Below, piece by piece: positions 1 through 64,000 of a DNA stretch of 64,000 bases. The position numbers and the translations under genes were made by a program. How positions within the stretch are numbered: the first letter of the stretch is position 1; each line of letters starts with the position of its first letter. The DNA comes from Paracoccaceae bacterium (GTDB taxonomy: Bacteria; Pseudomonadota; Alphaproteobacteria; Rhodobacterales; Rhodobacteraceae), in the NCBI GenBank assembly GCA_023383015.1, contig JAHDXW010000013.1:25281-89280 (forward strand), read 5' to 3'. The notes beneath the pieces are model-generated. The model searched no databases and was not told where the DNA came from. It worked only from the letters and a program-made list of their open reading frames with translations.

Positions 1-107
1 TCGGCGAAGCGGGCCGGCATGCGCTTGCCGCGGGCCTGCCCGTTGAGGTCGGCAGCCGCGACGCGGATCGTCCGGACCTCGGGGTGCTCGCGCAGCCACT
101 CGTTCAT
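1..107 (-). CDS. glutamine synthetase family protein, N-terminal fragment (gene continues past the left edge)
   Basis: The reverse complement of 1..107 reads MNEWLREHPEVRTIRVAAADLNGQARGKRMPARFA. This resembles the N-terminus of GlnT/PuuA-type glutamine synthetases. It is absent from the ORF track because it is truncated by the window edge. Confidence 0.45.
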   Translation of the reverse strand, partial: MNEWLREHPEVRTIRVAAADLNGQARGKRMPARFA

Positions 108-214
108 GATGCGCCGGAAGGTGACGCCGGGCACGCGCCCCCGGCAGGCCACGGCAAGCTGTCGCAGGCCGGCCGGGCAGTTGTAAAGGCCGTGCGACAA
201 CGTCGCGCTGCGCC

Positions 215-1318
215 TCAGCCCCCGGCGCCGCCGCCGGACTGCCGGCGGTTCCAGCGCACCGACGACCACAGCGAGATGCCGATCAGCGCCGCCCCGCCCA
301 GCCCGGTGATAAGCTCGGGAATGTGGACCAGCGACTGGGCGTACATCACCACCGAGAGCGCGATGATGGCGTAGAACGCCCCGTGCTCGAGGAAACGGTA
401 CTGCGCCAGCGTGCCCTTCTCGACCAGCATGATGGTCATCGAGCGGACGTACATCGCGCCGATGCCGAGGCCGATGGCGATGATGAACAGGTTCTGGCTG
501 AGTGCGAAGGCCCCGATCACCCCGTCGAACGAGAACGAGGCATCCAGCACCTCGAGATAGAGGAAGGCGCCGAGCCCGCCCCGCGCGGCCCCCTGCAGCG
601 CCGCGTCTGCGCTGTCCAGAAGCCCGCCCAGCACCTCGACCAGAAGGAAGGTCAGCAGCCCCCAGATCGCCGCCGAGAAGAAGACCTGCGTCTCCCCGTC
701 CTCGAGGAGACGCGAGAAGCCCAGCACCAGCAGCAGGACCACCGCCACCTCGATGCCGCGGATGGTGGCATAGCCGGCCATCCGCCGCTCGATCCACTGC
801 ACCCAGTGCACGTCCTTCTCGTGGTCGAAGAAGAAGCTCAGCCCCACCATCATCAGGAAGGTGCCGCCGAAGGCGGCGATTGGCAGATGCGCGTCATGCA
901 TGATGCGGGCGTATTCCGACGGCTCGGTGGCCGCCAACACCAGCGCCTGCCACGGCCCGATGTTGGCCGCGATCACCACGATCAGCAGCGGGAAGACGAC
1001 CCGCATCCCGAACACCGCGATCAGGATCCCCCAGGTCAGGAAGCGGCGCTGCCATTCGGGGCGCATGTCCTTCAGCTTGTTGGCGTTCACGATGGCATTG
1101 TCGAACGACAGCGAGATCTCGAGAACCGCCAGCACCGAGCAGATCACGAACACGGTCAGCATGCCGCCGGCGGTGCCCGTGGTCTGCCAGCCGAGCAGCG
1201 CGCCGAGCGCCAGGCCCGCCGCCGTGACAAGGAAGGCCCAGCGGAAGTAGCGGAGCAGGCCGCCGCCCTCCGGCGTCGCCTGCGGGGCCCCGGCCGGGGG
1301 CATCCTGGTCGCTGGCAT
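215..1318 (-). CDS. DUF475 / TerC-superfamily integral membrane protein
   Basis: ORF 215..1402(-). Multi-TM protein with the paired motifs EISLSFDNAIVNA and LEVLDASFSFDGVIGAF. Start placed at the internal ATG at 1318 (ATG at 1303 is also possible); the Arg/Trp-rich segment upstream looks non-coding. Confidence 0.8.
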   Translation of the reverse strand: MPATRMPPAGAPQATPEGGGLLRYFRWAFLVTAAGLALGALLGWQTTGTAGGMLTVFVICSVLAVLEISLSFDNAIVNANKLKDMRPEWQRRFLTWGILIAVFGMRVVFPLLIVVIAANIGPWQALVLAATEPSEYARIMHDAHLPIAAFGGTFLMMVGLSFFFDHEKDVHWVQWIERRMAGYATIRGIEVAVVLLLVLGFSRLLEDGETQVFFSAAIWGLLTFLLVEVLGGLLDSADAALQGAARGGLGAFLYLEVLDASFSFDGVIGAFALSQNLFIIAIGLGIGAMYVRSMTIMLVEKGTLAQYRFLEHGAFYAIIALSVVMYAQSLVHIPELITGLGGAALIGISLWSSVRWNRRQSGGGAGG

Positions 1319-1535
1319 GTCGTGCACAATCCCGCGGCTGGGGCGCCCCGCGGTGCCGACATCGCGGAAGCGCCGCCACTTCCGCCAGAGGGGCCCGGTC
1401 ACCGATCCCTGTCCGCCGCGGCGGACGCCCGATCAATAGCCCCTTGGGCGGCAGGCGCAAGCGCTGAAGCGCCCGGGCCGGGTGCGACGCCCGGGCTCTG
1501 CCGGCGGCCGGCCGGCGCGCGCCGCCGCCGGCCGC

Positions 1536-2363
1536 TCAGCCCGCCGTCGCCGACAGGAACTGGCGCAGCCGCTCGCTCCGCGGGCTGCCGAACAGCGTTG
1601 CGGGCGGCCCCTCCTCCTCGATGCGCCCCTGGTGGAGGAACACCACATGGTCGGCAAGGTCGGCGGCCAGCTTCATGTCATGGGTGACGATGATCATCGT
1701 CCGCCCCTCCTCGGCCAGCGCCCGGATCACCCGCACCACCTCCTGCTCGAGTTCGGGGTCGAGCGCCGAGGTCGGCTCGTCGAACAGCAGTGCCTTGGGC
1801 TCCATGCACAGCGCCCGGGCGATCGCCGCGCGCTGCTGCTGGCCGCCCGACAGCATCGCCGGCCAGGCGTCGGCCTTCTCGGCGATGCCGACCTTGGCCA
1901 GCAGCGCCCGCGCCCGTGCCTCGACCTCGGCCCTGGGCTGGCGCAGCACCGTCAGCGGCGCCTCCATGACGTTCTGCAGCACGCTCATGTGCGACCACAG
2001 GTTGAACGACTGGAACACCATCGCCAGGTTTGTGCGGATGCGGATCACCTGGGCACGGTCGGCGGGGTGGCGTCCTGCTCCCTCGCCGCGCCAGCGCACC
2101 GCCTCGCCCTCGAAGCGGATCTCGCCCTGCTGGCTGTCCTCGAGCAGGTTGCAGCAGCGCAGCAGGGTCGACTTGCCCGACCCCGACGAGCCGATCAGCG
2201 CCACGACATGGCCGCGCGGCGCGGCAAGGTCGACGCCCTTCAGCACCTCCAGCGCGCCGAAGCTCTTGTGCAGGTCGCGGATCTCGATGACGGGTGCGCT
2301 CACGCGGGGCTCGCTTTGCGGCTGGGTCGCGCCATCTTGCCCGGGCGCGGCGTCGGTTGGCAA
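1536..2363 (-). CDS. ABC transporter ATP-binding protein, polar amino acid (HisP/GlnQ/OccP) type
   Basis: Walker A GSSGSGKST, signature LSGGQQQRAAIARAL, Walker B LLFDEPTSALD, H-loop VTHDM. The ORF-track start at 2363 is TTG. An in-frame GTG at 2303 (giving SAPVIEIRDL...) is an equally plausible start. Confidence 0.9.
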   Translation of the reverse strand: MPTDAAPGQDGATQPQSEPRVSAPVIEIRDLHKSFGALEVLKGVDLAAPRGHVVALIGSSGSGKSTLLRCCNLLEDSQQGEIRFEGEAVRWRGEGAGRHPADRAQVIRIRTNLAMVFQSFNLWSHMSVLQNVMEAPLTVLRQPRAEVEARARALLAKVGIAEKADAWPAMLSGGQQQRAAIARALCMEPKALLFDEPTSALDPELEQEVVRVIRALAEEGRTMIIVTHDMKLAADLADHVVFLHQGRIEEEGPPATLFGSPRSERLRQFLSATAG

Positions 2364-2376
2364 CCGGCTCGCGCGG

Positions 2377-3153
2377 TCACCGGCCCGATTGCGGCGAGGG
2401 CAGCGGCAGCAGCGGCGGCAGCGGTGGCGGCAACGGCAGGACGGTGTAGGCGGCGGCGGGGATGGCCACGATGCCCTGCAGCATCAGCGCCGCCCGGTCG
2501 GCAGCGGCGAGCGCGGCCACGGCATCGGCGACCGCGGCGCCGATCGCCGCCGCGTCGGCGCCGGCGGCGGCGATCAGCGGCAGCCCCGGCGTCGGCACCG
2601 TGCGCCCGAGCACCCGCAGCCCGGCGGCGAGCGCGGGCTCCCAGCGGGCGGTCAGTGCCCAGCTGACCGCGTCGATGGCGGCAACGTCGGCCAGGCCGCC
2701 GGCGACGGCGGCGGCCGAGGCACGATGCGCCCCGGTCACCAGCGCGCCGCCGAAGGCCACGCCGGCGGCTGCCGCGGCGGCCGCCACCGCCGCCCAGCCC
2801 GACTGGCTCAGCGCGTCGTTCACCGCCAGCCGCGCCCCGGCGAAGGCGGCCAGCGTGCCGCGCGCGTCCCCGGCACGCACGACCAGGACGCTGCGGTAAT
2901 GGCCCGGCGGGCAACCCTCGACCCCGTGGTCGGGGGTGCCGACCAGTGTCACCCGGCCGTGCAGCCGCGCCCGATAGGGCAGCCCGCAGGTCTGGGCCAG
3001 GACCAGCCGGGGGTGCTCCCACAGCGCCCAGAGCCCCCCGTCGCCGGGCCGGCAGAGCGCCCCGGGGGCGGCGATGCCGCGGCTGCGCAGCCCCTCGCGG
3101 ACCAGCGTCCAGAGGCGGTCGGTGGCGGCGCGGGTCTCGGGCCGGTCGTACAT
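2377..3153 (-). CDS. PhnD-like (phosphate/phosphite/phosphonate-type) substrate-binding domain protein with no signal peptide
   Basis: ORF 2377..3291(-). Start set at ATG 3153 (MYDRPETRAATDRLW...) because anything longer would overlap the TerB gene. The N-terminal MYD.PE..AA.D.LW block is typical of the PF12974-like family. There is no hydrophobic leader. The C-terminal tail is Pro/Leu-rich and low-complexity. Confidence 0.65.
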   Translation of the reverse strand: MYDRPETRAATDRLWTLVREGLRSRGIAAPGALCRPGDGGLWALWEHPRLVLAQTCGLPYRARLHGRVTLVGTPDHGVEGCPPGHYRSVLVVRAGDARGTLAAFAGARLAVNDALSQSGWAAVAAAAAAAGVAFGGALVTGAHRASAAAVAGGLADVAAIDAVSWALTARWEPALAAGLRVLGRTVPTPGLPLIAAAGADAAAIGAAVADAVAALAAADRAALMLQGIVAIPAAAYTVLPLPPPLPPLLPLPSPQSGR

Positions 3154-3181
3154 CGGCAGGCCGGCGACGGGCCCGCCCGCC

Positions 3182-3634
3182 TCAGCGTCCAAGCCGCGCC
3201 TCCACCCGCTGGCGGGCCAGCCCGCTGTCGCGGTCGGTGATGCCGAGCAGGCTTGCCACCAGCCGAAGCTTGGCGTCCTCCTCGGCGTCACGCCGGCCGT
3301 CGGCCAGCGCCACCTCCCACAGCGCCTCGATCAGCCCCGCCCGCTCCTCGTGCGGCACCGCCTCCTTCAGCACCCGCGTGAAGCGGACGGTGTCGGGGGC
3401 GGCGGCTTCGACCGCTTCGGCCTCGGCCCGCAGGCGGCCGACGGCGGCGTCGGCGAGCCCGTGCCGGCGCGCCAGCACGGCATCGATGCCGGCGATCTCC
3501 GCGGGGGCGTAGCGGCCGTCCGCCCGCGCCACCCGGACGAGAAGCGCAGCCAGCGCCAGCCGCGCGTCCGCGGGCGCGAGCGGTGCGGCGGCGACGGCAT
3601 CGCCGGCCAGCCGGCGCAGGAGCGAGGCGATCAT
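3182..3634 (-). CDS. TerB family (COG4103-like) tellurite-resistance domain protein
   Basis: 150-aa ORF with ATG start. It carries LLVRVARADGRYAPAE and LWEVALADGRRDAEEDAKLRLVASLLGITDRD, the two TerB repeat motifs. Confidence 0.8.
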   Translation of the reverse strand: MIASLLRRLAGDAVAAAPLAPADARLALAALLVRVARADGRYAPAEIAGIDAVLARRHGLADAAVGRLRAEAEAVEAAAPDTVRFTRVLKEAVPHEERAGLIEALWEVALADGRRDAEEDAKLRLVASLLGITDRDSGLARQRVEARLGR

Positions 3635-3760
3635 GGCCCCGCTATAGCGCGCCCGCGGCCGCCGGCCAAGGCCGTGCCCCCCCGCGCAGTGCAGGGTCCG
3701 GCGGGCCGGGGCGGGCGGGCAGCGGCCCGGCGCCTCGTGCGGGGTGCCGGCGGGCCGGGG

Positions 3761-4768
3761 TCAGGCCCCGCCGGGGCTGCGGTCGAAAAGCCCGGCCAGG
3801 GCGCCGGCCAGGATCTCGGTCACCCGCGGCCGGGTCCGGGCCACGAACGGCAGCGGCCGGCAGACCTCCATCGCCGCGACTCCCACCCGCGCCGTCAGCG
3901 CCCCGTTCACCACCCCCTCGCCGAAGCGCCGCGACACCTTGGCCAGCAGCCCGCCGCCGGCAACCGACGAGACGAGGTCGTCGCCCACCGCCACCGCACC
4001 CGTCGCCACCAGATGCGCGAACACGGCCCGGGCGATCCGCCACGACCCCAGCGCCCCGGCGTGGCCGCCGTAGATCTCGGCGATGCGGCGGATCATCCGC
4101 AGGTTGGCCGCCAGCGCCACCGCCACATCCGCCAGCGCCAGAGGCACCAGCGCCGTCGCCGCCGCCACCTGCCGTGCCGCCGCCTCGATCTCGGCCCGGG
4201 CGGCGGTGTCGAGCGGGCCAAGCAGGTCGGTCTCGGCCGCCGCCAGAAGCGCGTCCGCGTCCACCACCTCGCCGGCCTTCTCGGCCAGCCGCGCCCGCCC
4301 CCAGCGCAGCTCGGCCCGTCCGGCGTACAGCGCCCCGAGCCGCCCCAGCACCGCCCGCGCCGCGGCCAGGTCGGCGCCGGCGCGGGACGCGGCCGCCGCG
4401 GCGCGCAGCGAATCAAGCCGGCCAAGCCGGGCCAGCCCTGCCGCCTCGCGCAGGCCGAGCAGGAGCAGCGCCAGCACGACGAGCCCCACCAGCACCACCG
4501 CCGCGCTTCCGAGCAGGGTGCTGCGGGCCAGAAGCTCGGTGGCGTAGTCCCAGACTGCAAGCGACAGGACGAAGGCCGCCAGCGTTCCCGCCGCGCCCCA
4601 GAACAGCCGCGCCGGCGCCGAGGCGGGCCGCGCCACCTGCCGCACCGCCCGCGCCAGCGCCGCCTCGTCGGGCGGCGGCGCGGCCTCGGGCACCGGCGGG
4701 GCTGCCGCGGGGTCGGGCGGCGGCGTGTCGAGCTCGATCAGCACGGGGCGGGGGCGGTCGGCGGTCAT
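3761..4768 (-). CDS. YcjF-like UPF0283 (TIGR01620) membrane protein
   Basis: ORF 3761..4957(-), start at ATG 4768 (MTADRP...). Two central TM helices. The C-terminal block NLRMIRRIAEIYGG...GVVNGALTARVGVAAMEVCRPLPF is characteristic of YcjF. Confidence 0.75.
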   Translation of the reverse strand: MTADRPRPVLIELDTPPPDPAAAPPVPEAAPPPDEAALARAVRQVARPASAPARLFWGAAGTLAAFVLSLAVWDYATELLARSTLLGSAAVVLVGLVVLALLLLGLREAAGLARLGRLDSLRAAAAASRAGADLAAARAVLGRLGALYAGRAELRWGRARLAEKAGEVVDADALLAAAETDLLGPLDTAARAEIEAAARQVAAATALVPLALADVAVALAANLRMIRRIAEIYGGHAGALGSWRIARAVFAHLVATGAVAVGDDLVSSVAGGGLLAKVSRRFGEGVVNGALTARVGVAAMEVCRPLPFVARTRPRVTEILAGALAGLFDRSPGGA

Positions 4769-4898
4769 GGCGTCTCCGGGCGGGCCGGCGCCGACCCGCC
4801 CCGCCCATGTGGCCCGCCGCGCGCCGCGCGGCAAGCCCGCCGGCCCCGGCCTTCCTGACCCTGCCGCTCCGCCCCGCCGCTGCCGGCCCTCGGCCCGC

Positions 4899-5264
4899 TC
4901 AGCCCTCGGCCGCCGGCGCGGCCAGCTGGTCCCAGCAGGCCAGCGCCCGGGCGGCATACATCAGCGACGGCCCGCCGCCCATCTGCACCGCCATCGCCAG
5001 CACGTCGGAAACCTCCGCCCGGCTCGCCCCGGCGCGGACCAGCGCCTCGACGTGGAAGGCGATGCAGGCATCGCAGCGGATCGCGACCGAGATCCCGAGG
5101 GCCACGAATTCCTTCTCCTTCAGCCCCAGCACCCCGTGCTCCTTGACCGCCTTCGACAGCGCGCCATAGCCGCGCGTCGCCTCGGGCAGGGCGCGGTTCA
5201 GCGCCCGCAGCTCGTCCCTGGTGGTGTCCAGATAGGCCTTCCAGTCCATGCCGTCCCCGCTCAT
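4899..5264 (-). CDS. carboxymuconolactone decarboxylase family (AhpD-like) protein
   Basis: C-terminal 121 aa of ORF 4899..5927(-), starting at ATG 5264. Contains the CxxC motif IRCDACIAFH. Its start overlaps the upstream DMT stop (ATGA). Confidence 0.85.
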   Translation of the reverse strand: MSGDGMDWKAYLDTTRDELRALNRALPEATRGYGALSKAVKEHGVLGLKEKEFVALGISVAIRCDACIAFHVEALVRAGASRAEVSDVLAMAVQMGGGPSLMYAARALACWDQLAAPAAEG

Positions 5265-6139
5265 CTGCGCCCGGCGCCGCGTACCCGCTCGCGCCAGAGG
5301 GTGAAAAGCCCGGCCGCGACCACGATGGCCGCGCCGACGGCCACGTGAAGCCGGATCGTCTCGTCGAACACCAGCACGCCGATCGCCGCAATGAACACCA
5401 GCTGCAGGTAGGTGAACGGCTGGATCACGGTCGCCTCGGCGACCTCGTAGGCGCGGATCAGCATCCAGTGGCCAAGCGCCCCGGTCAGGCACAGCGCGCC
5501 CATCCAGCCCCAGTCGCGCGGCGCCATCGGCTCTAGAAACCACAGCCCGACCAGGGTCATGAACCCCGCCCCCGCGATGCCGGTCCAGAAGAAGCTCACC
5601 TCGGCCGCGTCGGCCCGCGCCACGTAGCGCGTCAGCAGCGCATAGAGCGCGAACATCACCGCCGCGACCAGCGGCACCGCCGAGGCCGCCGACAGCGCCC
5701 CGGCGCCGGGGTTCAGCACCACCAGGATGCCGGCGAACCCGACCAGGATCGCCGCCCAGCGCCGCCAGCCCACCGGCTCGCCCAGCACCGGGCCCGACAG
5801 CGCCGCGACGATCAGCGGATGGACGATGAACACCGCCGCCGCGTCGATCAGACCCAGCAAGAGGAACCCCGCGACCGCGACGCAGATCTGGGCCGCCAGC
5901 AGGACGCCCCTGAACGCCTGCAGCCACGGCAGCCGTGGGGCAAGCGCGCGTCGGATGCCGCCCGGCCGGCGTGCGGTCAGGGCAACCGCGAAGGCGGCGA
6001 AGAACCAGTAGCGGACCATCACCACCATGAAGATGTTGTAGGTCTCGGCAAGGTAGCGCGACATGCCGTCCTGGATCGCGAAGACCAGCGTCGTCGCCAC
6101 CATCAGCAGGATCCCGAGGCGGTCGTCCTGCCGCGTCAC
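5261..6139 (-). CDS. DMT (EamA/RhaT-type) family transporter
   Basis: 292 aa, 10-TM pattern, with the MVRYWFFAAF and GWRRW motifs. GTG start overlaps the upstream stop (GTGA). Confidence 0.85.
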   Translation of the reverse strand: MTRQDDRLGILLMVATTLVFAIQDGMSRYLAETYNIFMVVMVRYWFFAAFAVALTARRPGGIRRALAPRLPWLQAFRGVLLAAQICVAVAGFLLLGLIDAAAVFIVHPLIVAALSGPVLGEPVGWRRWAAILVGFAGILVVLNPGAGALSAASAVPLVAAVMFALYALLTRYVARADAAEVSFFWTGIAGAGFMTLVGLWFLEPMAPRDWGWMGALCLTGALGHWMLIRAYEVAEATVIQPFTYLQLVFIAAIGVLVFDETIRLHVAVGAAIVVAAGLFTLWRERVRGAGRR

Positions 6140-7014
6140 CGCGCGCCCTCGCGGGCCCGGGCGCGGGTGCGCAGCAGCGTGAAGACGCCCGAGGCGGTGA
6201 CGATCGCGGCGCCGGCCACCGTGCCGGGCTCGAGCGACTCGCCGAAGGCGACGATGCCGACGATCGTCACGAAGACGAGCTGGAGGTAGGCGAAGGGCTG
6301 CACCGCCCCGGCCTCGGCCACCGCATAGCAGCGGATCATCAGCCAGGAGGACAGGATCGCCACCGCCCCGTGCGCCACCATCAGCGCCCAGTCCTGCGCC
6401 CCCATCGGCTCCCAGTACCAGATCCCGGTCGCCGTGGCGGTGATCGCGCCAAGGATGCCCGACCAGAAGAAGGCGGTGAAGACGGGCTCGGTCCGCGTCG
6501 CCTTGCCGGTCAGCAGCGAGTAGAGCGCGAACATGGTCGCCGCTCCCAGCGGCAGCAGTGCCGCGGGGGCGAACAGGTCCGAGCCCGGGCGCAGGATCAC
6601 CAGCACGCCGGCGAAGCCCGCCGCGATCGCCGTCCAGCGCCGCCAGCCGACGCGCTCGCCCAGCACCGGTCCCGAGAGCGCGGCGATGATCAGCGGGCAG
6701 GCGGCGAAGACGGCATGGGTGTTGATGAGCCCCACCAGCACGAAGCTCGCCACGATCAGGCCAAGCTCGGCCACATGCAGCACCGCCCGAAGCCCGTGCA
6801 GCCCCAGCTGGCGGGTCGGTGGCACACCGCGGCGTCCGCCGCGGGCGAACGCCAGCATGATCACGAAGGCCGCGAAGAACCAGTAGCGGACCATCACGAC
6901 CATCAGCACGTTGTAGTTGCCGGCCAGATGCCGCGCGAGACCGTCCTGCACCGCATAGCAGAACACGGTCGCGATCATCAGCCAGATGCCGAGGCGGTTG
7001 TTGGGTTCGGTCAT
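6136..7014 (-). CDS. DMT (EamA/RhaT-type) family transporter, tandem paralog
   Basis: C-terminal 292 aa of ORF 6136..8202(-), starting at ATG 7014 (MTEPNNRLGIWLM...). Collinear with, and the same length as, the downstream DMT gene. Confidence 0.85.
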   Translation of the reverse strand: MTEPNNRLGIWLMIATVFCYAVQDGLARHLAGNYNVLMVVMVRYWFFAAFVIMLAFARGGRRGVPPTRQLGLHGLRAVLHVAELGLIVASFVLVGLINTHAVFAACPLIIAALSGPVLGERVGWRRWTAIAAGFAGVLVILRPGSDLFAPAALLPLGAATMFALYSLLTGKATRTEPVFTAFFWSGILGAITATATGIWYWEPMGAQDWALMVAHGAVAILSSWLMIRCYAVAEAGAVQPFAYLQLVFVTIVGIVAFGESLEPGTVAGAAIVTASGVFTLLRTRARAREGAR

Positions 7015-7688
7015 CTCTCCAGCCGCCCGGCGGTCATGTGGCGCTTTGCCGCGAAGCCCGGCCGCCGCTCTATCGCAAAGCCCGCCGCCTGCAAGGCCCG
7101 GCGGATGTGGCCGGCGGCGGTGTAGCTGGCCACCGTCGCGCCGTCGGTGCTGCAGGCGGCGACGGCGGCCAGCAGCGGGGCTTCCCACATCCCGGGGTTG
7201 CGCAGCGGGGCAAAGCCGTCGAGGAACCAGGCATCGGCCCGGCCGGTCCAGGCGGGCAGCGTCTGGCGTGCGTCGCCGCGGATGAGGCGGGCCGACAGCC
7301 CCGGCAGCTCGAGGGCGTCGACCGCCCCGGAGAGCAGCGGCAGCAGCGCCGCGGTGTCGGCGGCGAGGCCGGGGAAAGCGGCATGGGCGCGGCCGATCGC
7401 CGCGGTCTCGGGCGGGGCCTCCTCGAAACCGGTGTAGCTTAGCGGCCCCGCCGCGCCGGCCTGCCGCCATGCGCGCCAGGCGGCGATCAGGTTCAGCCCG
7501 GTGCCGAGGCCGAGCTCGGCGATGGCAAAGCCAGGCCGGAACCGCCCCGGCAACCCGTTGCCGGCTAGGAAGACATGCGCGGCCTCCGCCAGCCCGCCGG
7601 CACGCGAGAAGTAGGGGTCGCCGTAGCGGCGCGAGATCGGCACGCCCTCGGCCGTCCAGTCGAGCGCCGGGGGCTGGTCGGGCGGCAT
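7011..7688 (-). CDS. mnmD: tRNA (mnm5s2U34)-methyltransferase, stand-alone MnmC methyltransferase domain (DUF752)
   Basis: ORF 7011..7790(-), start at ATG 7688. Motifs YGDPYFS, FAIAELGLGTGLN, AWFLDGFAP..NP.MW and ASYTAAG match the MnmC N-terminal domain. Confidence 0.75.
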   Translation of the reverse strand: MPPDQPPALDWTAEGVPISRRYGDPYFSRAGGLAEAAHVFLAGNGLPGRFRPGFAIAELGLGTGLNLIAAWRAWRQAGAAGPLSYTGFEEAPPETAAIGRAHAAFPGLAADTAALLPLLSGAVDALELPGLSARLIRGDARQTLPAWTGRADAWFLDGFAPLRNPGMWEAPLLAAVAACSTDGATVASYTAAGHIRRALQAAGFAIERRPGFAAKRHMTAGRLER

Positions 7689-7698
7689 CGGGCGGCCT

Positions 7699-8805
7699 AT
7701 GGCTGGGTCGGCGCGACCATGGGGAAGGGCAGGGGCCTTGGCAAGGGCGGACGTCGCGGTGGTGGGGGCAGGCATCCTCGGCCTCGCCATCGCCTGGGAA
7801 TGCGCCCGCCGCGGCGCGCGGGTGCGGCTGGCAGAGGCGCGGGCGGTCGGGTCGGGCTGCTCGGGCGGGCTGGTCGGCGCGCTGGCTCCGCATGCGCCCG
7901 ATGCCGGGGCGGGATGGACGCCGCTGAAGGCATTCCAGCTTGACAGCCTTGCCGCCGCCCCGGGCTTCTGGGCAGAGGTGGCGGCGGCCGGCGGGCATGA
8001 CCCGGGCTACGCCAGGACCGGCCGGCTGCAGCCGCTGGCCGATGCTGCGGCGGTGACGCGCGCGGCCGCGCAGGTGCAGGCGGCCGGCACGCGCTGGGCC
8101 GGGCGCGGACGGCTTGAGGTGGTGCCCGCGCCGGCCGGCGGCTGGCCGGCGGCGCCGGCCACCGGCCTCTGCCTGCTCGACGACCTGACCGCGCGCATCC
8201 ACCCGCGCCGGGCGCTCGCCGCGCTCGCCGCGGCGCTGGCCGCGCGCGGCGGCAGGATCGATGCCGGCCGGGCGGAGGACGAGCGTCCCGGCGGCCCGGC
8301 CGCCGCCGTCGTCTGGGCGACCGGCTGGGAGGGGCTTGCCCGACTGGCCGCCGGTCTCGGCCGCGACGCCGGCGGGCCGGTCAAGGGCCAGGCGCTGGCG
8401 GTGGCGCTACCCGGCGTGGCCGGCCGGCCGCTGCTTCACGCCGGCGGGCTGTTCGTGGTGCCGCATGCCGACGGCACGGTCGCCATCGGCTCCACCGCCG
8501 AGAGGGAGTTTGCCGACCCGTTCGCCACCGACGACCGGCTCGAGGCGCTGCATGCCGCCGCGGTGGCCGCCTGCCCGGCACTGGCCGGGGCGCCGGTAGT
8601 GGCGCGCTGGGCAGGGCTGCGGCCGCGGTCGGCCACCGGCCGGCCTGTCCTCGGCCCCTGGCCGGGGCGGCCGGGGCATTTCGTCGCCAACGGCGCCTTC
8701 CGCATCGGCTTCGGCCTTGCCCCCGGCATCGCCGGGCTGATGGCCGATCTCGTGCTCGAGGGCCGCGACGCGATCCCCGGGGAGATGCGGCTCGCCCCCG
8801 GCTGA
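7699..8805 (+). CDS. FAD-dependent oxidoreductase (DAO family, resembling the MnmC oxidoreductase domain)
   Basis: 368-aa ORF with the dinucleotide-binding motif DVAVVGAGILGLA near the N-terminus. An alternative TTG start at 7738 would give ARADVAVVGAG. Confidence 0.75.
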   Translation: MAGSARPWGRAGALARADVAVVGAGILGLAIAWECARRGARVRLAEARAVGSGCSGGLVGALAPHAPDAGAGWTPLKAFQLDSLAAAPGFWAEVAAAGGHDPGYARTGRLQPLADAAAVTRAAAQVQAAGTRWAGRGRLEVVPAPAGGWPAAPATGLCLLDDLTARIHPRRALAALAAALAARGGRIDAGRAEDERPGGPAAAVVWATGWEGLARLAAGLGRDAGGPVKGQALAVALPGVAGRPLLHAGGLFVVPHADGTVAIGSTAEREFADPFATDDRLEALHAAAVAACPALAGAPVVARWAGLRPRSATGRPVLGPWPGRPGHFVANGAFRIGFGLAPGIAGLMADLVLEGRDAIPGEMRLAPG

Positions 8806-8886
8806 CCGCCGGCGCCAGCCGCGCCGCCGGCACGCCGGCTGCCCACGGTTGCCCGCTCCCCCCAAGACGCCGTCGCCCCGGCCGGC

Positions 8887-9960
8887 TCAGCCGAAGCGGG
8901 CGGGCGACAGCGCGGCCACGGTCGCGGCGTCGAGGTCGGGCGCCCGCCCGGCGACAAGGTCGGCAAGCAGCCGGCTCGCGGCCGGGGCGGTCTGGAATCC
9001 GTAGCCGCCCTGTCCCGCGGCCCACAGGAACGCGGGCTCCGCCGGGTCGGGGCCGATCACCAGCACCCGGTCGGGGGCGAAGGTCCGCAGCCCCGCCCAG
9101 GAAGCCAGCAGCCGGGTGACCGGCGCCGCCGTCATCGCCTCGAACCGCGCCAGCCCCTCGGCCAGCACCATGTCGTCGGGGAAGGCGTCATGGGGCTCGG
9201 CGGGGTCCTCCTCGGCCGGCGAGACGATCAGCGCGCCGGCGTCGGGCTTGGCATACCAGCCCTCGCCCACCCCGAAGACCATCGGCCAGCCGCGGGCGTC
9301 GTGGCCGCCCGGAACGGCGATGCGCGCCATCGACCGCCGCAGCGGGGTGAAACCCAGCCGGCGCAGCCCGGCCAGAGCCGCCACCTCGTCCACCCAGGCG
9401 CCGGCGGCGTTGACGACCAGCCGCGCCTCGATCGTGCCGGCCGGCGTCGCGGCCGCCCAGCCCGGCCCGGTACGGGCCAGCGAACCGACGCGGGCGCCGG
9501 TCAGCACCCGCGCCCCGTTCGCCCGCGCCTCGCGCAGGAACGACTGCATCAGCCGGTCCGTATCGATGTCCCAGGCGTTCCGGCCCATGGCCGCGAACGC
9601 CACCGCCGCGGGCGAGAGCAGCGGCACCGCGGCCAGCGCCGCGGCGGCGGCGATCTCCTCCAGGCCCATGGCGGCGGCATCGTCCAGGAAGGCCGCGCGC
9701 TCGTCCTCGCGTCCGACCAGCATCAGCCCGCGGGGCGACAGCACCCCGCGGTCGTCGTGCTCGTCGCGACTGGCCCGGTTCAGCGCCCGTACCGCCGGCA
9801 GGCCGTAGCTCGCCTCGAACAGTGCCGCCGAGCGGCCCGAGGCGTGGTAGCCCAGCCGGTCCTCGGCCTCCGCCAGGACCACGGTGCCCAGATGCGACAG
9901 CCGGCCGGCCGCCGCCGCGCCGGCGATGCCGCCGCCGATCACCAGGAAATCCGCCGTCAT
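8887..9960 (-). CDS. FAD-dependent oxidoreductase (DadA / glycine oxidase-like)
   Basis: ORF 8887..9981(-), start at ATG 9960 (MTADFLVIGGGIAGAAAA). DAO-family layout throughout. Confidence 0.8.
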   Translation of the reverse strand: MTADFLVIGGGIAGAAAAGRLSHLGTVVLAEAEDRLGYHASGRSAALFEASYGLPAVRALNRASRDEHDDRGVLSPRGLMLVGREDERAAFLDDAAAMGLEEIAAAAALAAVPLLSPAAVAFAAMGRNAWDIDTDRLMQSFLREARANGARVLTGARVGSLARTGPGWAAATPAGTIEARLVVNAAGAWVDEVAALAGLRRLGFTPLRRSMARIAVPGGHDARGWPMVFGVGEGWYAKPDAGALIVSPAEEDPAEPHDAFPDDMVLAEGLARFEAMTAAPVTRLLASWAGLRTFAPDRVLVIGPDPAEPAFLWAAGQGGYGFQTAPAASRLLADLVAGRAPDLDAATVAALSPARFG

Positions 9961-10068
9961 CCCACACCCCGGCCCGCGCACGGGGCCGCCCCTTCCGCCG
10001 CCGCGGCACGCGCGCCGCGCGGCGGCCCCTGCACCGCCGCGCCGCCCGCGCCGGGCGAGGCTCTCGCC

Positions 10069-11142
10069 TCAGTTCGGGATCGCGCCCTCGATCCCCTCGA
10101 TGTAGAAGTTCATGCCGAGCAGCGTGCCGTCGTCGGCAACCTCGCCCGCGGCAAGCCACGGCGAGCCGTCCTGGCGGTTGATCGGGCCGGTGAACGGGTG
10201 GTAGCTGCCGTCCGAGATCGCCGCCACCATCGCCTCGGCCTCGGCGCGGACATCGGCGGGGATGCGGTCCGAGAAGGGCGACATCACCACCAGCCCCTCC
10301 TTCATGCCCTGCCACACGTCGGTGCTTTCCCAGCTGCCGTCGATCACCGCGCCGACGCGCTCGACGTAGTAGGGGCCCCAGTTGTCGATGATCGCGGTCA
10401 GCTGCGCGGTTGGGCCGAAGGCCTTCATGTCCGAGGCCTGGCCGAAGGCATAGATGCCCTTCTGCTCGGCGATGGCCATCGCCGCGGTCGAATCGGTGTG
10501 CTGCATGATGACGTCGGCGCCCTGTTCGATCAGCGCGTTGGCGGCATCGGCCTCGAGCGCGGGGTCGAACCAGGTGTAGGCCCAGACGACCTTGAACTGC
10601 ACGTCGGGGTTGGCCTTGCGGGCGTGCAGGAAGGCCGCGTTGATCCCCATGACGACCTCGGGGATCGGATAGGAGGCGATGTAGCCGACGACGTTGGTCC
10701 TCGTCATCTTGCCGGCGATGTGGCCGATCACCGCGCGCCCCTCGTAGAAGCGGGCGTTGTAGAGCGCCACGTTCGGATGCTCGCGCTTGTAGCCCGTCGC
10801 GTGCTCGAACTTCACGTTCGGGAAACGCGCGGCGACGTTGTTGATCGGATCCATGTAGCCGAAGGAGGTGGCGAAGATGATGTCGGCCCCCGCCAGCGCC
10901 ATCTGCGTCATCACCCGCTCGGCGTCGGCGCCCTCGGGCACACTCTCGACGTAGGTTGTCTCGACCTTGTCGCCGAAGTGCTCCTCGACCGCGAGGCGGC
11001 CGATGTTGTGCTCGTGCGACCAGCCGAAGTCGCCGATCGGGCCGACGTAGATGTAGCCCACCTTCGCCGGCTCGGCGGCTGCGGGCGCGGCAAGGGCAAG
11101 GGCCAGCACCGCCCCGGCCAGCAAGCGTGTCGTCGTCGTCAT
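10069..11142 (-). CDS. BMP family (purine/nucleoside-type) ABC transporter substrate-binding protein
   Basis: 357 aa with signal peptide MTTTTRLLAGAVLALALAAPAAA. The blocks KVGYIYVGPIGDFGWSHEH and QHTDS are typical of the Bmp/PnrA family. Confidence 0.9.
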   Translation of the reverse strand: MTTTTRLLAGAVLALALAAPAAAEPAKVGYIYVGPIGDFGWSHEHNIGRLAVEEHFGDKVETTYVESVPEGADAERVMTQMALAGADIIFATSFGYMDPINNVAARFPNVKFEHATGYKREHPNVALYNARFYEGRAVIGHIAGKMTRTNVVGYIASYPIPEVVMGINAAFLHARKANPDVQFKVVWAYTWFDPALEADAANALIEQGADVIMQHTDSTAAMAIAEQKGIYAFGQASDMKAFGPTAQLTAIIDNWGPYYVERVGAVIDGSWESTDVWQGMKEGLVVMSPFSDRIPADVRAEAEAMVAAISDGSYHPFTGPINRQDGSPWLAAGEVADDGTLLGMNFYIEGIEGAIPN

Positions 11143-11196
11143 GCACGTCTCCCCTCTTGGTCCGGGTCCGGCTCGGCCCGGCGGTTGGACTGCCGC

Positions 11197-12132
11197 TCAG
11201 CCGGCGGCGTGGAACGGCCGGCCAAGGGCCGCGGGCGCGTTCAGCGCCGCCCGCGTGCGATCGGCCGAGATGATCACAAGCACCACAATGGTCACGACGT
11301 AGGGCGACATGGCAAGATACTCGACCGGAATCTTCACCCCGGCCGCCTGCAGGTTCAGCTGCAGGACCGCGATGCCGCCAAAGAGCCAGGCGCCGAGCAG
11401 CACCCGCCACGGCCGCCAGGATGCGAACACCACGAGCGCGAGCGCGATCCAGCCGGCGCCGGCGGTCATGCCCTCGGTCCATTGCGGCACCCGCACCAGG
11501 CTCAGATGCGCTCCCCCGAGCCCCGCGCAGGCGCCCCCGAAGACCACCGCCGCCGCCCGCACCCGCCGCACCCCGAAGCCGAGGGCATGGGCGGCGTCGT
11601 GGCTTTCGCCCACCGCCCGCAGGATCAGCCCGGCGCGGGTGTAGCGCAGGAAGGCCCACACCCCGGCGACCAGCGCGAGGCCGGCATAGACCAGCACGTC
11701 ATGGGCGAAGAGCAGCCGGCCCGCCACCGGCAGATCCGTCAGCCCGGGCAGGTCCAGCCGCCCTGCCGGCGGCGGGCGGACGCCGATGTAGCCCTGCCCG
11801 ATCAGCGCCGAAAGACCGAGGCCGAACATCGTCAGCGCCAGCCCGGTGGCCACCTGGTTGGCCAGAAGCCCCAGCACCAGCAGCGCGAACAGGGCCGCCA
11901 GCGCCGCCCCCCCCGCCGCCGCGGCAAGCAGGCCGAGCCAGACATCGCCGGTGGCCACGGCCGCGGCGAAGCCGACCACCGCGCCAAGGATCATCATGCC
12001 CTCGACACCGAGGTTCAGCACGCCGGCCCGCTCGGCCACGAGTTCGCCGATCGCCGCCAGCAGGATCGGCGTCGACGCCACGATCAGCGCGGCGGCGACG
12101 GCGATCGGGTCGATGCCGGCCAGCCCGCTCAT
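11197..12132 (-). CDS. ABC transporter permease (BMP-type system)
   Basis: C-terminal 311 aa of ORF 11197..12867(-), starting at ATG 12132 (MSGLAGIDPI...). Multi-TM. ATGA overlap with the upstream permease stop. Confidence 0.9.
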   Translation of the reverse strand: MSGLAGIDPIAVAAALIVASTPILLAAIGELVAERAGVLNLGVEGMMILGAVVGFAAAVATGDVWLGLLAAAAGGAALAALFALLVLGLLANQVATGLALTMFGLGLSALIGQGYIGVRPPPAGRLDLPGLTDLPVAGRLLFAHDVLVYAGLALVAGVWAFLRYTRAGLILRAVGESHDAAHALGFGVRRVRAAAVVFGGACAGLGGAHLSLVRVPQWTEGMTAGAGWIALALVVFASWRPWRVLLGAWLFGGIAVLQLNLQAAGVKIPVEYLAMSPYVVTIVVLVIISADRTRAALNAPAALGRPFHAAG

Positions 12133-13214
12133 GCCGCCGCCCTCCGCCCCAGCCGCAGCCGGTAGTTCGCCGCTAGGTCGAGGCCGAGCAGGAAGAACAG
12201 CAGCATTCCCTGGAATGCCTGGATCGCGGCGGCCGGCAGGCCGATGACGAACTGCGCGATCTCGCCGCCGATGTAGGTGAGTGCCATCAGGAACCCCGCC
12301 AGCAGGATGCCGGCCGGGTGCAGCCGGCCGAGGAAGGCGACGATGATCGCGGTGAACCCGTAGCCCGAGCCGAAGTCGATCCGGATCTGGCCGGCCGGCC
12401 CGGCGACCTCGAACAGCCCGGCCAGCCCCGCGAGGGCCCCCGACAGGCCCATGCAGGCGAGCGTCAGCCGGCCGGGGCTGACGCCGGCGAAGCGCGCCGC
12501 GCGGGGCGCCAGCCCCGCCAGCCGCGCCTGGAATCCCAGCCGGTGGCGGGCGAGCACCAGCCAGATCACCGCCACCGCCAGGAACGCCGCCACCACCCCC
12601 CAGTGCAGCCCGGTGCCCGGGATCAGCTCGGGGTTGGAGGCGGCGGGATAGCGCGCGAGGTTGCGCGAGCCGGGAAAGCCCGAGGCCTCGGGGTTGCGCA
12701 GCCGGCCGACCGCCATCGCCGCGACGATCTTCTCGGCGACGTAGACCAGCATCAGCGACACCAGGATCTCGCTGGTACCGAAGCGCACCTTCAGCAGCGC
12801 CGGGATCATCGCCCAGGCCCAGCCGCCCAGCCCCCCCGCCAGCACCATCAGCGGAAAGATGTACCACCCCCCGAGCGGGTAGAAGGCCAGCCCGACGGCG
12901 GCGCCGCAGATCGCGCCGACGATGTACTGCCCCTCCGCGCCGATGTTCCAGATGCCGGCCCGGAAGCCCAGCGCAAGCCCGGTCGCGATCAGGATCAGCG
13001 GCCCGGCCTTGACCAGGAGCTGGGGCCGCGAGAAGGCGGCATACTGCGGGCTGAAGAGCGGATCCCAGAAGATCGTGCGGATCGTCGCCACCGGGTCCTT
13101 GCCGAGCATGGCGAACATCACCCCGCCCGCGACCATCGTCAGCGCGACCGCCAGCACCGGGGTGCCCGCGGTCCAGAAAGCCGAAGGCGCGGGGCGCCGC
13201 TCAAGCCGGATCAT
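12129..13214 (-). CDS. ABC transporter permease (BMP-type system)
   Basis: ORF 12129..13256(-), start at ATG 13214 (MIRLERRP...). Overlaps the ATPase stop by 14 nt. Confidence 0.9.
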   Translation of the reverse strand: MIRLERRPAPSAFWTAGTPVLAVALTMVAGGVMFAMLGKDPVATIRTIFWDPLFSPQYAAFSRPQLLVKAGPLILIATGLALGFRAGIWNIGAEGQYIVGAICGAAVGLAFYPLGGWYIFPLMVLAGGLGGWAWAMIPALLKVRFGTSEILVSLMLVYVAEKIVAAMAVGRLRNPEASGFPGSRNLARYPAASNPELIPGTGLHWGVVAAFLAVAVIWLVLARHRLGFQARLAGLAPRAARFAGVSPGRLTLACMGLSGALAGLAGLFEVAGPAGQIRIDFGSGYGFTAIIVAFLGRLHPAGILLAGFLMALTYIGGEIAQFVIGLPAAAIQAFQGMLLFFLLGLDLAANYRLRLGRRAAA

Positions 13215-14754
13215 GGGCAAGCCTCCCCGCTTCCGGCCTTGCCGCCTGCATGCCATGCGCCCCGCCGAGCATCAGCCCGATCTCGCGCAGGGTCAGCCCC
13301 TCCACCGGGCGGGCGGCTGACAGCCGCCCCTCGTTCAGCGCCGCGAAGCGGTGCGCAAGCTCGAGCAGTTCGTCGAGATCCTGGCTGATCACCACCACCG
13401 CCGCGCCCCCCGCCGCAAGGTCGATCAGCGCCTGGCGGATCGTCGCCGCCGCCGCCGCATCCACGCCCCAGGTCGGCTGGTTCACGACCAGGGCCCGCGG
13501 ACGCTGCAGGATCTCGCGGCCGATGACGAACTTCTGCAGGTTGCCGCCCGACAGCGCCCGGGCCGGCACCTCGGTCCCCGGCGTGCGCACGTCGAAGGCC
13601 GCGACGACGCGGGCGGCGAAGGCGCGGGCGGCGCGCCAGTCGATCATCCCGCGGCGGACCAGACGCTCGCGCACGGCCCCGGTCAGCAGCGCGTTCTCGG
13701 TCAGCGTCATGTCGGGCGCCGCGGCATGGCCCAGCCGTTCCTCGGGGGCGGCGCAGAGGCCGGCGGCGCGCCGCGCCGCGGGGCCGAGCGCGCCGATCGG
13801 CCGGCCGTCCAGCCGCACCGCCGCGGCTGCCGCCCGCCTTTCGCCCGACAGCGCCGCCAGAAGCTCGTCCTGGCCGTTGCCCGCCACCCCGCCGATGCCG
13901 AGGATCTCGCCGGCCGCCACCGTCAGCCCGACCTCGCGCAGCGCCCGCCCGTGCGGGCCGGCCGGTGGCAGCGACAGCCCCGCGACCTCCAGGACCGGCG
14001 CCCCGCCGGGCGCGGCGGCGCGGGCGGCCGGGGCGATCAGCCGGCCCACCATCATCTCGGCCAGTTCGCGCGCCGCGCGCTGGCGGGGGTCGCAGCCGGC
14101 CACCACCTTGCCGCCGCGCAGGATCGTCGCGCTCTCGCAGAGAAGGATGATCTCCTCGAGCTTGTGGCTGATGTAGAGGATCGAGGTGCCCTCGGCGGCG
14201 ATCCGCCTCAGCGTGCCGAACAGGATCTCCACCTCCTGCGGGGTCAGCACGCTGGTCGGCTCGTCCATGATCAGGAGCCGCGGCTCCTGCAGGAGGCAGC
14301 GGACGATCTCGACGCGCTGGCGCTCGCCCGCCGAGAGGTCGGCAACCGGCCGGTCGGGGTCGAGCGGCAGGCCGTAGGCCCCGCTCACCGCCCGGATGCG
14401 GGCGGTCAGCCGGCGCATCGGCGGCGGCCGCTCCATCCCGAGGGCGACGTTCTCGGCCACCGTCAGCGCCTCGAACAGCGAGAAGTGCTGGAACACCATC
14501 GCCACCCCGGCGGCGCGGGCGGCCGCCGGCGAGGCCGGCGCATAGGGCGCCCCGGCGAGCCGCATCCGCCCGGCATCGGGCCGCACCAGGCCGTAGATGA
14601 TCTTGACCAGCGTCGACTTGCCCGCGCCGTTCTCGCCCAGCAGGGCATGCACCGCCCCGTGCCTGATCGCGAACGACACCCCGGCGTTGGCGACGACCCC
14701 GGGGTAGGCCTTGGTGATCCCCTCGACCTCGAGCAGGGGGGGGCCGGCGGTCAT
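13201..14754 (-). CDS. ABC transporter ATP-binding protein with duplicated ATPase domains
   Basis: C-terminal 517 aa of ORF 13201..15717(-), starting at ATG 14754. First Walker A is GENGAGKST, with LSAGERQRVEI and IMDEPTS. The second half carries LSGGNLQKFVIGRE. ATGA overlap with the xdhC stop. Confidence 0.9.
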   Translation of the reverse strand: MTAGPPLLEVEGITKAYPGVVANAGVSFAIRHGAVHALLGENGAGKSTLVKIIYGLVRPDAGRMRLAGAPYAPASPAAARAAGVAMVFQHFSLFEALTVAENVALGMERPPPMRRLTARIRAVSGAYGLPLDPDRPVADLSAGERQRVEIVRCLLQEPRLLIMDEPTSVLTPQEVEILFGTLRRIAAEGTSILYISHKLEEIILLCESATILRGGKVVAGCDPRQRAARELAEMMVGRLIAPAARAAAPGGAPVLEVAGLSLPPAGPHGRALREVGLTVAAGEILGIGGVAGNGQDELLAALSGERRAAAAAVRLDGRPIGALGPAARRAAGLCAAPEERLGHAAAPDMTLTENALLTGAVRERLVRRGMIDWRAARAFAARVVAAFDVRTPGTEVPARALSGGNLQKFVIGREILQRPRALVVNQPTWGVDAAAAATIRQALIDLAAGGAAVVVISQDLDELLELAHRFAALNEGRLSAARPVEGLTLREIGLMLGGAHGMQAARPEAGRLAHDPA

Positions 14755-15751
14755 GCTCCGGCTCCGGCGGCTCGGCCGCGGGCAGCCGCGGCCGTGGACA
14801 GCAGCGCCGCGGCGACGCCGATGGCGATCGCCTGCGGATGCTTGCCGAGCGCGGGGTCGCCGATCGGGCAGTCGATGCGGTCGATCTGCGCCGGCGCGTG
14901 GCCGAGCGCGGCGAGTCGGGCGCGGAAGCGGGCGCGCTTCGATGCCGAGCCGATCAGCCCGAGCGCGGCGAAGCCGTGGCCGAGGAGCGCGTGGCAGAGC
15001 GCGAGGTCGAGGGCGTGGGAATAGGTCACGACCAGGTGCCGCGCCGCCGCCGGCGCCTGCCCGACCAGCGCCACCGGATCGGCCGCGGCGAGCACCTGCA
15101 CCCCCGCCGGCACCGCCGCCGGGAAGCGGGCGGCGTCGGTGTCGACCCAGGTGATCGCGAAGTCCGGCAGCGGCGCCAGCGTCGCCACGATCGCCCGGCC
15201 GACATGCCCCGCCCCCCAGACCCAGAGGTCGCGGGCGGGCCGTGCGACCGGCTCGGCCAGCCAGCCCGCCTTCCAGATCAGCGCCGCCACCCCCTCGCCG
15301 CGCGCCTCCCTCAGCGCCCGGGCGATGGAAAGGGGCATCGCCTCCGTCCCCTCGAACCGGCGGGCGTGCATTCCCGCCGCCGGGATCGCGGCCAGGGCGG
15401 CGGCGTCGATGCGCTCGTAGACAAGCGTCACCGCCCCGCCGCAGCACTGGCCGAGCGCGGGGCCGAGCGGCAGCCGCTCGGCAAGGCGCGCGCCCGGCGC
15501 GCCGTCCCCGCCCGCGTCCCCGCCCGCGTCCCCGCCCGCGCCCGGCGCCGCACCGGCCAGCAGCGCGCGCGCCCGCGCCGCCGCCTGCCATTCTAGCGCC
15601 CCGCCGCCCACCGTTCCCGACTGGCCGTCCGCCCAGACGAGCATCGCCGCCCCCGCCTCGCGCGGGGAGGACCCCTGATGGCCCGCGACCACCACCCGCA
15701 CCACCGCGCCGTGGCAAGCGACGGCCCCGGCAAGGGCGGCGCGGTCGAGGC

Positions 15752-15755
<4 letters not shown>
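14751..15755 (-). CDS. xdhC: xanthine dehydrogenase accessory (Moco insertion) protein XdhC
   Basis: ORF 14751..15959(-). GTG start at 15755 overlaps the xdhB stop (GTGA). Contains the GSSPRE and CCGG motifs plus a Rossmann-like WVWGAGHVG. Lies directly downstream of xdhAB. Confidence 0.85.
15504..15539. repeat. perfect 12-nt tandem repeat x3 (GTCCCCGCCCGC) inside xdhC
   Basis: Counted directly. It encodes GDAGGDAGGDAG in XdhC. Confidence 0.9.
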
Positions 15756-18081
<2,326 letters not shown>

Positions 18082-18085
<4 letters not shown>

Positions 18086-19488
18086 GGGCGGACCTCCAGC
18101 ACATCTACCGTCACGCCCATGTCCTCAAGCAGGCAGCGCCGCAGCATCGCGCGGGCGGCGGCCATCCGGTAGCCGGCCGAGGCGCGCATGTCGCTGATCG
18201 GGGCGAAGTCGGCCTCGAAGGCAGGCATCGCGGCGGCGACCGTCGCTTCCGTCCACGGCCGGCCGAGGAGCGCCGCCTCCACCGCCCGCGCCCGCGTCGG
18301 CACCCCGGCCATGCCGCCGAAGCCGATCCGCGCTGCCGCCACGCGCCCCTCCTCGACGGCGACCGAGAAGCAGCCGCAGACGGACGAGATGTCCTGGTCG
18401 AAGCGCTTGGAGAGCTTGTAGCAGCGCAGCCGGTCGGGCTGGCGGGGAAAGCTGACCGCCTCGACGAACTCGCCCGGCCGGCGGTCCTGCCGGCGGTAGG
18501 CAAGGAAGAAGTCCTCGAGCGCGAGCGTCCGCCGCTCCGGCCCGCGGCGCAGGTGCAGCCGGGCGCCCAGCGCGACCAGTGCCGGCGCCCCGTCGCCGAT
18601 GGGCGAGCCGTTGGCGATGTTGCCGCCGATCGTGGCCGCCGCCCGCACCTGCTCGGATCCGTAGCGGCGCAGCAGCTCCGCAAGGCCCGGGTGCAGGGGC
18701 GCCATCGCCCGGCGCAGCGCGGCGATGGTGACGGCGGCGCCGATGCGCACCTCCGTCGCGCCGATCTCGATCCGCGCCAGCTCGTCGATGCCGGCGATGA
18801 AGGCCACCGGGCCGAGCGGGCACAGCTCCTTGGTCACCCGCAGCGCGACGTCGGTCGCCCCGGCAACAAGCGTGCCCTCGGGATGGGCGAGGCACCAGCG
18901 GGCCAGCGCATCAGCGGTCCGCGGCCTCGCCACCGGGGCAGGGGGGGTGTCGGCCGCCTCCTCCGCCCCGCCCTCCGCCGTGCCGGCCGCCGACAGCGCG
19001 CGGGCATCGTGCTGCATCCACTCCGGCACCGGCGCCCCGGCTGCCGCCTCGGCGGCGCGGACGATGGGCGCATAGCCGGTGCAGCGGCAGAGGTTGCCGG
19101 CCAGCACGTCGTCATGGTCGCGCCGGCCGGCCAGATGCGCCACCGCAAGCGACACGACGATGCCCGGCGTGCAGAACCCGCACTGGCTGGCGTGGTGGTC
19201 GACCAGCGCCGCCTGCACGGGGTGCAGCGCGCCCTCCGGGCCGGCGATGCCCTCGACCGTGCGCACCGCCTTGCCGTGCAGCTGGGGCAGAAACAGGATG
19301 CAGGCGTTGACCGCCCGGCTGCCGGCGGCATCGGTCAGCATCACCGTGCAGGCGCCGCAGTCGCCCTCGGCGCAGCCCTCCTTGGTGCCGGTCAGCCGCC
19401 GCACCTCGCGCAGCCAGTCGAGCAGGGTCTCGGACGGGCCGGCGGTCGTGCGCACCGGCGCGCCGTTCAGCAGGAAGGAGACTTCCAT
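18082..19488 (-). CDS. xdhA: xanthine dehydrogenase, small subunit (2Fe-2S plus FAD-binding)
   Basis: 468 aa. N-terminal plant-type ferredoxin Cys pattern [11 protein letters not shown], a second cluster CGFCTPG, and a FAD-binding CO-dehydrogenase-flavoprotein domain. Confidence 0.95.
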
Positions 19489-19657
19489 CGGACACCCGCC
19501 GCCTTACCCATCCCCTCCCCGTGGCGCGCGGTCGATGCGGCGTAGAGCGCGCGCAGAGGGCATTTGAAGCCCGCGCCCGGCCCTTTGGCAAGGGGTTGAT
19601 CGGGGCAGGGTCGACGCCGGGTTGCAGACCGCCGGCGCCGGACGCTAGCCTCCGCCC

Positions 19658-23101
<3,444 letters not shown>

Positions 23102-23118
23102 CGCCGTGCCGGTCGCAC

Positions 23119-23179
23119 CCGGAACCGCCCCGCGGCCCCCCGCCGCGGTGCCGGGGGCGCCGCCGGTGGGCGGTTCCGG
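23119..23179 (+). terminator. compound GC-rich stem-loop just downstream of dnaE
   Basis: CCGGAACCGCCC (23119..23130) pairs perfectly with GGGCGGTTCCGG (23168..23179). An inner hairpin is CGCGGC-ccccc-GCCGCG (23131..23147). There is no U-tract. Confidence 0.4.
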
Positions 23180-23230
23180 CCGGAGAGGAAATGCACTAGA
23201 TGCGGGGCAGCCGCCCGCAGGAGCACGCCA

Positions 23231-23635
23231 ATGATCGGCCGTCTGAACCACGTCGCCATCGCCGTCCCCGATCTCGAGGCCGCCGCCGCGCAGTACCGCG
23301 GCATCCTCGGCGCCCGGGTCGGCGCCCCCCGGCCCGAGCCCGCCCACGGCGTCACCGTCGTCTTCATCGACCTGCCGAACACCAAGGTCGAACTCCTGCA
23401 TCCGCTCGGCCCCGACAGCCCGATCGCCGGCTTCCTCGCCAGGAATCCGGGCGGCGGCATCCATCACCTGTGCTTCGAGGTCGACGACATCCTCGCCGCC
23501 CGCGACCACCTCCGCGCCGCCGGCGCGCGGGTGCTGGGTCCGGGCGAGCCGCGGACCGGGGCCCACGGCAAGCCGGTCCTTTTCCTGCACCCCAAGGACT
23601 TCAACGGCACGCTGATCGAGCTCGAGCAGGCCTGA
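23231..23635 (+). CDS. mce: methylmalonyl-CoA epimerase
   Basis: 134 aa, VOC/glyoxalase fold. LNHVAIAVPDL...GGIHHLCFEVDDI...GTLIELEQ is typical of Mce. Confidence 0.9.
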   Translation: MIGRLNHVAIAVPDLEAAAAQYRGILGARVGAPRPEPAHGVTVVFIDLPNTKVELLHPLGPDSPIAGFLARNPGGGIHHLCFEVDDILAARDHLRAAGARVLGPGEPRTGAHGKPVLFLHPKDFNGTLIELEQA

Positions 23636-23928
23636 TGACGATCACCTCCGCCATCGTGCTCTATGCCGTGCTGTGGTTCCTCGTGCTGTTCGTGGTGCTG
23701 CCGCTCCGGCTGACCACCCAGGGAGAGGCCGGCCATGTGGTGCCCGGCACCCCGGAATCGGCGCCCCACGACGCCGGCCTGCCGCGCAAGATGCGCATCG
23801 TCACCGCGGTGGCCGCGGTGCTGTGGCTGGCGATCGCCGGCACCGTCCTGTCGGGCGCGATCAGCGTCCGCGATCTCGACTGGTTCGGGCGGATGGGGCC
23901 GCCGCCAGCCGGTGAAAGAGGTGGGTGA
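23635..23928 (+). CDS. DUF1467 family small membrane protein
   Basis: ATG at 23635 overlaps the mce stop by one base (TGATG: the final A of the TGA is the A of the ATG). Reads MTITSAIVLYAVLWFLVLFVVLP...GTPESAP. Corresponds to the tail of ORF 23200..23928(+). Confidence 0.7.
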   Translation: MTITSAIVLYAVLWFLVLFVVLPLRLTTQGEAGHVVPGTPESAPHDAGLPRKMRIVTAVAAVLWLAIAGTVLSGAISVRDLDWFGRMGPPPAGERGG

Positions 23929-24583
23929 AGGTCGCCGCGCCGAGGACCGGGATGACGAGGTTGACCAGCGGCACCGACAGCGGCACCGCCATCAGCACGC
24001 CGGCGACCCAGATGCGCCCGGTGTTGCGCGCCCGAAGGTCGCGCGCCCCCTTGCGGCCCAGCCGCCGCATCGCCACCAGCATGAAGTACTCGCGCCCGAG
24101 CAGCAGACCGTTCAGCGCCCAGAAGACCAGCGGGATCGCCGGGCCGGCGAAGGCGTAGGCGATCAGCGCGATCACGTTCACCCCGACCAGCAGGCCGAAG
24201 TAGTTGACGCTGTCGACCACCGCCTCCCAGGCCGGGATCGGCGGGGCCGGCGGCAGATGGGGGTAGTGGCGCGCCTCCACCGCCGCCGCCACGTCCTCCA
24301 GGAAGAGCCCGGTGAAGGCCGAGGCGACGGGCACCATCAGGAACACCGACAGCCCGGTCATGAACAGGATCGAGCCGAGCGACAAGAGCGTCCCCACCCC
24401 CTGCACCTCGCCGACCAGGGGCAGGGTGATGGTCCCGGGCGTCAGCCACTGGATCACCCACAGGAAGACCCCGTAGATCGCGAACAGCAGCACCAGCGCC
24501 AGCGCGATGCCGAGCCACACCACCCGCCTGAAGCGGGGGTCGGAGAACTGGGCGACCGCCTTGAGGAAATCGCCGAGGATCAT
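23861..24583 (-). CDS. EI24 / CysZ-like membrane protein
   Basis: 240 aa, multi-TM. N-terminus ILGDFLKAVAQFSDPRFRRV is typical of the EI24 domain family. ATGA overlap with the nitroreductase stop. Confidence 0.75.
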   Translation of the reverse strand: MILGDFLKAVAQFSDPRFRRVVWLGIALALVLLFAIYGVFLWVIQWLTPGTITLPLVGEVQGVGTLLSLGSILFMTGLSVFLMVPVASAFTGLFLEDVAAAVEARHYPHLPPAPPIPAWEAVVDSVNYFGLLVGVNVIALIAYAFAGPAIPLVFWALNGLLLGREYFMLVAMRRLGRKGARDLRARNTGRIWVAGVLMAVPLSVPLVNLVIPVLGAATFTHLFHRLAAAPSARTSRDRGR

Positions 24584-25158
24584 GCCTCGACCCAGGTCAC
24601 GATGCGGGCAAGGTCGGGGCGCGGACGGTCCTGCGGTGCGGCGGTGGCGGTGCCGATGTGGACCAGCCCCGCCACCCGCTCGGCGGGGCCAAGCCCCAGC
24701 CCCTCGGCGCGGAAGACCGCGTCATAGACCGGCCAGCCGGTCAGCCAGGCCGCCCCCCAGCCCGCCGCCAGCGCGGCATTGAGCAGCCCGAGGCAGACGG
24801 CGCCCGCCGACAGCGTCTGCTCGATCGCCGGGATGCGGTCGTCGGGCCGCGGCACCGCGATCACCGCCACCGCAAGGCCGGCCTCGGCATATTGCGCCAC
24901 CCCCTTGGCGATGCGCTCGGGCTCGATCCCGAGGTCCGCCCCGCGCGCGGCGGCCAGCCCGGCCAGGCGTTCCAGCGCCGGCCGCGCCAGCACCATGAAG
25001 CGCCATGGCTCCAGCTTGCCGTGATCGGGGGCGCGGGCGGCGGCGGTCAGCAGCACGCCGAGTTCCTCGCGGTTAGGCACCGGCAGTCCCAGCGTGCGCG
25101 CCGGATGCGACCGGCGGGCAAGCAGGAAGCTCATCGCGGCGGTATTGACGTGGGGCAT
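24580..25158 (-). CDS. nitroreductase family protein
   Basis: C-terminal 192 aa of ORF 24580..25569(-), starting at ATG 25158. RRSHPARTL...APDHGKLEPWRF matches the nitroreductase fold. Confidence 0.85.
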   Translation of the reverse strand: MPHVNTAAMSFLLARRSHPARTLGLPVPNREELGVLLTAAARAPDHGKLEPWRFMVLARPALERLAGLAAARGADLGIEPERIAKGVAQYAEAGLAVAVIAVPRPDDRIPAIEQTLSAGAVCLGLLNAALAAGWGAAWLTGWPVYDAVFRAEGLGLGPAERVAGLVHIGTATAAPQDRPRPDLARIVTWVEA

Positions 25159-25279
25159 GGCGTCTCCTGCAGGCGGGGCGGCGCGACGGATGTCGGGGAT
25201 CGCGCGGCCGCGGTCAAGCCGTGCCGCGCACCGGCCCCGCCGGCTTGCGCCCGCTGGCCCCGCCGGGGTAGGTCGGCGC

Positions 25280-25759
25280 ATGCAGCCCCGCATCACCCGC
25301 CGCGCCCTCGGCGCGCTCCTCCTCGCCCTGCCGCTCGCCGCCTGCGGCCGGCCGCGCCGCGCCGCCGCGCCGGCCCCCGGGCACGGCGACCTCAATCCCA
25401 ACGAGACGCCCGAACTCCGCCGGCTGATCGAGGCGGCATCGCGCGACTCCGGCCTGCCGCTGGCGCTGGTCCAGCGGGTCGTGGCCGAGGAAAGCCGCCA
25501 CCGGCCCGAGGCGCGCAACGGCCCGAACTGGGGGCTGATGCAGATCCGCGCCGACACCGCGCGCAGCATGGGCTACCGCGGCCCGCCCGGAGGGCTGCTC
25601 GATGCCGCCACCAACCTGCGCTACGGCACCCGCTACCTGCGCGGCGCCTGGATCGTGGCCCGCCACAACCCCGACCGGGCGGTGATGTGGTACCGCCGCG
25701 GCTACTACTACGAGGCCCGGCGCCGGGGCCTCCTGCGCGAGGTCGGGCTGGCCGGCTGA
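25280..25759 (+). CDS. lytic transglycosylase domain lipoprotein
   Basis: ATG at 25280 within ORF 25094..25759(+). Lipobox LPLAAC. SLT-type catalytic block VVAEES...GLMQI. Confidence 0.8.
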   Translation: MQPRITRRALGALLLALPLAACGRPRRAAAPAPGHGDLNPNETPELRRLIEAASRDSGLPLALVQRVVAEESRHRPEARNGPNWGLMQIRADTARSMGYRGPPGGLLDAATNLRYGTRYLRGAWIVARHNPDRAVMWYRRGYYYEARRRGLLREVGLAG

Positions 25760-25766
25760 GCGCGCC

Positions 25767-26870
25767 TCACAGGCCGTGCAGCCGCGCCATGCGGTCCAGA
25801 CGGGCGCCGACGAAGGCGTCGAAGTCGGCGTCGGGCTGGCGGGCGGCCAGCGTCGCGGCCAGCGGGTCGGGCGCGGCGATGGCGCTGCCGGCCAGGGTGG
25901 CGATCACCGCATGGCCGCAGAACGGCACGTAGACCTCCGAATAGCCGCCCTCGTGGACAAGCGCGAGCCGCCCGCCGCACAGGCGCGCGGCCGCCCCCAT
26001 CACCTGCGCGGTCATCGCCCCGAACGTCGCGGCGGTGGCCAGCATCCGGCCGAGCGGGTCGACCGCGGCGGCGTCGTAGCCGCAGGCGACGACGATCGCG
26101 TCGGGGCCGAAGCGGTCCAGCGCCGGCAGCACGATCCGCTCCATCGCCATCAGATAGCCGGCATGGCCGGTGCCCGGCGGCAGCGGCAGGTTGACGTTGA
26201 AGCCGAACCCGGCGCCGCGGCCGCGGTCGCTTGCCGCACCGCTGTCGGTGGGGTAGTTCCGGTCCTGATGCAGCGAGACGGTCAGCACGTCGTCGCGGTC
26301 ATGGAAAATCGCCTCGGTGCCGTTGCCGTGATGCACGTCCCAGTCGACCACGGCGATCCGCCGGGCCAGCCCCGCGGCCAGCGCCGCCTCCACCGCGATG
26401 GCGATGTTGGCCAGCAGGCAGAAGCCGTTCGGCCCCGCGGGCAGGCAATGATGCCCCGGCGGGCGGGTCAGCGCATAGGCGTTCTGCACCCGCCCCTGCA
26501 GCACCGCCGCCAGCGCCGCCTTGGCCAGCCCCGCCGACAGCGCAGCGATCTCGTAGCCGCCCGCGCCGAAGGGTGCCCGCGGGCCAAGCTCTCCCCCGCC
26601 CGCATCCGACAGCGCCTTGAATCGCTCGAGGTAGGCCTCGGGATGGACGCGGGCGAGATCCTCGCGCGTGGCCGGCGGGGCGCTGCCGGCGGCCAGCGTG
26701 TCGGTCAGTCCGGTGACGTCCATCAGGTTCTTCAGCCGCCGCTTGGTCTCGGGCGCCTCCGGCAGCCCGCCGGCGACCGGCTGCACCAGCCCGCCCGCGG
26801 GCAGCGTGAAGGCATAGTTGCCGCCGGCGTGCCAGAAGCAGCGCTCGTCCCACAGGAATGCCGTCCCCAT
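25767..26870 (-). CDS. histone deacetylase family amidohydrolase (acetylpolyamine/acetoin-utilisation type)
   Basis: 367 aa from ATG 26870 within ORF 25767..27245(-). Carries RPPGHH, DWDVHHGNGT and the GGY motif. Confidence 0.9.
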   Translation of the reverse strand: MGTAFLWDERCFWHAGGNYAFTLPAGGLVQPVAGGLPEAPETKRRLKNLMDVTGLTDTLAAGSAPPATREDLARVHPEAYLERFKALSDAGGGELGPRAPFGAGGYEIAALSAGLAKAALAAVLQGRVQNAYALTRPPGHHCLPAGPNGFCLLANIAIAVEAALAAGLARRIAVVDWDVHHGNGTEAIFHDRDDVLTVSLHQDRNYPTDSGAASDRGRGAGFGFNVNLPLPPGTGHAGYLMAMERIVLPALDRFGPDAIVVACGYDAAAVDPLGRMLATAATFGAMTAQVMGAAARLCGGRLALVHEGGYSEVYVPFCGHAVIATLAGSAIAAPDPLAATLAARQPDADFDAFVGARLDRMARLHGL

Positions 26871-26885
26871 CGCGACCCTTTCGTC

Positions 26886-27197
26886 TTGCCAAGCGCGCCG
26901 GGCCTGCCAGTCTGGGGTGGCCTCTGCCGGAGACCCGCCCTGACCGCGCCCAGCCTTTCCCATCTCGCCCGCCCGGGCGCCACCGTCGCCGTGCGTGTCA
27001 CCCCGCGCGCCGCGCGTGAGGCGCTGGTGGCCACGGACGAGGGGATCCGCATCTACGTCACCGCCCCGCCCGAGGGCGGGCGGGCGACCGAGGCGGCACG
27101 GGCGCTGCTGGCCCGGGCGCTCGGGCTGGCGCCCTCGCGGCTTGAGCTGTTGCGCGGGGTGGCCAGCCGCGACAAGGTGTTCCGCATCAGCGGCTGA
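26886..27197 (+). CDS. DUF167 (YggU-like) family protein
   Basis: Tail of ORF 25776..27197(+). VAVRVTPRAAREALV...IRIYVTAPPEGGRATEAARALLARALGL...SRDKVFRI matches DUF167. The start is uncertain: TTG 26886, CTG 26940 (preceded by GGAGA), or GTG 26991, which would truncate the first strand. Confidence 0.65.
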   Translation: MPSAPGLPVWGGLCRRPALTAPSLSHLARPGATVAVRVTPRAAREALVATDEGIRIYVTAPPEGGRATEAARALLARALGLAPSRLELLRGVASRDKVFRISG

Positions 27198-27432
27198 CGG
27201 GGCGGCGGCGGTAGACGCCTTCGGGCAGGTCCAGCGCCGCGGCAAGGTCGCGCAGCTGCGACATCGACAGGGTCACGCGCGCGGTGGAGTCGGTCTCGGG
27301 GTCGTACTGCTCCACGCTGACCCGGTCCTCGTAGGCATGCACCACCACATCCTCGCCCAGCCGGCCGCCGCCCTCGTCGACAAGGGTGATGACCGTGCGG
27401 TCGAACTCGTGCTCGATGGTGAACATGCGCAT
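27187..27432 (-). CDS. conserved hypothetical small acidic protein
   Basis: 81 aa from ATG 27432 (MRMFTIEHEFDRTVITLVDEGGG...SMSQLRDLAAALDLPEGVY). I recall near-identical N-termini (MFTIEHEFD.TVITLVDE) in other Rhodobacterales. No assigned function. Confidence 0.55.
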   Translation of the reverse strand: MRMFTIEHEFDRTVITLVDEGGGRLGEDVVVHAYEDRVSVEQYDPETDSTARVTLSMSQLRDLAAALDLPEGVYRRRPVSR

Positions 27433-27582
27433 CAGGATAGCCCGCTTCGGCGCCGGCGCAAAGCTGCCGGCGCGCGGCCGCCTGCCCGGGCGGGATTGAT
27501 CTGGATCATGGCCGTCCCGCCGCCGGGTCGGGCAGCCTTGGCTCCGGTCCGGCCGCGACGCGGCCAGTGAAGGGGGTAGGCC

Positions 27583-27840
27583 ATGTTCGGGACGACCAGG
27601 CTCGATCGCCACGGCGCGCTGATGACGCGATTGGCCGGGGCCGTGGGTGCCGATCTCGCCCACGCGGTCAGCGACGGCCGGCTCGGCGCGCCCGACCTGC
27701 GGACGGCGCTGCTCGGCTGCACCGCCTGCGCCAACGCCGGCGCCTGCGAGGACTGGCTCGACGAGCATCCCCGCGGCGCCGGCGCCGCCCCCGGCTTCTG
27801 CCGCAACCGCGAACTGCTCGAGCGGCTCGCCGGGCGCTAG
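27583..27840 (+). CDS. DUF6455-like small Cys-rich protein, copy 1
   Basis: 85-aa ORF preceded by GAAGGGGG. Aligns without gaps to the ORF at 29206..29463. Four conserved Cys (C-x2-C-x5-C ... G[FY]CRNR). Confidence 0.65.
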   Translation: MFGTTRLDRHGALMTRLAGAVGADLAHAVSDGRLGAPDLRTALLGCTACANAGACEDWLDEHPRGAGAAPGFCRNRELLERLAGR

Positions 27841-27912
27841 CGGCGGACAGCGCCCTGCGGACGGGGGTGTCTCCCGGCCGGAATTGATCGAAGCGGATAG
27901 GAGGATCGTTCC

Positions 27913-28524
27913 ATGCGTGCCCTGCTCTGTTCTGCCGCGATCGCCGCGGCCGGTGCCACCGGCGCCGTGGCACAGTCGGTGTTCGACGGTCCCTATGTCG
28001 GCCTCTCGGCCGGTTACGGCATGGGCGAGGTGTCGTCCTTCGCGGCCTCCGGGCCCGACCCCGCGGGCTTCGCCGGCGGCGTCTTCGCCGGCTTCAACGC
28101 CAGCCGCGGCGCGATGCTCTACGGTGCCGAGATCGGCGCGAGCCTCGGCAGCGTCAGCGACCGCTCGGCCTGCATCAACCCCACCTGGACCTGCTCGGCC
28201 GAGGTCGCGTGGGTGGGCACGATCCGCGGCCGGCTCGGCGTGGTGCAGGGCAACACCCTCTTCTACGCCACGGCAGGCTTCGCCGCTGCCGACGCGACGC
28301 TGGCCACCCGCAACAGCAGCGGCACGCGATTCCCCGATTCGCAGACCGTCACCGGCTGGGTCGCGGGGCTCGGCATCGAGGGCCGGCTCGCCGGCCGCAA
28401 TACCGGCTGGCGGGTGGAGTACCTGCACCACGACTTCGGCCGCCAGACCTTTGCCACCGACGTTCCCTACCGCGCGCGCCTCAGCTATGGCGAGCTCCGC
28501 GTCGGCATCGTGATGGGCTTCTGA
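27913..28524 (+). CDS. outer membrane beta-barrel protein (Omp25/OmpA-like barrel family)
   Basis: 203 aa. Signal peptide ends AVAQS. Alternating-hydrophobic strands, YVGLSAGYG near the N-terminus, and a C-terminal aromatic residue (IVMGF). Confidence 0.8.
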   Translation: MRALLCSAAIAAAGATGAVAQSVFDGPYVGLSAGYGMGEVSSFAASGPDPAGFAGGVFAGFNASRGAMLYGAEIGASLGSVSDRSACINPTWTCSAEVAWVGTIRGRLGVVQGNTLFYATAGFAAADATLATRNSSGTRFPDSQTVTGWVAGLGIEGRLAGRNTGWRVEYLHHDFGRQTFATDVPYRARLSYGELRVGIVMGF

Positions 28525-28540
28525 CCGCAGCCGCGGGGCC

Positions 28541-28855
28541 TCAGCCCCGCGTCTCCGCCTCCACCCAGGCGGCATAGTCCGCGCTCGCCCGCAGCGGGAC
28601 CGCCAGGATCGCCGGCAGTCGGTAGGGATGGCTGGCACGGACCGCCGCCACGAGGGGCGCGAACAGCGCCGCCCGCGTCTTCAGCCGCAGCATCACCTCG
28701 GCCTCCTCGACGATCTGCCCCTCCCAGCGGTAGATGCTGCGCACCTGCGCGCCGACGTTGGCGCAGGCCGCGAGCCGCGCCTCCACGAGGGCGCGTCCGA
28801 TCCGCGCCGCCGTCGCCGCATCGGGGCAGGAGACCTCGACCTCGAGCAGTTCCAT
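28541..28855 (-). CDS. cutA: divalent-cation tolerance protein CutA
   Basis: 104 aa from ATG 28855 within ORF 28541..28969(-). ACANV...SIYRWEG...E..MLLKT...HPY..P is the CutA1 signature. Confidence 0.85.
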   Translation of the reverse strand: MELLEVEVSCPDAATAARIGRALVEARLAACANVGAQVRSIYRWEGQIVEEAEVMLRLKTRAALFAPLVAAVRASHPYRLPAILAVPLRASADYAAWVEAETRG

Positions 28856-29205
28856 CGCCACCTCCGCCCGGCCCGCCCCTGACATCGGCGGCCGGGCCCG
28901 GCCCGTCAAGGGCCGCTTCCCGCTCCGGCGGCGGGCCCTTGGCGTGCCGCTCCTGCATACACGCTGCATGCTCGTCGCCCGCGCCGGCCCGCCGGCACCC
29001 CGGACCGGCCGGGCGCGCCTGCCCCCGGCGGACGCTGCCGGCGCCGGTCCAAACCAGCCGCGGGCCTGAAGAAATGTCGCATGGCGCGATGCTGCGGCAG
29101 AGGTTAATGTTTCCGCCGTTGTCCGAGCACCGGGCTGCCTCGACCGGGGCGCGCACCGTCCGACCCTTGTGAACGCCGGTCGGTATACACAACGCGGGGC
29201 TCGCC

Positions 29206-29463
29206 ATGTTCGACACGGAACGACGCATCCATCACAGCGTACTCATGGGCCGCATGGCCGAGGCCGCCGGTGCCGACCTCGGCGCCGCGCTCGCCGACGG
29301 CCGGCTGTCGGTGCCCGACCTCGTGGCCATGCTCGGCCGCTGCATGGGCTGCCAGGCGGCTCCCGAGTGCGAGGTCTGGCTCGACTACAACCCGGTCCGC
29401 GCTCCCGCGCTGCCGGGCTACTGCCGCAACCGCGACCGGCTGGCCGGGCTCGCGGCCTGCTGA
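29206..29463 (+). CDS. DUF6455-like small Cys-rich protein, copy 2
   Basis: 85-aa ORF, paralog of 27583..27840, with the same Cys spacing and GYCRNR motif. Confidence 0.65.
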   Translation: MFDTERRIHHSVLMGRMAEAAGADLGAALADGRLSVPDLVAMLGRCMGCQAAPECEVWLDYNPVRAPALPGYCRNRDRLAGLAAC

Positions 29464-29535
29464 GGCTGCCGCGGCCCGCCGCGCCGGGCGGCCGGCTTGC
29501 CGGCCCCGGTCCCATCCGCTAAGCCGGCCGCGGCG

Positions 29536-31056
29536 ATGACGGGGGGCCGCGGCATGGACGGCGAGGGCAAGGTGAAGGCGGCGCGCCGCCCGCGGGCCGA
29601 GACGCCCAGGGGCTTTCGCGACTACTTCGGGGCCGAGGTGAGCGAGCGCAGTGCGATGCTCGACGCCATCGCCGCGGTCTACCACGCCCACGGCTTCGAC
29701 CCGCTCGAGACCTCGGCGGTGGAGACGGTCGAGGCGCTGGGCAAGTTCCTGCCCGACGTCGACCGCCCCAACGCCGGCGTCTTCGCCTGGCAGGACGAGG
29801 GCGGCGACTGGCTCGCCCTGCGCTACGACCTGACCGCGCCGCTCGCCCGCGTCGTCGCGCAGTTCCGCGCCGACCTTCCCCAGCCCTACCGCCGCTACGC
29901 CATGGGCCCGGTCTGGCGCAACGAGAAGCCCGGGCCGGGCCGCTTCCGCCAGTTCTGGCAGTGCGATGCCGACACGGTGGGCGCGGCCTCGGTCGCCGCC
30001 GATGCCGAGATCGTGGCCATGCTGGCCGAGGCGCTGGAGGCCGCCGGCATCGCCCGCGGCGACTACCGGCTGCGGATCAACAACCGCAAGGTGCTGAACG
30101 GGGTGATGGAGGCCGCGGGCGTGCTCGACCCCGCCGACCCCGCCCGCTTCGCCGCCGAGCGCGGGGTGGTGCTGCGCGCCATCGACAAGCTCGACCGGCT
30201 GGGCGAGGAGGGGGTGCGGGCGCTTCTCGGTGCCGGCCGGCGCGACGAGTCGGGCGACTTCACGCCGGGCGCCGGGCTCTCCGGCGACCAGGCCGCAATC
30301 GTCATGGGCTTCCTTGCCGCCAAGGGGTCCGACGGGGCGGTCACGCTCGCCCGGCTGGCCGGGCTCGTCGGCAGTTCGTCCACCGGTGCCGAGGGGGTGG
30401 CCGAACTGGCCGAGATCGCCGCTCTTCTGGGCGCCCGGGGGATCGGCGAGGACCGCGCCGAGATCGACCCCTCGGTGGTCCGCGGCCTCGGCTACTACAC
30501 CGGCCCGGTCTGCGAAGCCGAGCTGACCTTCGAGGTTCTCGACGAGAAGGGCCGCCCGCGCCAGTTCGGCTCGGTCGCCGGCGGCGGGCGCTACGACGAT
30601 CTCGTCCGCCGCTTCACCGGCCAGTCGGTGCCGGCGACCGGCGTCTCGATCGGCGTCGACCGGCTTTACGCCGCGCTGGCCGCGAAGGGTCGGGCAGGGC
30701 AGGGGCGGGCCGGCGGGCCGGTGGTGGTGACGGTGATGGACCGCGACCGCATGGCCGACTACTTCGCCATGGCGGCCGAGCTGCGCGCGGCGGGCATCCG
30801 CGCCGAGGTCTACCTCGGCAACCCCAGGAACTTCGGCAACCAGCTCAGATACGCCGACCGCCGCGCCGCCCCGGTGGCCGTGATCCAGGGCTCCGACGAG
30901 GCCGCGCGCGGGGTGGTGACCCTGAAGGACCTCGTCCTCGGCGCCCGCATCGCCGAAGGCGCGAGCCTCGAGGAATGGAAGGCCCGGCCGGCCCAGCAGG
31001 AGGTGGGGCGCGCCGGCCTCGTCGCCGCGGTCCGGGCGATGCTGTCGGGGCGCTGA
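29536..31056 (+). CDS. hisS: histidine--tRNA ligase
   Basis: ORF 29497..31056(+). Class II aaRS motifs ([32 protein letters not shown]). Start at ATG 29536 or 29554. Confidence 0.92.
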
Positions 31057-31057
31057 G

Positions 31058-32161
31058 ATGGGGCCGGCGGCGGCGGCGCGCGCCGAGGGCGAGCGGCTCC
31101 TGGCCGCCTTCGCCGCCGCCGGGGCGCTGCGGGTGGAGGCGCCGGTGCTGCTGCCGGCGGCGGCGCTGATCGACCTCTGGGGCGAGGACATCCGCGGCCG
31201 CGCCTATGTCACCCGCGACCCGCTGGCCGGCGAGATGGTGCTCCGCCCCGACTTCACCGTGCCGGTGGTCGAGGCGCACATGGCCGCCGGCGCCGAGCCG
31301 GCACGCTACTGCTACCTCGGCGAGGTGTTCCGCGCCCAGGAGCGGCCATCGGAACGGCCGCGGGAGTATCTCCAGGCGGGCTTCGAGCTGTTCGACCGCA
31401 CCGACCCGGCGGCCGCCGATGCCGAGGTCTTCGCGCTGTTCGCGGGCCTGCTGGACGGGCTCGGACTGACCGCCGTCACCGGCGACATCGGCATCCTCGC
31501 GGCGGCGGTGCGCGGGCTGACGACGACGCCGGCGCGCAAGGCCGCGCTCCTGCGCCACATCTGGCGGCCGCGCCGCTTCCGCCGGCTGCTCGACCGCTTC
31601 GCCGGCCGCAGCCCCGCCCCGCCCGAGCGGGTGGCGCTGATCGCCCGGCTGTCGGGGTCCGACCCGGCCTCACTCGCCGCCGCCGCCGGCCCCCTCGTCG
31701 GGCTGCGCGGCGGGGCCGAGATCGCCCGCCGCATCGCCGCCCTCGTCGAGGACGCCGCCGCCCCGCCGATCGCCGCGCCCGAGGCCGCGCTCCTCTACGA
31801 CCTTCTCGGCCTCGCCGCCCCGGCCGGCGCCGCGCTCGCCCATCTGCGTGGCATCACGCCCCTGATGCCGGCCATCGGCCCGGCGGTCGACCGCTTCGCC
31901 GCCAGGCTGGCCGCGCTGGCCGCGCGCGGCATCGACCCCGCGGCGCTGCCGTTCGAGGCCAGCCACGGGCGCAGCACGCTCGAATACTACGACGGCTTCG
32001 TCTTCAGCCTCCACGCCGCCGATCCCGCGCTGCCCCCGGTCGCCTCGGGCGGGCGCTACGACGCGCTGACGGCGGTCCTCGGCCGCGGCCGGTCGATCCC
32101 GGCGGTGGGCGGCGTCATCCGGCCGGCGCTGGTCGCGGCGCTCAGGGAGGGGCGGGCATGA
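31058..32161 (+). CDS. hisZ: ATP phosphoribosyltransferase regulatory subunit (HisS paralog)
   Basis: 367 aa. HisRS-like core without an anticodon-binding domain (LRPDFTVPV, YCYLGEVFR, GGRYD). Sits between hisS and hisG, and its stop overlaps the hisG start (ATGA). Confidence 0.85.
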   Translation: MGPAAAARAEGERLLAAFAAAGALRVEAPVLLPAAALIDLWGEDIRGRAYVTRDPLAGEMVLRPDFTVPVVEAHMAAGAEPARYCYLGEVFRAQERPSERPREYLQAGFELFDRTDPAAADAEVFALFAGLLDGLGLTAVTGDIGILAAAVRGLTTTPARKAALLRHIWRPRRFRRLLDRFAGRSPAPPERVALIARLSGSDPASLAAAAGPLVGLRGGAEIARRIAALVEDAAAPPIAAPEAALLYDLLGLAAPAGAALAHLRGITPLMPAIGPAVDRFAARLAALAARGIDPAALPFEASHGRSTLEYYDGFVFSLHAADPALPPVASGGRYDALTAVLGRGRSIPAVGGVIRPALVAALREGRA

Positions 32162-32880
32162 CGCTCGGGCTCGGCGTGCCGTCCAAGGGCCGCCTGATGG
32201 AACAGACCTTCGACTGGTTCGCGGCCCGCGGCGTCACCCTCCGCCGCAGCGGGCAGACGCGCGAATATGCCGGCGCCGTCGACGGCGCCGAGGGCGTGCG
32301 GCTGGTGCTTATGTCGGCCGGCGAGATCCCGCGCGAGCTTGCCGCCGGGCGCATCCACCTCGGCGTGACCGGCTCGGATCTCGTGCAGGAGTCGCTGGCC
32401 GACTGGCAGGCCGAGGTCGCGGCCCTGGCGGCACTCGGCTTCGGACATGCCGACCTCGTGATCGCCGTCCCCGCAGCCTGGTTGGATGTCGAGACGCTCG
32501 ACGACCTCGACGCCGCCGCCGCCGCCTTCCGCGCCGCCCACGGCCACCGGCTGCGCATCGCCACCAAGTACCACCGCCTCGTGCGCGAGTTCCTGCGCGC
32601 CCACGACGTGGCCGACTACCAGCTCGTCGACAGCCAGGGGGCGACCGAGGGCACGGTCAAGAACGCCACCGCCGAGGCCATCGCCGACATCGCCTCGACC
32701 GGCGCGACGCTGCGCGCCAACCACCTGAGGCCGCTCGCCGACGGGCTCGTGCACGCCAGCGAGGCGACGCTCTTCGCCTCCCGCCGTGCCGACTGGTCGG
32801 CACCCGCCGCCGCCGCCTTCGCCGACCTCTCCGCGCGGCTCGGCCTTCAGCGCCTCGCTCCGCCCGGCCTCGGCGGCTGA
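32158..32880 (+). CDS. hisG: ATP phosphoribosyltransferase, short form
   Basis: 240 aa. LGVPSKGRL, LGVTGSDL and ATKY blocks are typical of HisG-S. Confidence 0.9.
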   Translation: MTLGLGVPSKGRLMEQTFDWFAARGVTLRRSGQTREYAGAVDGAEGVRLVLMSAGEIPRELAAGRIHLGVTGSDLVQESLADWQAEVAALAALGFGHADLVIAVPAAWLDVETLDDLDAAAAAFRAAHGHRLRIATKYHRLVREFLRAHDVADYQLVDSQGATEGTVKNATAEAIADIASTGATLRANHLRPLADGLVHASEATLFASRRADWSAPAAAAFADLSARLGLQRLAPPGLGG

Positions 32881-32998
32881 CGGCGCGGGGGGTTCACGGC
32901 GGCGCGAGGCTCGTCTAGTCTCGCCCCGCCAGGGGGGCCCGGAATGCCGGGGGCCGCCCCGGCCCGCGCCCGCCGGCACGGGCACTCAGGGAGGGACC

Positions 32999-34078
32999 AT
33001 GCGCGCGATTCCCACGATTCTCGTTGCCGCCTCGATGCTCCTTGCACCCGCCGGCACGGCTTGGGCGCAGGCCGACGTGCTGCAGCGCAGCTTCCCAGGC
33101 GGGGCGGCGCTGCCGCCGGCCTTCGACACCCCCGAGGAGCGGCGGGCAGTGCCGGCGCTGGCATGGACCGGGGGCGCCGCCGCGGGCGGACCGGCCGGCG
33201 GCGGGCCGGAGGATGCCGCCGGCGCGGCCGCCCCGGTCATCCTGCCCGCGGGCCTGCCCCACCCCGACGCCGACGCCGAGGCGCGGCGTCGCTTCGCCGA
33301 CGACTGGGCGCTGGCCGCACTGCCCGCCCCGCCGGCCGCGACGGCGGAGGCCGAGGGCACGGTCGCCACCTTCACCCAGTACCGGGAGAACGCCGTCGCC
33401 TTCAACCTCGACTTCACCCAGCGCACCATCGGCAAGCTGTTCTTCACCGCCCCGGGCGGCGACGCCACCTGCTCGGGGGCGGTGGTCAGCGGCAACAACC
33501 TCGTCGTGACCGCGGCGCACTGCTGCTACACCCCCGGCTCGGGCTTCCACACCAACTTCACCTTCTTCCCCGGCTACCGGCTGGGGGCCAGCCCCTTCGG
33601 CGGCTTCACCGCCCGCACCGCCGTTGTTCCCGCCGGCTGGCGGACCGGCGGCTTCAACCGGCGCAAGAACGACGTCTGCCTGCTGCGCATGCGCCCCAAC
33701 CGCGACGGGCGCGACATCACCTTCTTCACCGGTCACCTCGGGCTCGGCATGGGCCTGCCCTATGTCCAGAGCCTGCACGCCGTCGGCTACCCCGGCAACA
33801 TCGGCGGCACCGAGTTCATGGAGCTCTGCACCGCCGAGAGCTTCCGCCCGCCGCGGGGCTGCGGCCGCGACAACGTGCTGAACATGGGCTGCTCGATGAC
33901 CTTCGGCTCGTCGGGGGGGCCGTGGGTGGCAGGCTACCGGGGCTCGAACCTCGTCACCGGGGTCGTCTCTGGCTATGACGATGCCACCTGCACCGGCCCG
34001 TTCGGCACCACCTTCAACGGTCCGCGCTTCACCGCCGCAACCATCGGCAAGCTCTGCGACCGGCTCGGCGGCTGCTGA
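32999..34078 (+). CDS. secreted trypsin-like (S1 family) serine protease
   Basis: ATG at 32999 preceded by GGGAGGGA. Signal peptide ends TAWAQA. Catalytic triad context: TAAHC (His), NDVCLLRM (Asp), GSSGGP (Ser). Long Ala/Gly/Pro-rich pro-region. Confidence 0.8.
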   Translation: MRAIPTILVAASMLLAPAGTAWAQADVLQRSFPGGAALPPAFDTPEERRAVPALAWTGGAAAGGPAGGGPEDAAGAAAPVILPAGLPHPDADAEARRRFADDWALAALPAPPAATAEAEGTVATFTQYRENAVAFNLDFTQRTIGKLFFTAPGGDATCSGAVVSGNNLVVTAAHCCYTPGSGFHTNFTFFPGYRLGASPFGGFTARTAVVPAGWRTGGFNRRKNDVCLLRMRPNRDGRDITFFTGHLGLGMGLPYVQSLHAVGYPGNIGGTEFMELCTAESFRPPRGCGRDNVLNMGCSMTFGSSGGPWVAGYRGSNLVTGVVSGYDDATCTGPFGTTFNGPRFTAATIGKLCDRLGGC

Positions 34079-34092
34079 GCGGCCCCGCGGGC

Positions 34093-34530
34093 TCAGCGCA
34101 GCCCGATCTCGGCCAGCGCCGCCGCCAGCCCCGGCGGCAGCGCCTCCTCCCGCGGGCGCGCGGCCGGCAGGTCGCGCGGCGCCGCGCTGGGGGCAAGGTA
34201 GCGCCAGCCCTGGAAGGCGGCGCGCGGCACCGGCTCGGTGCGCAGGATCGCGGCATCGAGCACCAGCGCGCAGCGCAGGATGCCGTCCGCTCCGCGCCGC
34301 TCCTCGAGGCCCAGCAGGCGCTGGCGGCACAGGATCTGCCCCTTGATCACCCAGTAGAGCGAGCCGCCGGCGAGAAGCTCGGCCTGCCGCCTGGGCCACA
34401 TCCGCGTGACATGCTCGGCCCGCCCCGCCGGCCAGCGCGGCCGCTGGCTTTCCTGCCATTCGGCAAGATCCGCGACGCTTTCGGCACCGACGCAGAGCTT
34501 CACGAGATGTATGTGATCGGCCACCGCCAT
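34093..34530 (-). CDS. DUF1489 family protein
   Basis: 145 aa. HLVKLCVGAESVADLAEWQ...GGSLYWVIKG is typical of DUF1489. Confidence 0.8.
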   Translation of the reverse strand: MAVADHIHLVKLCVGAESVADLAEWQESQRPRWPAGRAEHVTRMWPRRQAELLAGGSLYWVIKGQILCRQRLLGLEERRGADGILRCALVLDAAILRTEPVPRAAFQGWRYLAPSAAPRDLPAARPREEALPPGLAAALAEIGLR

Positions 34531-34577
34531 CCCCCAACAGGTCGTGGCATCCTAGCGCCGCTGCCGCCGGGTTCAAG

Positions 34578-34606
34578 TTGACCCGCGCCGGGGGCGCCCC
34601 TATCCT
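34578..34606 (+). promoter_or_regulatory. candidate sigma-70 promoter of nrdJ
   Basis: TTGACC (34578..34583), 17-nt spacer, TATCCT (34601..34606), ending about 30 nt upstream of the nrdJ ATG. Confidence 0.45.
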
Positions 34607-34637
34607 CCGGCTTCCCCCGACCCGCCGGAGCCCGCCG

Positions 34638-36893
34638 ATGAGCCGCTTCGCCGCCCCGATCGCCGAACAGATCTGGGACATGAAGTACCGCCTGAAGGCG
34701 GCCGACGGCACACCCCTTGACGCCACCGTCGAGGACAGCTGGCGGCGCGTGGCCCGCGCGCTCGCCGCCGCCGAGGCCGACCCCGCCGCCTGGGAGCCGC
34801 GCTTCTACGCCGCGCTCGAGGATTTCCGCTTCCTGCCGGCGGGCCGCATCCTCGCCGGGGCCGGGACGGGGCGCGATGTGACGCTCTTCAACTGCTTCGT
34901 CATGGGCACCATCCCCGACAGCCTTCAGGGCATCTTCCAGTCCCTGAAGGAGGGGGCGGTGACGATGCAGCAGGGGGGCGGCATCGGCTACGACTTCTCC
35001 ACCATCCGGCCGCGCGGGGCGCCGGTGCGTGGCGTGGCGGCGGATGCCTCGGGGCCGCTGTCGTTCATGGACGTGTGGGATGCCATGTGCGCCACGATCA
35101 TGTCCGCGGGCAGCCGGCGCGGGGCGATGATGGCCACCCTGCGCTGCGACCACCCCGACATCCTCGATTTCGTCGACGCCAAGCGCGACCCGCGGCGGCT
35201 GCGCAATTTCAACCTCTCGGTCCTGGTCACCGACGCCTTCATGGCGGCGCTCGATGCCGGGGCCGACTGGCCGCTGGTCTTCGGGGGCGCGACCTTCCGC
35301 ACCATCCCCTCCCGCACGCTGTGGGACCGGATCATGCGCGCCACCTACGACGTTGCCGAGCCGGGGGTGGTCTTCATCGACCGGATCAATGCGATGAACA
35401 ACCTCTGGTATGCCGAGACCATCGCGGCGACCAACCCCTGTGGCGAACAGCCGCTGCCGCCCTATGGCGCCTGCCTGCTCGGCTCGCTCAACCTCGCCCG
35501 GCTGGTGGTCGATCCCTTCGGCCCGGATGCCGCGCTCGACCTTGCCCTGCTCGACGAGCTCGTGGCGGTGGCGGTCCGGATGATGGACAACGTCGTCGAC
35601 GCCAGCCGCTTCCCCCTGCCCGAGCAGGCCGCCGAGGCGCGCGCCAAGCGGCGCATCGGCCTCGGCGTCACCGGCCTGGCCGACGCGCTGGCCATGCTCG
35701 GGCTGCGCTACGGCAGCGACGAGGCCGCTGGCCTCGCGGAGGCCTGGATGCAGCGCATCGCGCGGGCCGCCTACCTCGCATCGGTGGACCTCGCGCGCGA
35801 GAAGGGGCCGTTTCCGCTCTTCGACGCCGAGCGCTTCCTCGCCTCGGGCACAATGGCGCGGATGGACGAGGAGGTGCGCGCGGCGGTCGCCCGCGACGGC
35901 ATCCGCAACGCGCTCTTGACCTCGATCGCCCCGACCGGCACGATCAGCCTCTATGCCGGCAACGTCTCGTCGGGCATCGAGCCGATCTTCGCCGCCGCCT
36001 ACAGCCGCAAGGTTCTGCTGGCCGACGGCAGCCGCGCCGAGGAAGAGGTGACCGACTTCGCCGTCGCGGCCTGGCGGGCCCGATTCGGGGCGGCGCCGCT
36101 GCCTGCCCATCTCGTCACCGCCCAGGACCTTGCCCCCGTCGATCATGTGCGCATGCAGGCCGCCGCGCAGCGCTGGGTTGATTCGAGCATCTCCAAGACG
36201 ATCAACGTCCCCCCCGACATTCCCTTCGAGGATTTCCGCGAGGTCTACCGCCTGGCCTGGGACAGCGGCTGCAAGGGCTGCACCACCTACCGGCCGAACG
36301 CCGTCACCGGCGCCGTGCTCAGCGTCGCCGGCCCGCCCGCGCCCGCGCCGCTGCCCGCGGCCGATGCCCTACGCTCGGTGCCGCTCGCCCGGCCGCCGGC
36401 GCTCGGCGGGCACACCTACAAGCTCAAATGGCCGGTCTCCGAGCACGCCATCTACATCACGATCAACGACATCGACGACGACGGCCGCCGCCGGCCCTTC
36501 GAGATCTTCATCAACTCCAAGAACATGGAGCACTACGCCTGGACGGTGGCGCTGACCCGCATGATCTCGGCGGTTTTCCGGCGCGGCGGCGACGTCTCCT
36601 TCGTGGTCGAGGAGCTGAAGGCCGTCTTTGACCCCCGCGGCGGGGCCTGGCTGGAGGGGCGCTACGTCCCCTCGATCCTCGCCGCGATCGGCGGGGTGAT
36701 CGAGCGCCACCTCGTCGCCATCGGCTTCATCCCCGCCGAGGGTCTGGGGCTCAAGGCCGACCCGCGCGCCGGCGCCGGAACCGCGACGGCCGCCGCGCCG
36801 GGGCGCAGCTGCCCGGCCAGCGGCGCGCCCGAGCTGGTGATGATCGAGGGCTGCATGACCTGCCGCGCCTGCGGCCATTCGGACTGCAGCTAG
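34638..36893 (+). CDS. nrdJ: adenosylcobalamin-dependent (class II) ribonucleotide reductase
   Basis: ATG at 34638 within ORF 34578..36893(+). Blocks FLPAGR, NCFV, GGGIGYDFS.IRP.G, NPCGEQPL and SISKTIN. Cys-rich C-terminal tail CMTCRACGHSDC. Confidence 0.92.
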   Translation: MSRFAAPIAEQIWDMKYRLKAADGTPLDATVEDSWRRVARALAAAEADPAAWEPRFYAALEDFRFLPAGRILAGAGTGRDVTLFNCFVMGTIPDSLQGIFQSLKEGAVTMQQGGGIGYDFSTIRPRGAPVRGVAADASGPLSFMDVWDAMCATIMSAGSRRGAMMATLRCDHPDILDFVDAKRDPRRLRNFNLSVLVTDAFMAALDAGADWPLVFGGATFRTIPSRTLWDRIMRATYDVAEPGVVFIDRINAMNNLWYAETIAATNPCGEQPLPPYGACLLGSLNLARLVVDPFGPDAALDLALLDELVAVAVRMMDNVVDASRFPLPEQAAEARAKRRIGLGVTGLADALAMLGLRYGSDEAAGLAEAWMQRIARAAYLASVDLAREKGPFPLFDAERFLASGTMARMDEEVRAAVARDGIRNALLTSIAPTGTISLYAGNVSSGIEPIFAAAYSRKVLLADGSRAEEEVTDFAVAAWRARFGAAPLPAHLVTAQDLAPVDHVRMQAAAQRWVDSSISKTINVPPDIPFEDFREVYRLAWDSGCKGCTTYRPNAVTGAVLSVAGPPAPAPLPAADALRSVPLARPPALGGHTYKLKWPVSEHAIYITINDIDDDGRRRPFEIFINSKNMEHYAWTVALTRMISAVFRRGGDVSFVVEELKAVFDPRGGAWLEGRYVPSILAAIGGVIERHLVAIGFIPAEGLGLKADPRAGAGTATAAAPGRSCPASGAPELVMIEGCMTCRACGHSDCS

Positions 36894-36915
36894 GGCCCGC
36901 GCCGGGGCCGGCCGC

Positions 36916-37218
36916 TCAGCTGCCCGCCCCCTCCCAGCCGCCGACGATCAAGAGCATGCCCTCGCTGACCGGCAGCCGCAGCGCCCGCGCGGCCTGGTAC
37001 TCGGGGCTGTCCCAGCACGCCTTCGCCGCCTCGAGGCTGGGGAACTCGATGACGACGGTGCGGCTGCGGGCGCTGCCCTCCACCACCTCCTGGGCGCCGC
37101 CGCGCACGAGGAACCGGCCGCCGAACCTGGCGAAGGCCGCGGCATTGGCGGCCTTGTAGGTCTCGTAGACCGCGGCGTCCCTGACGTCGACGTTGCCGAT
37201 CCAGTAGCCCTTGGCCAT
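36916..37218 (-). CDS. DUF1330 domain protein
   Basis: 100 aa. MAKGYWIGNVDVRD...GGRFLVRGG...VVIEFPSLEAAKACWDSPEYQ. Confidence 0.85.
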   Translation of the reverse strand: MAKGYWIGNVDVRDAAVYETYKAANAAAFARFGGRFLVRGGAQEVVEGSARSRTVVIEFPSLEAAKACWDSPEYQAARALRLPVSEGMLLIVGGWEGAGS

Positions 37219-37279
37219 CGCCGCCTCCCCGCGCCTGCCGCCGCGGCATTCAAGCCCGCCCCCGCCGCAAGCGCAAGGG

Positions 37280-38056
37280 TCAGGCGGCGAAAAGCGCCGC
37301 GACCTCCGCGGCGGCGGCGTCCATCCCCCAGGGCGGGTTCACGGCGAGGACGCCGCTGCCCTCCATCCCGTGGCCCGGCCGCGCCGCGGCAAAGCGGACC
37401 TCGTGGCGCAGGCTGCGCCCGTGGAAATGCCCCGCGAGGGCCGCCAGCATCGGCGCATGCGGGGCCGCGGCGAGCAGCGGATACCACAGCAGGATCACCC
37501 CCACCGGCCAGCGGCGGTGGATGTCGGCCAGCACGGCCGGGATGCGCGCGTAATCAGCCTTCACCTCCCAGGAAGGATCGACCAGCAGAAGCCCCCGCCG
37601 CGGTGCGGGTGGGGCCAGCGCGCGGGCCATGGCCAGCCCCTCGGTCCGCCGGATGTCGGCCCGGCGCCAGGCCATGGCGTCGACCAGCGCGGCGTGCTCG
37701 GCGGGGTGCAGCTCGGCCAGGTGTAGCCGGTCGGCCGGCCGCAAGAGCGTCGCGGCGATCAGCGGCGAGCCGGGGTAGGCATGCGGCCCGTGGCGGGCGC
37801 GCACGGCGGCGACGGCGCGGGCATAGGGATGCTCGGGGCGCAGCCGCCGCAGAAGCCGCACCACCCCCGCCGCCGCCTCGCCGGTCACCACCGCCTCCCG
37901 CCCGGCAAGGTCGTAGAGGCCGCGCCCGGCGTGGGTCTCGATGTAGCTCAGCGGCCGGTCCTTCGCGGCAAGGTAGTCCAGAACCCAGGCCAGCAGCGCA
38001 TGCTTGTGCACGTCGGCGGGGTTTCCCGCGTGATAGGCGTGCTGGTAGGACAGCAC
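37280..38056 (-). CDS. rlmJ: 23S rRNA (adenine2030-N6)-methyltransferase
   Basis: GTG start at 38056 gives (M)LSYQHAYHAGNPADVHKH, followed by YIETHAG and VDPSWE blocks. Tail of ORF 37280..38530(-). Confidence 0.85.
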   Translation of the reverse strand: MLSYQHAYHAGNPADVHKHALLAWVLDYLAAKDRPLSYIETHAGRGLYDLAGREAVVTGEAAAGVVRLLRRLRPEHPYARAVAAVRARHGPHAYPGSPLIAATLLRPADRLHLAELHPAEHAALVDAMAWRRADIRRTEGLAMARALAPPAPRRGLLLVDPSWEVKADYARIPAVLADIHRRWPVGVILLWYPLLAAAPHAPMLAALAGHFHGRSLRHEVRFAAARPGHGMEGSGVLAVNPPWGMDAAAAEVAALFAA

Positions 38057-38091
38057 CGCGCCGCCCCGCCCCGCCGCGCCCGCCGCCGCGG

Positions 38092-38838
38092 TCAGCCCGC
38101 CGCCGGCCGGCGGGCGGCACGCAGCGCCACCACCGCCAGCAGCGCGAGTGCCGCCGCCGCCGCCGCCACGACCGGCAGCGCCCCTCCGCGGCCGAGGTTT
38201 GCCGCGATCACCCCCGCCAGCGCCCAGCCCACCGCCGCGGCATAGGCCGGCGGCGCACCGCGCGCGATCACCCGCGCGGCCAGCGCGGCGACGGCGGCCA
38301 GCGCCAGCAGCGCCGCCGTCATCTCGCCGGTCAGCCCGTGGCCGGCCAGCATCAGCCCCGCCGCCACCCCGGTCGCCGCCGTCAGCCAGCCGGCGTACAG
38401 GCCGAGCGGTGCCCCCGCGGTCCAGCCGTCGCGCCGCGGCGCGCGCGCCAGCGCCGCCAGTGCCCCGGCCAGCATCACCACAAGCAGTGCCGTCGCCAGC
38501 CCCGCGCTCAGCCCCGCAGTCGGTATCCACACCGCCCCCGGCACCAGGCTGGCGATCAGCGGCCAGCGCGGTGCGTCCCAGTCGGCGGCATCGGCCCGCC
38601 GGGTCAGCCCGACGCCCGCATGGACCAGAAGTGCAGCATAGATCAGCCCCCAGATCGCGAAGGCCCAGCCCGCCGGCTGCACCGGCGGGCGCTCCTGCGG
38701 AACCGGAAAGAGGTCCGGGGCGAAGCCTGCGAACCCGTCCGCGACCAGCGGCGAGGCGGCGAAGGCGACCGTCGCGGCGAGCGTGACCACGGCCTTCAGC
38801 CGCCGGGCGTCGATGTCGGGGGAAAGGGGCTCAGCCAA
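38092..38838 (-). CDS. integral membrane protein (weak TspO/MBR-like resemblance)
   Basis: 248-aa ORF with TTG start overlapping the serS stop by 8 nt. Five or six hydrophobic helices with a Trp-rich segment [13 protein letters not shown]. Family assignment is tentative. Confidence 0.55.
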
Positions 38839-40123
38839 GGCGGCCGTCCGCCAGCAGCCGCCGTGCCCCTCCCAGCCAGGGCGCCAGCGCCTCCGGAAGG
38901 CCGACCGATCCGTCGGCCTCCTGCCCGTTCTCCAGGACCGCGATCAGCGCCCGCCCGACCGCCAGGCCCGAGCCGTTCAGCGTGTGCACGAACTCCGGCC
39001 GGCCGCCGCCCGCGGGGCGGAAGCGCGCGTTCATCCGCCGCGCCTGGAAGTCGCCGCAGACCGAGACCGAGCTGATCTCGCGGTAGCGCCCCTGCCCGGG
39101 CAGCCAGACCTCGATGTCATGGGTCCGCCGGGCACCAAATCCCATGTCGCCGGTGCACAGCACCACCGTGCGGTAGGGCAGGCCCAGCCGTTCCAGCACC
39201 GTCTCGGCGCAGCGGGTCATCCGCGCGTGCTCGTCTCGCGACGCCCCGGGTGCGGTGACCGAGACCATCTCGACCTTCTCGAACTGGTGCTGGCGCAGCA
39301 TCCCGCGGACATCCTTTCCGGCGCTGCCGGCCTCCGAGCGGAAGCACAGCGTGTGCGCCGTCAGCCGCACCGGCAGTGCCGCCTCCTCGAGGATCGCGCC
39401 GGACACCGTGTTGGTCAGCGTCACCTCCGAGGTCGGAATCAGCCAGCGCCCCTCGGTGGTGCGGAAACTGTCCTCGGCGAACTTCGGCAGCTGGTTGGTG
39501 CCCACCATCGCCTCGTCACGCACCAGCACGGGAGAATTGACCTCGGTCAGCCCGTGCTCGGTGGTGTGCAGGTCCAGCATGAACTGCGCCAGAGCCCGGT
39601 GGATGCGCGCCAGCGCACCCCGCAACAGCACGAAGCGGGCACCCGACAGCCTTGATGCGGTCTCGAAATCCATCAGCCCGGCGACGGCGGGGATGTCGAA
39701 ATGCTCGTGCGGCGCGAAGCCGAACTCCCGCGGCATGCCCCGGCGGCGGATCTCGACGTTGGCGGTCTCGTCGGGTCCCTCGGGCACGTCCTCGTGCGGC
39801 AGGTTGGGGATCGTCAGCAGCAGGTCGGCCAGCGCCCGGTCATGCGCCGCCGCCTCCGCCTCCAGCCGCGCCACCGCCTCCTTGCGCTCGGCCGAAAGCG
39901 CCCGCAGCCGCGCGAATTCCGCCTCCTCGCCGCGGGCCCGCGCGCCTCCGGCCTCTCGGGCGGCGGCGTTCTGCTCGGCCCGCGCCGCCTCGGCCGCGGC
40001 GATGGCGGTCCGGCGGGCGGCATCGATGGCCAGGACCTCCCCCGCCTGGGGCGGCAGCCCGCGCCGGGCGAGCGCGGCGTCGAAGGCGGCGGGTGCCTCG
40101 CGGATAAGGCGGATGTCGTGCAT
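38831..40123 (-). CDS. serS: serine--tRNA ligase
   Basis: 430 aa. N-terminal coiled-coil arm and class II core ([29 protein letters not shown]). Confidence 0.97.
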
Positions 40124-40284
40124 GGGCGACCTCTTTCCGGCTCGCGGTTCGCGGTCCGCATATGCCCCATCCCCGCCCGCGGGGAAAGGCCCGCCGCGCC
40201 GCCGCCGCAGCCGCCGCCCCGGGACAGTCCTGAAAGATCGTTAATCGCGCCGCCCAACCCATTGATCAGGCGTCATCTCGCCCC

Positions 40285-40302
40285 CGTCCCATGCATGGGA
40301 CG
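40285..40302 (-). terminator. 18-bp perfect palindrome / hairpin downstream of the P450 gene
   Basis: CGTCCCATGCATGGGACG lies about 20 nt past the P450 stop at 40321. No U-tract. It could instead be a protein-binding site upstream of serS. Confidence 0.35.
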
Positions 40303-40320
40303 CCGGCCCCGCCGGCAGGC

Positions 40321-41550
40321 TCAGCCGGCCGCCACCATCAGCCGCTCCAGCCCGTGGAAGTGGTAGAGGTCGGCATAGCAGGGCGGGGCCGCCAGCCGCA
40401 GCCCGGGCCGGCGCGCGAACAGCACCGGCAGCGCGACCTGCAGCTCCAGCCGTGCCAGCGGGGCGCCGACGCAGAAATGCAGCCCCGCACCGAAGGACAG
40501 GTGCGCCCGCGCCGGCCTACGGGGGTCGAAGCGGTCGGGCGCCTCCCACAGGGCAGGGTCGCGGTTGGCGGCGGCCAGAAGGCAGGCCACCTGCTCGCCC
40601 GCCGCGATCCGCCGGCCCATCACCTCGACCTCGGTATAGGCCCAGCGGGTGAACAGGTGCAGCGGCGGGTCGAAGCGCAGGATCTCCTCCACCGTGCCCT
40701 CCACCGCGGAGGGATCCAGCATCCGCGCCGGCTCGCCCGCCTCCAGCAGTGCCTTCACCCCGTTGCCGAGGGTGTGCACCGTCGCCTCGTGGCCGGCGTT
40801 CAGCAGCAGGATGCAGGTCGCCACCAGCTCGTCGGGCGACAGCCGGCTGCCCTCCTCCTCGGCCGCGATCAGATGGGTGATCAGGTCGTCGGCCGGCCGG
40901 GTCCGCCGCTCGGCGACGTGGCCGCGCAGGAAGGCGGCGAAGTCGCGGGCCGCGGCGTTGGCCGCCACCTCCATGGCCGGCGTCCGCCGCGCCTGGTAGA
41001 TGCCCACCATCGCGTCCGACCACGCCAGCAGCTGCGGCGCCATCGATTCGGGTACGCCGAGAAGGCGGGCGATCACGACCACCGGCAGCCGCTGGGCGAA
41101 GGCGGGCAGCAGGTCGACCGCGCCCTCCGCCGGCATGGCGTCGATCAGCCCGTGGGCCAGCGCCGCGATCTCGGGGGCGAGCGCCGCGATCCGCCGCGAG
41201 GTGAAGGCCCGCAGGACGAGGTTGCGCAGCCGGGTGTGCCGCGGCGGCTCCAGTTCGAGCATCGAATGGGCCTCGACGGCGAAAAAGTCGGCCAGACCGG
41301 CGGGCACCGGCGGGCGGCAGTCGGCGGGCGGCTCGCGCCCGAAACGCCGGTCGCGCAGGATCGCCGAGACCGCCGCATGCGCCACCGCAGCGGTCATCGC
41401 GTAGTCCTCCCAGCGGAAGAGGGGTCCCGCGGCGCGCGCGGCCTCGTAGAACGGGTAGGGATCCTGGACGAAGGCCGGGTCGGTCGGCGACTGGCGGAGG
41501 ACGGCAAGGCCCGCCGCCGCCGCCCCGCGCCCCGCCTCAGCCGGCGGCAT
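40321..41550 (-). CDS. cytochrome P450
   Basis: ATG at 41550 within ORF 40321..41649(-). I-helix LLNAGHEAT, ExxR (EEILR), heme loop FGAGLHFCVGAPLA. Its start overlaps the tpiA stop by 14 nt. Confidence 0.9.
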   Translation of the reverse strand: MPPAEAGRGAAAAGLAVLRQSPTDPAFVQDPYPFYEAARAAGPLFRWEDYAMTAAVAHAAVSAILRDRRFGREPPADCRPPVPAGLADFFAVEAHSMLELEPPRHTRLRNLVLRAFTSRRIAALAPEIAALAHGLIDAMPAEGAVDLLPAFAQRLPVVVIARLLGVPESMAPQLLAWSDAMVGIYQARRTPAMEVAANAAARDFAAFLRGHVAERRTRPADDLITHLIAAEEEGSRLSPDELVATCILLLNAGHEATVHTLGNGVKALLEAGEPARMLDPSAVEGTVEEILRFDPPLHLFTRWAYTEVEVMGRRIAAGEQVACLLAAANRDPALWEAPDRFDPRRPARAHLSFGAGLHFCVGAPLARLELQVALPVLFARRPGLRLAAPPCYADLYHFHGLERLMVAAG

Positions 41551-42286
41551 CGAGGGAAGCGATGATGGCCCCGAAATCGGCCGCCGCCAGCGAGGCGCCT
41601 CCGACCAGCGCGCCATCCACCTCGGCCACCGCGAAGATCGCCGCGGCATTGGCCGGCTTCACCGAGCCGCCGTAGAGCAGCCGGACCGCCGCCGCCGGGC
41701 CGGCGCCGAGATGGCGGGCAAGCTGGCTGCGCAGATGGCCGTGCGCCTCGGCGATCTGGGCGGGGCTCGGCGTGCGGCCCGTCCCGATCGCCCACACCGG
41801 CTCGTAGGCGACGACGAGGGGCGCGTCGGTGCCGTCGGGCAGCGAGGTTGCCAGCTGGTCGGACAGCACCTGAAGCGTGCGGCCGCCGTCGCGCTCGGCC
41901 TCGGTCTCGCCGATGCAGATGATCGGCACCAGCCCCGCGGCCCGCGCCGCGCGCGCCTTGGCGGCGACCACGGCCGAGGTCTCGCCATGGTCGGCGCGCC
42001 GCTCGGAATGGCCGAGGATGACGAAGGAGGCGCCGGCATCGGCGAGCATTGTCGCGGCGATGTCGCCGGTGTGGGCGCCCTTCGCGGCAACGTGGCAGTC
42101 CTGCCCGCCAAGGCAGTAGGGGCTGCGCTTGAGCCGTTCGGCCATCCGCGCCAGCAGCGTCGCCGGCGGGCAGATCACCACCTCGCAGGCCGGAGCGGGG
42201 TTGGCGGCCCGCAGCGCGTCGATCGCGGCAAGGTCGGCGGCGAGGCCGTGCATCTTCCAGTTGCCGGCGGCGAGCTTCTGGCGCAT
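41537..42286 (-). CDS. tpiA: triose-phosphate isomerase
   Basis: ATG at 42286 ([14 protein letters not shown]). Carries [19 protein letters not shown] and YGGSVK. Confidence 0.93.
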
Positions 42287-42349
42287 GGGGCCCCCCCTTG
42301 GTTCGCTGCCCGTCTGATAGCCGGGCATGCGCGGGTGAGGGAAGGGGCC

Positions 42350-43081
42350 TCAGACCGGGACAGCGACGGTGGCAGGCGCCGCTGCTGCCGCGGCGAGGCC
42401 GGCGAGCAGCCCGGCAAGGGCTGGGGCCTTGGACATGAAGGGCGAATGCGAGGCCGCCATCTCGATCGTCCGGCCGGCCTGGGCCGCGAAGACCCGTTGC
42501 AGCGGCACGGGCACGGCGAGGTCTTCGGTCAGCAGCAGATAGGTCGAGGGGATGCGCTGCCATGCCGCAGGGCCGACCGGCGTCGTCACCACGGCGCCGT
42601 TCTGCGGCACGAGCCGCGCCTTCGCCCAGGCGACATCTTCGGGCGTGCAGTCGCCGTAGAGGAACTCGCCCACCGCCCCGGCGACGGACCGCGCGATCCC
42701 GTCGGCCCCGATCGTGACATAGGGCGGCAGCGGCCCCGGCGGCAGGTAGCTCACCAGGCTGCGGCCGGTCGCCGGCATGAAGGCGCCGAGATAGGCGAGG
42801 TGGACGACCTCGGGGCCGGGTACGGCGTTGGTCAGGGCGACGCCGCCGTAGGAATGGGCGACGACCGTGACCGGCCCGCCAAGGCCGCGGGCGGCAGACG
42901 CGATCGCCGCGCCGTCGGCGGCGAGGTCGCCGAGCCGGGCAGGATCGCTGCCGCAGGACGGTAGGGCGACCGCGGCATGGCGGATGGCGGGAAAGTCGGC
43001 GTCGAGCGCGGCCTCGACGCGCTCCCAGCAGCAGGGACCGTGCCAGGAGCCGTGAACGAGCAGGAGGGCAGGGGTTGGCAT
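42350..43081 (-). CDS. alpha/beta hydrolase (esterase-like)
   Basis: 243 aa. LLVHGSWHG, nucleophile elbow AHSYGG, C-terminal SHSPF. Confidence 0.85.
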   Translation of the reverse strand: MPTPALLLVHGSWHGPCCWERVEAALDADFPAIRHAAVALPSCGSDPARLGDLAADGAAIASAARGLGGPVTVVAHSYGGVALTNAVPGPEVVHLAYLGAFMPATGRSLVSYLPPGPLPPYVTIGADGIARSVAGAVGEFLYGDCTPEDVAWAKARLVPQNGAVVTTPVGPAAWQRIPSTYLLLTEDLAVPVPLQRVFAAQAGRTIEMAASHSPFMSKAPALAGLLAGLAAAAAAPATVAVPV

Positions 43082-43141
43082 CGGAGTCGCTCCATGATTT
43101 ACTCCGAACCAGAGTATATCAATAGTCCGATCCGGAGTAAA
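43082..43141. promoter_or_regulatory. AT-rich divergent control region with three CGGAGT/ACTCCG half-sites (candidate PadR operator)
   Basis: CGGAGT at 43082..43087, TTTACTCCG at 43098..43106, CGGAGTAAA at 43133..43141. The last two are a perfect 9-bp inverted repeat. This is the most AT-rich stretch I noticed near these genes. Confidence 0.5.
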
Positions 43142-43884
43142 TGGCGCCGATGGACCTGCCGCCGCTGACCGTCGCCGCCCATGTCATGCTCGGCCATTTC
43201 GCCCTGCGCGACTGGACGCCCTACGAACTCGCCCGCGAGATGCGCCGCAACATCTGCTTCTTCTTCCCGCGGGCGCAGAGCCAGGTCTATTCCGAGCCGC
43301 CACGCCTGGCCGCGCGGGGCCTGCTGGTCGCGCGCGAAGAGGTGACGGGCCGGCGCCGCCGGACGGTCTATTCGATCACCCCCGAGGGGCGTGCGGCACT
43401 CGCGGCCTGGCTGGCGGCGCCGCCGGCAAAGGGCCCCGAACTCGAGGCCGAGCCGATCGCGCGGGTGATGTTCGGCCCCTTCGGCTGCGACGACGACCTG
43501 CGGCAGGCCGTGGCCAGCGTCCACGCCTCGGGGCGGAGGCTGTGCGAGACGGCCCACCGCATCTGCGCCGAGTACCAGGCCGGCCGCGCGCCGTTCCAGA
43601 CCCACATCCGCCACCGCGCGCTCCTGCACGACTTCCTGACGAGCTTCGGCATCCTGATGGAGGAATGGGCCGTGCGCTCGGCAGCGCGGATTGACGCCTG
43701 GGAGCGGGAGAACCCGGGCGAACAGACCGAGGCCGCGCGCCGGCTGATCGCGGCGTCGACCGCGCCGTGGCGGCGCGCCGACCTGCCGGCCAGCGCGGTC
43801 GCGGCGGCCCGCCGCGGCGCCGAGGCAGGCGCGCTCAGCCCGTCGCGCCGGAGGCGGCCGCCTGCCCGGGGGACGCGAACCTGA
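43141..43884 (+). CDS. PadR family transcriptional regulator
   Basis: 247 aa. Winged-helix block TPYELAREM...YSEPPRLAARGLL...YSITPEGRAAL. Divergent from the hydrolase gene. Confidence 0.8.
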   Translation: MAPMDLPPLTVAAHVMLGHFALRDWTPYELAREMRRNICFFFPRAQSQVYSEPPRLAARGLLVAREEVTGRRRRTVYSITPEGRAALAAWLAAPPAKGPELEAEPIARVMFGPFGCDDDLRQAVASVHASGRRLCETAHRICAEYQAGRAPFQTHIRHRALLHDFLTSFGILMEEWAVRSAARIDAWERENPGEQTEAARRLIAASTAPWRRADLPASAVAAARRGAEAGALSPSRRRRPPARGTRT

Positions 43885-44215
43885 TCGATTCGCCGCAGCC
43901 GCACGAATCCACCACATTGGGGTTGCGGAAGCGGAAGCCCGAGGCGAGCAGGTCGGTCTCGTAGTCGATCTCGGTGCCGATCAGGAACATCTGCGCCATC
44001 GGCGCGATCAGCACCCGCGCCCCGTCCTGCTCGACCACCTCCTCGTGCGGCCGGGGCTCGGCGGCGAGCTCCATGGTGTATTCCATTCCCGCGCAGCCGC
44101 CCTTGCGGACGCCGATGCGCAGTGCGTGGGCGCCCTTGCCCTGCATCAGCCGGGCCACCTGGGCGGCGGCGCGCGGGGTCAGGGTGACGGCGGCCTTGCC
44201 GGGAATGCCGAACAT
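43835..44215 (-). CDS. sufA: iron-sulfur cluster assembly accessory protein (A-type carrier, IscA/SufA/ErpA family)
   Basis: 126 aa. LRIGVRKGGCAGMEY...FRFRNPN...SCGCGES conserved Cys triad. Confidence 0.88.
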   Translation of the reverse strand: MFGIPGKAAVTLTPRAAAQVARLMQGKGAHALRIGVRKGGCAGMEYTMELAAEPRPHEEVVEQDGARVLIAPMAQMFLIGTEIDYETDLLASGFRFRNPNVVDSCGCGESIRFASPGQAAASGATG

Positions 44216-44216
44216 C

Positions 44217-44801
44217 TCAGACCTCTCGGGGGGCGGCCGCGGCGCGGATCGGCCGGGCGGGGTTGCCGGCGACGGCGGTGCCGGCGGCGACCGGGCGGGT
44301 GACGACGGCGCCGGCGCCGATCACCGCGCCGTCGCCGACCTCGACGCCGGGCAGCAGGATGGCGCCGCCGCCGATCCAGACATCGGCGCCGACGGTGACC
44401 GGGCGGCCCCACTCCAGCCCCGCGGCACGGGCGGCCGCGTCGCGGGGATGGTCGGCAGCAAGGATCTGGACATGCGGGCCGATCTGGCTGCGCGCCCCGA
44501 TCCGCACCGCGCAGACGTCGAGGACGACGCAGCCGAAGTTCAGGAAGCAGCCCTCGTCGAAGAAGATGTTGACGCCGTAGTCGACGTGGAACGGCGGCCG
44601 GATCACCGCCCCCGACCAGCGCCCGAGCAGCGCACCCATGATCTCGGCCCGCCGCGCGTCCTCGCCCCAGATGGTGGCGTTGTAGTCGCGTACCAGCGCC
44701 TGGGCGCGCCTGCGCAGGGCCGCAAGCTCGGGGTCGCCGGGCCGGTAGGGCAGCCCCGCGAGCATCCGGTCTCGTTCGCTCTGCACCGCCGCGGCCGCCA
44801 T
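44217..44801 (-). CDS. maltose/galactoside-type sugar O-acetyltransferase (left-handed beta-helix)
   Basis: ATG at 44801 within ORF 44217..44873(-). N-terminal Mac domain (ERDRMLAGLPY), then hexapeptide repeats IGADVWIGGGAILLPGVEVGDGAVIGAGAVV. Confidence 0.85.
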   Translation of the reverse strand: MAAAAVQSERDRMLAGLPYRPGDPELAALRRRAQALVRDYNATIWGEDARRAEIMGALLGRWSGAVIRPPFHVDYGVNIFFDEGCFLNFGCVVLDVCAVRIGARSQIGPHVQILAADHPRDAAARAAGLEWGRPVTVGADVWIGGGAILLPGVEVGDGAVIGAGAVVTRPVAAGTAVAGNPARPIRAAAAPREV

Positions 44802-44806
44802 CGCCG

Positions 44807-45172
44807 TCACATGAACCCCAGTTCCAGCCGCGCGGCGTCGGACATCATGTCCATGCCCCACTGCGGCTCCCACACGAGGTCGACGTCGACCTGCGACACG
44901 CCCGGCACGGCGCCCACCGCATCGGCCACCCAGCCCGGCATCTCGCCGGCGACCGGGCAGCCCGGCGCGGTCAGCGACATGGCAATGCGCACCCAGCCCG
45001 CCGGGTCGATCTCGATCGAGTACACTAGGCCGAGGTCGTAGATGTTGACGGGAATCTCGGGGTCGTAGACCGTGCGGCAGGCCTCGACCACCGGCTCGTA
45101 GAGCGGATGGTCGACGCTGGACGGGCGGATCAGCGGCTCGCCTTCGGCCGGGGGGGTGGTCTGGGCGGTCAT
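44807..45172 (-). CDS. sufT: SUF-associated DUF59 Fe-S assembly protein (SufT-like)
   Basis: 121 aa from ATG 45172. [17 protein letters not shown]...MSLTAPGCP. Confidence 0.85.
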
Positions 45173-45182
45173 GGGCCTCTCG

Positions 45183-45215
45183 CCGATATCCTGAGTGAAG
45201 ATATAGGATATTCGG
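45183..45215. promoter_or_regulatory. near-palindrome immediately upstream of sufT (candidate Fe/Fe-S regulator site)
   Basis: CCGATATCCT (45183..45192), 12 nt, AGGATATTCGG (45205..45215). The ATATCCT/AGGATAT arms are perfect. Lies 11 to 43 nt upstream of the sufT ATG. Confidence 0.35.
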
Positions 45216-45322
45216 GCGGGAGGGTAAAGGGAGGCCGCCGCGACGCCCTGCGGCCGCCGGCGGGGGCTTGGCGCGGCGGCGAATCCGGGCCAGAAGGCGC
45301 GCCCCGGAACCACGGAGGGGGC

Positions 45323-46453
45323 ATGGCGCAGGCGTTCGGTTTCACGGTGACGGCGACCGACGGGAGCGCCCGCGCGGGGGTGATCGCGACGCCCCGCGGC
45401 ACCATCCGCACCCCCGCCTTCATGCCCGTCGGCACCGCCGCGACGGTCAAGGCGATGCTGCCCGACAGTGTCGCGGCCACCGGCGCCGACATCCTGCTCG
45501 GCAACACCTACCACCTGATGCTTCGCCCCGGCGCCGGGCGCATCGCCGCCCTCGGCGGGCTGCACCGCTTCATGAACTGGGACCGCCCGATCCTGACCGA
45601 CTCGGGCGGCTACCAAGTGATGAGCCTCGCGGGGCTGCGCCGGCTGTCGGAGGACGGCGTGCGCTTCCGCTCGCACATCGACGGCTCCGAGCATCTGCTC
45701 TCGCCCGAGCGCAGCATGGAGATCCAGCGCCAGCTCGGCTCCGACATCGTCATGGCCTTCGACGAATGCACCCCGTTCCCGGCCCCAGAGGCGGCGGCGG
45801 CGGCCTCGATGCGGCTGTCGATGCGCTGGGCGGCACGGTCACGGGCGGCCTTCGGCGAGCGGCCGGGGCATGCCCTCTTCGGCATCCAGCAGGGCTCGGT
45901 CTACCGCGACCTGCGCGCCGAGAGCGCCGCCGAACTGGCCGGGATCGGCTTCGACGGCTATGCCGTTGGCGGGCTCGCGGTGGGCGAGGGGCAGGAGGCG
46001 ATGTTCGCCGTGCTCGACTACGCGCCGGCCATGCTGCCCGCCGACCGGCCGCGCTACCTGATGGGCGTGGGCAAGCCCGACGACATCGTCGGCGCGGTGG
46101 TGCGCGGCATCGACATGATGGACTGCGTGCTGCCGACCCGCTCGGGGCGGACGGGGCAGGCCTTCACCCGCCGCGGCACGGTGAACCTGCGCAACGCCCG
46201 CCACGCCGCCGACCCCCGGCCGCTGGACGAGGCCTGCACCTGCCCGGCCTGCCGCGGCTACAGCCGCGCCTACCTGCACCATGTCCACCGGGCGGGCGAG
46301 ATCATCGCGGCAATGCTCGTCACCTGGCACAACCTGCACTACTACCAGGAGTTGATGGCCGGGCTCAGGACGGCGATCGCGGCCGGCCGGCTGGCGGGCT
46401 TCGTGGCCGCCTTCGAGCGGCTGCGCGCCGAGGGCGACATCCCGCCGCCCTGA
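45323..46453 (+). CDS. tgt: tRNA-guanine transglycosylase (queuine tRNA-ribosyltransferase)
   Basis: ATG at 45323 preceded by GGAGGGGG. Carries [24 protein letters not shown], the Zn site CTCPAC...H, and MFDCVLPTR-like DCVLPTR. Confidence 0.95.
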
Positions 46454-46474
46454 CGGCCCGCGCGCCGCCGCCCG

Positions 46475-47137
46475 TCAGGGCTCGGCAACCCCGCCGAGGG
46501 CGGTGGCAAGCCGCAGGAAGGTGGCGCGCGCGGCGTAGAGATGGGTGGTCATCACCGCGTCGGCCCAGTCGGGGTCGCCGGCAGCGAACGCGGCCAGAAG
46601 CTCGCGGTGGTGCGACTGGCTGCGCTCCAGTTCCTCGGCCGTCCAGCCGCGGAAGGTCGGGCTGGTCAGCCGCCGGCGGGCCACCCCGCGGACCGCCGAC
46701 GAGGTGGCGCCGCTGCCCGACTGCGACAGGATCGCCCAGTGGAAATCCTCGTTGGCCTGCCGGTAGAGCCGAAGGTCGGGCTCGGGGCCGCAGCGCGCCG
46801 TCTCCATCCGCGCGATGCACTCGGCCAGCGCCTCCAGGAAGCGGCCGTCGACGCGGCTCGCGGCCAGCCGGGCCGCGAGCGGCTCGAGCCGCGCCCGCAC
46901 GATGAAGATGTCGACCACCGTGACCGGGTTCACCTCGGCGAGGTGGACGCGCCGGTTGGCCCGCCGCTCGACGATGCCCTCGGCCTCGAGCCGCTTCAGC
47001 GCCTCGCGCACCGGTGTCCGGCTGACCTGCAGCCGCTCGGCCAGCCCCTCCTCGGGCATGGCGTCGCCGGCGATGTAGACGCCCTCGAGGATCAGCCCGC
47101 GGATGCGCTCGTAGACGTCGTCCCTGCGCGGGGTCAC
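46475..47137 (-). CDS. GntR family transcriptional regulator (FadR/FCD subfamily)
   Basis: GTG at 47137 within ORF 46475..47512(-). HTH block LAERLQVSRTPVREALKRLEAEGIV followed by an all-helical FCD domain. Confidence 0.85.
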   Translation of the reverse strand: MTPRRDDVYERIRGLILEGVYIAGDAMPEEGLAERLQVSRTPVREALKRLEAEGIVERRANRRVHLAEVNPVTVVDIFIVRARLEPLAARLAASRVDGRFLEALAECIARMETARCGPEPDLRLYRQANEDFHWAILSQSGSGATSSAVRGVARRRLTSPTFRGWTAEELERSQSHHRELLAAFAAGDPDWADAVMTTHLYAARATFLRLATALGGVAEP

Positions 47138-47166
47138 GCCCGCGGCTCCTGCTGACGGGGCTCCAT

Positions 47167-48348
47167 TCAGTGCAGGCCCCGCGCGGCCATCCACGCCAGC
47201 ATGTGGCGGGCCGCCTCGTCCAGATGTCCGGGCTGGCCGACGAAGTAGTGGTTGGCCCCCTCGACGCGCAGCATGCTCTTGTCGCGGCTGCCGATGGCGG
47301 CGTGGATGAGCGTCGTGTGCGGCTGCGGCACGGCATCGTCGGCGCCGCACTCGATCGCCAGGAACGGCACCGAGACCGAGGATCCCCACCGCAGGCTGTC
47401 GGCAAGCGAATCGTCGTGCGACCACTGCGACAGCCAGCTCCGCAGCGTCGAGAACCGCGCCAGGCCGACGGGGCCGCTGTTCACCGTCTCGGGATGGCCG
47501 AGGTAGCACCACATCGGCTTGCGTCCGTTGGGGTCGATGGCGGTGTCGAGCCAGCGCGGGTCGGCCATCGTCCGGTATGTGACGAAGCCGCGCTCGACCT
47601 CGGCGCCGCCGCGCCGGCGCAGCGTCTCCAGCGTCTCGTGCACGCGCGCGGTGATGCGGCGGATGCGCGCCAGCTGTGCCTGGCGGTAGGCGGCAAGGAA
47701 GCCTGCCTCATAGCGCGGCGCCGTGTCGGCATAGCCGGGCCGGTAGAGGTCGAGCGCGGGGTCGCGGTCGTCGGGGTCGTTCTCGTCGCGCACCGAGGGG
47801 TCGATCCACTCCGACAGCACCTTGGCGCGCGAGTGATGCGCCGCGAGGCTCAGCAGTGCGTCGGCCGGAACAAGGCCCGCGCCGGGAATGTCGACAGGGT
47901 CGCCCGCCGGCGTCCTGGTGACGCTCGGCCGTTCGGCCTGCGCCTGGTAGTAGCAGGCCAGCGAGCCGCCGCCGCTCCAGCCGCACAGCACGACCTTCTC
48001 GTATCCCCACTCGTCCCGGGCGGCGCGGATGTAGGCGCCGAGGTCGACCAGCACGTTCTCCATGATCAGGGCGGTGTCGTTGCGCTGGTAGCGGCTCCCG
48101 GCGGCCAGCACATGGCAGCCCATCGCTGCCAGCCGGTTCGGCAGCGGCAGCAGCTGAAGCGTCGAGGCGGGGTGCATGAACACCAGAAGCGTCCGGCTCG
48201 CGTGCCCTTCCGGGTGCAGGAGCACGCCCTCGAGGTTGACCGCCCCCTGGCTTCCCGAGAACCCGTAGGTCTCCGTGAAGGCCGCCGGATTGCGGAACGC
48301 GATGTGCTTCCAGCTCCGGATGACGGGGTAGGTGGGGGTCTCGGTCAT
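47167..48348 (-). CDS. alpha/beta hydrolase of unknown specificity
   Basis: 393 aa. Nucleophile elbow GWSGGG, with a candidate acid (GADDAVP) and His (GANHYF). ATGA overlap with the upstream ATPase stop. Confidence 0.75.
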   Translation of the reverse strand: MTETPTYPVIRSWKHIAFRNPAAFTETYGFSGSQGAVNLEGVLLHPEGHASRTLLVFMHPASTLQLLPLPNRLAAMGCHVLAAGSRYQRNDTALIMENVLVDLGAYIRAARDEWGYEKVVLCGWSGGGSLACYYQAQAERPSVTRTPAGDPVDIPGAGLVPADALLSLAAHHSRAKVLSEWIDPSVRDENDPDDRDPALDLYRPGYADTAPRYEAGFLAAYRQAQLARIRRITARVHETLETLRRRGGAEVERGFVTYRTMADPRWLDTAIDPNGRKPMWCYLGHPETVNSGPVGLARFSTLRSWLSQWSHDDSLADSLRWGSSVSVPFLAIECGADDAVPQPHTTLIHAAIGSRDKSMLRVEGANHYFVGQPGHLDEAARHMLAWMAARGLH

Positions 48349-49451
48349 GGGGCGTGTCCTGTTCTTGTCGCGTCGGTGCCCGGTCGCGATGGCGGCCGGC
48401 CGGCGGTGCCGGAGGGGTCAGTCAGTGCGCCGAAGAGATGGCAGCGGGCCGCATGACCCGCCCCGACCGCGAGGAGCTCGGGCTCGCCGCGCCGGCAGAT
48501 GTCGGCGGCATGGGGACAGCGGGCGGCGAACCGGCACCCTTCAGGGGCGTCCAGCGGCGAGGGCACATCGCCCTCCAGGACCACGCGCGTGCGCCGCACC
48601 AGCGGGTTGACGTTCGGGATCGCGGCCATCAGGCGCTGCGTGTAGGGATGCGCCGGCTGCTGCAGCACCCGGCGCACCGGCCCCTCCTCGACGATGCGGC
48701 CCAGGTACATGACGGCGACCCGATCGCAGATGTAGCCCACCGTCGCGATGTCGTGCGAGATGTAGAGGACCGCCAGGCCGAGCTCGCGCGACAGCATGTC
48801 CAGAAGCTCGAGCACCCCGGCCTGCACCGAGACGTCCAGCATCGAGACCGGCTCGTCGGCGACGATGAAGCCGGGGTCGAGCACCAGCGCCCGGGCGATC
48901 GCCACCCGCTGCCGCTGGCCGCCCGAGAGGTCCGAGGGAAAGCGGTCGCGGAACTCGCCGGGGGGCAGTCGGACATGGCTCAGCGCCGCGTCGACCTTCG
49001 CCCGGCGGTCCTCGCGGCTGCCGATGCGGTGGATGCCCAGCGGCTCGGCCACGATCTCGCCCACCGTCAGCCGGGGGTTGAGCGAGCTGTAGGGATCCTG
49101 GAAGATGATCTGCGCCCGGCTGCGGAAGCGCTTGAGCTCGGCGCCGCCGATGTGGGTGATCGGCCGGCCGTGATGGAGGATGTCGCCGCCGGTCGGCTCG
49201 ATCATCCTGACCAGCGTCATGCCGAGGGTGGACTTGCCACAGCCGCTCTCGCCCACCAGCCCCAGCACCTCGCCGGCCCGGATGCTCAGGTCGACCCCGT
49301 CGAGCGCGCGCGCGAGCCGCCCCGGCCGCCCGGCCAGGGCGGCGATGATGCCCCCGCCGACGCGGAAATGGGTCTTCAGCCCGCGCGCCTCGATCACCGG
49401 CGCCGCGTCCTGCCCGGGCCTCACCGCACCGCCTCCGCCATCGCCTTCCAT
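48345..49451 (-). CDS. oligopeptide/dipeptide ABC transporter ATP-binding protein (DppF/OppF-like)
   Basis: Walker [35 protein letters not shown]-terminal oligopeptide-ABC Cys motif. ATG at 49451; a GTG at 49424 would give a GTGA overlap with the upstream stop. Confidence 0.9.
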
Positions 49452-50503
49452 GTCTCCGGCAGGGCGCCGAGCCGGCGGAACTCTCCGGCCTGCGCGGCAT
49501 GGTGGCAGGCCGCCGCCTGGCCGGGCGCGGCCGGGCGCAGCGCCGGATCCTCGGCGCGGCAGCGGTCGGTGGCGAAGGGACAGCGCGGCGCAAATCGGCA
49601 GCCCGCGGGCGGCGCAAGCAGGTCGGGCAGCGCCCCGGCGATCGAGATCAGGGGCGGCCGCCGCTCGCCCTCCGCGGGCATGCGCGGGAAGGCGTTGTGC
49701 AGGCCGATGGTGTAGGGGTGGCTGGGCCTGACCAGCACCTCGCTCGCCGGGCCCGATTCGACGATCCGGCCGGCGTACATCACCGCCACGCTGTCGCAGT
49801 TCTCGGCGACCAGCCCGACGTCATGGGTGACGAGGATCATCGAGCGGTGCAGCACCTCCTTGATCCGGCGGATCCGCGCCATGATCTGGTCCTGCATGAT
49901 GGGGTCGAGCGCGGTGGTCGGCTCGTCGGCCAGCAGCAGCCCCGCATTCAGGCTCAGTGCCATTGCGATCACGGCGCGCTGGCGCATCCCGCCCGAGAAC
50001 TGGTGGGGGTAGTCCTCCAGCCGCCCCGGCGGCAGCCCGACCAGCGCAAACAGCGTCTCGGCCCGCGCCCAGGCGGTCGCGCGGCCCACCTCCTCATGGG
50101 CGCGGATCGATTCGACGATCTGGTCGCCGACGCGGATGACCGGGTCGAGCGCGTTCATCGCGCTCTGGGTGATCAGCGCGATCTGGTTCCAGCGCACCCG
50201 CCGCAGTGCCCGCGCATCCATCGCCAGGATGTCGCGGCCGTCCAGCAGCACCCGGCCCCCGACCCGCGCGCTGTCCGGCAGCAGGCGCATCAGCGCCTTG
50301 ACCACGGTGCTCTTGCCGCAGCCCGATTCGCCGACGAGCCCCAGCACCATGCCGGGCCTGACCTCGAAGGACACCCCGTCGACGGCCGCCACCGGCCCGC
50401 GCCGCGACTGGTAGACCACCCGCAGCCCCTCGACGGCAAGGTGCACGGGCGGCTTGGCGCCGAGGCGGCGGTCGAACTCGGTCTCGGGGATCGCGCCGGC
50501 CAT
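49421..50503 (-). CDS. oligopeptide/dipeptide ABC transporter ATP-binding protein (DppD/OppD-like)
   Basis: 360 aa. [33 protein letters not shown]. Confidence 0.9.
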
Positions 50504-50504
50504 G

Positions 50505-51398
50505 TCAGTCCCTCCGCAGGCGCGGGTTGGCCTGTTCCTCGAAGGCCCGGCCGACGAGGTAGAGCGCCGAGATCAGCATCACCAGCGCCACGCTCGGCGG
50601 CACCACCCACCACCAGGCCGAGCGCAGGTTGCCGCTCGCGAAGGCGGTGTTCAGCATCTGCCCCCAGCTGACCACCGAGGGGTCGCCGAGGCCGATGAAG
50701 CTGAGGCTCGCCTCGGTCAGGATCGCGAAGGCCACCGACATCGTCACCCACAGGAAGACGACGCGGAAGACGTTGGGCAGGATGTGGCGCAGGATCACGT
50801 GCAGATGCGACGCCCCCGCCGCCCGTGCCCAGCGCACGTAGACGCGCTCGCGCTCGGTCAGCACCGCCGCGCGGATGATGCGCGCGCCGTTGCGCCAGAA
50901 CAGGATCGCGATCACCAGGATGATGTTGTTCACGCTCGGCCCGAGCAGGCCGACGGCGACGATCGCGAAGGGCAGCGTCGGGATCGACAGCGCGATGTCG
51001 GTCACCCGCATCAGCACGTCGTCGACGATCCCCCCGAAATAGCCCGAGACGACCCCGAACAGCGTCGAGATGACGCCGACCGCCAGCGCCCCGAGGATGC
51101 CGACCAGCAGCGCGATGCGGAACCCGAGGATGAACTGCGAGAAGACGTCGTGCCCGAAGGTCGTGGTGCCGAGCCAGTGCTCGCCCGAGGGCGGGCGCAG
51201 CCGCATGAGCCGGCCCTCTGGGGTCAGCGCGGCCTCGTAGGGGGGATGGGTGGCGATCCAGGGCGCAAGGATGGCGACCGCCACGAACACGACCAGCACC
51301 GCAAGCCCGGCGACGGCGAAACCGTCGCGCAGCAGCGGCCGCAGCGGCTCGACCAGCCAGAAGCGGCGCCGGGCGGTTCTGCCGGGGGAAGCTGCCAT
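50505..51398 (-). CDS. ABC transporter permease (DppC/OppC-like)
   Basis: 297 aa, 6 TM, with the EAA-type loop ARAAGASHLHVILRHILPN. Confidence 0.9.
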   Translation of the reverse strand: MAASPGRTARRRFWLVEPLRPLLRDGFAVAGLAVLVVFVAVAILAPWIATHPPYEAALTPEGRLMRLRPPSGEHWLGTTTFGHDVFSQFILGFRIALLVGILGALAVGVISTLFGVVSGYFGGIVDDVLMRVTDIALSIPTLPFAIVAVGLLGPSVNNIILVIAILFWRNGARIIRAAVLTERERVYVRWARAAGASHLHVILRHILPNVFRVVFLWVTMSVAFAILTEASLSFIGLGDPSVVSWGQMLNTAFASGNLRSAWWWVVPPSVALVMLISALYLVGRAFEEQANPRLRRD

Positions 51399-51405
51399 GT
51401 CGGCC

Positions 51406-52371
51406 TCACCTGTAGACGACGCGGGGGTCGAGCTTGCCGTAGGTCAGGTCGGCGGCGAGATTGGCCAGCACGATCATGACCGCGAGCAGGAAGAAGGCCG
51501 CCTGCGCCAGCGGATAGTCCTGCCGCGTCACCGCCAGCACCAGCTCGCGGCCGATGCCGGGCCAGCTGAAGACGATCTCGACCACAACGATGCCGGCGAT
51601 CGTCTCGGCCAGGGCGGGGAACAGCCAGGTGATCAGCGGCAGCATCGAGTTGCGGCCGGCGTGCCAGGCCACGCGGGCGTCCGAGACGCCCTTGGCGCGC
51701 ACCAGCTCGATGTAGTCCTCGGTGCGGTTCTCGACCACGCCGCTGCGCATCAGCAGCAGGTTCTCGGGAATGAAGTAGATGACCACCGCGAGGACCGGCA
51801 GGATCAGGTGCAGCAGGAACTCCCAGCGCAGGTAGCGCGCGATCCCGGTGGCATCGCCGGCGTTGCCCATGCCGAAGCCCGGCAGCCAGCCGAGCCAGCT
51901 CGAGAACACCGCCAGCAGGGCGATGCCGATGATGAAGCTCGGCGTGCCGCGGATGATCGTGGCGATCAGGATGCCGCCGCGCTCGACCGCGCCGCCCCGG
52001 CGTGCCCAGCCGACCGCCATCCCCAGCGCGGCGCCGATCAGCGCCCCCAGCAGCAGACCCGGCACCGCGATCCACAGCGTGTTGACGATCCGCGGCAGCA
52101 GCACGTCCCAGACCGGCATCCGGTAGAAGAACGAGTTGCCGAAGTCGCCGGCCAGCAGGTTGGCGAGATAGCGCAGGTATTGCTGCCAGAGCGAGCCGGT
52201 CAGCCCCCAGCGCTCGAGCAGCGCCTGGCGCGCCTCCTCGGACATGCCGCGCTCGACCATCATCACCGTGGGGTCGGACGGCACGATGCGGAAGAGGAAG
52301 AACATGATCGTGGTCACCGCGAAGACCACGACGAGGGACTGCAGCAGCCGCCGCAGGATGTAGGCGCGCAT
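51406..52371 (-). CDS. ABC transporter permease (DppB/OppB-like)
   Basis: ATG at 52371 (MRAYILRRLLQS...) within ORF 51406..52380(-). Contains VRAKGVSDARVAWHAGRNSMLP. Confidence 0.9.
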   Translation of the reverse strand: MRAYILRRLLQSLVVVFAVTTIMFFLFRIVPSDPTVMMVERGMSEEARQALLERWGLTGSLWQQYLRYLANLLAGDFGNSFFYRMPVWDVLLPRIVNTLWIAVPGLLLGALIGAALGMAVGWARRGGAVERGGILIATIIRGTPSFIIGIALLAVFSSWLGWLPGFGMGNAGDATGIARYLRWEFLLHLILPVLAVVIYFIPENLLLMRSGVVENRTEDYIELVRAKGVSDARVAWHAGRNSMLPLITWLFPALAETIAGIVVVEIVFSWPGIGRELVLAVTRQDYPLAQAAFFLLAVMIVLANLAADLTYGKLDPRVVYR

Positions 52372-52464
52372 GGCTATCACCCTTCCCGATCCGGCGGGCC
52401 GGTCCCCGGCCCGCCGGCAGCGGCCGGGGGCGCGCCGCGCGCCCCCGGGCCGGCCACCGCCGGC

Positions 52465-54096
52465 TCAGCCCGGCGGCATGTGCAGACGGCCCGACGCATT
52501 CCAGCCGTAGCCGGCCTCGCGCAGGATCGCGCGCGCCGCCTCGACGTCGAAGGCGATCTGCTCCAGCGCGGCGTTGTACCACCGCCCGAGCACCCGCGGC
52601 ACCGGCCCCTCGGAGGCGGGGATGCCGAAGCCCTGCCAGCCCTCGATCACCACCCGCTGCTTGTTGCTCGCCGTGCGCAGCGCCATCCGGAAAGCGCGGT
52701 CGCTGAACGGCGCCTTCTGGTTGTTCAGCCAGACGAACATCGTCGAATGCGACGGCACCTCGATGAACTCCAGGAAGTCGTTCTGCCGGGCGAGGTCGTC
52801 CATCGTCGCGACCGGCAGCACCGTGGTGGCGATGTCGCCGGTGCCGTCCAGCATCGCGGCGCGGATCGCGTCGGCCTGCCCCAGCGCCAGCCGGCGCAGC
52901 CCGTCATAGGCCGGCGGGTTGAAGTGCGCGGGGAAGGCGGCCAGCTCGTGCACCTCGTTCACCCGCCAGGCCTGGAACCGGAACGGGCCGCTGCCGATCA
53001 CCTTGCCGGCGGCCACGATGTCCCATTCGAGGGCGTTCTCGGGGGCGTCCTTCCAGATGTGCTCGGGCAGGATGAACAGGTAGGTCAGCACGGTGATCTC
53101 GAAGGCCGCGTCCGGATCCTTGAGCAGGATGCGGAAGGTGCGGTCGTCCACCTTCTCGGCGCCGGCAAGGTTGCGGGTGCGCGCCGACATCGCCGGCGGC
53201 TGCCAGGCGATGACCTGCTGGATCGTGAACACCGCGTCGTCGGCGGTGACCGGCTCGCCGTCGTGGAAGGTCATGCCGTCGCGCAGCGTCACCTCCACGG
53301 TGCGCTCGTCGATCCACTGCCAGGACGCCGCCGCCCAGGGCACGGTCTCGCCGCGGGAGTTGTTCTTGGCGAAGGTGTCGAAGACGAAGCGCAACCACCC
53401 CACCGCGCCTTCCTCCGACAGCGGGTTGTAGGTGCTGACGTCCTCGAAGTAGGCCCAGTCCAGCCAGCGGTCGTCGGTCAGCGGGCGGGCTGCCAGCCAG
53501 GGGTTGACCAGTTCCTCATGCGCCGCCACCGGCTCGGGGCTGGTGACGTTCTCCCACTTCGCGCTGTTGTAGAGGATGCCGTAGGTGCGGTTGATCACCG
53601 GCCAGAACGGCATCTCCCCGACGAACATCGCCTGCAGCTCGTGCACCGCTGCCAGCCGCTCCTCGGTGCTGATGATCGACCGCTGCGCCACCGCCTTGGC
53701 CGAATAGGCCTCATCGCACCATTTGGATCCGTTGCGCCGCTGGCCGCAGGCGGCGATGTCATGCACCCAGTAGGCCGGGTCGACCCGGTCGGGGTCGGCG
53801 CCGACCGTGAACACGGCGATGTCCTCGAGCTGGCCGCCGACGATGAACTGCGACACGAAGGTCGAGAACTGGACCGGCACAAGCTGAAGCGAGATGCCGA
53901 GCTTCGCCCAGTCGTCGGCCAGGGCGCGGGCCGACTGTTCGAACTCCGGCCCCATGTCGGCCGCGTAATAGACCACCCGGAGCTCCGGCACCGGCTCGCC
54001 CAGCTGCTGGGCCACGCCGGCCCCTCCGGCCAGCAGGCCGACGAGACCCGCAATGCCTCCCGCTGGCAACAGCCGTCGCCAGGTCAATCCTTCCAT
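52465..54096 (-). CDS. family-5 (Opp/Dpp-type) ABC substrate-binding protein with circularly permuted segment order
   Basis: 543 aa from ATG 54096 (GGAGGA lies 7 nt upstream) within ORF 52465..54720(-). Tat-like leader TWRRLLPAGG...AQQ. All SBP_bac_5 blocks are present, but the usual C-terminal third comes first (see findings). Confidence 0.85.
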   Translation of the reverse strand: MEGLTWRRLLPAGGIAGLVGLLAGGAGVAQQLGEPVPELRVVYYAADMGPEFEQSARALADDWAKLGISLQLVPVQFSTFVSQFIVGGQLEDIAVFTVGADPDRVDPAYWVHDIAACGQRRNGSKWCDEAYSAKAVAQRSIISTEERLAAVHELQAMFVGEMPFWPVINRTYGILYNSAKWENVTSPEPVAAHEELVNPWLAARPLTDDRWLDWAYFEDVSTYNPLSEEGAVGWLRFVFDTFAKNNSRGETVPWAAASWQWIDERTVEVTLRDGMTFHDGEPVTADDAVFTIQQVIAWQPPAMSARTRNLAGAEKVDDRTFRILLKDPDAAFEITVLTYLFILPEHIWKDAPENALEWDIVAAGKVIGSGPFRFQAWRVNEVHELAAFPAHFNPPAYDGLRRLALGQADAIRAAMLDGTGDIATTVLPVATMDDLARQNDFLEFIEVPSHSTMFVWLNNQKAPFSDRAFRMALRTASNKQRVVIEGWQGFGIPASEGPVPRVLGRWYNAALEQIAFDVEAARAILREAGYGWNASGRLHMPPG

Positions 54097-54460
54097 CGTT
54101 CCATCCTCCCCCATGCAATGCACGCAGCCACCGGCAGCGCGATCGCGCCACGTTCCTGCCGGCGCCGATCCCGACATGATTGTATGCGTTTTCTGATCCG
54201 TCAATCGTCGGAATCGCCATCTGGTCCGCCAGCCAGTCCGGCCGGGCCGGAGCCGGCGCGGGCTCCCTCCGCTTCCCGCGCGCGGATGTTTGTCATTTGA
54301 TGGCAATGATTTGCCGGAATGTCCGGCTGCCCGTCCGCAGCCGTCTTCCTCTGCCTGGCCGGTCCCCGGCCTGTCCGCAGGCGCCCGGCGCTTTACAGCC
54401 TGCGATCTTTTGTATTCACTTTGCCGCGGAATCGCCCGGCTGCAGTGAAGGGGAGGACCG

Positions 54461-55741
54461 ATGGAGGCGAGCTGGATCGACAGCGCCGAAGCGCCGGGGA
54501 CGGACTTTCCGCTCGCGAACCTGCCGCTCGGGGTCATGCGCACGGGCCGCGGCGCGGCCTGCGTGTCGGCGATCGGCGACCGCATCGTCGATCTGGCGCT
54601 GCTCGAGCGGGCGGGGCTTGTCGATGCCGGCGGCGGCGGCCCGGTCTTCGACGGCCCGGCGCTCAACGACTTCATCGCCCTCGGCCCGCCGGCGTGGGAG
54701 CGGCTGCGCGCCCAGCTCACCGGGCTGCTCGCTGCCGCCGGGCGGCCGGCGCTGCGCGACGATCCCGACCTCCGCCGCCGCGCCCTGCCGCCGCTCGCCG
54801 GGGCGACGATGCTGATGCCCGTGCGGGTGGCCGGCTACACCGACTTCAACGGCGCCCGCCAGCACGCCTTCAACGCCGGCTCGATCCTGCGCGGGCCCGA
54901 CCGGGCGCTGCCGGCAAACTGGCTGCACATGCCCATCGCCTACAACGGCCGCGTCTCGACCGTCTGCGTCTCGGGCACGCCGATCCGCCGTCCGCTCGGG
55001 CAGTTCCTGCCCCAGGGCGGGGAGCGTCCGGTGTTCGGCCCCAGCCGCCGGCTGGATTTCGAGCTCGAGCTCGGCACCATCCTCGGCGTGCCCTCGCGCA
55101 TGGGCGAGCCCCTGTCGGTGGCCGAGGCCGACGCGATGATCTTCGGCCATGTCCTGCTGAACGACTGGTCGGCGCGCGACATCCAGGCCTGGGAGACGGT
55201 GCCGCTCGGCCCCTTCCTGGGCAAGGCCTTCGGCACCTCGATCAGCCCCTGGGTGGTCACCCGCGCGGCGCTCGAGCCGTTCCGCATCCGCGGGCCCGAG
55301 CCAGAGCTGCCGCTCTTGCCCTATCTCCACGCCACCGCGCCGCTGCACCACGACATCGCGCTCGAGGCCGCGCTCGTTACAGCGGGCGCCGCCGACGAGG
55401 CGGTGATCGTGCGCACCAACACGCGCCATCTCTACTATGCCCCGGCGCAGATGCTGGCCCAGCACGCCATCGGCGGCTGCCGGATGGATGTCTGCGACCT
55501 GATCGGCAGCGGTACCGTCTCCGGTCCCGACCCGTCCTCCTGGGCCTGCCTGCTCGAGATCACGCGCGGAGGGCGCGAGGCGCTGCAGGTGGCGGGCCTG
55601 CGCCGCACCTACCTCGAGGACGGCGACACCGTGGTCATCCGCGGCGCCGCCACGCGCGACGGGCGGCGCATCGGCTTCGGCGAATGTCGCGGCACGATCC
55701 TTCCCGCCCCGCCGCACCCCGCCGGCGGCGCGGGCGGCTAG
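54461..55741 (+). CDS. fahA: fumarylacetoacetase (FAH family)
   Basis: 426 aa preceded by GGGGAGGA. FPLANLPLGV, YTDF, MPIAYNGR, DFELELG and NDWSARDIQ.WE are typical of fumarylacetoacetase. Confidence 0.9.
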   Translation: MEASWIDSAEAPGTDFPLANLPLGVMRTGRGAACVSAIGDRIVDLALLERAGLVDAGGGGPVFDGPALNDFIALGPPAWERLRAQLTGLLAAAGRPALRDDPDLRRRALPPLAGATMLMPVRVAGYTDFNGARQHAFNAGSILRGPDRALPANWLHMPIAYNGRVSTVCVSGTPIRRPLGQFLPQGGERPVFGPSRRLDFELELGTILGVPSRMGEPLSVAEADAMIFGHVLLNDWSARDIQAWETVPLGPFLGKAFGTSISPWVVTRAALEPFRIRGPEPELPLLPYLHATAPLHHDIALEAALVTAGAADEAVIVRTNTRHLYYAPAQMLAQHAIGGCRMDVCDLIGSGTVSGPDPSSWACLLEITRGGREALQVAGLRRTYLEDGDTVVIRGAATRDGRRIGFGECRGTILPAPPHPAGGAGG

Positions 55742-55908
55742 GGCCTGCTCGCCACGGGGGGGCGCCGCAGCCGCCGGTGCGCCCGCGTGCCCCGGGCCGT
55801 TGCCGGCGGCGCCTGCGACATGCCGGCGGCTTGGCCGGAGGCCGGCTGCGCCGCTAGGCTTGCCCCGGCGCCGGGCAGGGGGCCACGCGGCGCGGAGGGC
55901 CGGCCGGG

Positions 55909-57126
55909 ATGTCGCATCCCTTCAGCATCATCGCCAAGCCGATCGGCCCGCGCTGCAACATCGACTGCCGCTACTGCTACTATCTCGAGAAGGAGCGCCT
56001 TTACCCCGACACCGGCCGCTTCCGGATGCCCGACGCGGTCCTCGCCCGCTATGTCGAGGACTACATCGCCGCGCAGGAGGCCGCCGGGCTGGCCGAGGTC
56101 ACCTTCTTCTGGCAGGGCGGCGAGCCCACCATCCTCGGCATCGACTTCTTCCGCCGGGTGCTGGCGCTGCAGTCCGCCGCGGCGGGCCGCGGAACGGTGG
56201 TGCGCAACGCGCTACAGACCAACGGCACGCTGATCGACGCCGACTGGGCGGCCTTCCTTGCCGACGGCGGCTTCCTCGTCGGTCTCTCGATCGACGGCCC
56301 GCGCCCCCTGCACGACCGCTACCGGCGCGACCGTGCCGGGCGGCCGACCTTCGATGCCGCGCTGCGCGGGCTCGGGCATCTTCTGGCCGCCGGGGTCGAG
56401 ACGAACATCCTGACCGCCGTCCACCGCGCCAACGTCGTCCGCCCGCGCGAGGTCTACGGCTTCCTGCGCGGGCTCGGCTGCCCGTTCCTGCAGTTCATCC
56501 CGATCGTCGAGCGCGCCGCCCCCTCCGGCGGCGGGCTGTCGCAGTCGCCGCCGCCCGGGGGGGGCGGCGATCCGGCGGTCACCGAATGGAGCGTCGCGCC
56601 CCTCGCCTGGGGTCGCTTCCTGTGCGAGGTCTTCGACCAGTGGTACCGCCACGACGCCGGGCGGATCTCCGTGCAGTTCTTCGATGTCCAGCTCGGCCTG
56701 TGGTCGGGCGGGCCGGCGGGGCTCTGCGTCTTCGCCGAGGAGTGCGGCGGCTGCCTCGCGCTCGAGCACAACGGCGACCTCTACGCCTGCGACCACTATG
56801 TCTATCCCGCCTACCGGCTCGGCAACGTCATGGACGAGGGGCTCGCGGCGATGGCCGCCAGCCCCGCCCAGCGGGAGTTTGGGGCGATGAAGTCGGCGGC
56901 GCTGCCGGCCCGCTGCCGCAACTGCCGCTTCCGCTTCGCCTGCAACGGCGGCTGCCCCAAGCACCGCTTCGCCCGCTGCCCCGACGGCGAGCCCGGCCTC
57001 AACCACCTCTGCGAGGGCTACCGGCGGTTCTTCCACCACGCCGGCCCGCGGCTGGCCGGCATGGCCCGGCGCATCGCCGCCGGGCTGCCGCCCCTTCCCG
57101 CCGCCCCGCCCGAGGCCCGCCCCTAG
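55909..57126 (+). CDS. anaerobic sulfatase-maturating enzyme (radical SAM / SPASM)
   Basis: 405 aa. KPIGPRCNIDCRYCYY radical-SAM CX3CX2C motif. C-terminal SPASM Cys clusters (CVFAEECGGC, YACDH, CRNCRFRFACNGGCPKHR). Confidence 0.9.
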   Translation: MSHPFSIIAKPIGPRCNIDCRYCYYLEKERLYPDTGRFRMPDAVLARYVEDYIAAQEAAGLAEVTFFWQGGEPTILGIDFFRRVLALQSAAAGRGTVVRNALQTNGTLIDADWAAFLADGGFLVGLSIDGPRPLHDRYRRDRAGRPTFDAALRGLGHLLAAGVETNILTAVHRANVVRPREVYGFLRGLGCPFLQFIPIVERAAPSGGGLSQSPPPGGGGDPAVTEWSVAPLAWGRFLCEVFDQWYRHDAGRISVQFFDVQLGLWSGGPAGLCVFAEECGGCLALEHNGDLYACDHYVYPAYRLGNVMDEGLAAMAASPAQREFGAMKSAALPARCRNCRFRFACNGGCPKHRFARCPDGEPGLNHLCEGYRRFFHHAGPRLAGMARRIAAGLPPLPAAPPEARP

Positions 57127-57142
57127 CCGGGCCTTCGCCTCC

Positions 57143-58360
57143 TCACGCCGCGAGCGCTAGAACCGCCCCCGCCGCCGCGGCGAAGGCCACCACCGCCCAG
57201 GGCGGCGCCTTCCAGCCCGTCAGCAGAACGAAGCAGGCCACCGCCAGCGCGAACTCGGCCGGTCCCCGCACCGCCGAGGTGAACACCGGCGACCACAGCG
57301 CCGTGCCGAGGATGCCCACCACCGCGGCATTGGCCCCCTGCATCGCCGACTGCGCCCGCCGCAGGCGGCGGAAGGCGTCCCAGAAGGGCAGAACCCCGAC
57401 CAGCACCAGAAAGCCCGGCAGGAACAGGGCCAGAAGCGCCAGCGAGGCACCCGCCGCCCCGGCCGGCCCCGGCGACAGGACCGCGCCCAGATAGGCCGCG
57501 AAGGTGAACAGCGGCCCCGGCAGCGCCTGCGCCGCCCCGTAGCCGGCCAGGAAGGCATCCCGCGTCGCCCAGCCCGGGCCGACCACCGCCGCCTCGAGCA
57601 GCGGCAGCACGACATGGCCGCCGCCGAACACCAGCGCCCCGGCCCGGAAGAAGGCCTCCGCCACCGCCAGCGCCTGGCCCGCCGCCGCCAGCACGGGCAG
57701 CGCCACCAGCAGCAGCGCGAAAAGCCCCAGCGCCGCGGCCCCGGTGCGCGGCGCCACCGCCACCGCCACCGGCGCCCCTCCGCTGGCTGCCCCGCGGCCC
57801 AGCGCCAGCCCCGCCAGGCCGCCCGCGAGGATCGCCGCCACCATCCCCGCCCCCCCGGGCAGCAGCGCCAGCACCGCCACCGCGCCGGCGGCGATGCTTG
57901 CCCGGGCCGGGTCGGGGCAGAGGCTGCGCGCCATGCCCCAGACCGCCTGCGCCACGATCGCCACCGCGACGATCTTCAGCCCCTGCAGCGCACCCAGCCC
58001 CGCGGGGTGGTCGATTCGCGCCGCGGTCAGCGCAAACCCCAGCATGATCAGCGCCGAGGGCAGGGTGAAGCCGGCGAACGCCGCGACCGCACCCGCCCAG
58101 CCCGCCCGCATCATCCCCAGCGCGAAGCCCGCCTGGCTGGAGGCCGGACCGGGCAGGAACTGGCAGAGTGCCACGAGATCGGCATAGGCCTGGTCGGTCA
58201 GCCAGCGCCGCCGCGTCACCAGCTCGTCGCGGAAATAGCCCAGATGCGCCACCGGCCCCCCGAACGAGGTCAGCCCCAGCCTCAGGAACACCGCGAACAC
58301 CTCGCCGGCGCTGCCCCGTCGCCCCGCCGCCCCGGCGCCGCCGCCTGCCTGCCCGTCCAT
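57143..58360 (-). CDS. chrA: chromate efflux transporter (two CHR domains)
   Basis: ATG at 58360 preceded by GGAGGGG, within ORF 57143..58504(-). FLRLGLTSFGGPVAHLGY...QFLPGPASSQ, with a second repeat FRAGALVFGGGHVVLPLL...QALPGPLF. Confidence 0.9.
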   Translation of the reverse strand: MDGQAGGGAGAAGRRGSAGEVFAVFLRLGLTSFGGPVAHLGYFRDELVTRRRWLTDQAYADLVALCQFLPGPASSQAGFALGMMRAGWAGAVAAFAGFTLPSALIMLGFALTAARIDHPAGLGALQGLKIVAVAIVAQAVWGMARSLCPDPARASIAAGAVAVLALLPGGAGMVAAILAGGLAGLALGRGAASGGAPVAVAVAPRTGAAALGLFALLLVALPVLAAAGQALAVAEAFFRAGALVFGGGHVVLPLLEAAVVGPGWATRDAFLAGYGAAQALPGPLFTFAAYLGAVLSPGPAGAAGASLALLALFLPGFLVLVGVLPFWDAFRRLRRAQSAMQGANAAVVGILGTALWSPVFTSAVRGPAEFALAVACFVLLTGWKAPPWAVVAFAAAAGAVLALAA

Positions 58361-58394
58361 CGTGCCCCTCCGGTTCCGCCCGCCCCCCGCCTTC

Positions 58395-59381
58395 TCAGCG
58401 CGGATGCGGGTCCCAGGCAAGGCGGAAGCCCAGATGCCCGGTCGCGCTGTCGGGCGGCAGGCCCAGCCGCGCGGCCACCCGGTAGCGGTGGCAGTAGCTC
58501 GCATGGCAGAGGTAGCTTCCGCCCTTCATCACCCGCTGCCCCTCGGCCCGGGCGGCGGCGTTGCGCGCCTGCGCCGGCCGCGCGAGCGACCGGATGCGGA
58601 AGGGGTCGGCGCACCACTCCCAGACGTTGCCCGCCATGTTGTGCAGCCCGTAGCCGTTTGGCGCGAAGCTCAGCGCCGGGGCGGTGCCGCGCCAGCCGTC
58701 GGCGCCGGTGTCGTGGTCGGGAAAGCGGCCCTGCCAGATGTTGCAGGGCAGGAAGCCCGTGTCATCGGGCGGCTGCCCGCCCCAGGGATAGGGACCATCG
58801 CCGCCGCCGCGGGCGGCATGCTCCCACTCCGCCTCGACCGGCAGCCGCGCCCCGGCCCAGGCGGCGAAGGCGGTCGCGTCGTTCCACGAGACATGCACCA
58901 CGGGATGCGCCTCGCGGCCCAGGATGCTGCTGCCCGGCCCCTCGGGGGCGTGCCACGCGGCCCCCGGCACCCCCGCCCACCACGGCGCCACCACCGAGGG
59001 CGGCAGCCGCGCCGCCTCGGCGGCGGGCAGGAAGCCGCGGAACACGAACGACCAGCCGATCCGCTCGGCCTCGGTCACATGGCCGGTGGCGGCGACGAAG
59101 GCGGCAAAGCGCGCGTTGGTCACCGCGCCGCGGTCGATGCCGAAGGGGGCAAGCCGCACCGTCCGCCGCGGCCCCTCGCCGTCGGCGCCAAAGAGCGGCC
59201 GGTCGGTGCCGACATGGCTTGCCCCCCCGGCAAGCCAGACCACCTCCCCGCCCTCTGCCGCAGCCGCAGCCGCAGCCGCAGCCGCAGCCGGTGCCCGGGG
59301 CGGGGCAGGGGCGGCCTTGGCCCGCGGCGGCGGCGGCGCGCCGGCCCGGCCGGGCGCGCAGCAGCCGCCGTCAGTGCCCAC
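58395..59381 (-). CDS. formylglycine-generating enzyme (SUMF1/FGE family)
   Basis: ORF 58395..59408(-). Carries [20 protein letters not shown] and the copper-binding [15 protein letters not shown]. Start is uncertain: TTG 59408, GTG 59381, or GTG 59243 (good GAGGG spacing, which would remove the Pro/Ala-rich N-terminus). Confidence 0.88.
59257..59290. repeat. hexanucleotide microsatellite, (GCCGCA) about 5.7 copies
   Basis: Counted directly. On the minus strand it reads (GCTGCG)5, giving an 11-Ala run in the long FGE reading frame. Confidence 0.9.
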
Positions 59382-60282
59382 CGCGCTCCACCCGCTGGCG
59401 CGGATCAAGAACGTCCCGCAGCCCGTCGCCCATCAGGTTCAGCCCCAGCACCGCCACCGCGATGACGATGCCGGGGAAGACGGCGATCCACCACGCCTCC
59501 TGGATGTAGCTTCGCCCGTCGGCGATGATGTTGCCCAGCGACGGCGCCGGCGGCGGCGGCCCGACGCCAAGGAAGGACAGGATCGCCTCGGCGATGATCG
59601 ACACCGCGAAGACGAAGGTCAGCTGCACGATCAGCGGCGACAGCGCGTTGGCCAGGATGTAGCGGAAGACGATGCGGCCGTGGCCGGCGCCCACCGCATG
59701 GGCGGCCTCGATGTACTGCATCCCCTGCACGACCAGCACGCTCGCCCGCACGATCCGCGCCGTCCGCGGCGTGAAGGTCACCGTTAGCGCGATGATGGCG
59801 TTGGTCTCCGACGGCCCCAGCGCGGCCGCCAGCGCGATCGCCAGCAGGACGCCCGGAAAGGCCATCAGCCCGTCCAGCCCGCGCATGATCAGCCCGTCCA
59901 GCCAGCGGACATAGCTGGCCAGCGTGCCGAGCAGCGTGCCGAACACCCCCACCATCGCCACCACCCACAGCCCGATGGTCAGCGACACGCGGGTGCCGTG
60001 CAGGATGCGGCTCAGGATGTCGCGGCCGAAGCCGTCGGTGCCGAACCAGTGCGCCGCCGAGGGCGGGGCCAGGATCGCGCGGTAGTCGATCTTGGTCGGC
60101 GCGTAGGGGGCGATGCGGTCGGCCAGCAGCGCGGTGGCGGCGAAGGCCGCCAGGATGACGAAGCCGATCAGGAACGAGGGATGGCCGAACAGCCGCCGCA
60201 GGAAGGCCGCCCGCCGCCGGCGGCGGGCGCGCGCGATCTCGGCGGCCAGCGACAGAGGTGCGGGGGCGGCCTCAGCGGCCAT
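59371..60282 (-). CDS. ABC transporter permease (DppC/OppC-like)
   Basis: ATG at 60282 within ORF 59371..60336(-). Overlaps the upstream permease stop by 11 nt. Contains [11 protein letters not shown] and [21 protein letters not shown]. Confidence 0.9.
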
Positions 60283-61219
60283 CGCGCACCCGCGGGTCAA
60301 ACCAGCCGTACAGCATGTCGACGATGATGTTGACAAAGACGAAGACGCAGGCCGTCACCAGAAGCCCGCCCTGGATGATCGGGAAGTCGCGGCGCTGGAT
60401 CGCGCCGACGATCAGCCGCCCCACCCCGGGCAGCGAGAAGACGGTCTCGATCACCACCGCCCCCGACAGCAGGATCCCCGTCAGCACCCCGACGACGGTG
60501 ACGATCGGGACCATCGCGTTGCGCAGCGCATGGCGGAAGACCACGGTGCCGCGCGGCATGCCCTTGGCGCGGGCGGTGCGGACATAGTCCTGCCCCAGCA
60601 CGTCCAGCATCGACGAGCGCGTCATCCGCGCGATCACCCCCATCTGGGTCAGCGCCAGGGTCATCGCCGGCAGGGTCATGCTGCGGGCCCAGCCGAGGGG
60701 GTCGTCGGTCAGCGCCACGAAGCCGCCGGTCGGCAGCCACCCCAGCCACACCCCGAACAGGATGATCAGCACGATGCCGAACCAGAAGTCGGGGATCGAC
60801 AGCCCGATCAGCGCCGTCACCATCGCCCCCTGGTCGGCCAGCGTGTTGTGGCGCACCGCCGCGAGGATGCCCAGCATCAGCCCCATCACCGTCGCCAGGA
60901 CCAGCGCGAGCCCGGCCAGCGACAGCGTCACCGGCAGCCGCTCGAGTACCGCATCCAGCACCGGCCGCTGCAGGAGGTAGGAGTATCCGAGGTCGCCGCG
61001 GAAGAGGTCGCCGTACCAGGCCAGCGCCCGCTCCCACAGCGGCCGGTCAAGCCCCAGCCGCCGGCGGATCGCCTCCAGCTCCTCGGGGGTCGCGTCGGTG
61101 CCGCCAAGCTCGGCCGAGATGTCGCCGGGCACCAGCCAGATCAGCAGGAAGGTGACCAGCGACACCACCAGGAGCACCGGCACCGCGCTGAGGATGCGCG
61201 TGATCAGGAAGCGGGTCAC
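60272..61219 (-). CDS. ABC transporter permease (DppB/OppB-like)
   Basis: GTG at 61219 ((M)TRFLITRILSAVPVLL...) within ORF 60272..61507(-). Contains YVRTARAKGMPRGTVVFRHALRNAMVP. Confidence 0.9.
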   Translation of the reverse strand: MTRFLITRILSAVPVLLVVSLVTFLLIWLVPGDISAELGGTDATPEELEAIRRRLGLDRPLWERALAWYGDLFRGDLGYSYLLQRPVLDAVLERLPVTLSLAGLALVLATVMGLMLGILAAVRHNTLADQGAMVTALIGLSIPDFWFGIVLIILFGVWLGWLPTGGFVALTDDPLGWARSMTLPAMTLALTQMGVIARMTRSSMLDVLGQDYVRTARAKGMPRGTVVFRHALRNAMVPIVTVVGVLTGILLSGAVVIETVFSLPGVGRLIVGAIQRRDFPIIQGGLLVTACVFVFVNIIVDMLYGWFDPRVRDGR

Positions 61220-61283
61220 GGCCGGCGATTCCGTTCGGCAGGCGCCGGCGCGCCGCCGGCCGGCCGGCGGGCGGCGCGGGCGC

Positions 61284-62852
61284 TCATTGCTCGAACCAGA
61301 CGTTGTACATCCGCGGAATCCGGAACGGCACGTAGCCGCGGACGTTCGACCGCGTGGCCTCCATCTTTCCCCAGTCGCCGATCTTGATGATCGGAAAGCT
61401 CTCGTAGAGGTAGGCCTGAGCCCGCCGGAACGTCTCCTGCCGCGCCTCCACCGTCGGCCCGTTGGCCAACTCGCGGAAAAGCGCGTCGATCTGCGGGTCG
61501 GGGGCAAGAAACAGCGGCTGGGCGCCGGTCATCGTTGCCAGCGTGTCGACGGGGCCGAAATAGGGCGCTGCACCCATCTGCCCGGTGGTCAGGTGCCAGC
61601 CCTCCGGACGGCGGCGCAACTCCAGCACCGTCGGCTGGTCGAACTGGCGGATCACCACGTTGATACCGGCGGCGCGCAACTGCTGCTCGGCCACCACGGC
61701 GGTGCGGATGTTCTGCTGGCTCGCCGTGTCGGTCACCAGGATCACCTCCTCGCCGGCATAGCCGGCCCGGGCGAGAAGCTCGGCGGTGCGCGCAAGGTCG
61801 GAGCGGTTGTAGCGGTCGCGCCCGACCTCGCCGGGATCGTAGGTGCTGCCCCGGTACTGCCAGCGGTGGTTGAGATCAAAGAGGCCCTCGCCGACGATGG
61901 CCATGATCTCCTCCATGTTCAGCGCCGCCTGCACCGCCTCGCGGAAGTCGCGGTTGGCGCCGGGGCCCGCGGCGGTGTTGAAGATCAGCACCGTGAAGGC
62001 CCATGGCATGTTCTCGTGCACGACGATGGCGTCGCTGCCGGCGAGACGGCGGCCCGAGGGAACGCCGATCCGCTCCAGCACATGCACCTCGCCGGCCTCG
62101 AGGGCGGCGACCTGCGCGCCCGGGTCGGGCATGATGCGGAACACCACCTCGTCGAAATGCGGCGCCTTGCGGCCGCCGAAGCCGTCGCTGCCCGCATAGC
62201 GCGTGTCCTCGGCGTAGTCCTCGAAGCGGGCGAGGCGGACATGGCTGTCGGGCACGTACTCCACCAGCCGGTAGGGCCCAGTTCCGACCATGCTAATGCG
62301 CCCGACCTCGGCCGCGGCGTCCTCCTCGGGGATGATCACCACCGGGGCGCGCGGCGAGGCGAACGCCTCCAGGAACATCGGCGTCCTTGCCGACAGCCGC
62401 AGCGTGACCTCGTGATCTCCCGTCACCTCGACGCTTTCCACCGGCGCGAGCAGCGACTTCGTGGCCCCGACCCGGCGGTAGCGCTCGATCGAGGCGCGGA
62501 CGTCGCGGGCCGTCATTTCCTTGCCGTTGTGGAACCGCACGCCCTGACGCAGGGTGAAGACATAGCTCAGCCCGTCGTCCGAGATGGCGACGCCCTCGGC
62601 AAGCTGGGGGATCGGCGCGATCGTCTCGCTGTAGGCGTAGAGGGTCTCGTAGATGTGCATGGTGATGTTGCGCGCCGCCTCGGCGGCGGTCGCCATGCCG
62701 TCGAGCGTCGGCGGGTTCGCCGCCTGGGCAACCACCACCGTGCCGCCGCGCTGCTGGCCCGAGACCGCGCCGGGAAGGGTGCAGGCCAGCAGGGCCGTGG
62801 CGACCGCCGCCACCAGCCTGAGGGGGGTGCGCAGACCGAGGGAGGGGATCAT
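61284..62852 (-). CDS. family-5 ABC substrate-binding protein (canonical order)
   Basis: ATG at 62852 within ORF 61284..62918(-). Signal peptide ends AVSGQQ. Canonical SBP_bac_5 layout. Confidence 0.9.
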   Translation of the reverse strand: MIPSLGLRTPLRLVAAVATALLACTLPGAVSGQQRGGTVVVAQAANPPTLDGMATAAEAARNITMHIYETLYAYSETIAPIPQLAEGVAISDDGLSYVFTLRQGVRFHNGKEMTARDVRASIERYRRVGATKSLLAPVESVEVTGDHEVTLRLSARTPMFLEAFASPRAPVVIIPEEDAAAEVGRISMVGTGPYRLVEYVPDSHVRLARFEDYAEDTRYAGSDGFGGRKAPHFDEVVFRIMPDPGAQVAALEAGEVHVLERIGVPSGRRLAGSDAIVVHENMPWAFTVLIFNTAAGPGANRDFREAVQAALNMEEIMAIVGEGLFDLNHRWQYRGSTYDPGEVGRDRYNRSDLARTAELLARAGYAGEEVILVTDTASQQNIRTAVVAEQQLRAAGINVVIRQFDQPTVLELRRRPEGWHLTTGQMGAAPYFGPVDTLATMTGAQPLFLAPDPQIDALFRELANGPTVEARQETFRRAQAYLYESFPIIKIGDWGKMEATRSNVRGYVPFRIPRMYNVWFEQ

Positions 62853-62907
62853 CGCGCGTCCTTTCCGGTTTGCGTGGGGATGAAGGCGGATGAGCACAGA
62901 CATCCGG

Positions 62908-62927
62908 ATCGTATACAATCATACGAT
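62908..62927. promoter_or_regulatory. perfect inverted repeat ATCGTAT-N6-ATACGAT upstream of the SBP gene at 61284..62852
   Basis: Read directly at 62908..62914 and 62921..62927, in a locally AT-rich patch about 55 nt upstream of the ATG at 62852. Confidence 0.35.
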
Positions 62928-63010
62928 ACGCGCCACCAGGAATCCTGTCAACGGCACCCGAGAATCCCGCGCGGGCGCCGCCCGCCTTCCGCCGCCCCCC
63001 GAGATGCCGA

Positions 63011-63038
63011 CGGGCGGCGGCGTCGCCGCCGCCGCCCG
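63011..63038 (-). terminator. 12-bp-stem hairpin downstream of the partial SBP gene
   Basis: CGGGCGGCGGCG (63011..63022) and CGCCGCCGCCCG (63027..63038) with a 4-nt loop, about 25 nt after the stop at 63063. Confidence 0.4.
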
Positions 63039-63062
63039 CCGCCGCACCCGCCGAGGCGGGCC

Positions 63063-64000
63063 TCAGTTCTCCAGCCAGATGTCATGCACGCGCGGGAAGC
63101 GGAACGGCACATAGCCCTTCACATTCGCCCGCCGCGCCGTCATCAGCCCCGAATCGCCCAGCTTGACGATGCCGAAGATCTCGTAGAGCCGGGTCTGGAT
63201 CTTGCGCATCGCCTCCTGGCGGTCGGCGACCGTCGGGCCCGAGATCAGCTCCTGGTACAGCGCATCGAGCGCGGCGTCGGGCACCACGAAATGCGGCCGG
63301 GCGGGCGAGGTCAGCGTCGCCACCACCCCCACCGGGCCGAGGTAGGGCTCGATGCCCATCTGCAGGGTCCAGCCGTTCCAGCCGGTGTCCTGCAGCCGCA
63401 GGTTCAGCGCCGTCGGCCAGTCGACCATGTTGATGGTGGCGTTGATGCCGACCGCCTTCAGCTGCTCGGCGATCACCACCGCGGCCTTGTTGTGCTGGGG
63501 GATGTTGCTGTCGGTGAGGATGACGAACTCCTCGCCGCCGTAGCCTGCCTCGGCAAGCAGCGCCTTCGCCCGGTCGGCATCGGCGAGGTTGTAGTACTGC
63601 GCCCCGATGTCGCCGGCGTCATAGGTGGTGCCGGGATACTGCCAGCCGTGGTTCAGCTGGAAGATGCCCTCGGAGGCGATCGCCATGATCTCCTCCATGT
63701 TCAGCGCCACCTGCACCGCCTCGCGGAACTTGACATTGTCCGTGGGCGGGACGTTCAGGTTCATGATGAACACCGAGAACGCCCACGGCATGTTCTCTTC
63801 CAGCACGATGTCGGGGTTCGATTCCAGCCGCCGCGCCGCCGGCACCGGGATCTGCTCGAGGATGTGCACCTCCCCGGCCTCCAGCGCGGCCACCTGCGCG
63901 CCCGGCTCGGGGATGATGCGGAAGGTGACGGTGTCGAGGTAGGCGGTCTTGCGCCCGCCGAAGCCGTCCGGGCCCTCCTGGCGGGTGTCCTGGCTGTAGT
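63063..64000 (-). CDS. family-5 ABC substrate-binding protein, tandem paralog (5' end beyond the right edge)
   Basis: ORF 63063..63893(-) continues in frame to 64000 (..YSQDTRQEGPDGFGGRKTAYLDTVTFRIIPEPGAQVAALEAGE..). Collinear with the C-terminal two thirds of the 61284..62852 protein. Confidence 0.85.
   Translation of the reverse strand, partial: YSQDTRQEGPDGFGGRKTAYLDTVTFRIIPEPGAQVAALEAGEVHILEQIPVPAARRLESNPDIVLEENMPWAFSVFIMNLNVPPTDNVKFREAVQVALNMEEIMAIASEGIFQLNHGWQYPGTTYDAGDIGAQYYNLADADRAKALLAEAGYGGEEFVILTDSNIPQHNKAAVVIAEQLKAVGINATINMVDWPTALNLRLQDTGWNGWTLQMGIEPYLGPVGVVATLTSPARPHFVVPDAALDALYQELISGPTVADRQEAMRKIQTRLYEIFGIVKLGDSGLMTARRANVKGYVPFRFPRVHDIWLEN

Follow-up and report, generated by a model that had tools for sequence, protein, structure and literature searches.

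Evidence for a natural circular permutation in a family-5 (cluster C) substrate-binding protein of a Dpp/Opp-type ABC importer

The gene described here, found in a window of DNA that comprises the whole analysed stretch of 64,000 nucleotides, very probably encodes a functional, exported substrate-binding protein (SBP) of a Dpp/Opp-type ABC importer, and its chain would be a clean circular permutation of the cluster C (SBP_bac_5) fold. We lean, with less assurance, towards the further view that it belongs to the first recognised permuted class of cluster C proteins. By analogy to the known ‘cluster Bc’, this class could be named ‘cluster Cc’. It would be large and old, spread over many bacterial phyla and the haloarchaea, and it would have the contiguous lobe inverted, with the chain ends and the membrane tether displaced from lobe 1 to lobe 2.

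The gene and its surroundings are listed in the table. The good ribosome-binding site that had been claimed for it is present in front of the ATG. A longer open reading frame, which reaches 54720 (751 aa), is not taken to be the gene: the starts of the orthologs match 54096, the Shine-Dalgarno sequence belongs to that start, and the additional upstream stretch runs into the divergent promoter region. The leader had been called Tat-like: by inspection, residues 1-31 do contain an RR pair and a Gly/Ala-rich hydrophobic core, but the Tat consensus is matched only partially. Signal cleavage would presumably occur after AQQ. In the AlphaFold model residues 1-23 are disordered, and the alignment to canonical proteins picks up again at L32. 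Relatives appear to have one of three features in this place, namely a signal peptide, a Tat-like motif or a lipobox; by a crude regular expression, the Tat-like RR motif was found in 107 and the lipobox in 104 of 248 permuted family members. In comparison with the three closest orthologs, dN/dS was 0.14-0.25 in both halves of the permuted chain (segments A and B of the table), showing that both are under purifying selection. With the reading frame also intact, the gene is not a pseudogene, as had been anticipated.

Table. Features of the permuted SBP gene and of its neighbourhood in the window
Feature	Coordinates	Strand	Basis or remark
Permuted SBP gene, complete (543 aa + stop)	52465..54096	-	ORF and translation; start codon ATG at 54096, stop at 52465-52467
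Shine-Dalgarno GGAGGA	54104..54109	-	7 nt 5' of ATG 54096; read from sequence
Putative export signal, residues 1-31 MEGLTWRRLLPAGGIAGLVGLLAGGAGVAQQ	54004..54096	-	By inspection
Segment A, residues 32-205	53482..54003	-	Equivalent of the C-terminal third of canonical proteins
Segment B, residues 206-543	52468..53481	-	Equivalent of the N-terminal two-thirds of canonical proteins
Junction of ancestral termini, residues ~199-213	53458..53502	-	Doubled-sequence alignment to P0263
DppB/OppB-type permease, 324 aa	51406..52380	-	BPD_transp_1 + BPD_transp_1_N
DppC/OppC-type permease, 297 aa	50505..51398	-	OppC_N + BPD_transp_1; synteny
DppD-type ATPase, 360 aa	49421..50503	-	ABC_tran + oligo_HPY; synteny
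DppF-type ATPase, 368 aa	48345..49451	-	ABC_tran + oligo_HPY; synteny
Alpha/beta-hydrolase-like protein, 393 aa, co-oriented at operon end	47167..48348	-	Weak Hydrolase_4 match
GntR/FCD-family regulator, listed ORF 345 aa (true start probably internal)	46475..47512	-	GntR + FCD domains; syntenic in orthologous loci
Fumarylacetoacetase, divergent	54461..55741	+	TIGR01266, 477 bits vs cutoff 375; FAA_hydrolase N and C domains
Canonical family-5 SBP paralog	61284..62852	-	Single collinear PF00496 match, residues 80-441 = profile 2-360

The original prediction had deduced a circular permutation from the unusual order of conserved sequence blocks, and all blocks that it quoted are present in the translation in that order. 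The same picture emerges from profile searches. PF00496 (SBP_bac_5) matched the 543-aa protein with 176.6 bits (cutoff 32.4), in the two out-of-order stretches that had been foreseen and without any single collinear match; in the best stretch, residues 251-536 correspond to profile positions 2-284 of 368. In the case of E. coli DppA (1dpp), residues 45-341 aligned to residues 250-531 of the permuted protein and residues 358-464 to residues 49-156. Reciprocal profiles gave similar results. Positions 54-359 of a canonical profile fell on residues 227-533 of the window protein (iE 1.2e-66) and positions 363-501 on residues 27-171 (iE 1.7e-12). Conversely, the permuted-family profile matched canonical proteins as two out-of-order domains, its positions 51-189 corresponding to canonical residues 355/421 to 468/557, with second-domain iE values of 2.8e-25 and 2.4e-16. 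The second segment was thus recovered at iE 1.7e-12 to 2.8e-25 throughout these reciprocal searches, and the two segments together span the whole fold. Altogether, as judged by these four independent searches with Pfam, DppA and the two reciprocal profiles, the swapped homology is far beyond chance. The paralog in the window, proposed earlier as a comparator, is indeed canonical and collinear with PF00496, but it is a distant one, with 23% identity over 240 aa.

To describe the break point and the junction of the old termini, the permuted sequence was doubled and aligned to canonical proteins. Residues 41-514 of the canonical protein P0263 then formed one collinear domain (140 bits, iE 4e-45), running from residue 214 of the window protein to its C-terminus and onwards to residue 181; a second canonical protein, P0113, behaved alike. 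The alignment to P0263 is gapless across the C-to-N join, from ...AGYGWNASGRLHMPPG to LGEPVPELRVVYY, the ungapped join in the doubled sequence being ...HMPPG followed by LGEPVPEL.... At the other joint, the old C-terminal stretch ...NPWLAARPL is linked by about four residues (TDDR) to the old first strand WLDWAYFEDV.... The old N-terminal block therefore begins at about residues 208-214 (DDRWLDWAYFEDVSTYNPL), earlier than the position near residue 250 given in the original prediction; the clean permutation itself is upheld by the two out-of-order profile matches and by this gapless alignment. Segment B ends in the loop that follows the ...AARAILREAGY helix, and in the permuted family the chain ends at a median of one residue past the last profile position. 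By alignment, the new chain ends would lie in a loop of lobe 2 near mature residue 345-357 of DppA. The N- and C-termini of oligopeptide-binding proteins are close together in domain I (PMC10924461), and this adjacency is a precondition for permutation.

The predicted structure points in the same direction. The AlphaFold model of the permuted protein reached a pLDDT of 92.4 and a pTM of 0.87, and the order of its helices and strands is a cyclic shift of that in a canonical control. Foldseek, which is order-dependent, returned only cluster C proteins with probability 1.0 for the permuted model, over 335-383 columns and with TMq of 0.41-0.52. In the case of the canonical control model P0114, the matches covered 468-513 columns with TMq of 0.68-0.84, mostly >=0.77, a range that omits one non-crystallographic OppA model. 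A sequence search of the PDB gave 81 family members at E<=0.01. All solved structures retrieved by this search and by Foldseek have the canonical order, and none of them matched the permuted protein collinearly at full length. Segment A would comprise the second half of lobe 2 and the C-terminal return into lobe 1, and segment B lobe 1 and the first half of lobe 2. Lobe 1 would hence be contiguous and lobe 2 split, the reverse of all solved members found, while the hinge would still be crossed twice. The chain ends, together with the lipid anchor in Gram-positive and archaeal members, would be located on lobe 2 and not on lobe 1. These lobe assignments, and the likely closeness of the new termini, derive from a mapping of the sequence onto the domain boundaries of DppA and YejA.

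A real permutation could also have been assembled from two different SBP genes, one supplying the C-terminal third and the other the N-terminal two-thirds. A mixed origin of this kind was raised by the authors of the work on TpMglB-2, a permuted sugar-binding protein, for the permuted part of their protein (PMC4990184), and the rank correlation of the segment scores over nine canonical proteins was only 0.6 (p = 0.09). On the other hand, segments A and B share their two nearest canonical relatives, P0263 and then P0113, break and junction are gapless against a single canonical protein, and divergence and dN/dS are similar in both segments. We therefore consider an origin from two genes unlikely, although it is the strongest of the competing explanations, and prefer the permutation of one gene.

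The permuted order is not restricted to this genome. The prediction that it would be conserved in a clade is confirmed by 248 of 268 retrieved relatives, which share this order and the identical chain end at identities from 100% down to ~25%. A homology search gave about 110 full-length homologs (27-100% identity), and ~140 of the best 150 representatives of 50%-identity clusters fit the permuted profile collinearly. At E<=0.001, ~125,880 representatives match, most of which are expected to be canonical. Tandem canonical modules, like those of P0200, also match the permuted profile across their module boundaries. We located 80 genome loci in Alpha- and Gammaproteobacteria, Bacillota, Chloroflexota, Synergistota, Actinomycetota, Deinococcota, Spirochaetota and Halobacteria; these independent genomes include complete chromosomes and plasmids. 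One member, HVO_RS00095, is encoded on pHV3 of Haloferax volcanii, and a search on the Haloferax locus tags gave nothing beyond an adjacent xylose cluster. In one branch of the family, the partner OppC-type permease has a periplasmic insertion of ~330 aa.

Regarding the origin of this family, a single event could account for it: a canonical gene would have been duplicated in tandem and its copies fused in frame, and trimming would then have removed two-thirds of copy 1 from its 5' end, the signal peptide now inside the fusion, and the last third (3') of copy 2. When de-permuted, the members form one clade in a distance tree with 10 canonical sequences, which has no independent outgroup root. 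No 1.5-copy intermediate turned up when members extended by a long C-terminal tail or a long N-terminal head were inspected. None of the tails, be they short, acidic or unrelated, is a remnant of the missing block, and the heads are linkers or mis-called starts. The multi-module fusions that were found (P0200, P0220) consist of canonical family-5 domains only. The tandem paralogs at 61284-64000, which the original prediction had brought forward in favour of duplication, illustrate the idea only; they are not close relatives, and their distance from the permuted gene led us to reject them as its source.

The reverse direction, in which the permuted order is ancestral for its branch or the canonical forms are derived from permuted ones, is very improbable. 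The distance tree, with its missing outgroup root, leaves room for it, as does the depth of the family, in which some permuted pairs have diverged from each other as far as they have from canonical proteins. Against it, canonical proteins are far more numerous and diverse (most of the representatives counted above are expected to be canonical), the solved structures found are all canonical, and the permuted set is one clade with one common break point. Derivation of the permuted form from a canonical gene thus remains our preferred reading.

The gene neighbourhood fits a transport function. As originally predicted, the SBP gene heads a complete ABC operon, which domain searches identified as a DppBCDF-type set, with two permeases and two oligo_HPY ATPases behind the SBP gene. 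An Opp/Dpp-type permease gene follows the permuted SBP gene directly in 77 of the 80 loci, mostly as part of a full BCDF set. The hydrolase-like gene is retained downstream in ~19 orthologous loci, and the fumarylacetoacetase in its divergent upstream position in ~18. For the 393-aa hydrolase-like protein no PDB relative was found by sequence, and profiles gave a weak lactonase match beside the weak Hydrolase_4 match. The permuted protein might conceivably not be a transport component at all, and instead act as a periplasmic sensor, as the ligand-binding partner of a chemoreceptor or as an SBP-derived enzyme; passages in PMC8050422 and PMC7683729 do describe SBPs that feed signalling systems or evolve into enzymes. 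We rate this as very improbable, since the permease association holds across phyla and, in a domain search of the window genes, no signalling domain was found fused or adjacent to the SBP.

That the gene is an artefact, i.e. an assembly join or a rearranged pseudogene in which the 3' end of one SBP gene is fused to the 5' part of its tandem neighbour, can be suspected from the tandem family-5 genes of the window (61284-62852 and 63063 to past 64000) and from the tandem modules of P0200 that match the permuted profile over their boundaries, but is refuted, with practically no doubt left, because the architecture is conserved across genomes, the same order and chain ends recurring in the 248 proteins and 80 independent genomes, quite apart from the intact reading frame with Shine-Dalgarno sequence and putative signal peptide, the selection on both segments and the single compact fold of the model (pLDDT 92); the misassembly against which the original prediction had cautioned is thereby excluded.

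Taken as a permuted SBP, the protein most probably functions in the usual Venus-flytrap manner of binding proteins. Behind the signal peptide, its chain would start in lobe 2, at the strand that canonically follows the ‘...AGY..dG..’ loop, and would then complete the rest of this lobe. It would next pass the hinge to lobe 1 by way of the old C-terminal strand and, about four residues later, enter the old N-terminal strand, so that lobe 1 (domains I and II) would be built as one contiguous stretch. A second passage of the hinge would bring the chain back to lobe 2, to end where it began. A small ligand would be held between the lobes and handed over to the DppBC-like permeases, with the DppDF-like ATPases supplying the power.

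Regarding the ligand, R383 and D436 (precursor numbering) are peptide-binding residues in DppA (PMC12136057). In the window protein the position of the Arg appears to be Ala, which suggests that the substrate may not be a peptide; the alignment is ambiguous in that loop and the mapping of R383/D436 is not confident. A catabolic substrate tied to the conserved neighbours, i.e. the hydrolase, the fumarylacetoacetase and the GntR regulator, is possible.

Cluster C SBPs are among the most studied components of ABC transporters, and their ligands include peptides, nickel, opines, haem and oligosaccharides. If the proposed class is real, the change of lobe and tether could alter the folding order, the geometry of the tether or the docking to the translocator. 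The permuted family is a natural experiment on how connectivity, hinge mechanics and tether position relate to Venus-flytrap closure and docking, and the member in Haloferax volcanii makes genetic tests feasible. The tolerated split site in lobe 2 could be of use for biosensors and for the engineering of split or permuted proteins on a cluster C scaffold. In terms of annotation, order-dependent tools (Pfam, NCBIfam, Foldseek) cover only two-thirds of the permuted protein. NCBIfam has no specific model for it and gave partial, far sub-threshold matches to its Opp4A, NikA, GsiB and DppA models. The NCBI record of the identical protein, MCL4188008.1, is annotated as ‘hypothetical protein’, as are several permuted members. 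The partial Pfam matches, the missing NCBIfam model and some of these labels arise because the chain order is permuted, and a family-specific profile would repair the annotation.

Several natural permutants have reached the textbooks, like the DNA methyltransferases and saposin/swaposin, and these are thought to have arisen by duplication and end-trimming. Their ancestral termini are adjacent, the break is a single one in a surface loop, the fold is kept and the permuted clade is monophyletic, as would also hold in the present case. The difference is that the duplication route is a model here, where canonical multi-module fusions were found and no partly trimmed intermediate.

In comparison with the canonical cluster C proteins (DppA 1DPP, OppA, B. 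subtilis AppA 1XOC, NikA/NikZ and YejA), homology extends over the whole mature permuted protein, and the fold elements are those of the permuted model (Foldseek probability 1.0). Canonical systems likewise have OppB/OppC-type permeases and two oligo_HPY ATPases, and their N-terminal export signal would have its counterpart in the putative leader of the permuted protein. Their lobe 2 is contiguous, and lobe 1 is made of the N-terminal part and the C-terminal tail (PMC10924461), whereas the permuted protein is cyclically shifted, with the old ends fused.

The open-access literature on permuted family-5/cluster C SBPs yielded only TpMglB-2 and engineered biosensors, in agreement with the original prediction, whose author was not aware of any description of this topology for Opp/Dpp-type proteins. 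Treponema MglB-2, a cluster B protein, is the only natural precedent found. This protein, Tp0684 of Treponema pallidum, is the founding member of the permuted ‘Type Ic / Cluster Bc’ ligand-binding proteins (PMC4990184). Both it and the permuted SBP are natural circular permutants of ABC binding proteins. TpMglB-2 has retained the bilobed fold and still binds its ligand, as the permuted SBP would; its moved segment, too, is missed by sequence searches, and its homologs form a family of common topology in which many are lipid-tethered (PMC4990184). The two differ in several respects. Firstly, TpMglB-2 is a sugar-binding protein of cluster B / type I (PMC4990184), whereas all sequence and fold matches of the permuted SBP are to family 5/cluster C and none to MglB/cluster B. 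Secondly, in TpMglB-2 the first three strands of the N-lobe now stand at the C-terminus and the chain has to cross the hinge a fourth time (PMC4990184), whereas in the permuted SBP the break would lie inside lobe 2 and two crossovers would be enough. Thirdly, the moved segment of TpMglB-2 is 13% identical to its counterpart (PMC4990184), whereas both segments of the permuted SBP are significantly similar to canonical proteins. The permuted cluster C proteins would thus be a second, independent case beside the only natural permutation so far documented among ABC binding proteins, and topological rewiring in this superfamily may therefore be commoner than thought.

Several independent tests show that the chain order of the window protein, the product of the permuted binding-protein gene, is permuted. 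All sequence blocks quoted in the original prediction were found in the translation of this gene in the stated order. A search with PF00496 (SBP_bac_5) gave two stretches, as had been anticipated, of which the best joined residues 251-536 to profile positions 2-284 of 368, while the canonical paralog in the window gave a single collinear match (residues 80-441, profile 2-360). In the case of E. coli DppA (1dpp), window residues 250-531 corresponded to DppA 45-341 and residues 49-156 to DppA 358-464. Conversely, a permuted-family profile built on 55 members split canonical proteins into two out-of-order domains; in the canonical relative P0113, profile positions 223-547 matched residues 72-407 (iE 6e-70) and positions 51-189 matched residues 421-557 (iE 2.8e-25). 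The reciprocal search, in which a canonical profile was compared to the window protein, placed canonical positions 363-501 on residues 27-171 (iE 1.7e-12) and 54-359 on residues 227-533 (iE 1.2e-66).

The break was located by doubling the window sequence. Residues 41-514 of the canonical protein P0263 then aligned as one collinear domain (140 bits, iE 4e-45), running from window residue 214 across the C-terminus and on to residue 181. This alignment was gap-free at the artificial junction, ...AGYGWN-ASGRLHMPPG followed by LGEPVPELRVVYYAAD..., which places the break in the loop that follows the 'AARAILREAGY' helix, with the mature N-terminus meeting the C-terminus exactly. On the other side, a linker of about 4 residues leads from the old C-terminal motif (...NPWLAARPL) into the old first strand (WLDWAYFEDVSTYNPL), thus the ancestral N-terminus falls near residue 208-214, instead of near 250, where the old N-terminal block had first been placed. 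Together with the swapped profile matches and the conservation of the family, this gap-free alignment bears out the proposed clean circular permutation.

A confident AlphaFold2 model calculated from the family alignment had a mean pLDDT of 92.4 and a pTM of 0.87, with disorder limited to residues 1-23. At probability 1.0, Foldseek against the PDB returned cluster C binding proteins only (AppA, NikZ, DppA, OppA, YliB and others), with each match covering just 335-383 columns at a query-normalised TM of 0.41-0.52. As a control, a model of the canonical relative P0114, of lower confidence (pLDDT 81), was compared to the same PDB entries and gave alignments of 468-513 columns at TM 0.68-0.84, mostly at least 0.77, one non-crystallographic OppA model being left out of this range. 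Since the lower-confidence control aligns longer, it is the chain order, rather than poor quality or divergence of the model, that explains the shortfall of the window protein. Helices and strands succeed each other in cyclically shifted order in the two models, canonical E344-350 ... E463-476 corresponding to permuted E39-44 ... E164-177. A PDB sequence search and Foldseek against the PDB found no solved structure with the permuted order.

Regarding the rewiring itself, lobe boundaries were placed on the window protein using the domain limits of DppA. According to the alignments, the permuted chain would begin midway through lobe 2 and run to its end (about residues 32-170), cross the hinge, build the whole of lobe 1 in one stretch (about 170-455), cross again and finish with the first half of lobe 2 (about 455-543). 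In canonical oligopeptide-binding proteins, a short C-terminal tail completes lobe 1, which is otherwise formed by the N-terminal part; lobe 2 is contiguous, and the N- and C-termini are neighbours in domain I (PMC10924461). In the permuted fold the hinge crossings would remain two, and the split lobe, carrying the chain ends, would now be lobe 2. A lipobox occurs in about 40% of permuted members, whose anchor would likewise sit on lobe 2.

The permuted order is kept in a large family. About 110 full-length homologs with this order were found at 27-100% identity. In a family-profile scan covering 1.84 billion cluster representatives, about 140 of the best 150 listed were single-stretch, collinear, full-length matches to the permuted profile, with E still at about 1e-112 for the last of these 150. 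The 268 proteins fetched comprised 248 permuted full-length proteins, 9 canonical ones, 8 fragments and 3 multi-module giants. Permuted members end at a median of 1 residue past the last profile position, therefore the break point is conserved. Among species-representative genomes, 80 loci encode the gene, spread, going by their record titles, over Alpha- and Gammaproteobacteria, Bacillota, Chloroflexota, Synergistota, Acidimicrobiia, Trueperaceae, Spirochaetota, SAR324, Desulfobacteraceae and, in archaea, Halobacteria; further members lie on plasmids of Ketogulonicigenium, Neorhizobium, Haladaptatus and Haloferax. Misassembly or a rearranged pseudogene can be set aside, as the order is common to many genomes and comparison with the three closest orthologs gives a dN/dS of 0.14-0.25, alike in both segments.

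In Haloferax volcanii DS2, HVO_RS00095 on pHV3 (WP_004041133.1; locus L081, 6782-8650) was verified as permuted and has a lipobox, offering a tractable model-archaeon system for topology and function. Its gene opens an ABC operon, and the cluster for pentose catabolism (xac) lies a few genes further downstream. A 79%-identity ortholog with an alphaproteobacterial-type operon was seen in a genome labelled 'Verrucomicrobia bacterium' (L003; contig of 5895 bp, coverage 0.05), a label that probably reflects a binning error or recent transfer.

The window protein is identical to NCBI MCL4188008.1, which is named 'hypothetical protein', comes from a Rhodobacteraceae/Paracoccaceae metagenome-assembled genome and was seen on 14 contigs. 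Several clear family-5 permuted orthologs bear the same name, GI374_08870, FNJ84_02100, ASC75_06800, VW29_02195 and KJZ85_10385 among them. NCBIfam has no model for the permuted family, and permutation may defeat order-dependent naming rules. The N-terminus, MEGLTWRRLLPAGGIAGLVGLLAGGAGVAQQ, looks like a putative export signal; of the Tat-like leader first described, the RR pair and the Gly/Ala-rich core are present, but the Tat consensus is only partial.

Genes and signals of the permuted operon and its neighbours
Feature	Coordinates	Strand	Remarks
GntR/FCD regulator	46475-47512	-	operon, downstream
Uncharacterised alpha/beta-hydrolase-like protein	47167-48348	-	393 aa; without PDB relative by sequence
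DppF-like ATPase	48345-49451	-	oligo_HPY domain
DppD-like ATPase	49421-50503	-	oligo_HPY domain
DppC-like permease	50505-51398	-	operon; normal length, 297 aa
DppB-like permease	51406-52380	-	operon
Permuted binding-protein gene	52465-54096	-	ATG at 54096, stop 52465-52467, 543 aa
Shine-Dalgarno GGAGGA	54104-54109	-	7 nt 5' of ATG at 54096
Fumarylacetoacetase, bona fide	54461-55741	+	divergent; TIGR01266, 477 bits
Radical SAM protein with SPASM domain	55909-57126	+	resembles anaerobic sulfatase-maturase
Chromate-transporter gene	57143-58504		after second permease pair
FGE-sulfatase-like gene	58395-59408		after second permease pair
Second DppB/DppC permease pair	60272-61300 and 59371-60336
Canonical family-5 paralog	61284-62852	-	tandem
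Canonical family-5 gene	63063 to beyond 64000	-	tandem

As originally predicted, the permuted gene is the first of a complete ABC operon, with two permeases and two ATPases downstream. A permease gene follows directly in 77 of the 80 loci, mostly as part of the whole BCDF set. Orthologs of about 56% identity or more retain the hydrolase, the regulator and the fumarylacetoacetase. These three genes are syntenic with the permuted operon in Paracoccus, Devosia, Stappia, Aminobacter, Acuticoccus and Aureimonas, which suggests a dedicated catabolic locus. Most likely, the window protein is an ordinary Venus-flytrap binding protein feeding its own Dpp/Opp-type importer. The carboxylate-binding Arg of DppA is apparently not conserved, in a region of uncertain alignment.

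In a distant permuted branch (about 30% identity), the OppC-type permease has 578 aa (L057 of Halomonas salipaludis, 9655-11391), its first transmembrane helix (OppC_N, 15-49) being separated from the permease core (394-575) by an inserted stretch of about 330 aa, which gives a weak beta-propeller-like match (PSII_BNR, E 5.5e-4). The same spacing was seen in loci L040, L043-L045, L049, L050, L052, L058-L060, L064, L065, L067, L068, L070, L072-L074 and L078-L080. Elsewhere in the window, the tandem canonical family-5 genes lie upstream of the second permease pair, and no ATPase gene was seen among these genes and the FGE-sulfatase-like and chromate-transporter genes. The radical SAM gene is near the FGE-sulfatase-like gene, and this region may be sulfatase-related.

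As to origin, the de-permuted members grouped as a single clade when 10 canonical sequences were included in a distance tree, and the nearest canonical proteins were identical for both segments in a rank comparison. This thinly sampled tree and segment ranking suggest that the family arose once, out of one canonical lineage. The textbook route to permutation starts from a tandem duplication that is fused in frame and then loses its outer parts and the internal signal peptide; it would yield exactly the permuted product. A partially trimmed duplication intermediate was looked for in the permuted family and not found. The giants P0200 (2843 aa), P0220 (2754 aa) and P0212 (4308 aa) each consist in large part of family-5 modules set head to tail, 4-5 or more in number, with five canonical ones in P0200 and four in P0220, and resemble the intermediate required by the duplication model; the N-terminus of P0200 before its modules is regulator-like (BTAD/ATPase/TPR-like, by eye). 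The tandem paralogs in the window, first cited as the kind of duplication from which a permutation could arise, are too remote from the permuted gene to be more than illustrative.

The closest precedent is Treponema pallidum TpMglB-2, a naturally occurring circular permutant among ABC binding proteins, for which a 'Cluster Bc' subclass was proposed (PMC4990184); no other was found in the open-access literature. It differs from the window protein in fold class and break, and needs an extra hinge crossover. Within a collection of 8 million open-access papers and preprints, no description of a permuted family-5 protein was found, in line with the original view that this topology had not been described for Opp/Dpp-type proteins. 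The finding is of relevance to research on ABC transporters, to the study of protein topology and evolution, and to the engineering of binding proteins. Cluster C / PF00496 proteins are homologous to the window protein, which lacks their canonical topology and very probably works like them. Altogether, the permuted binding protein is not a new kind of system; its circularly permuted subfamily, part of a very well-known family, is real, conserved and widespread.
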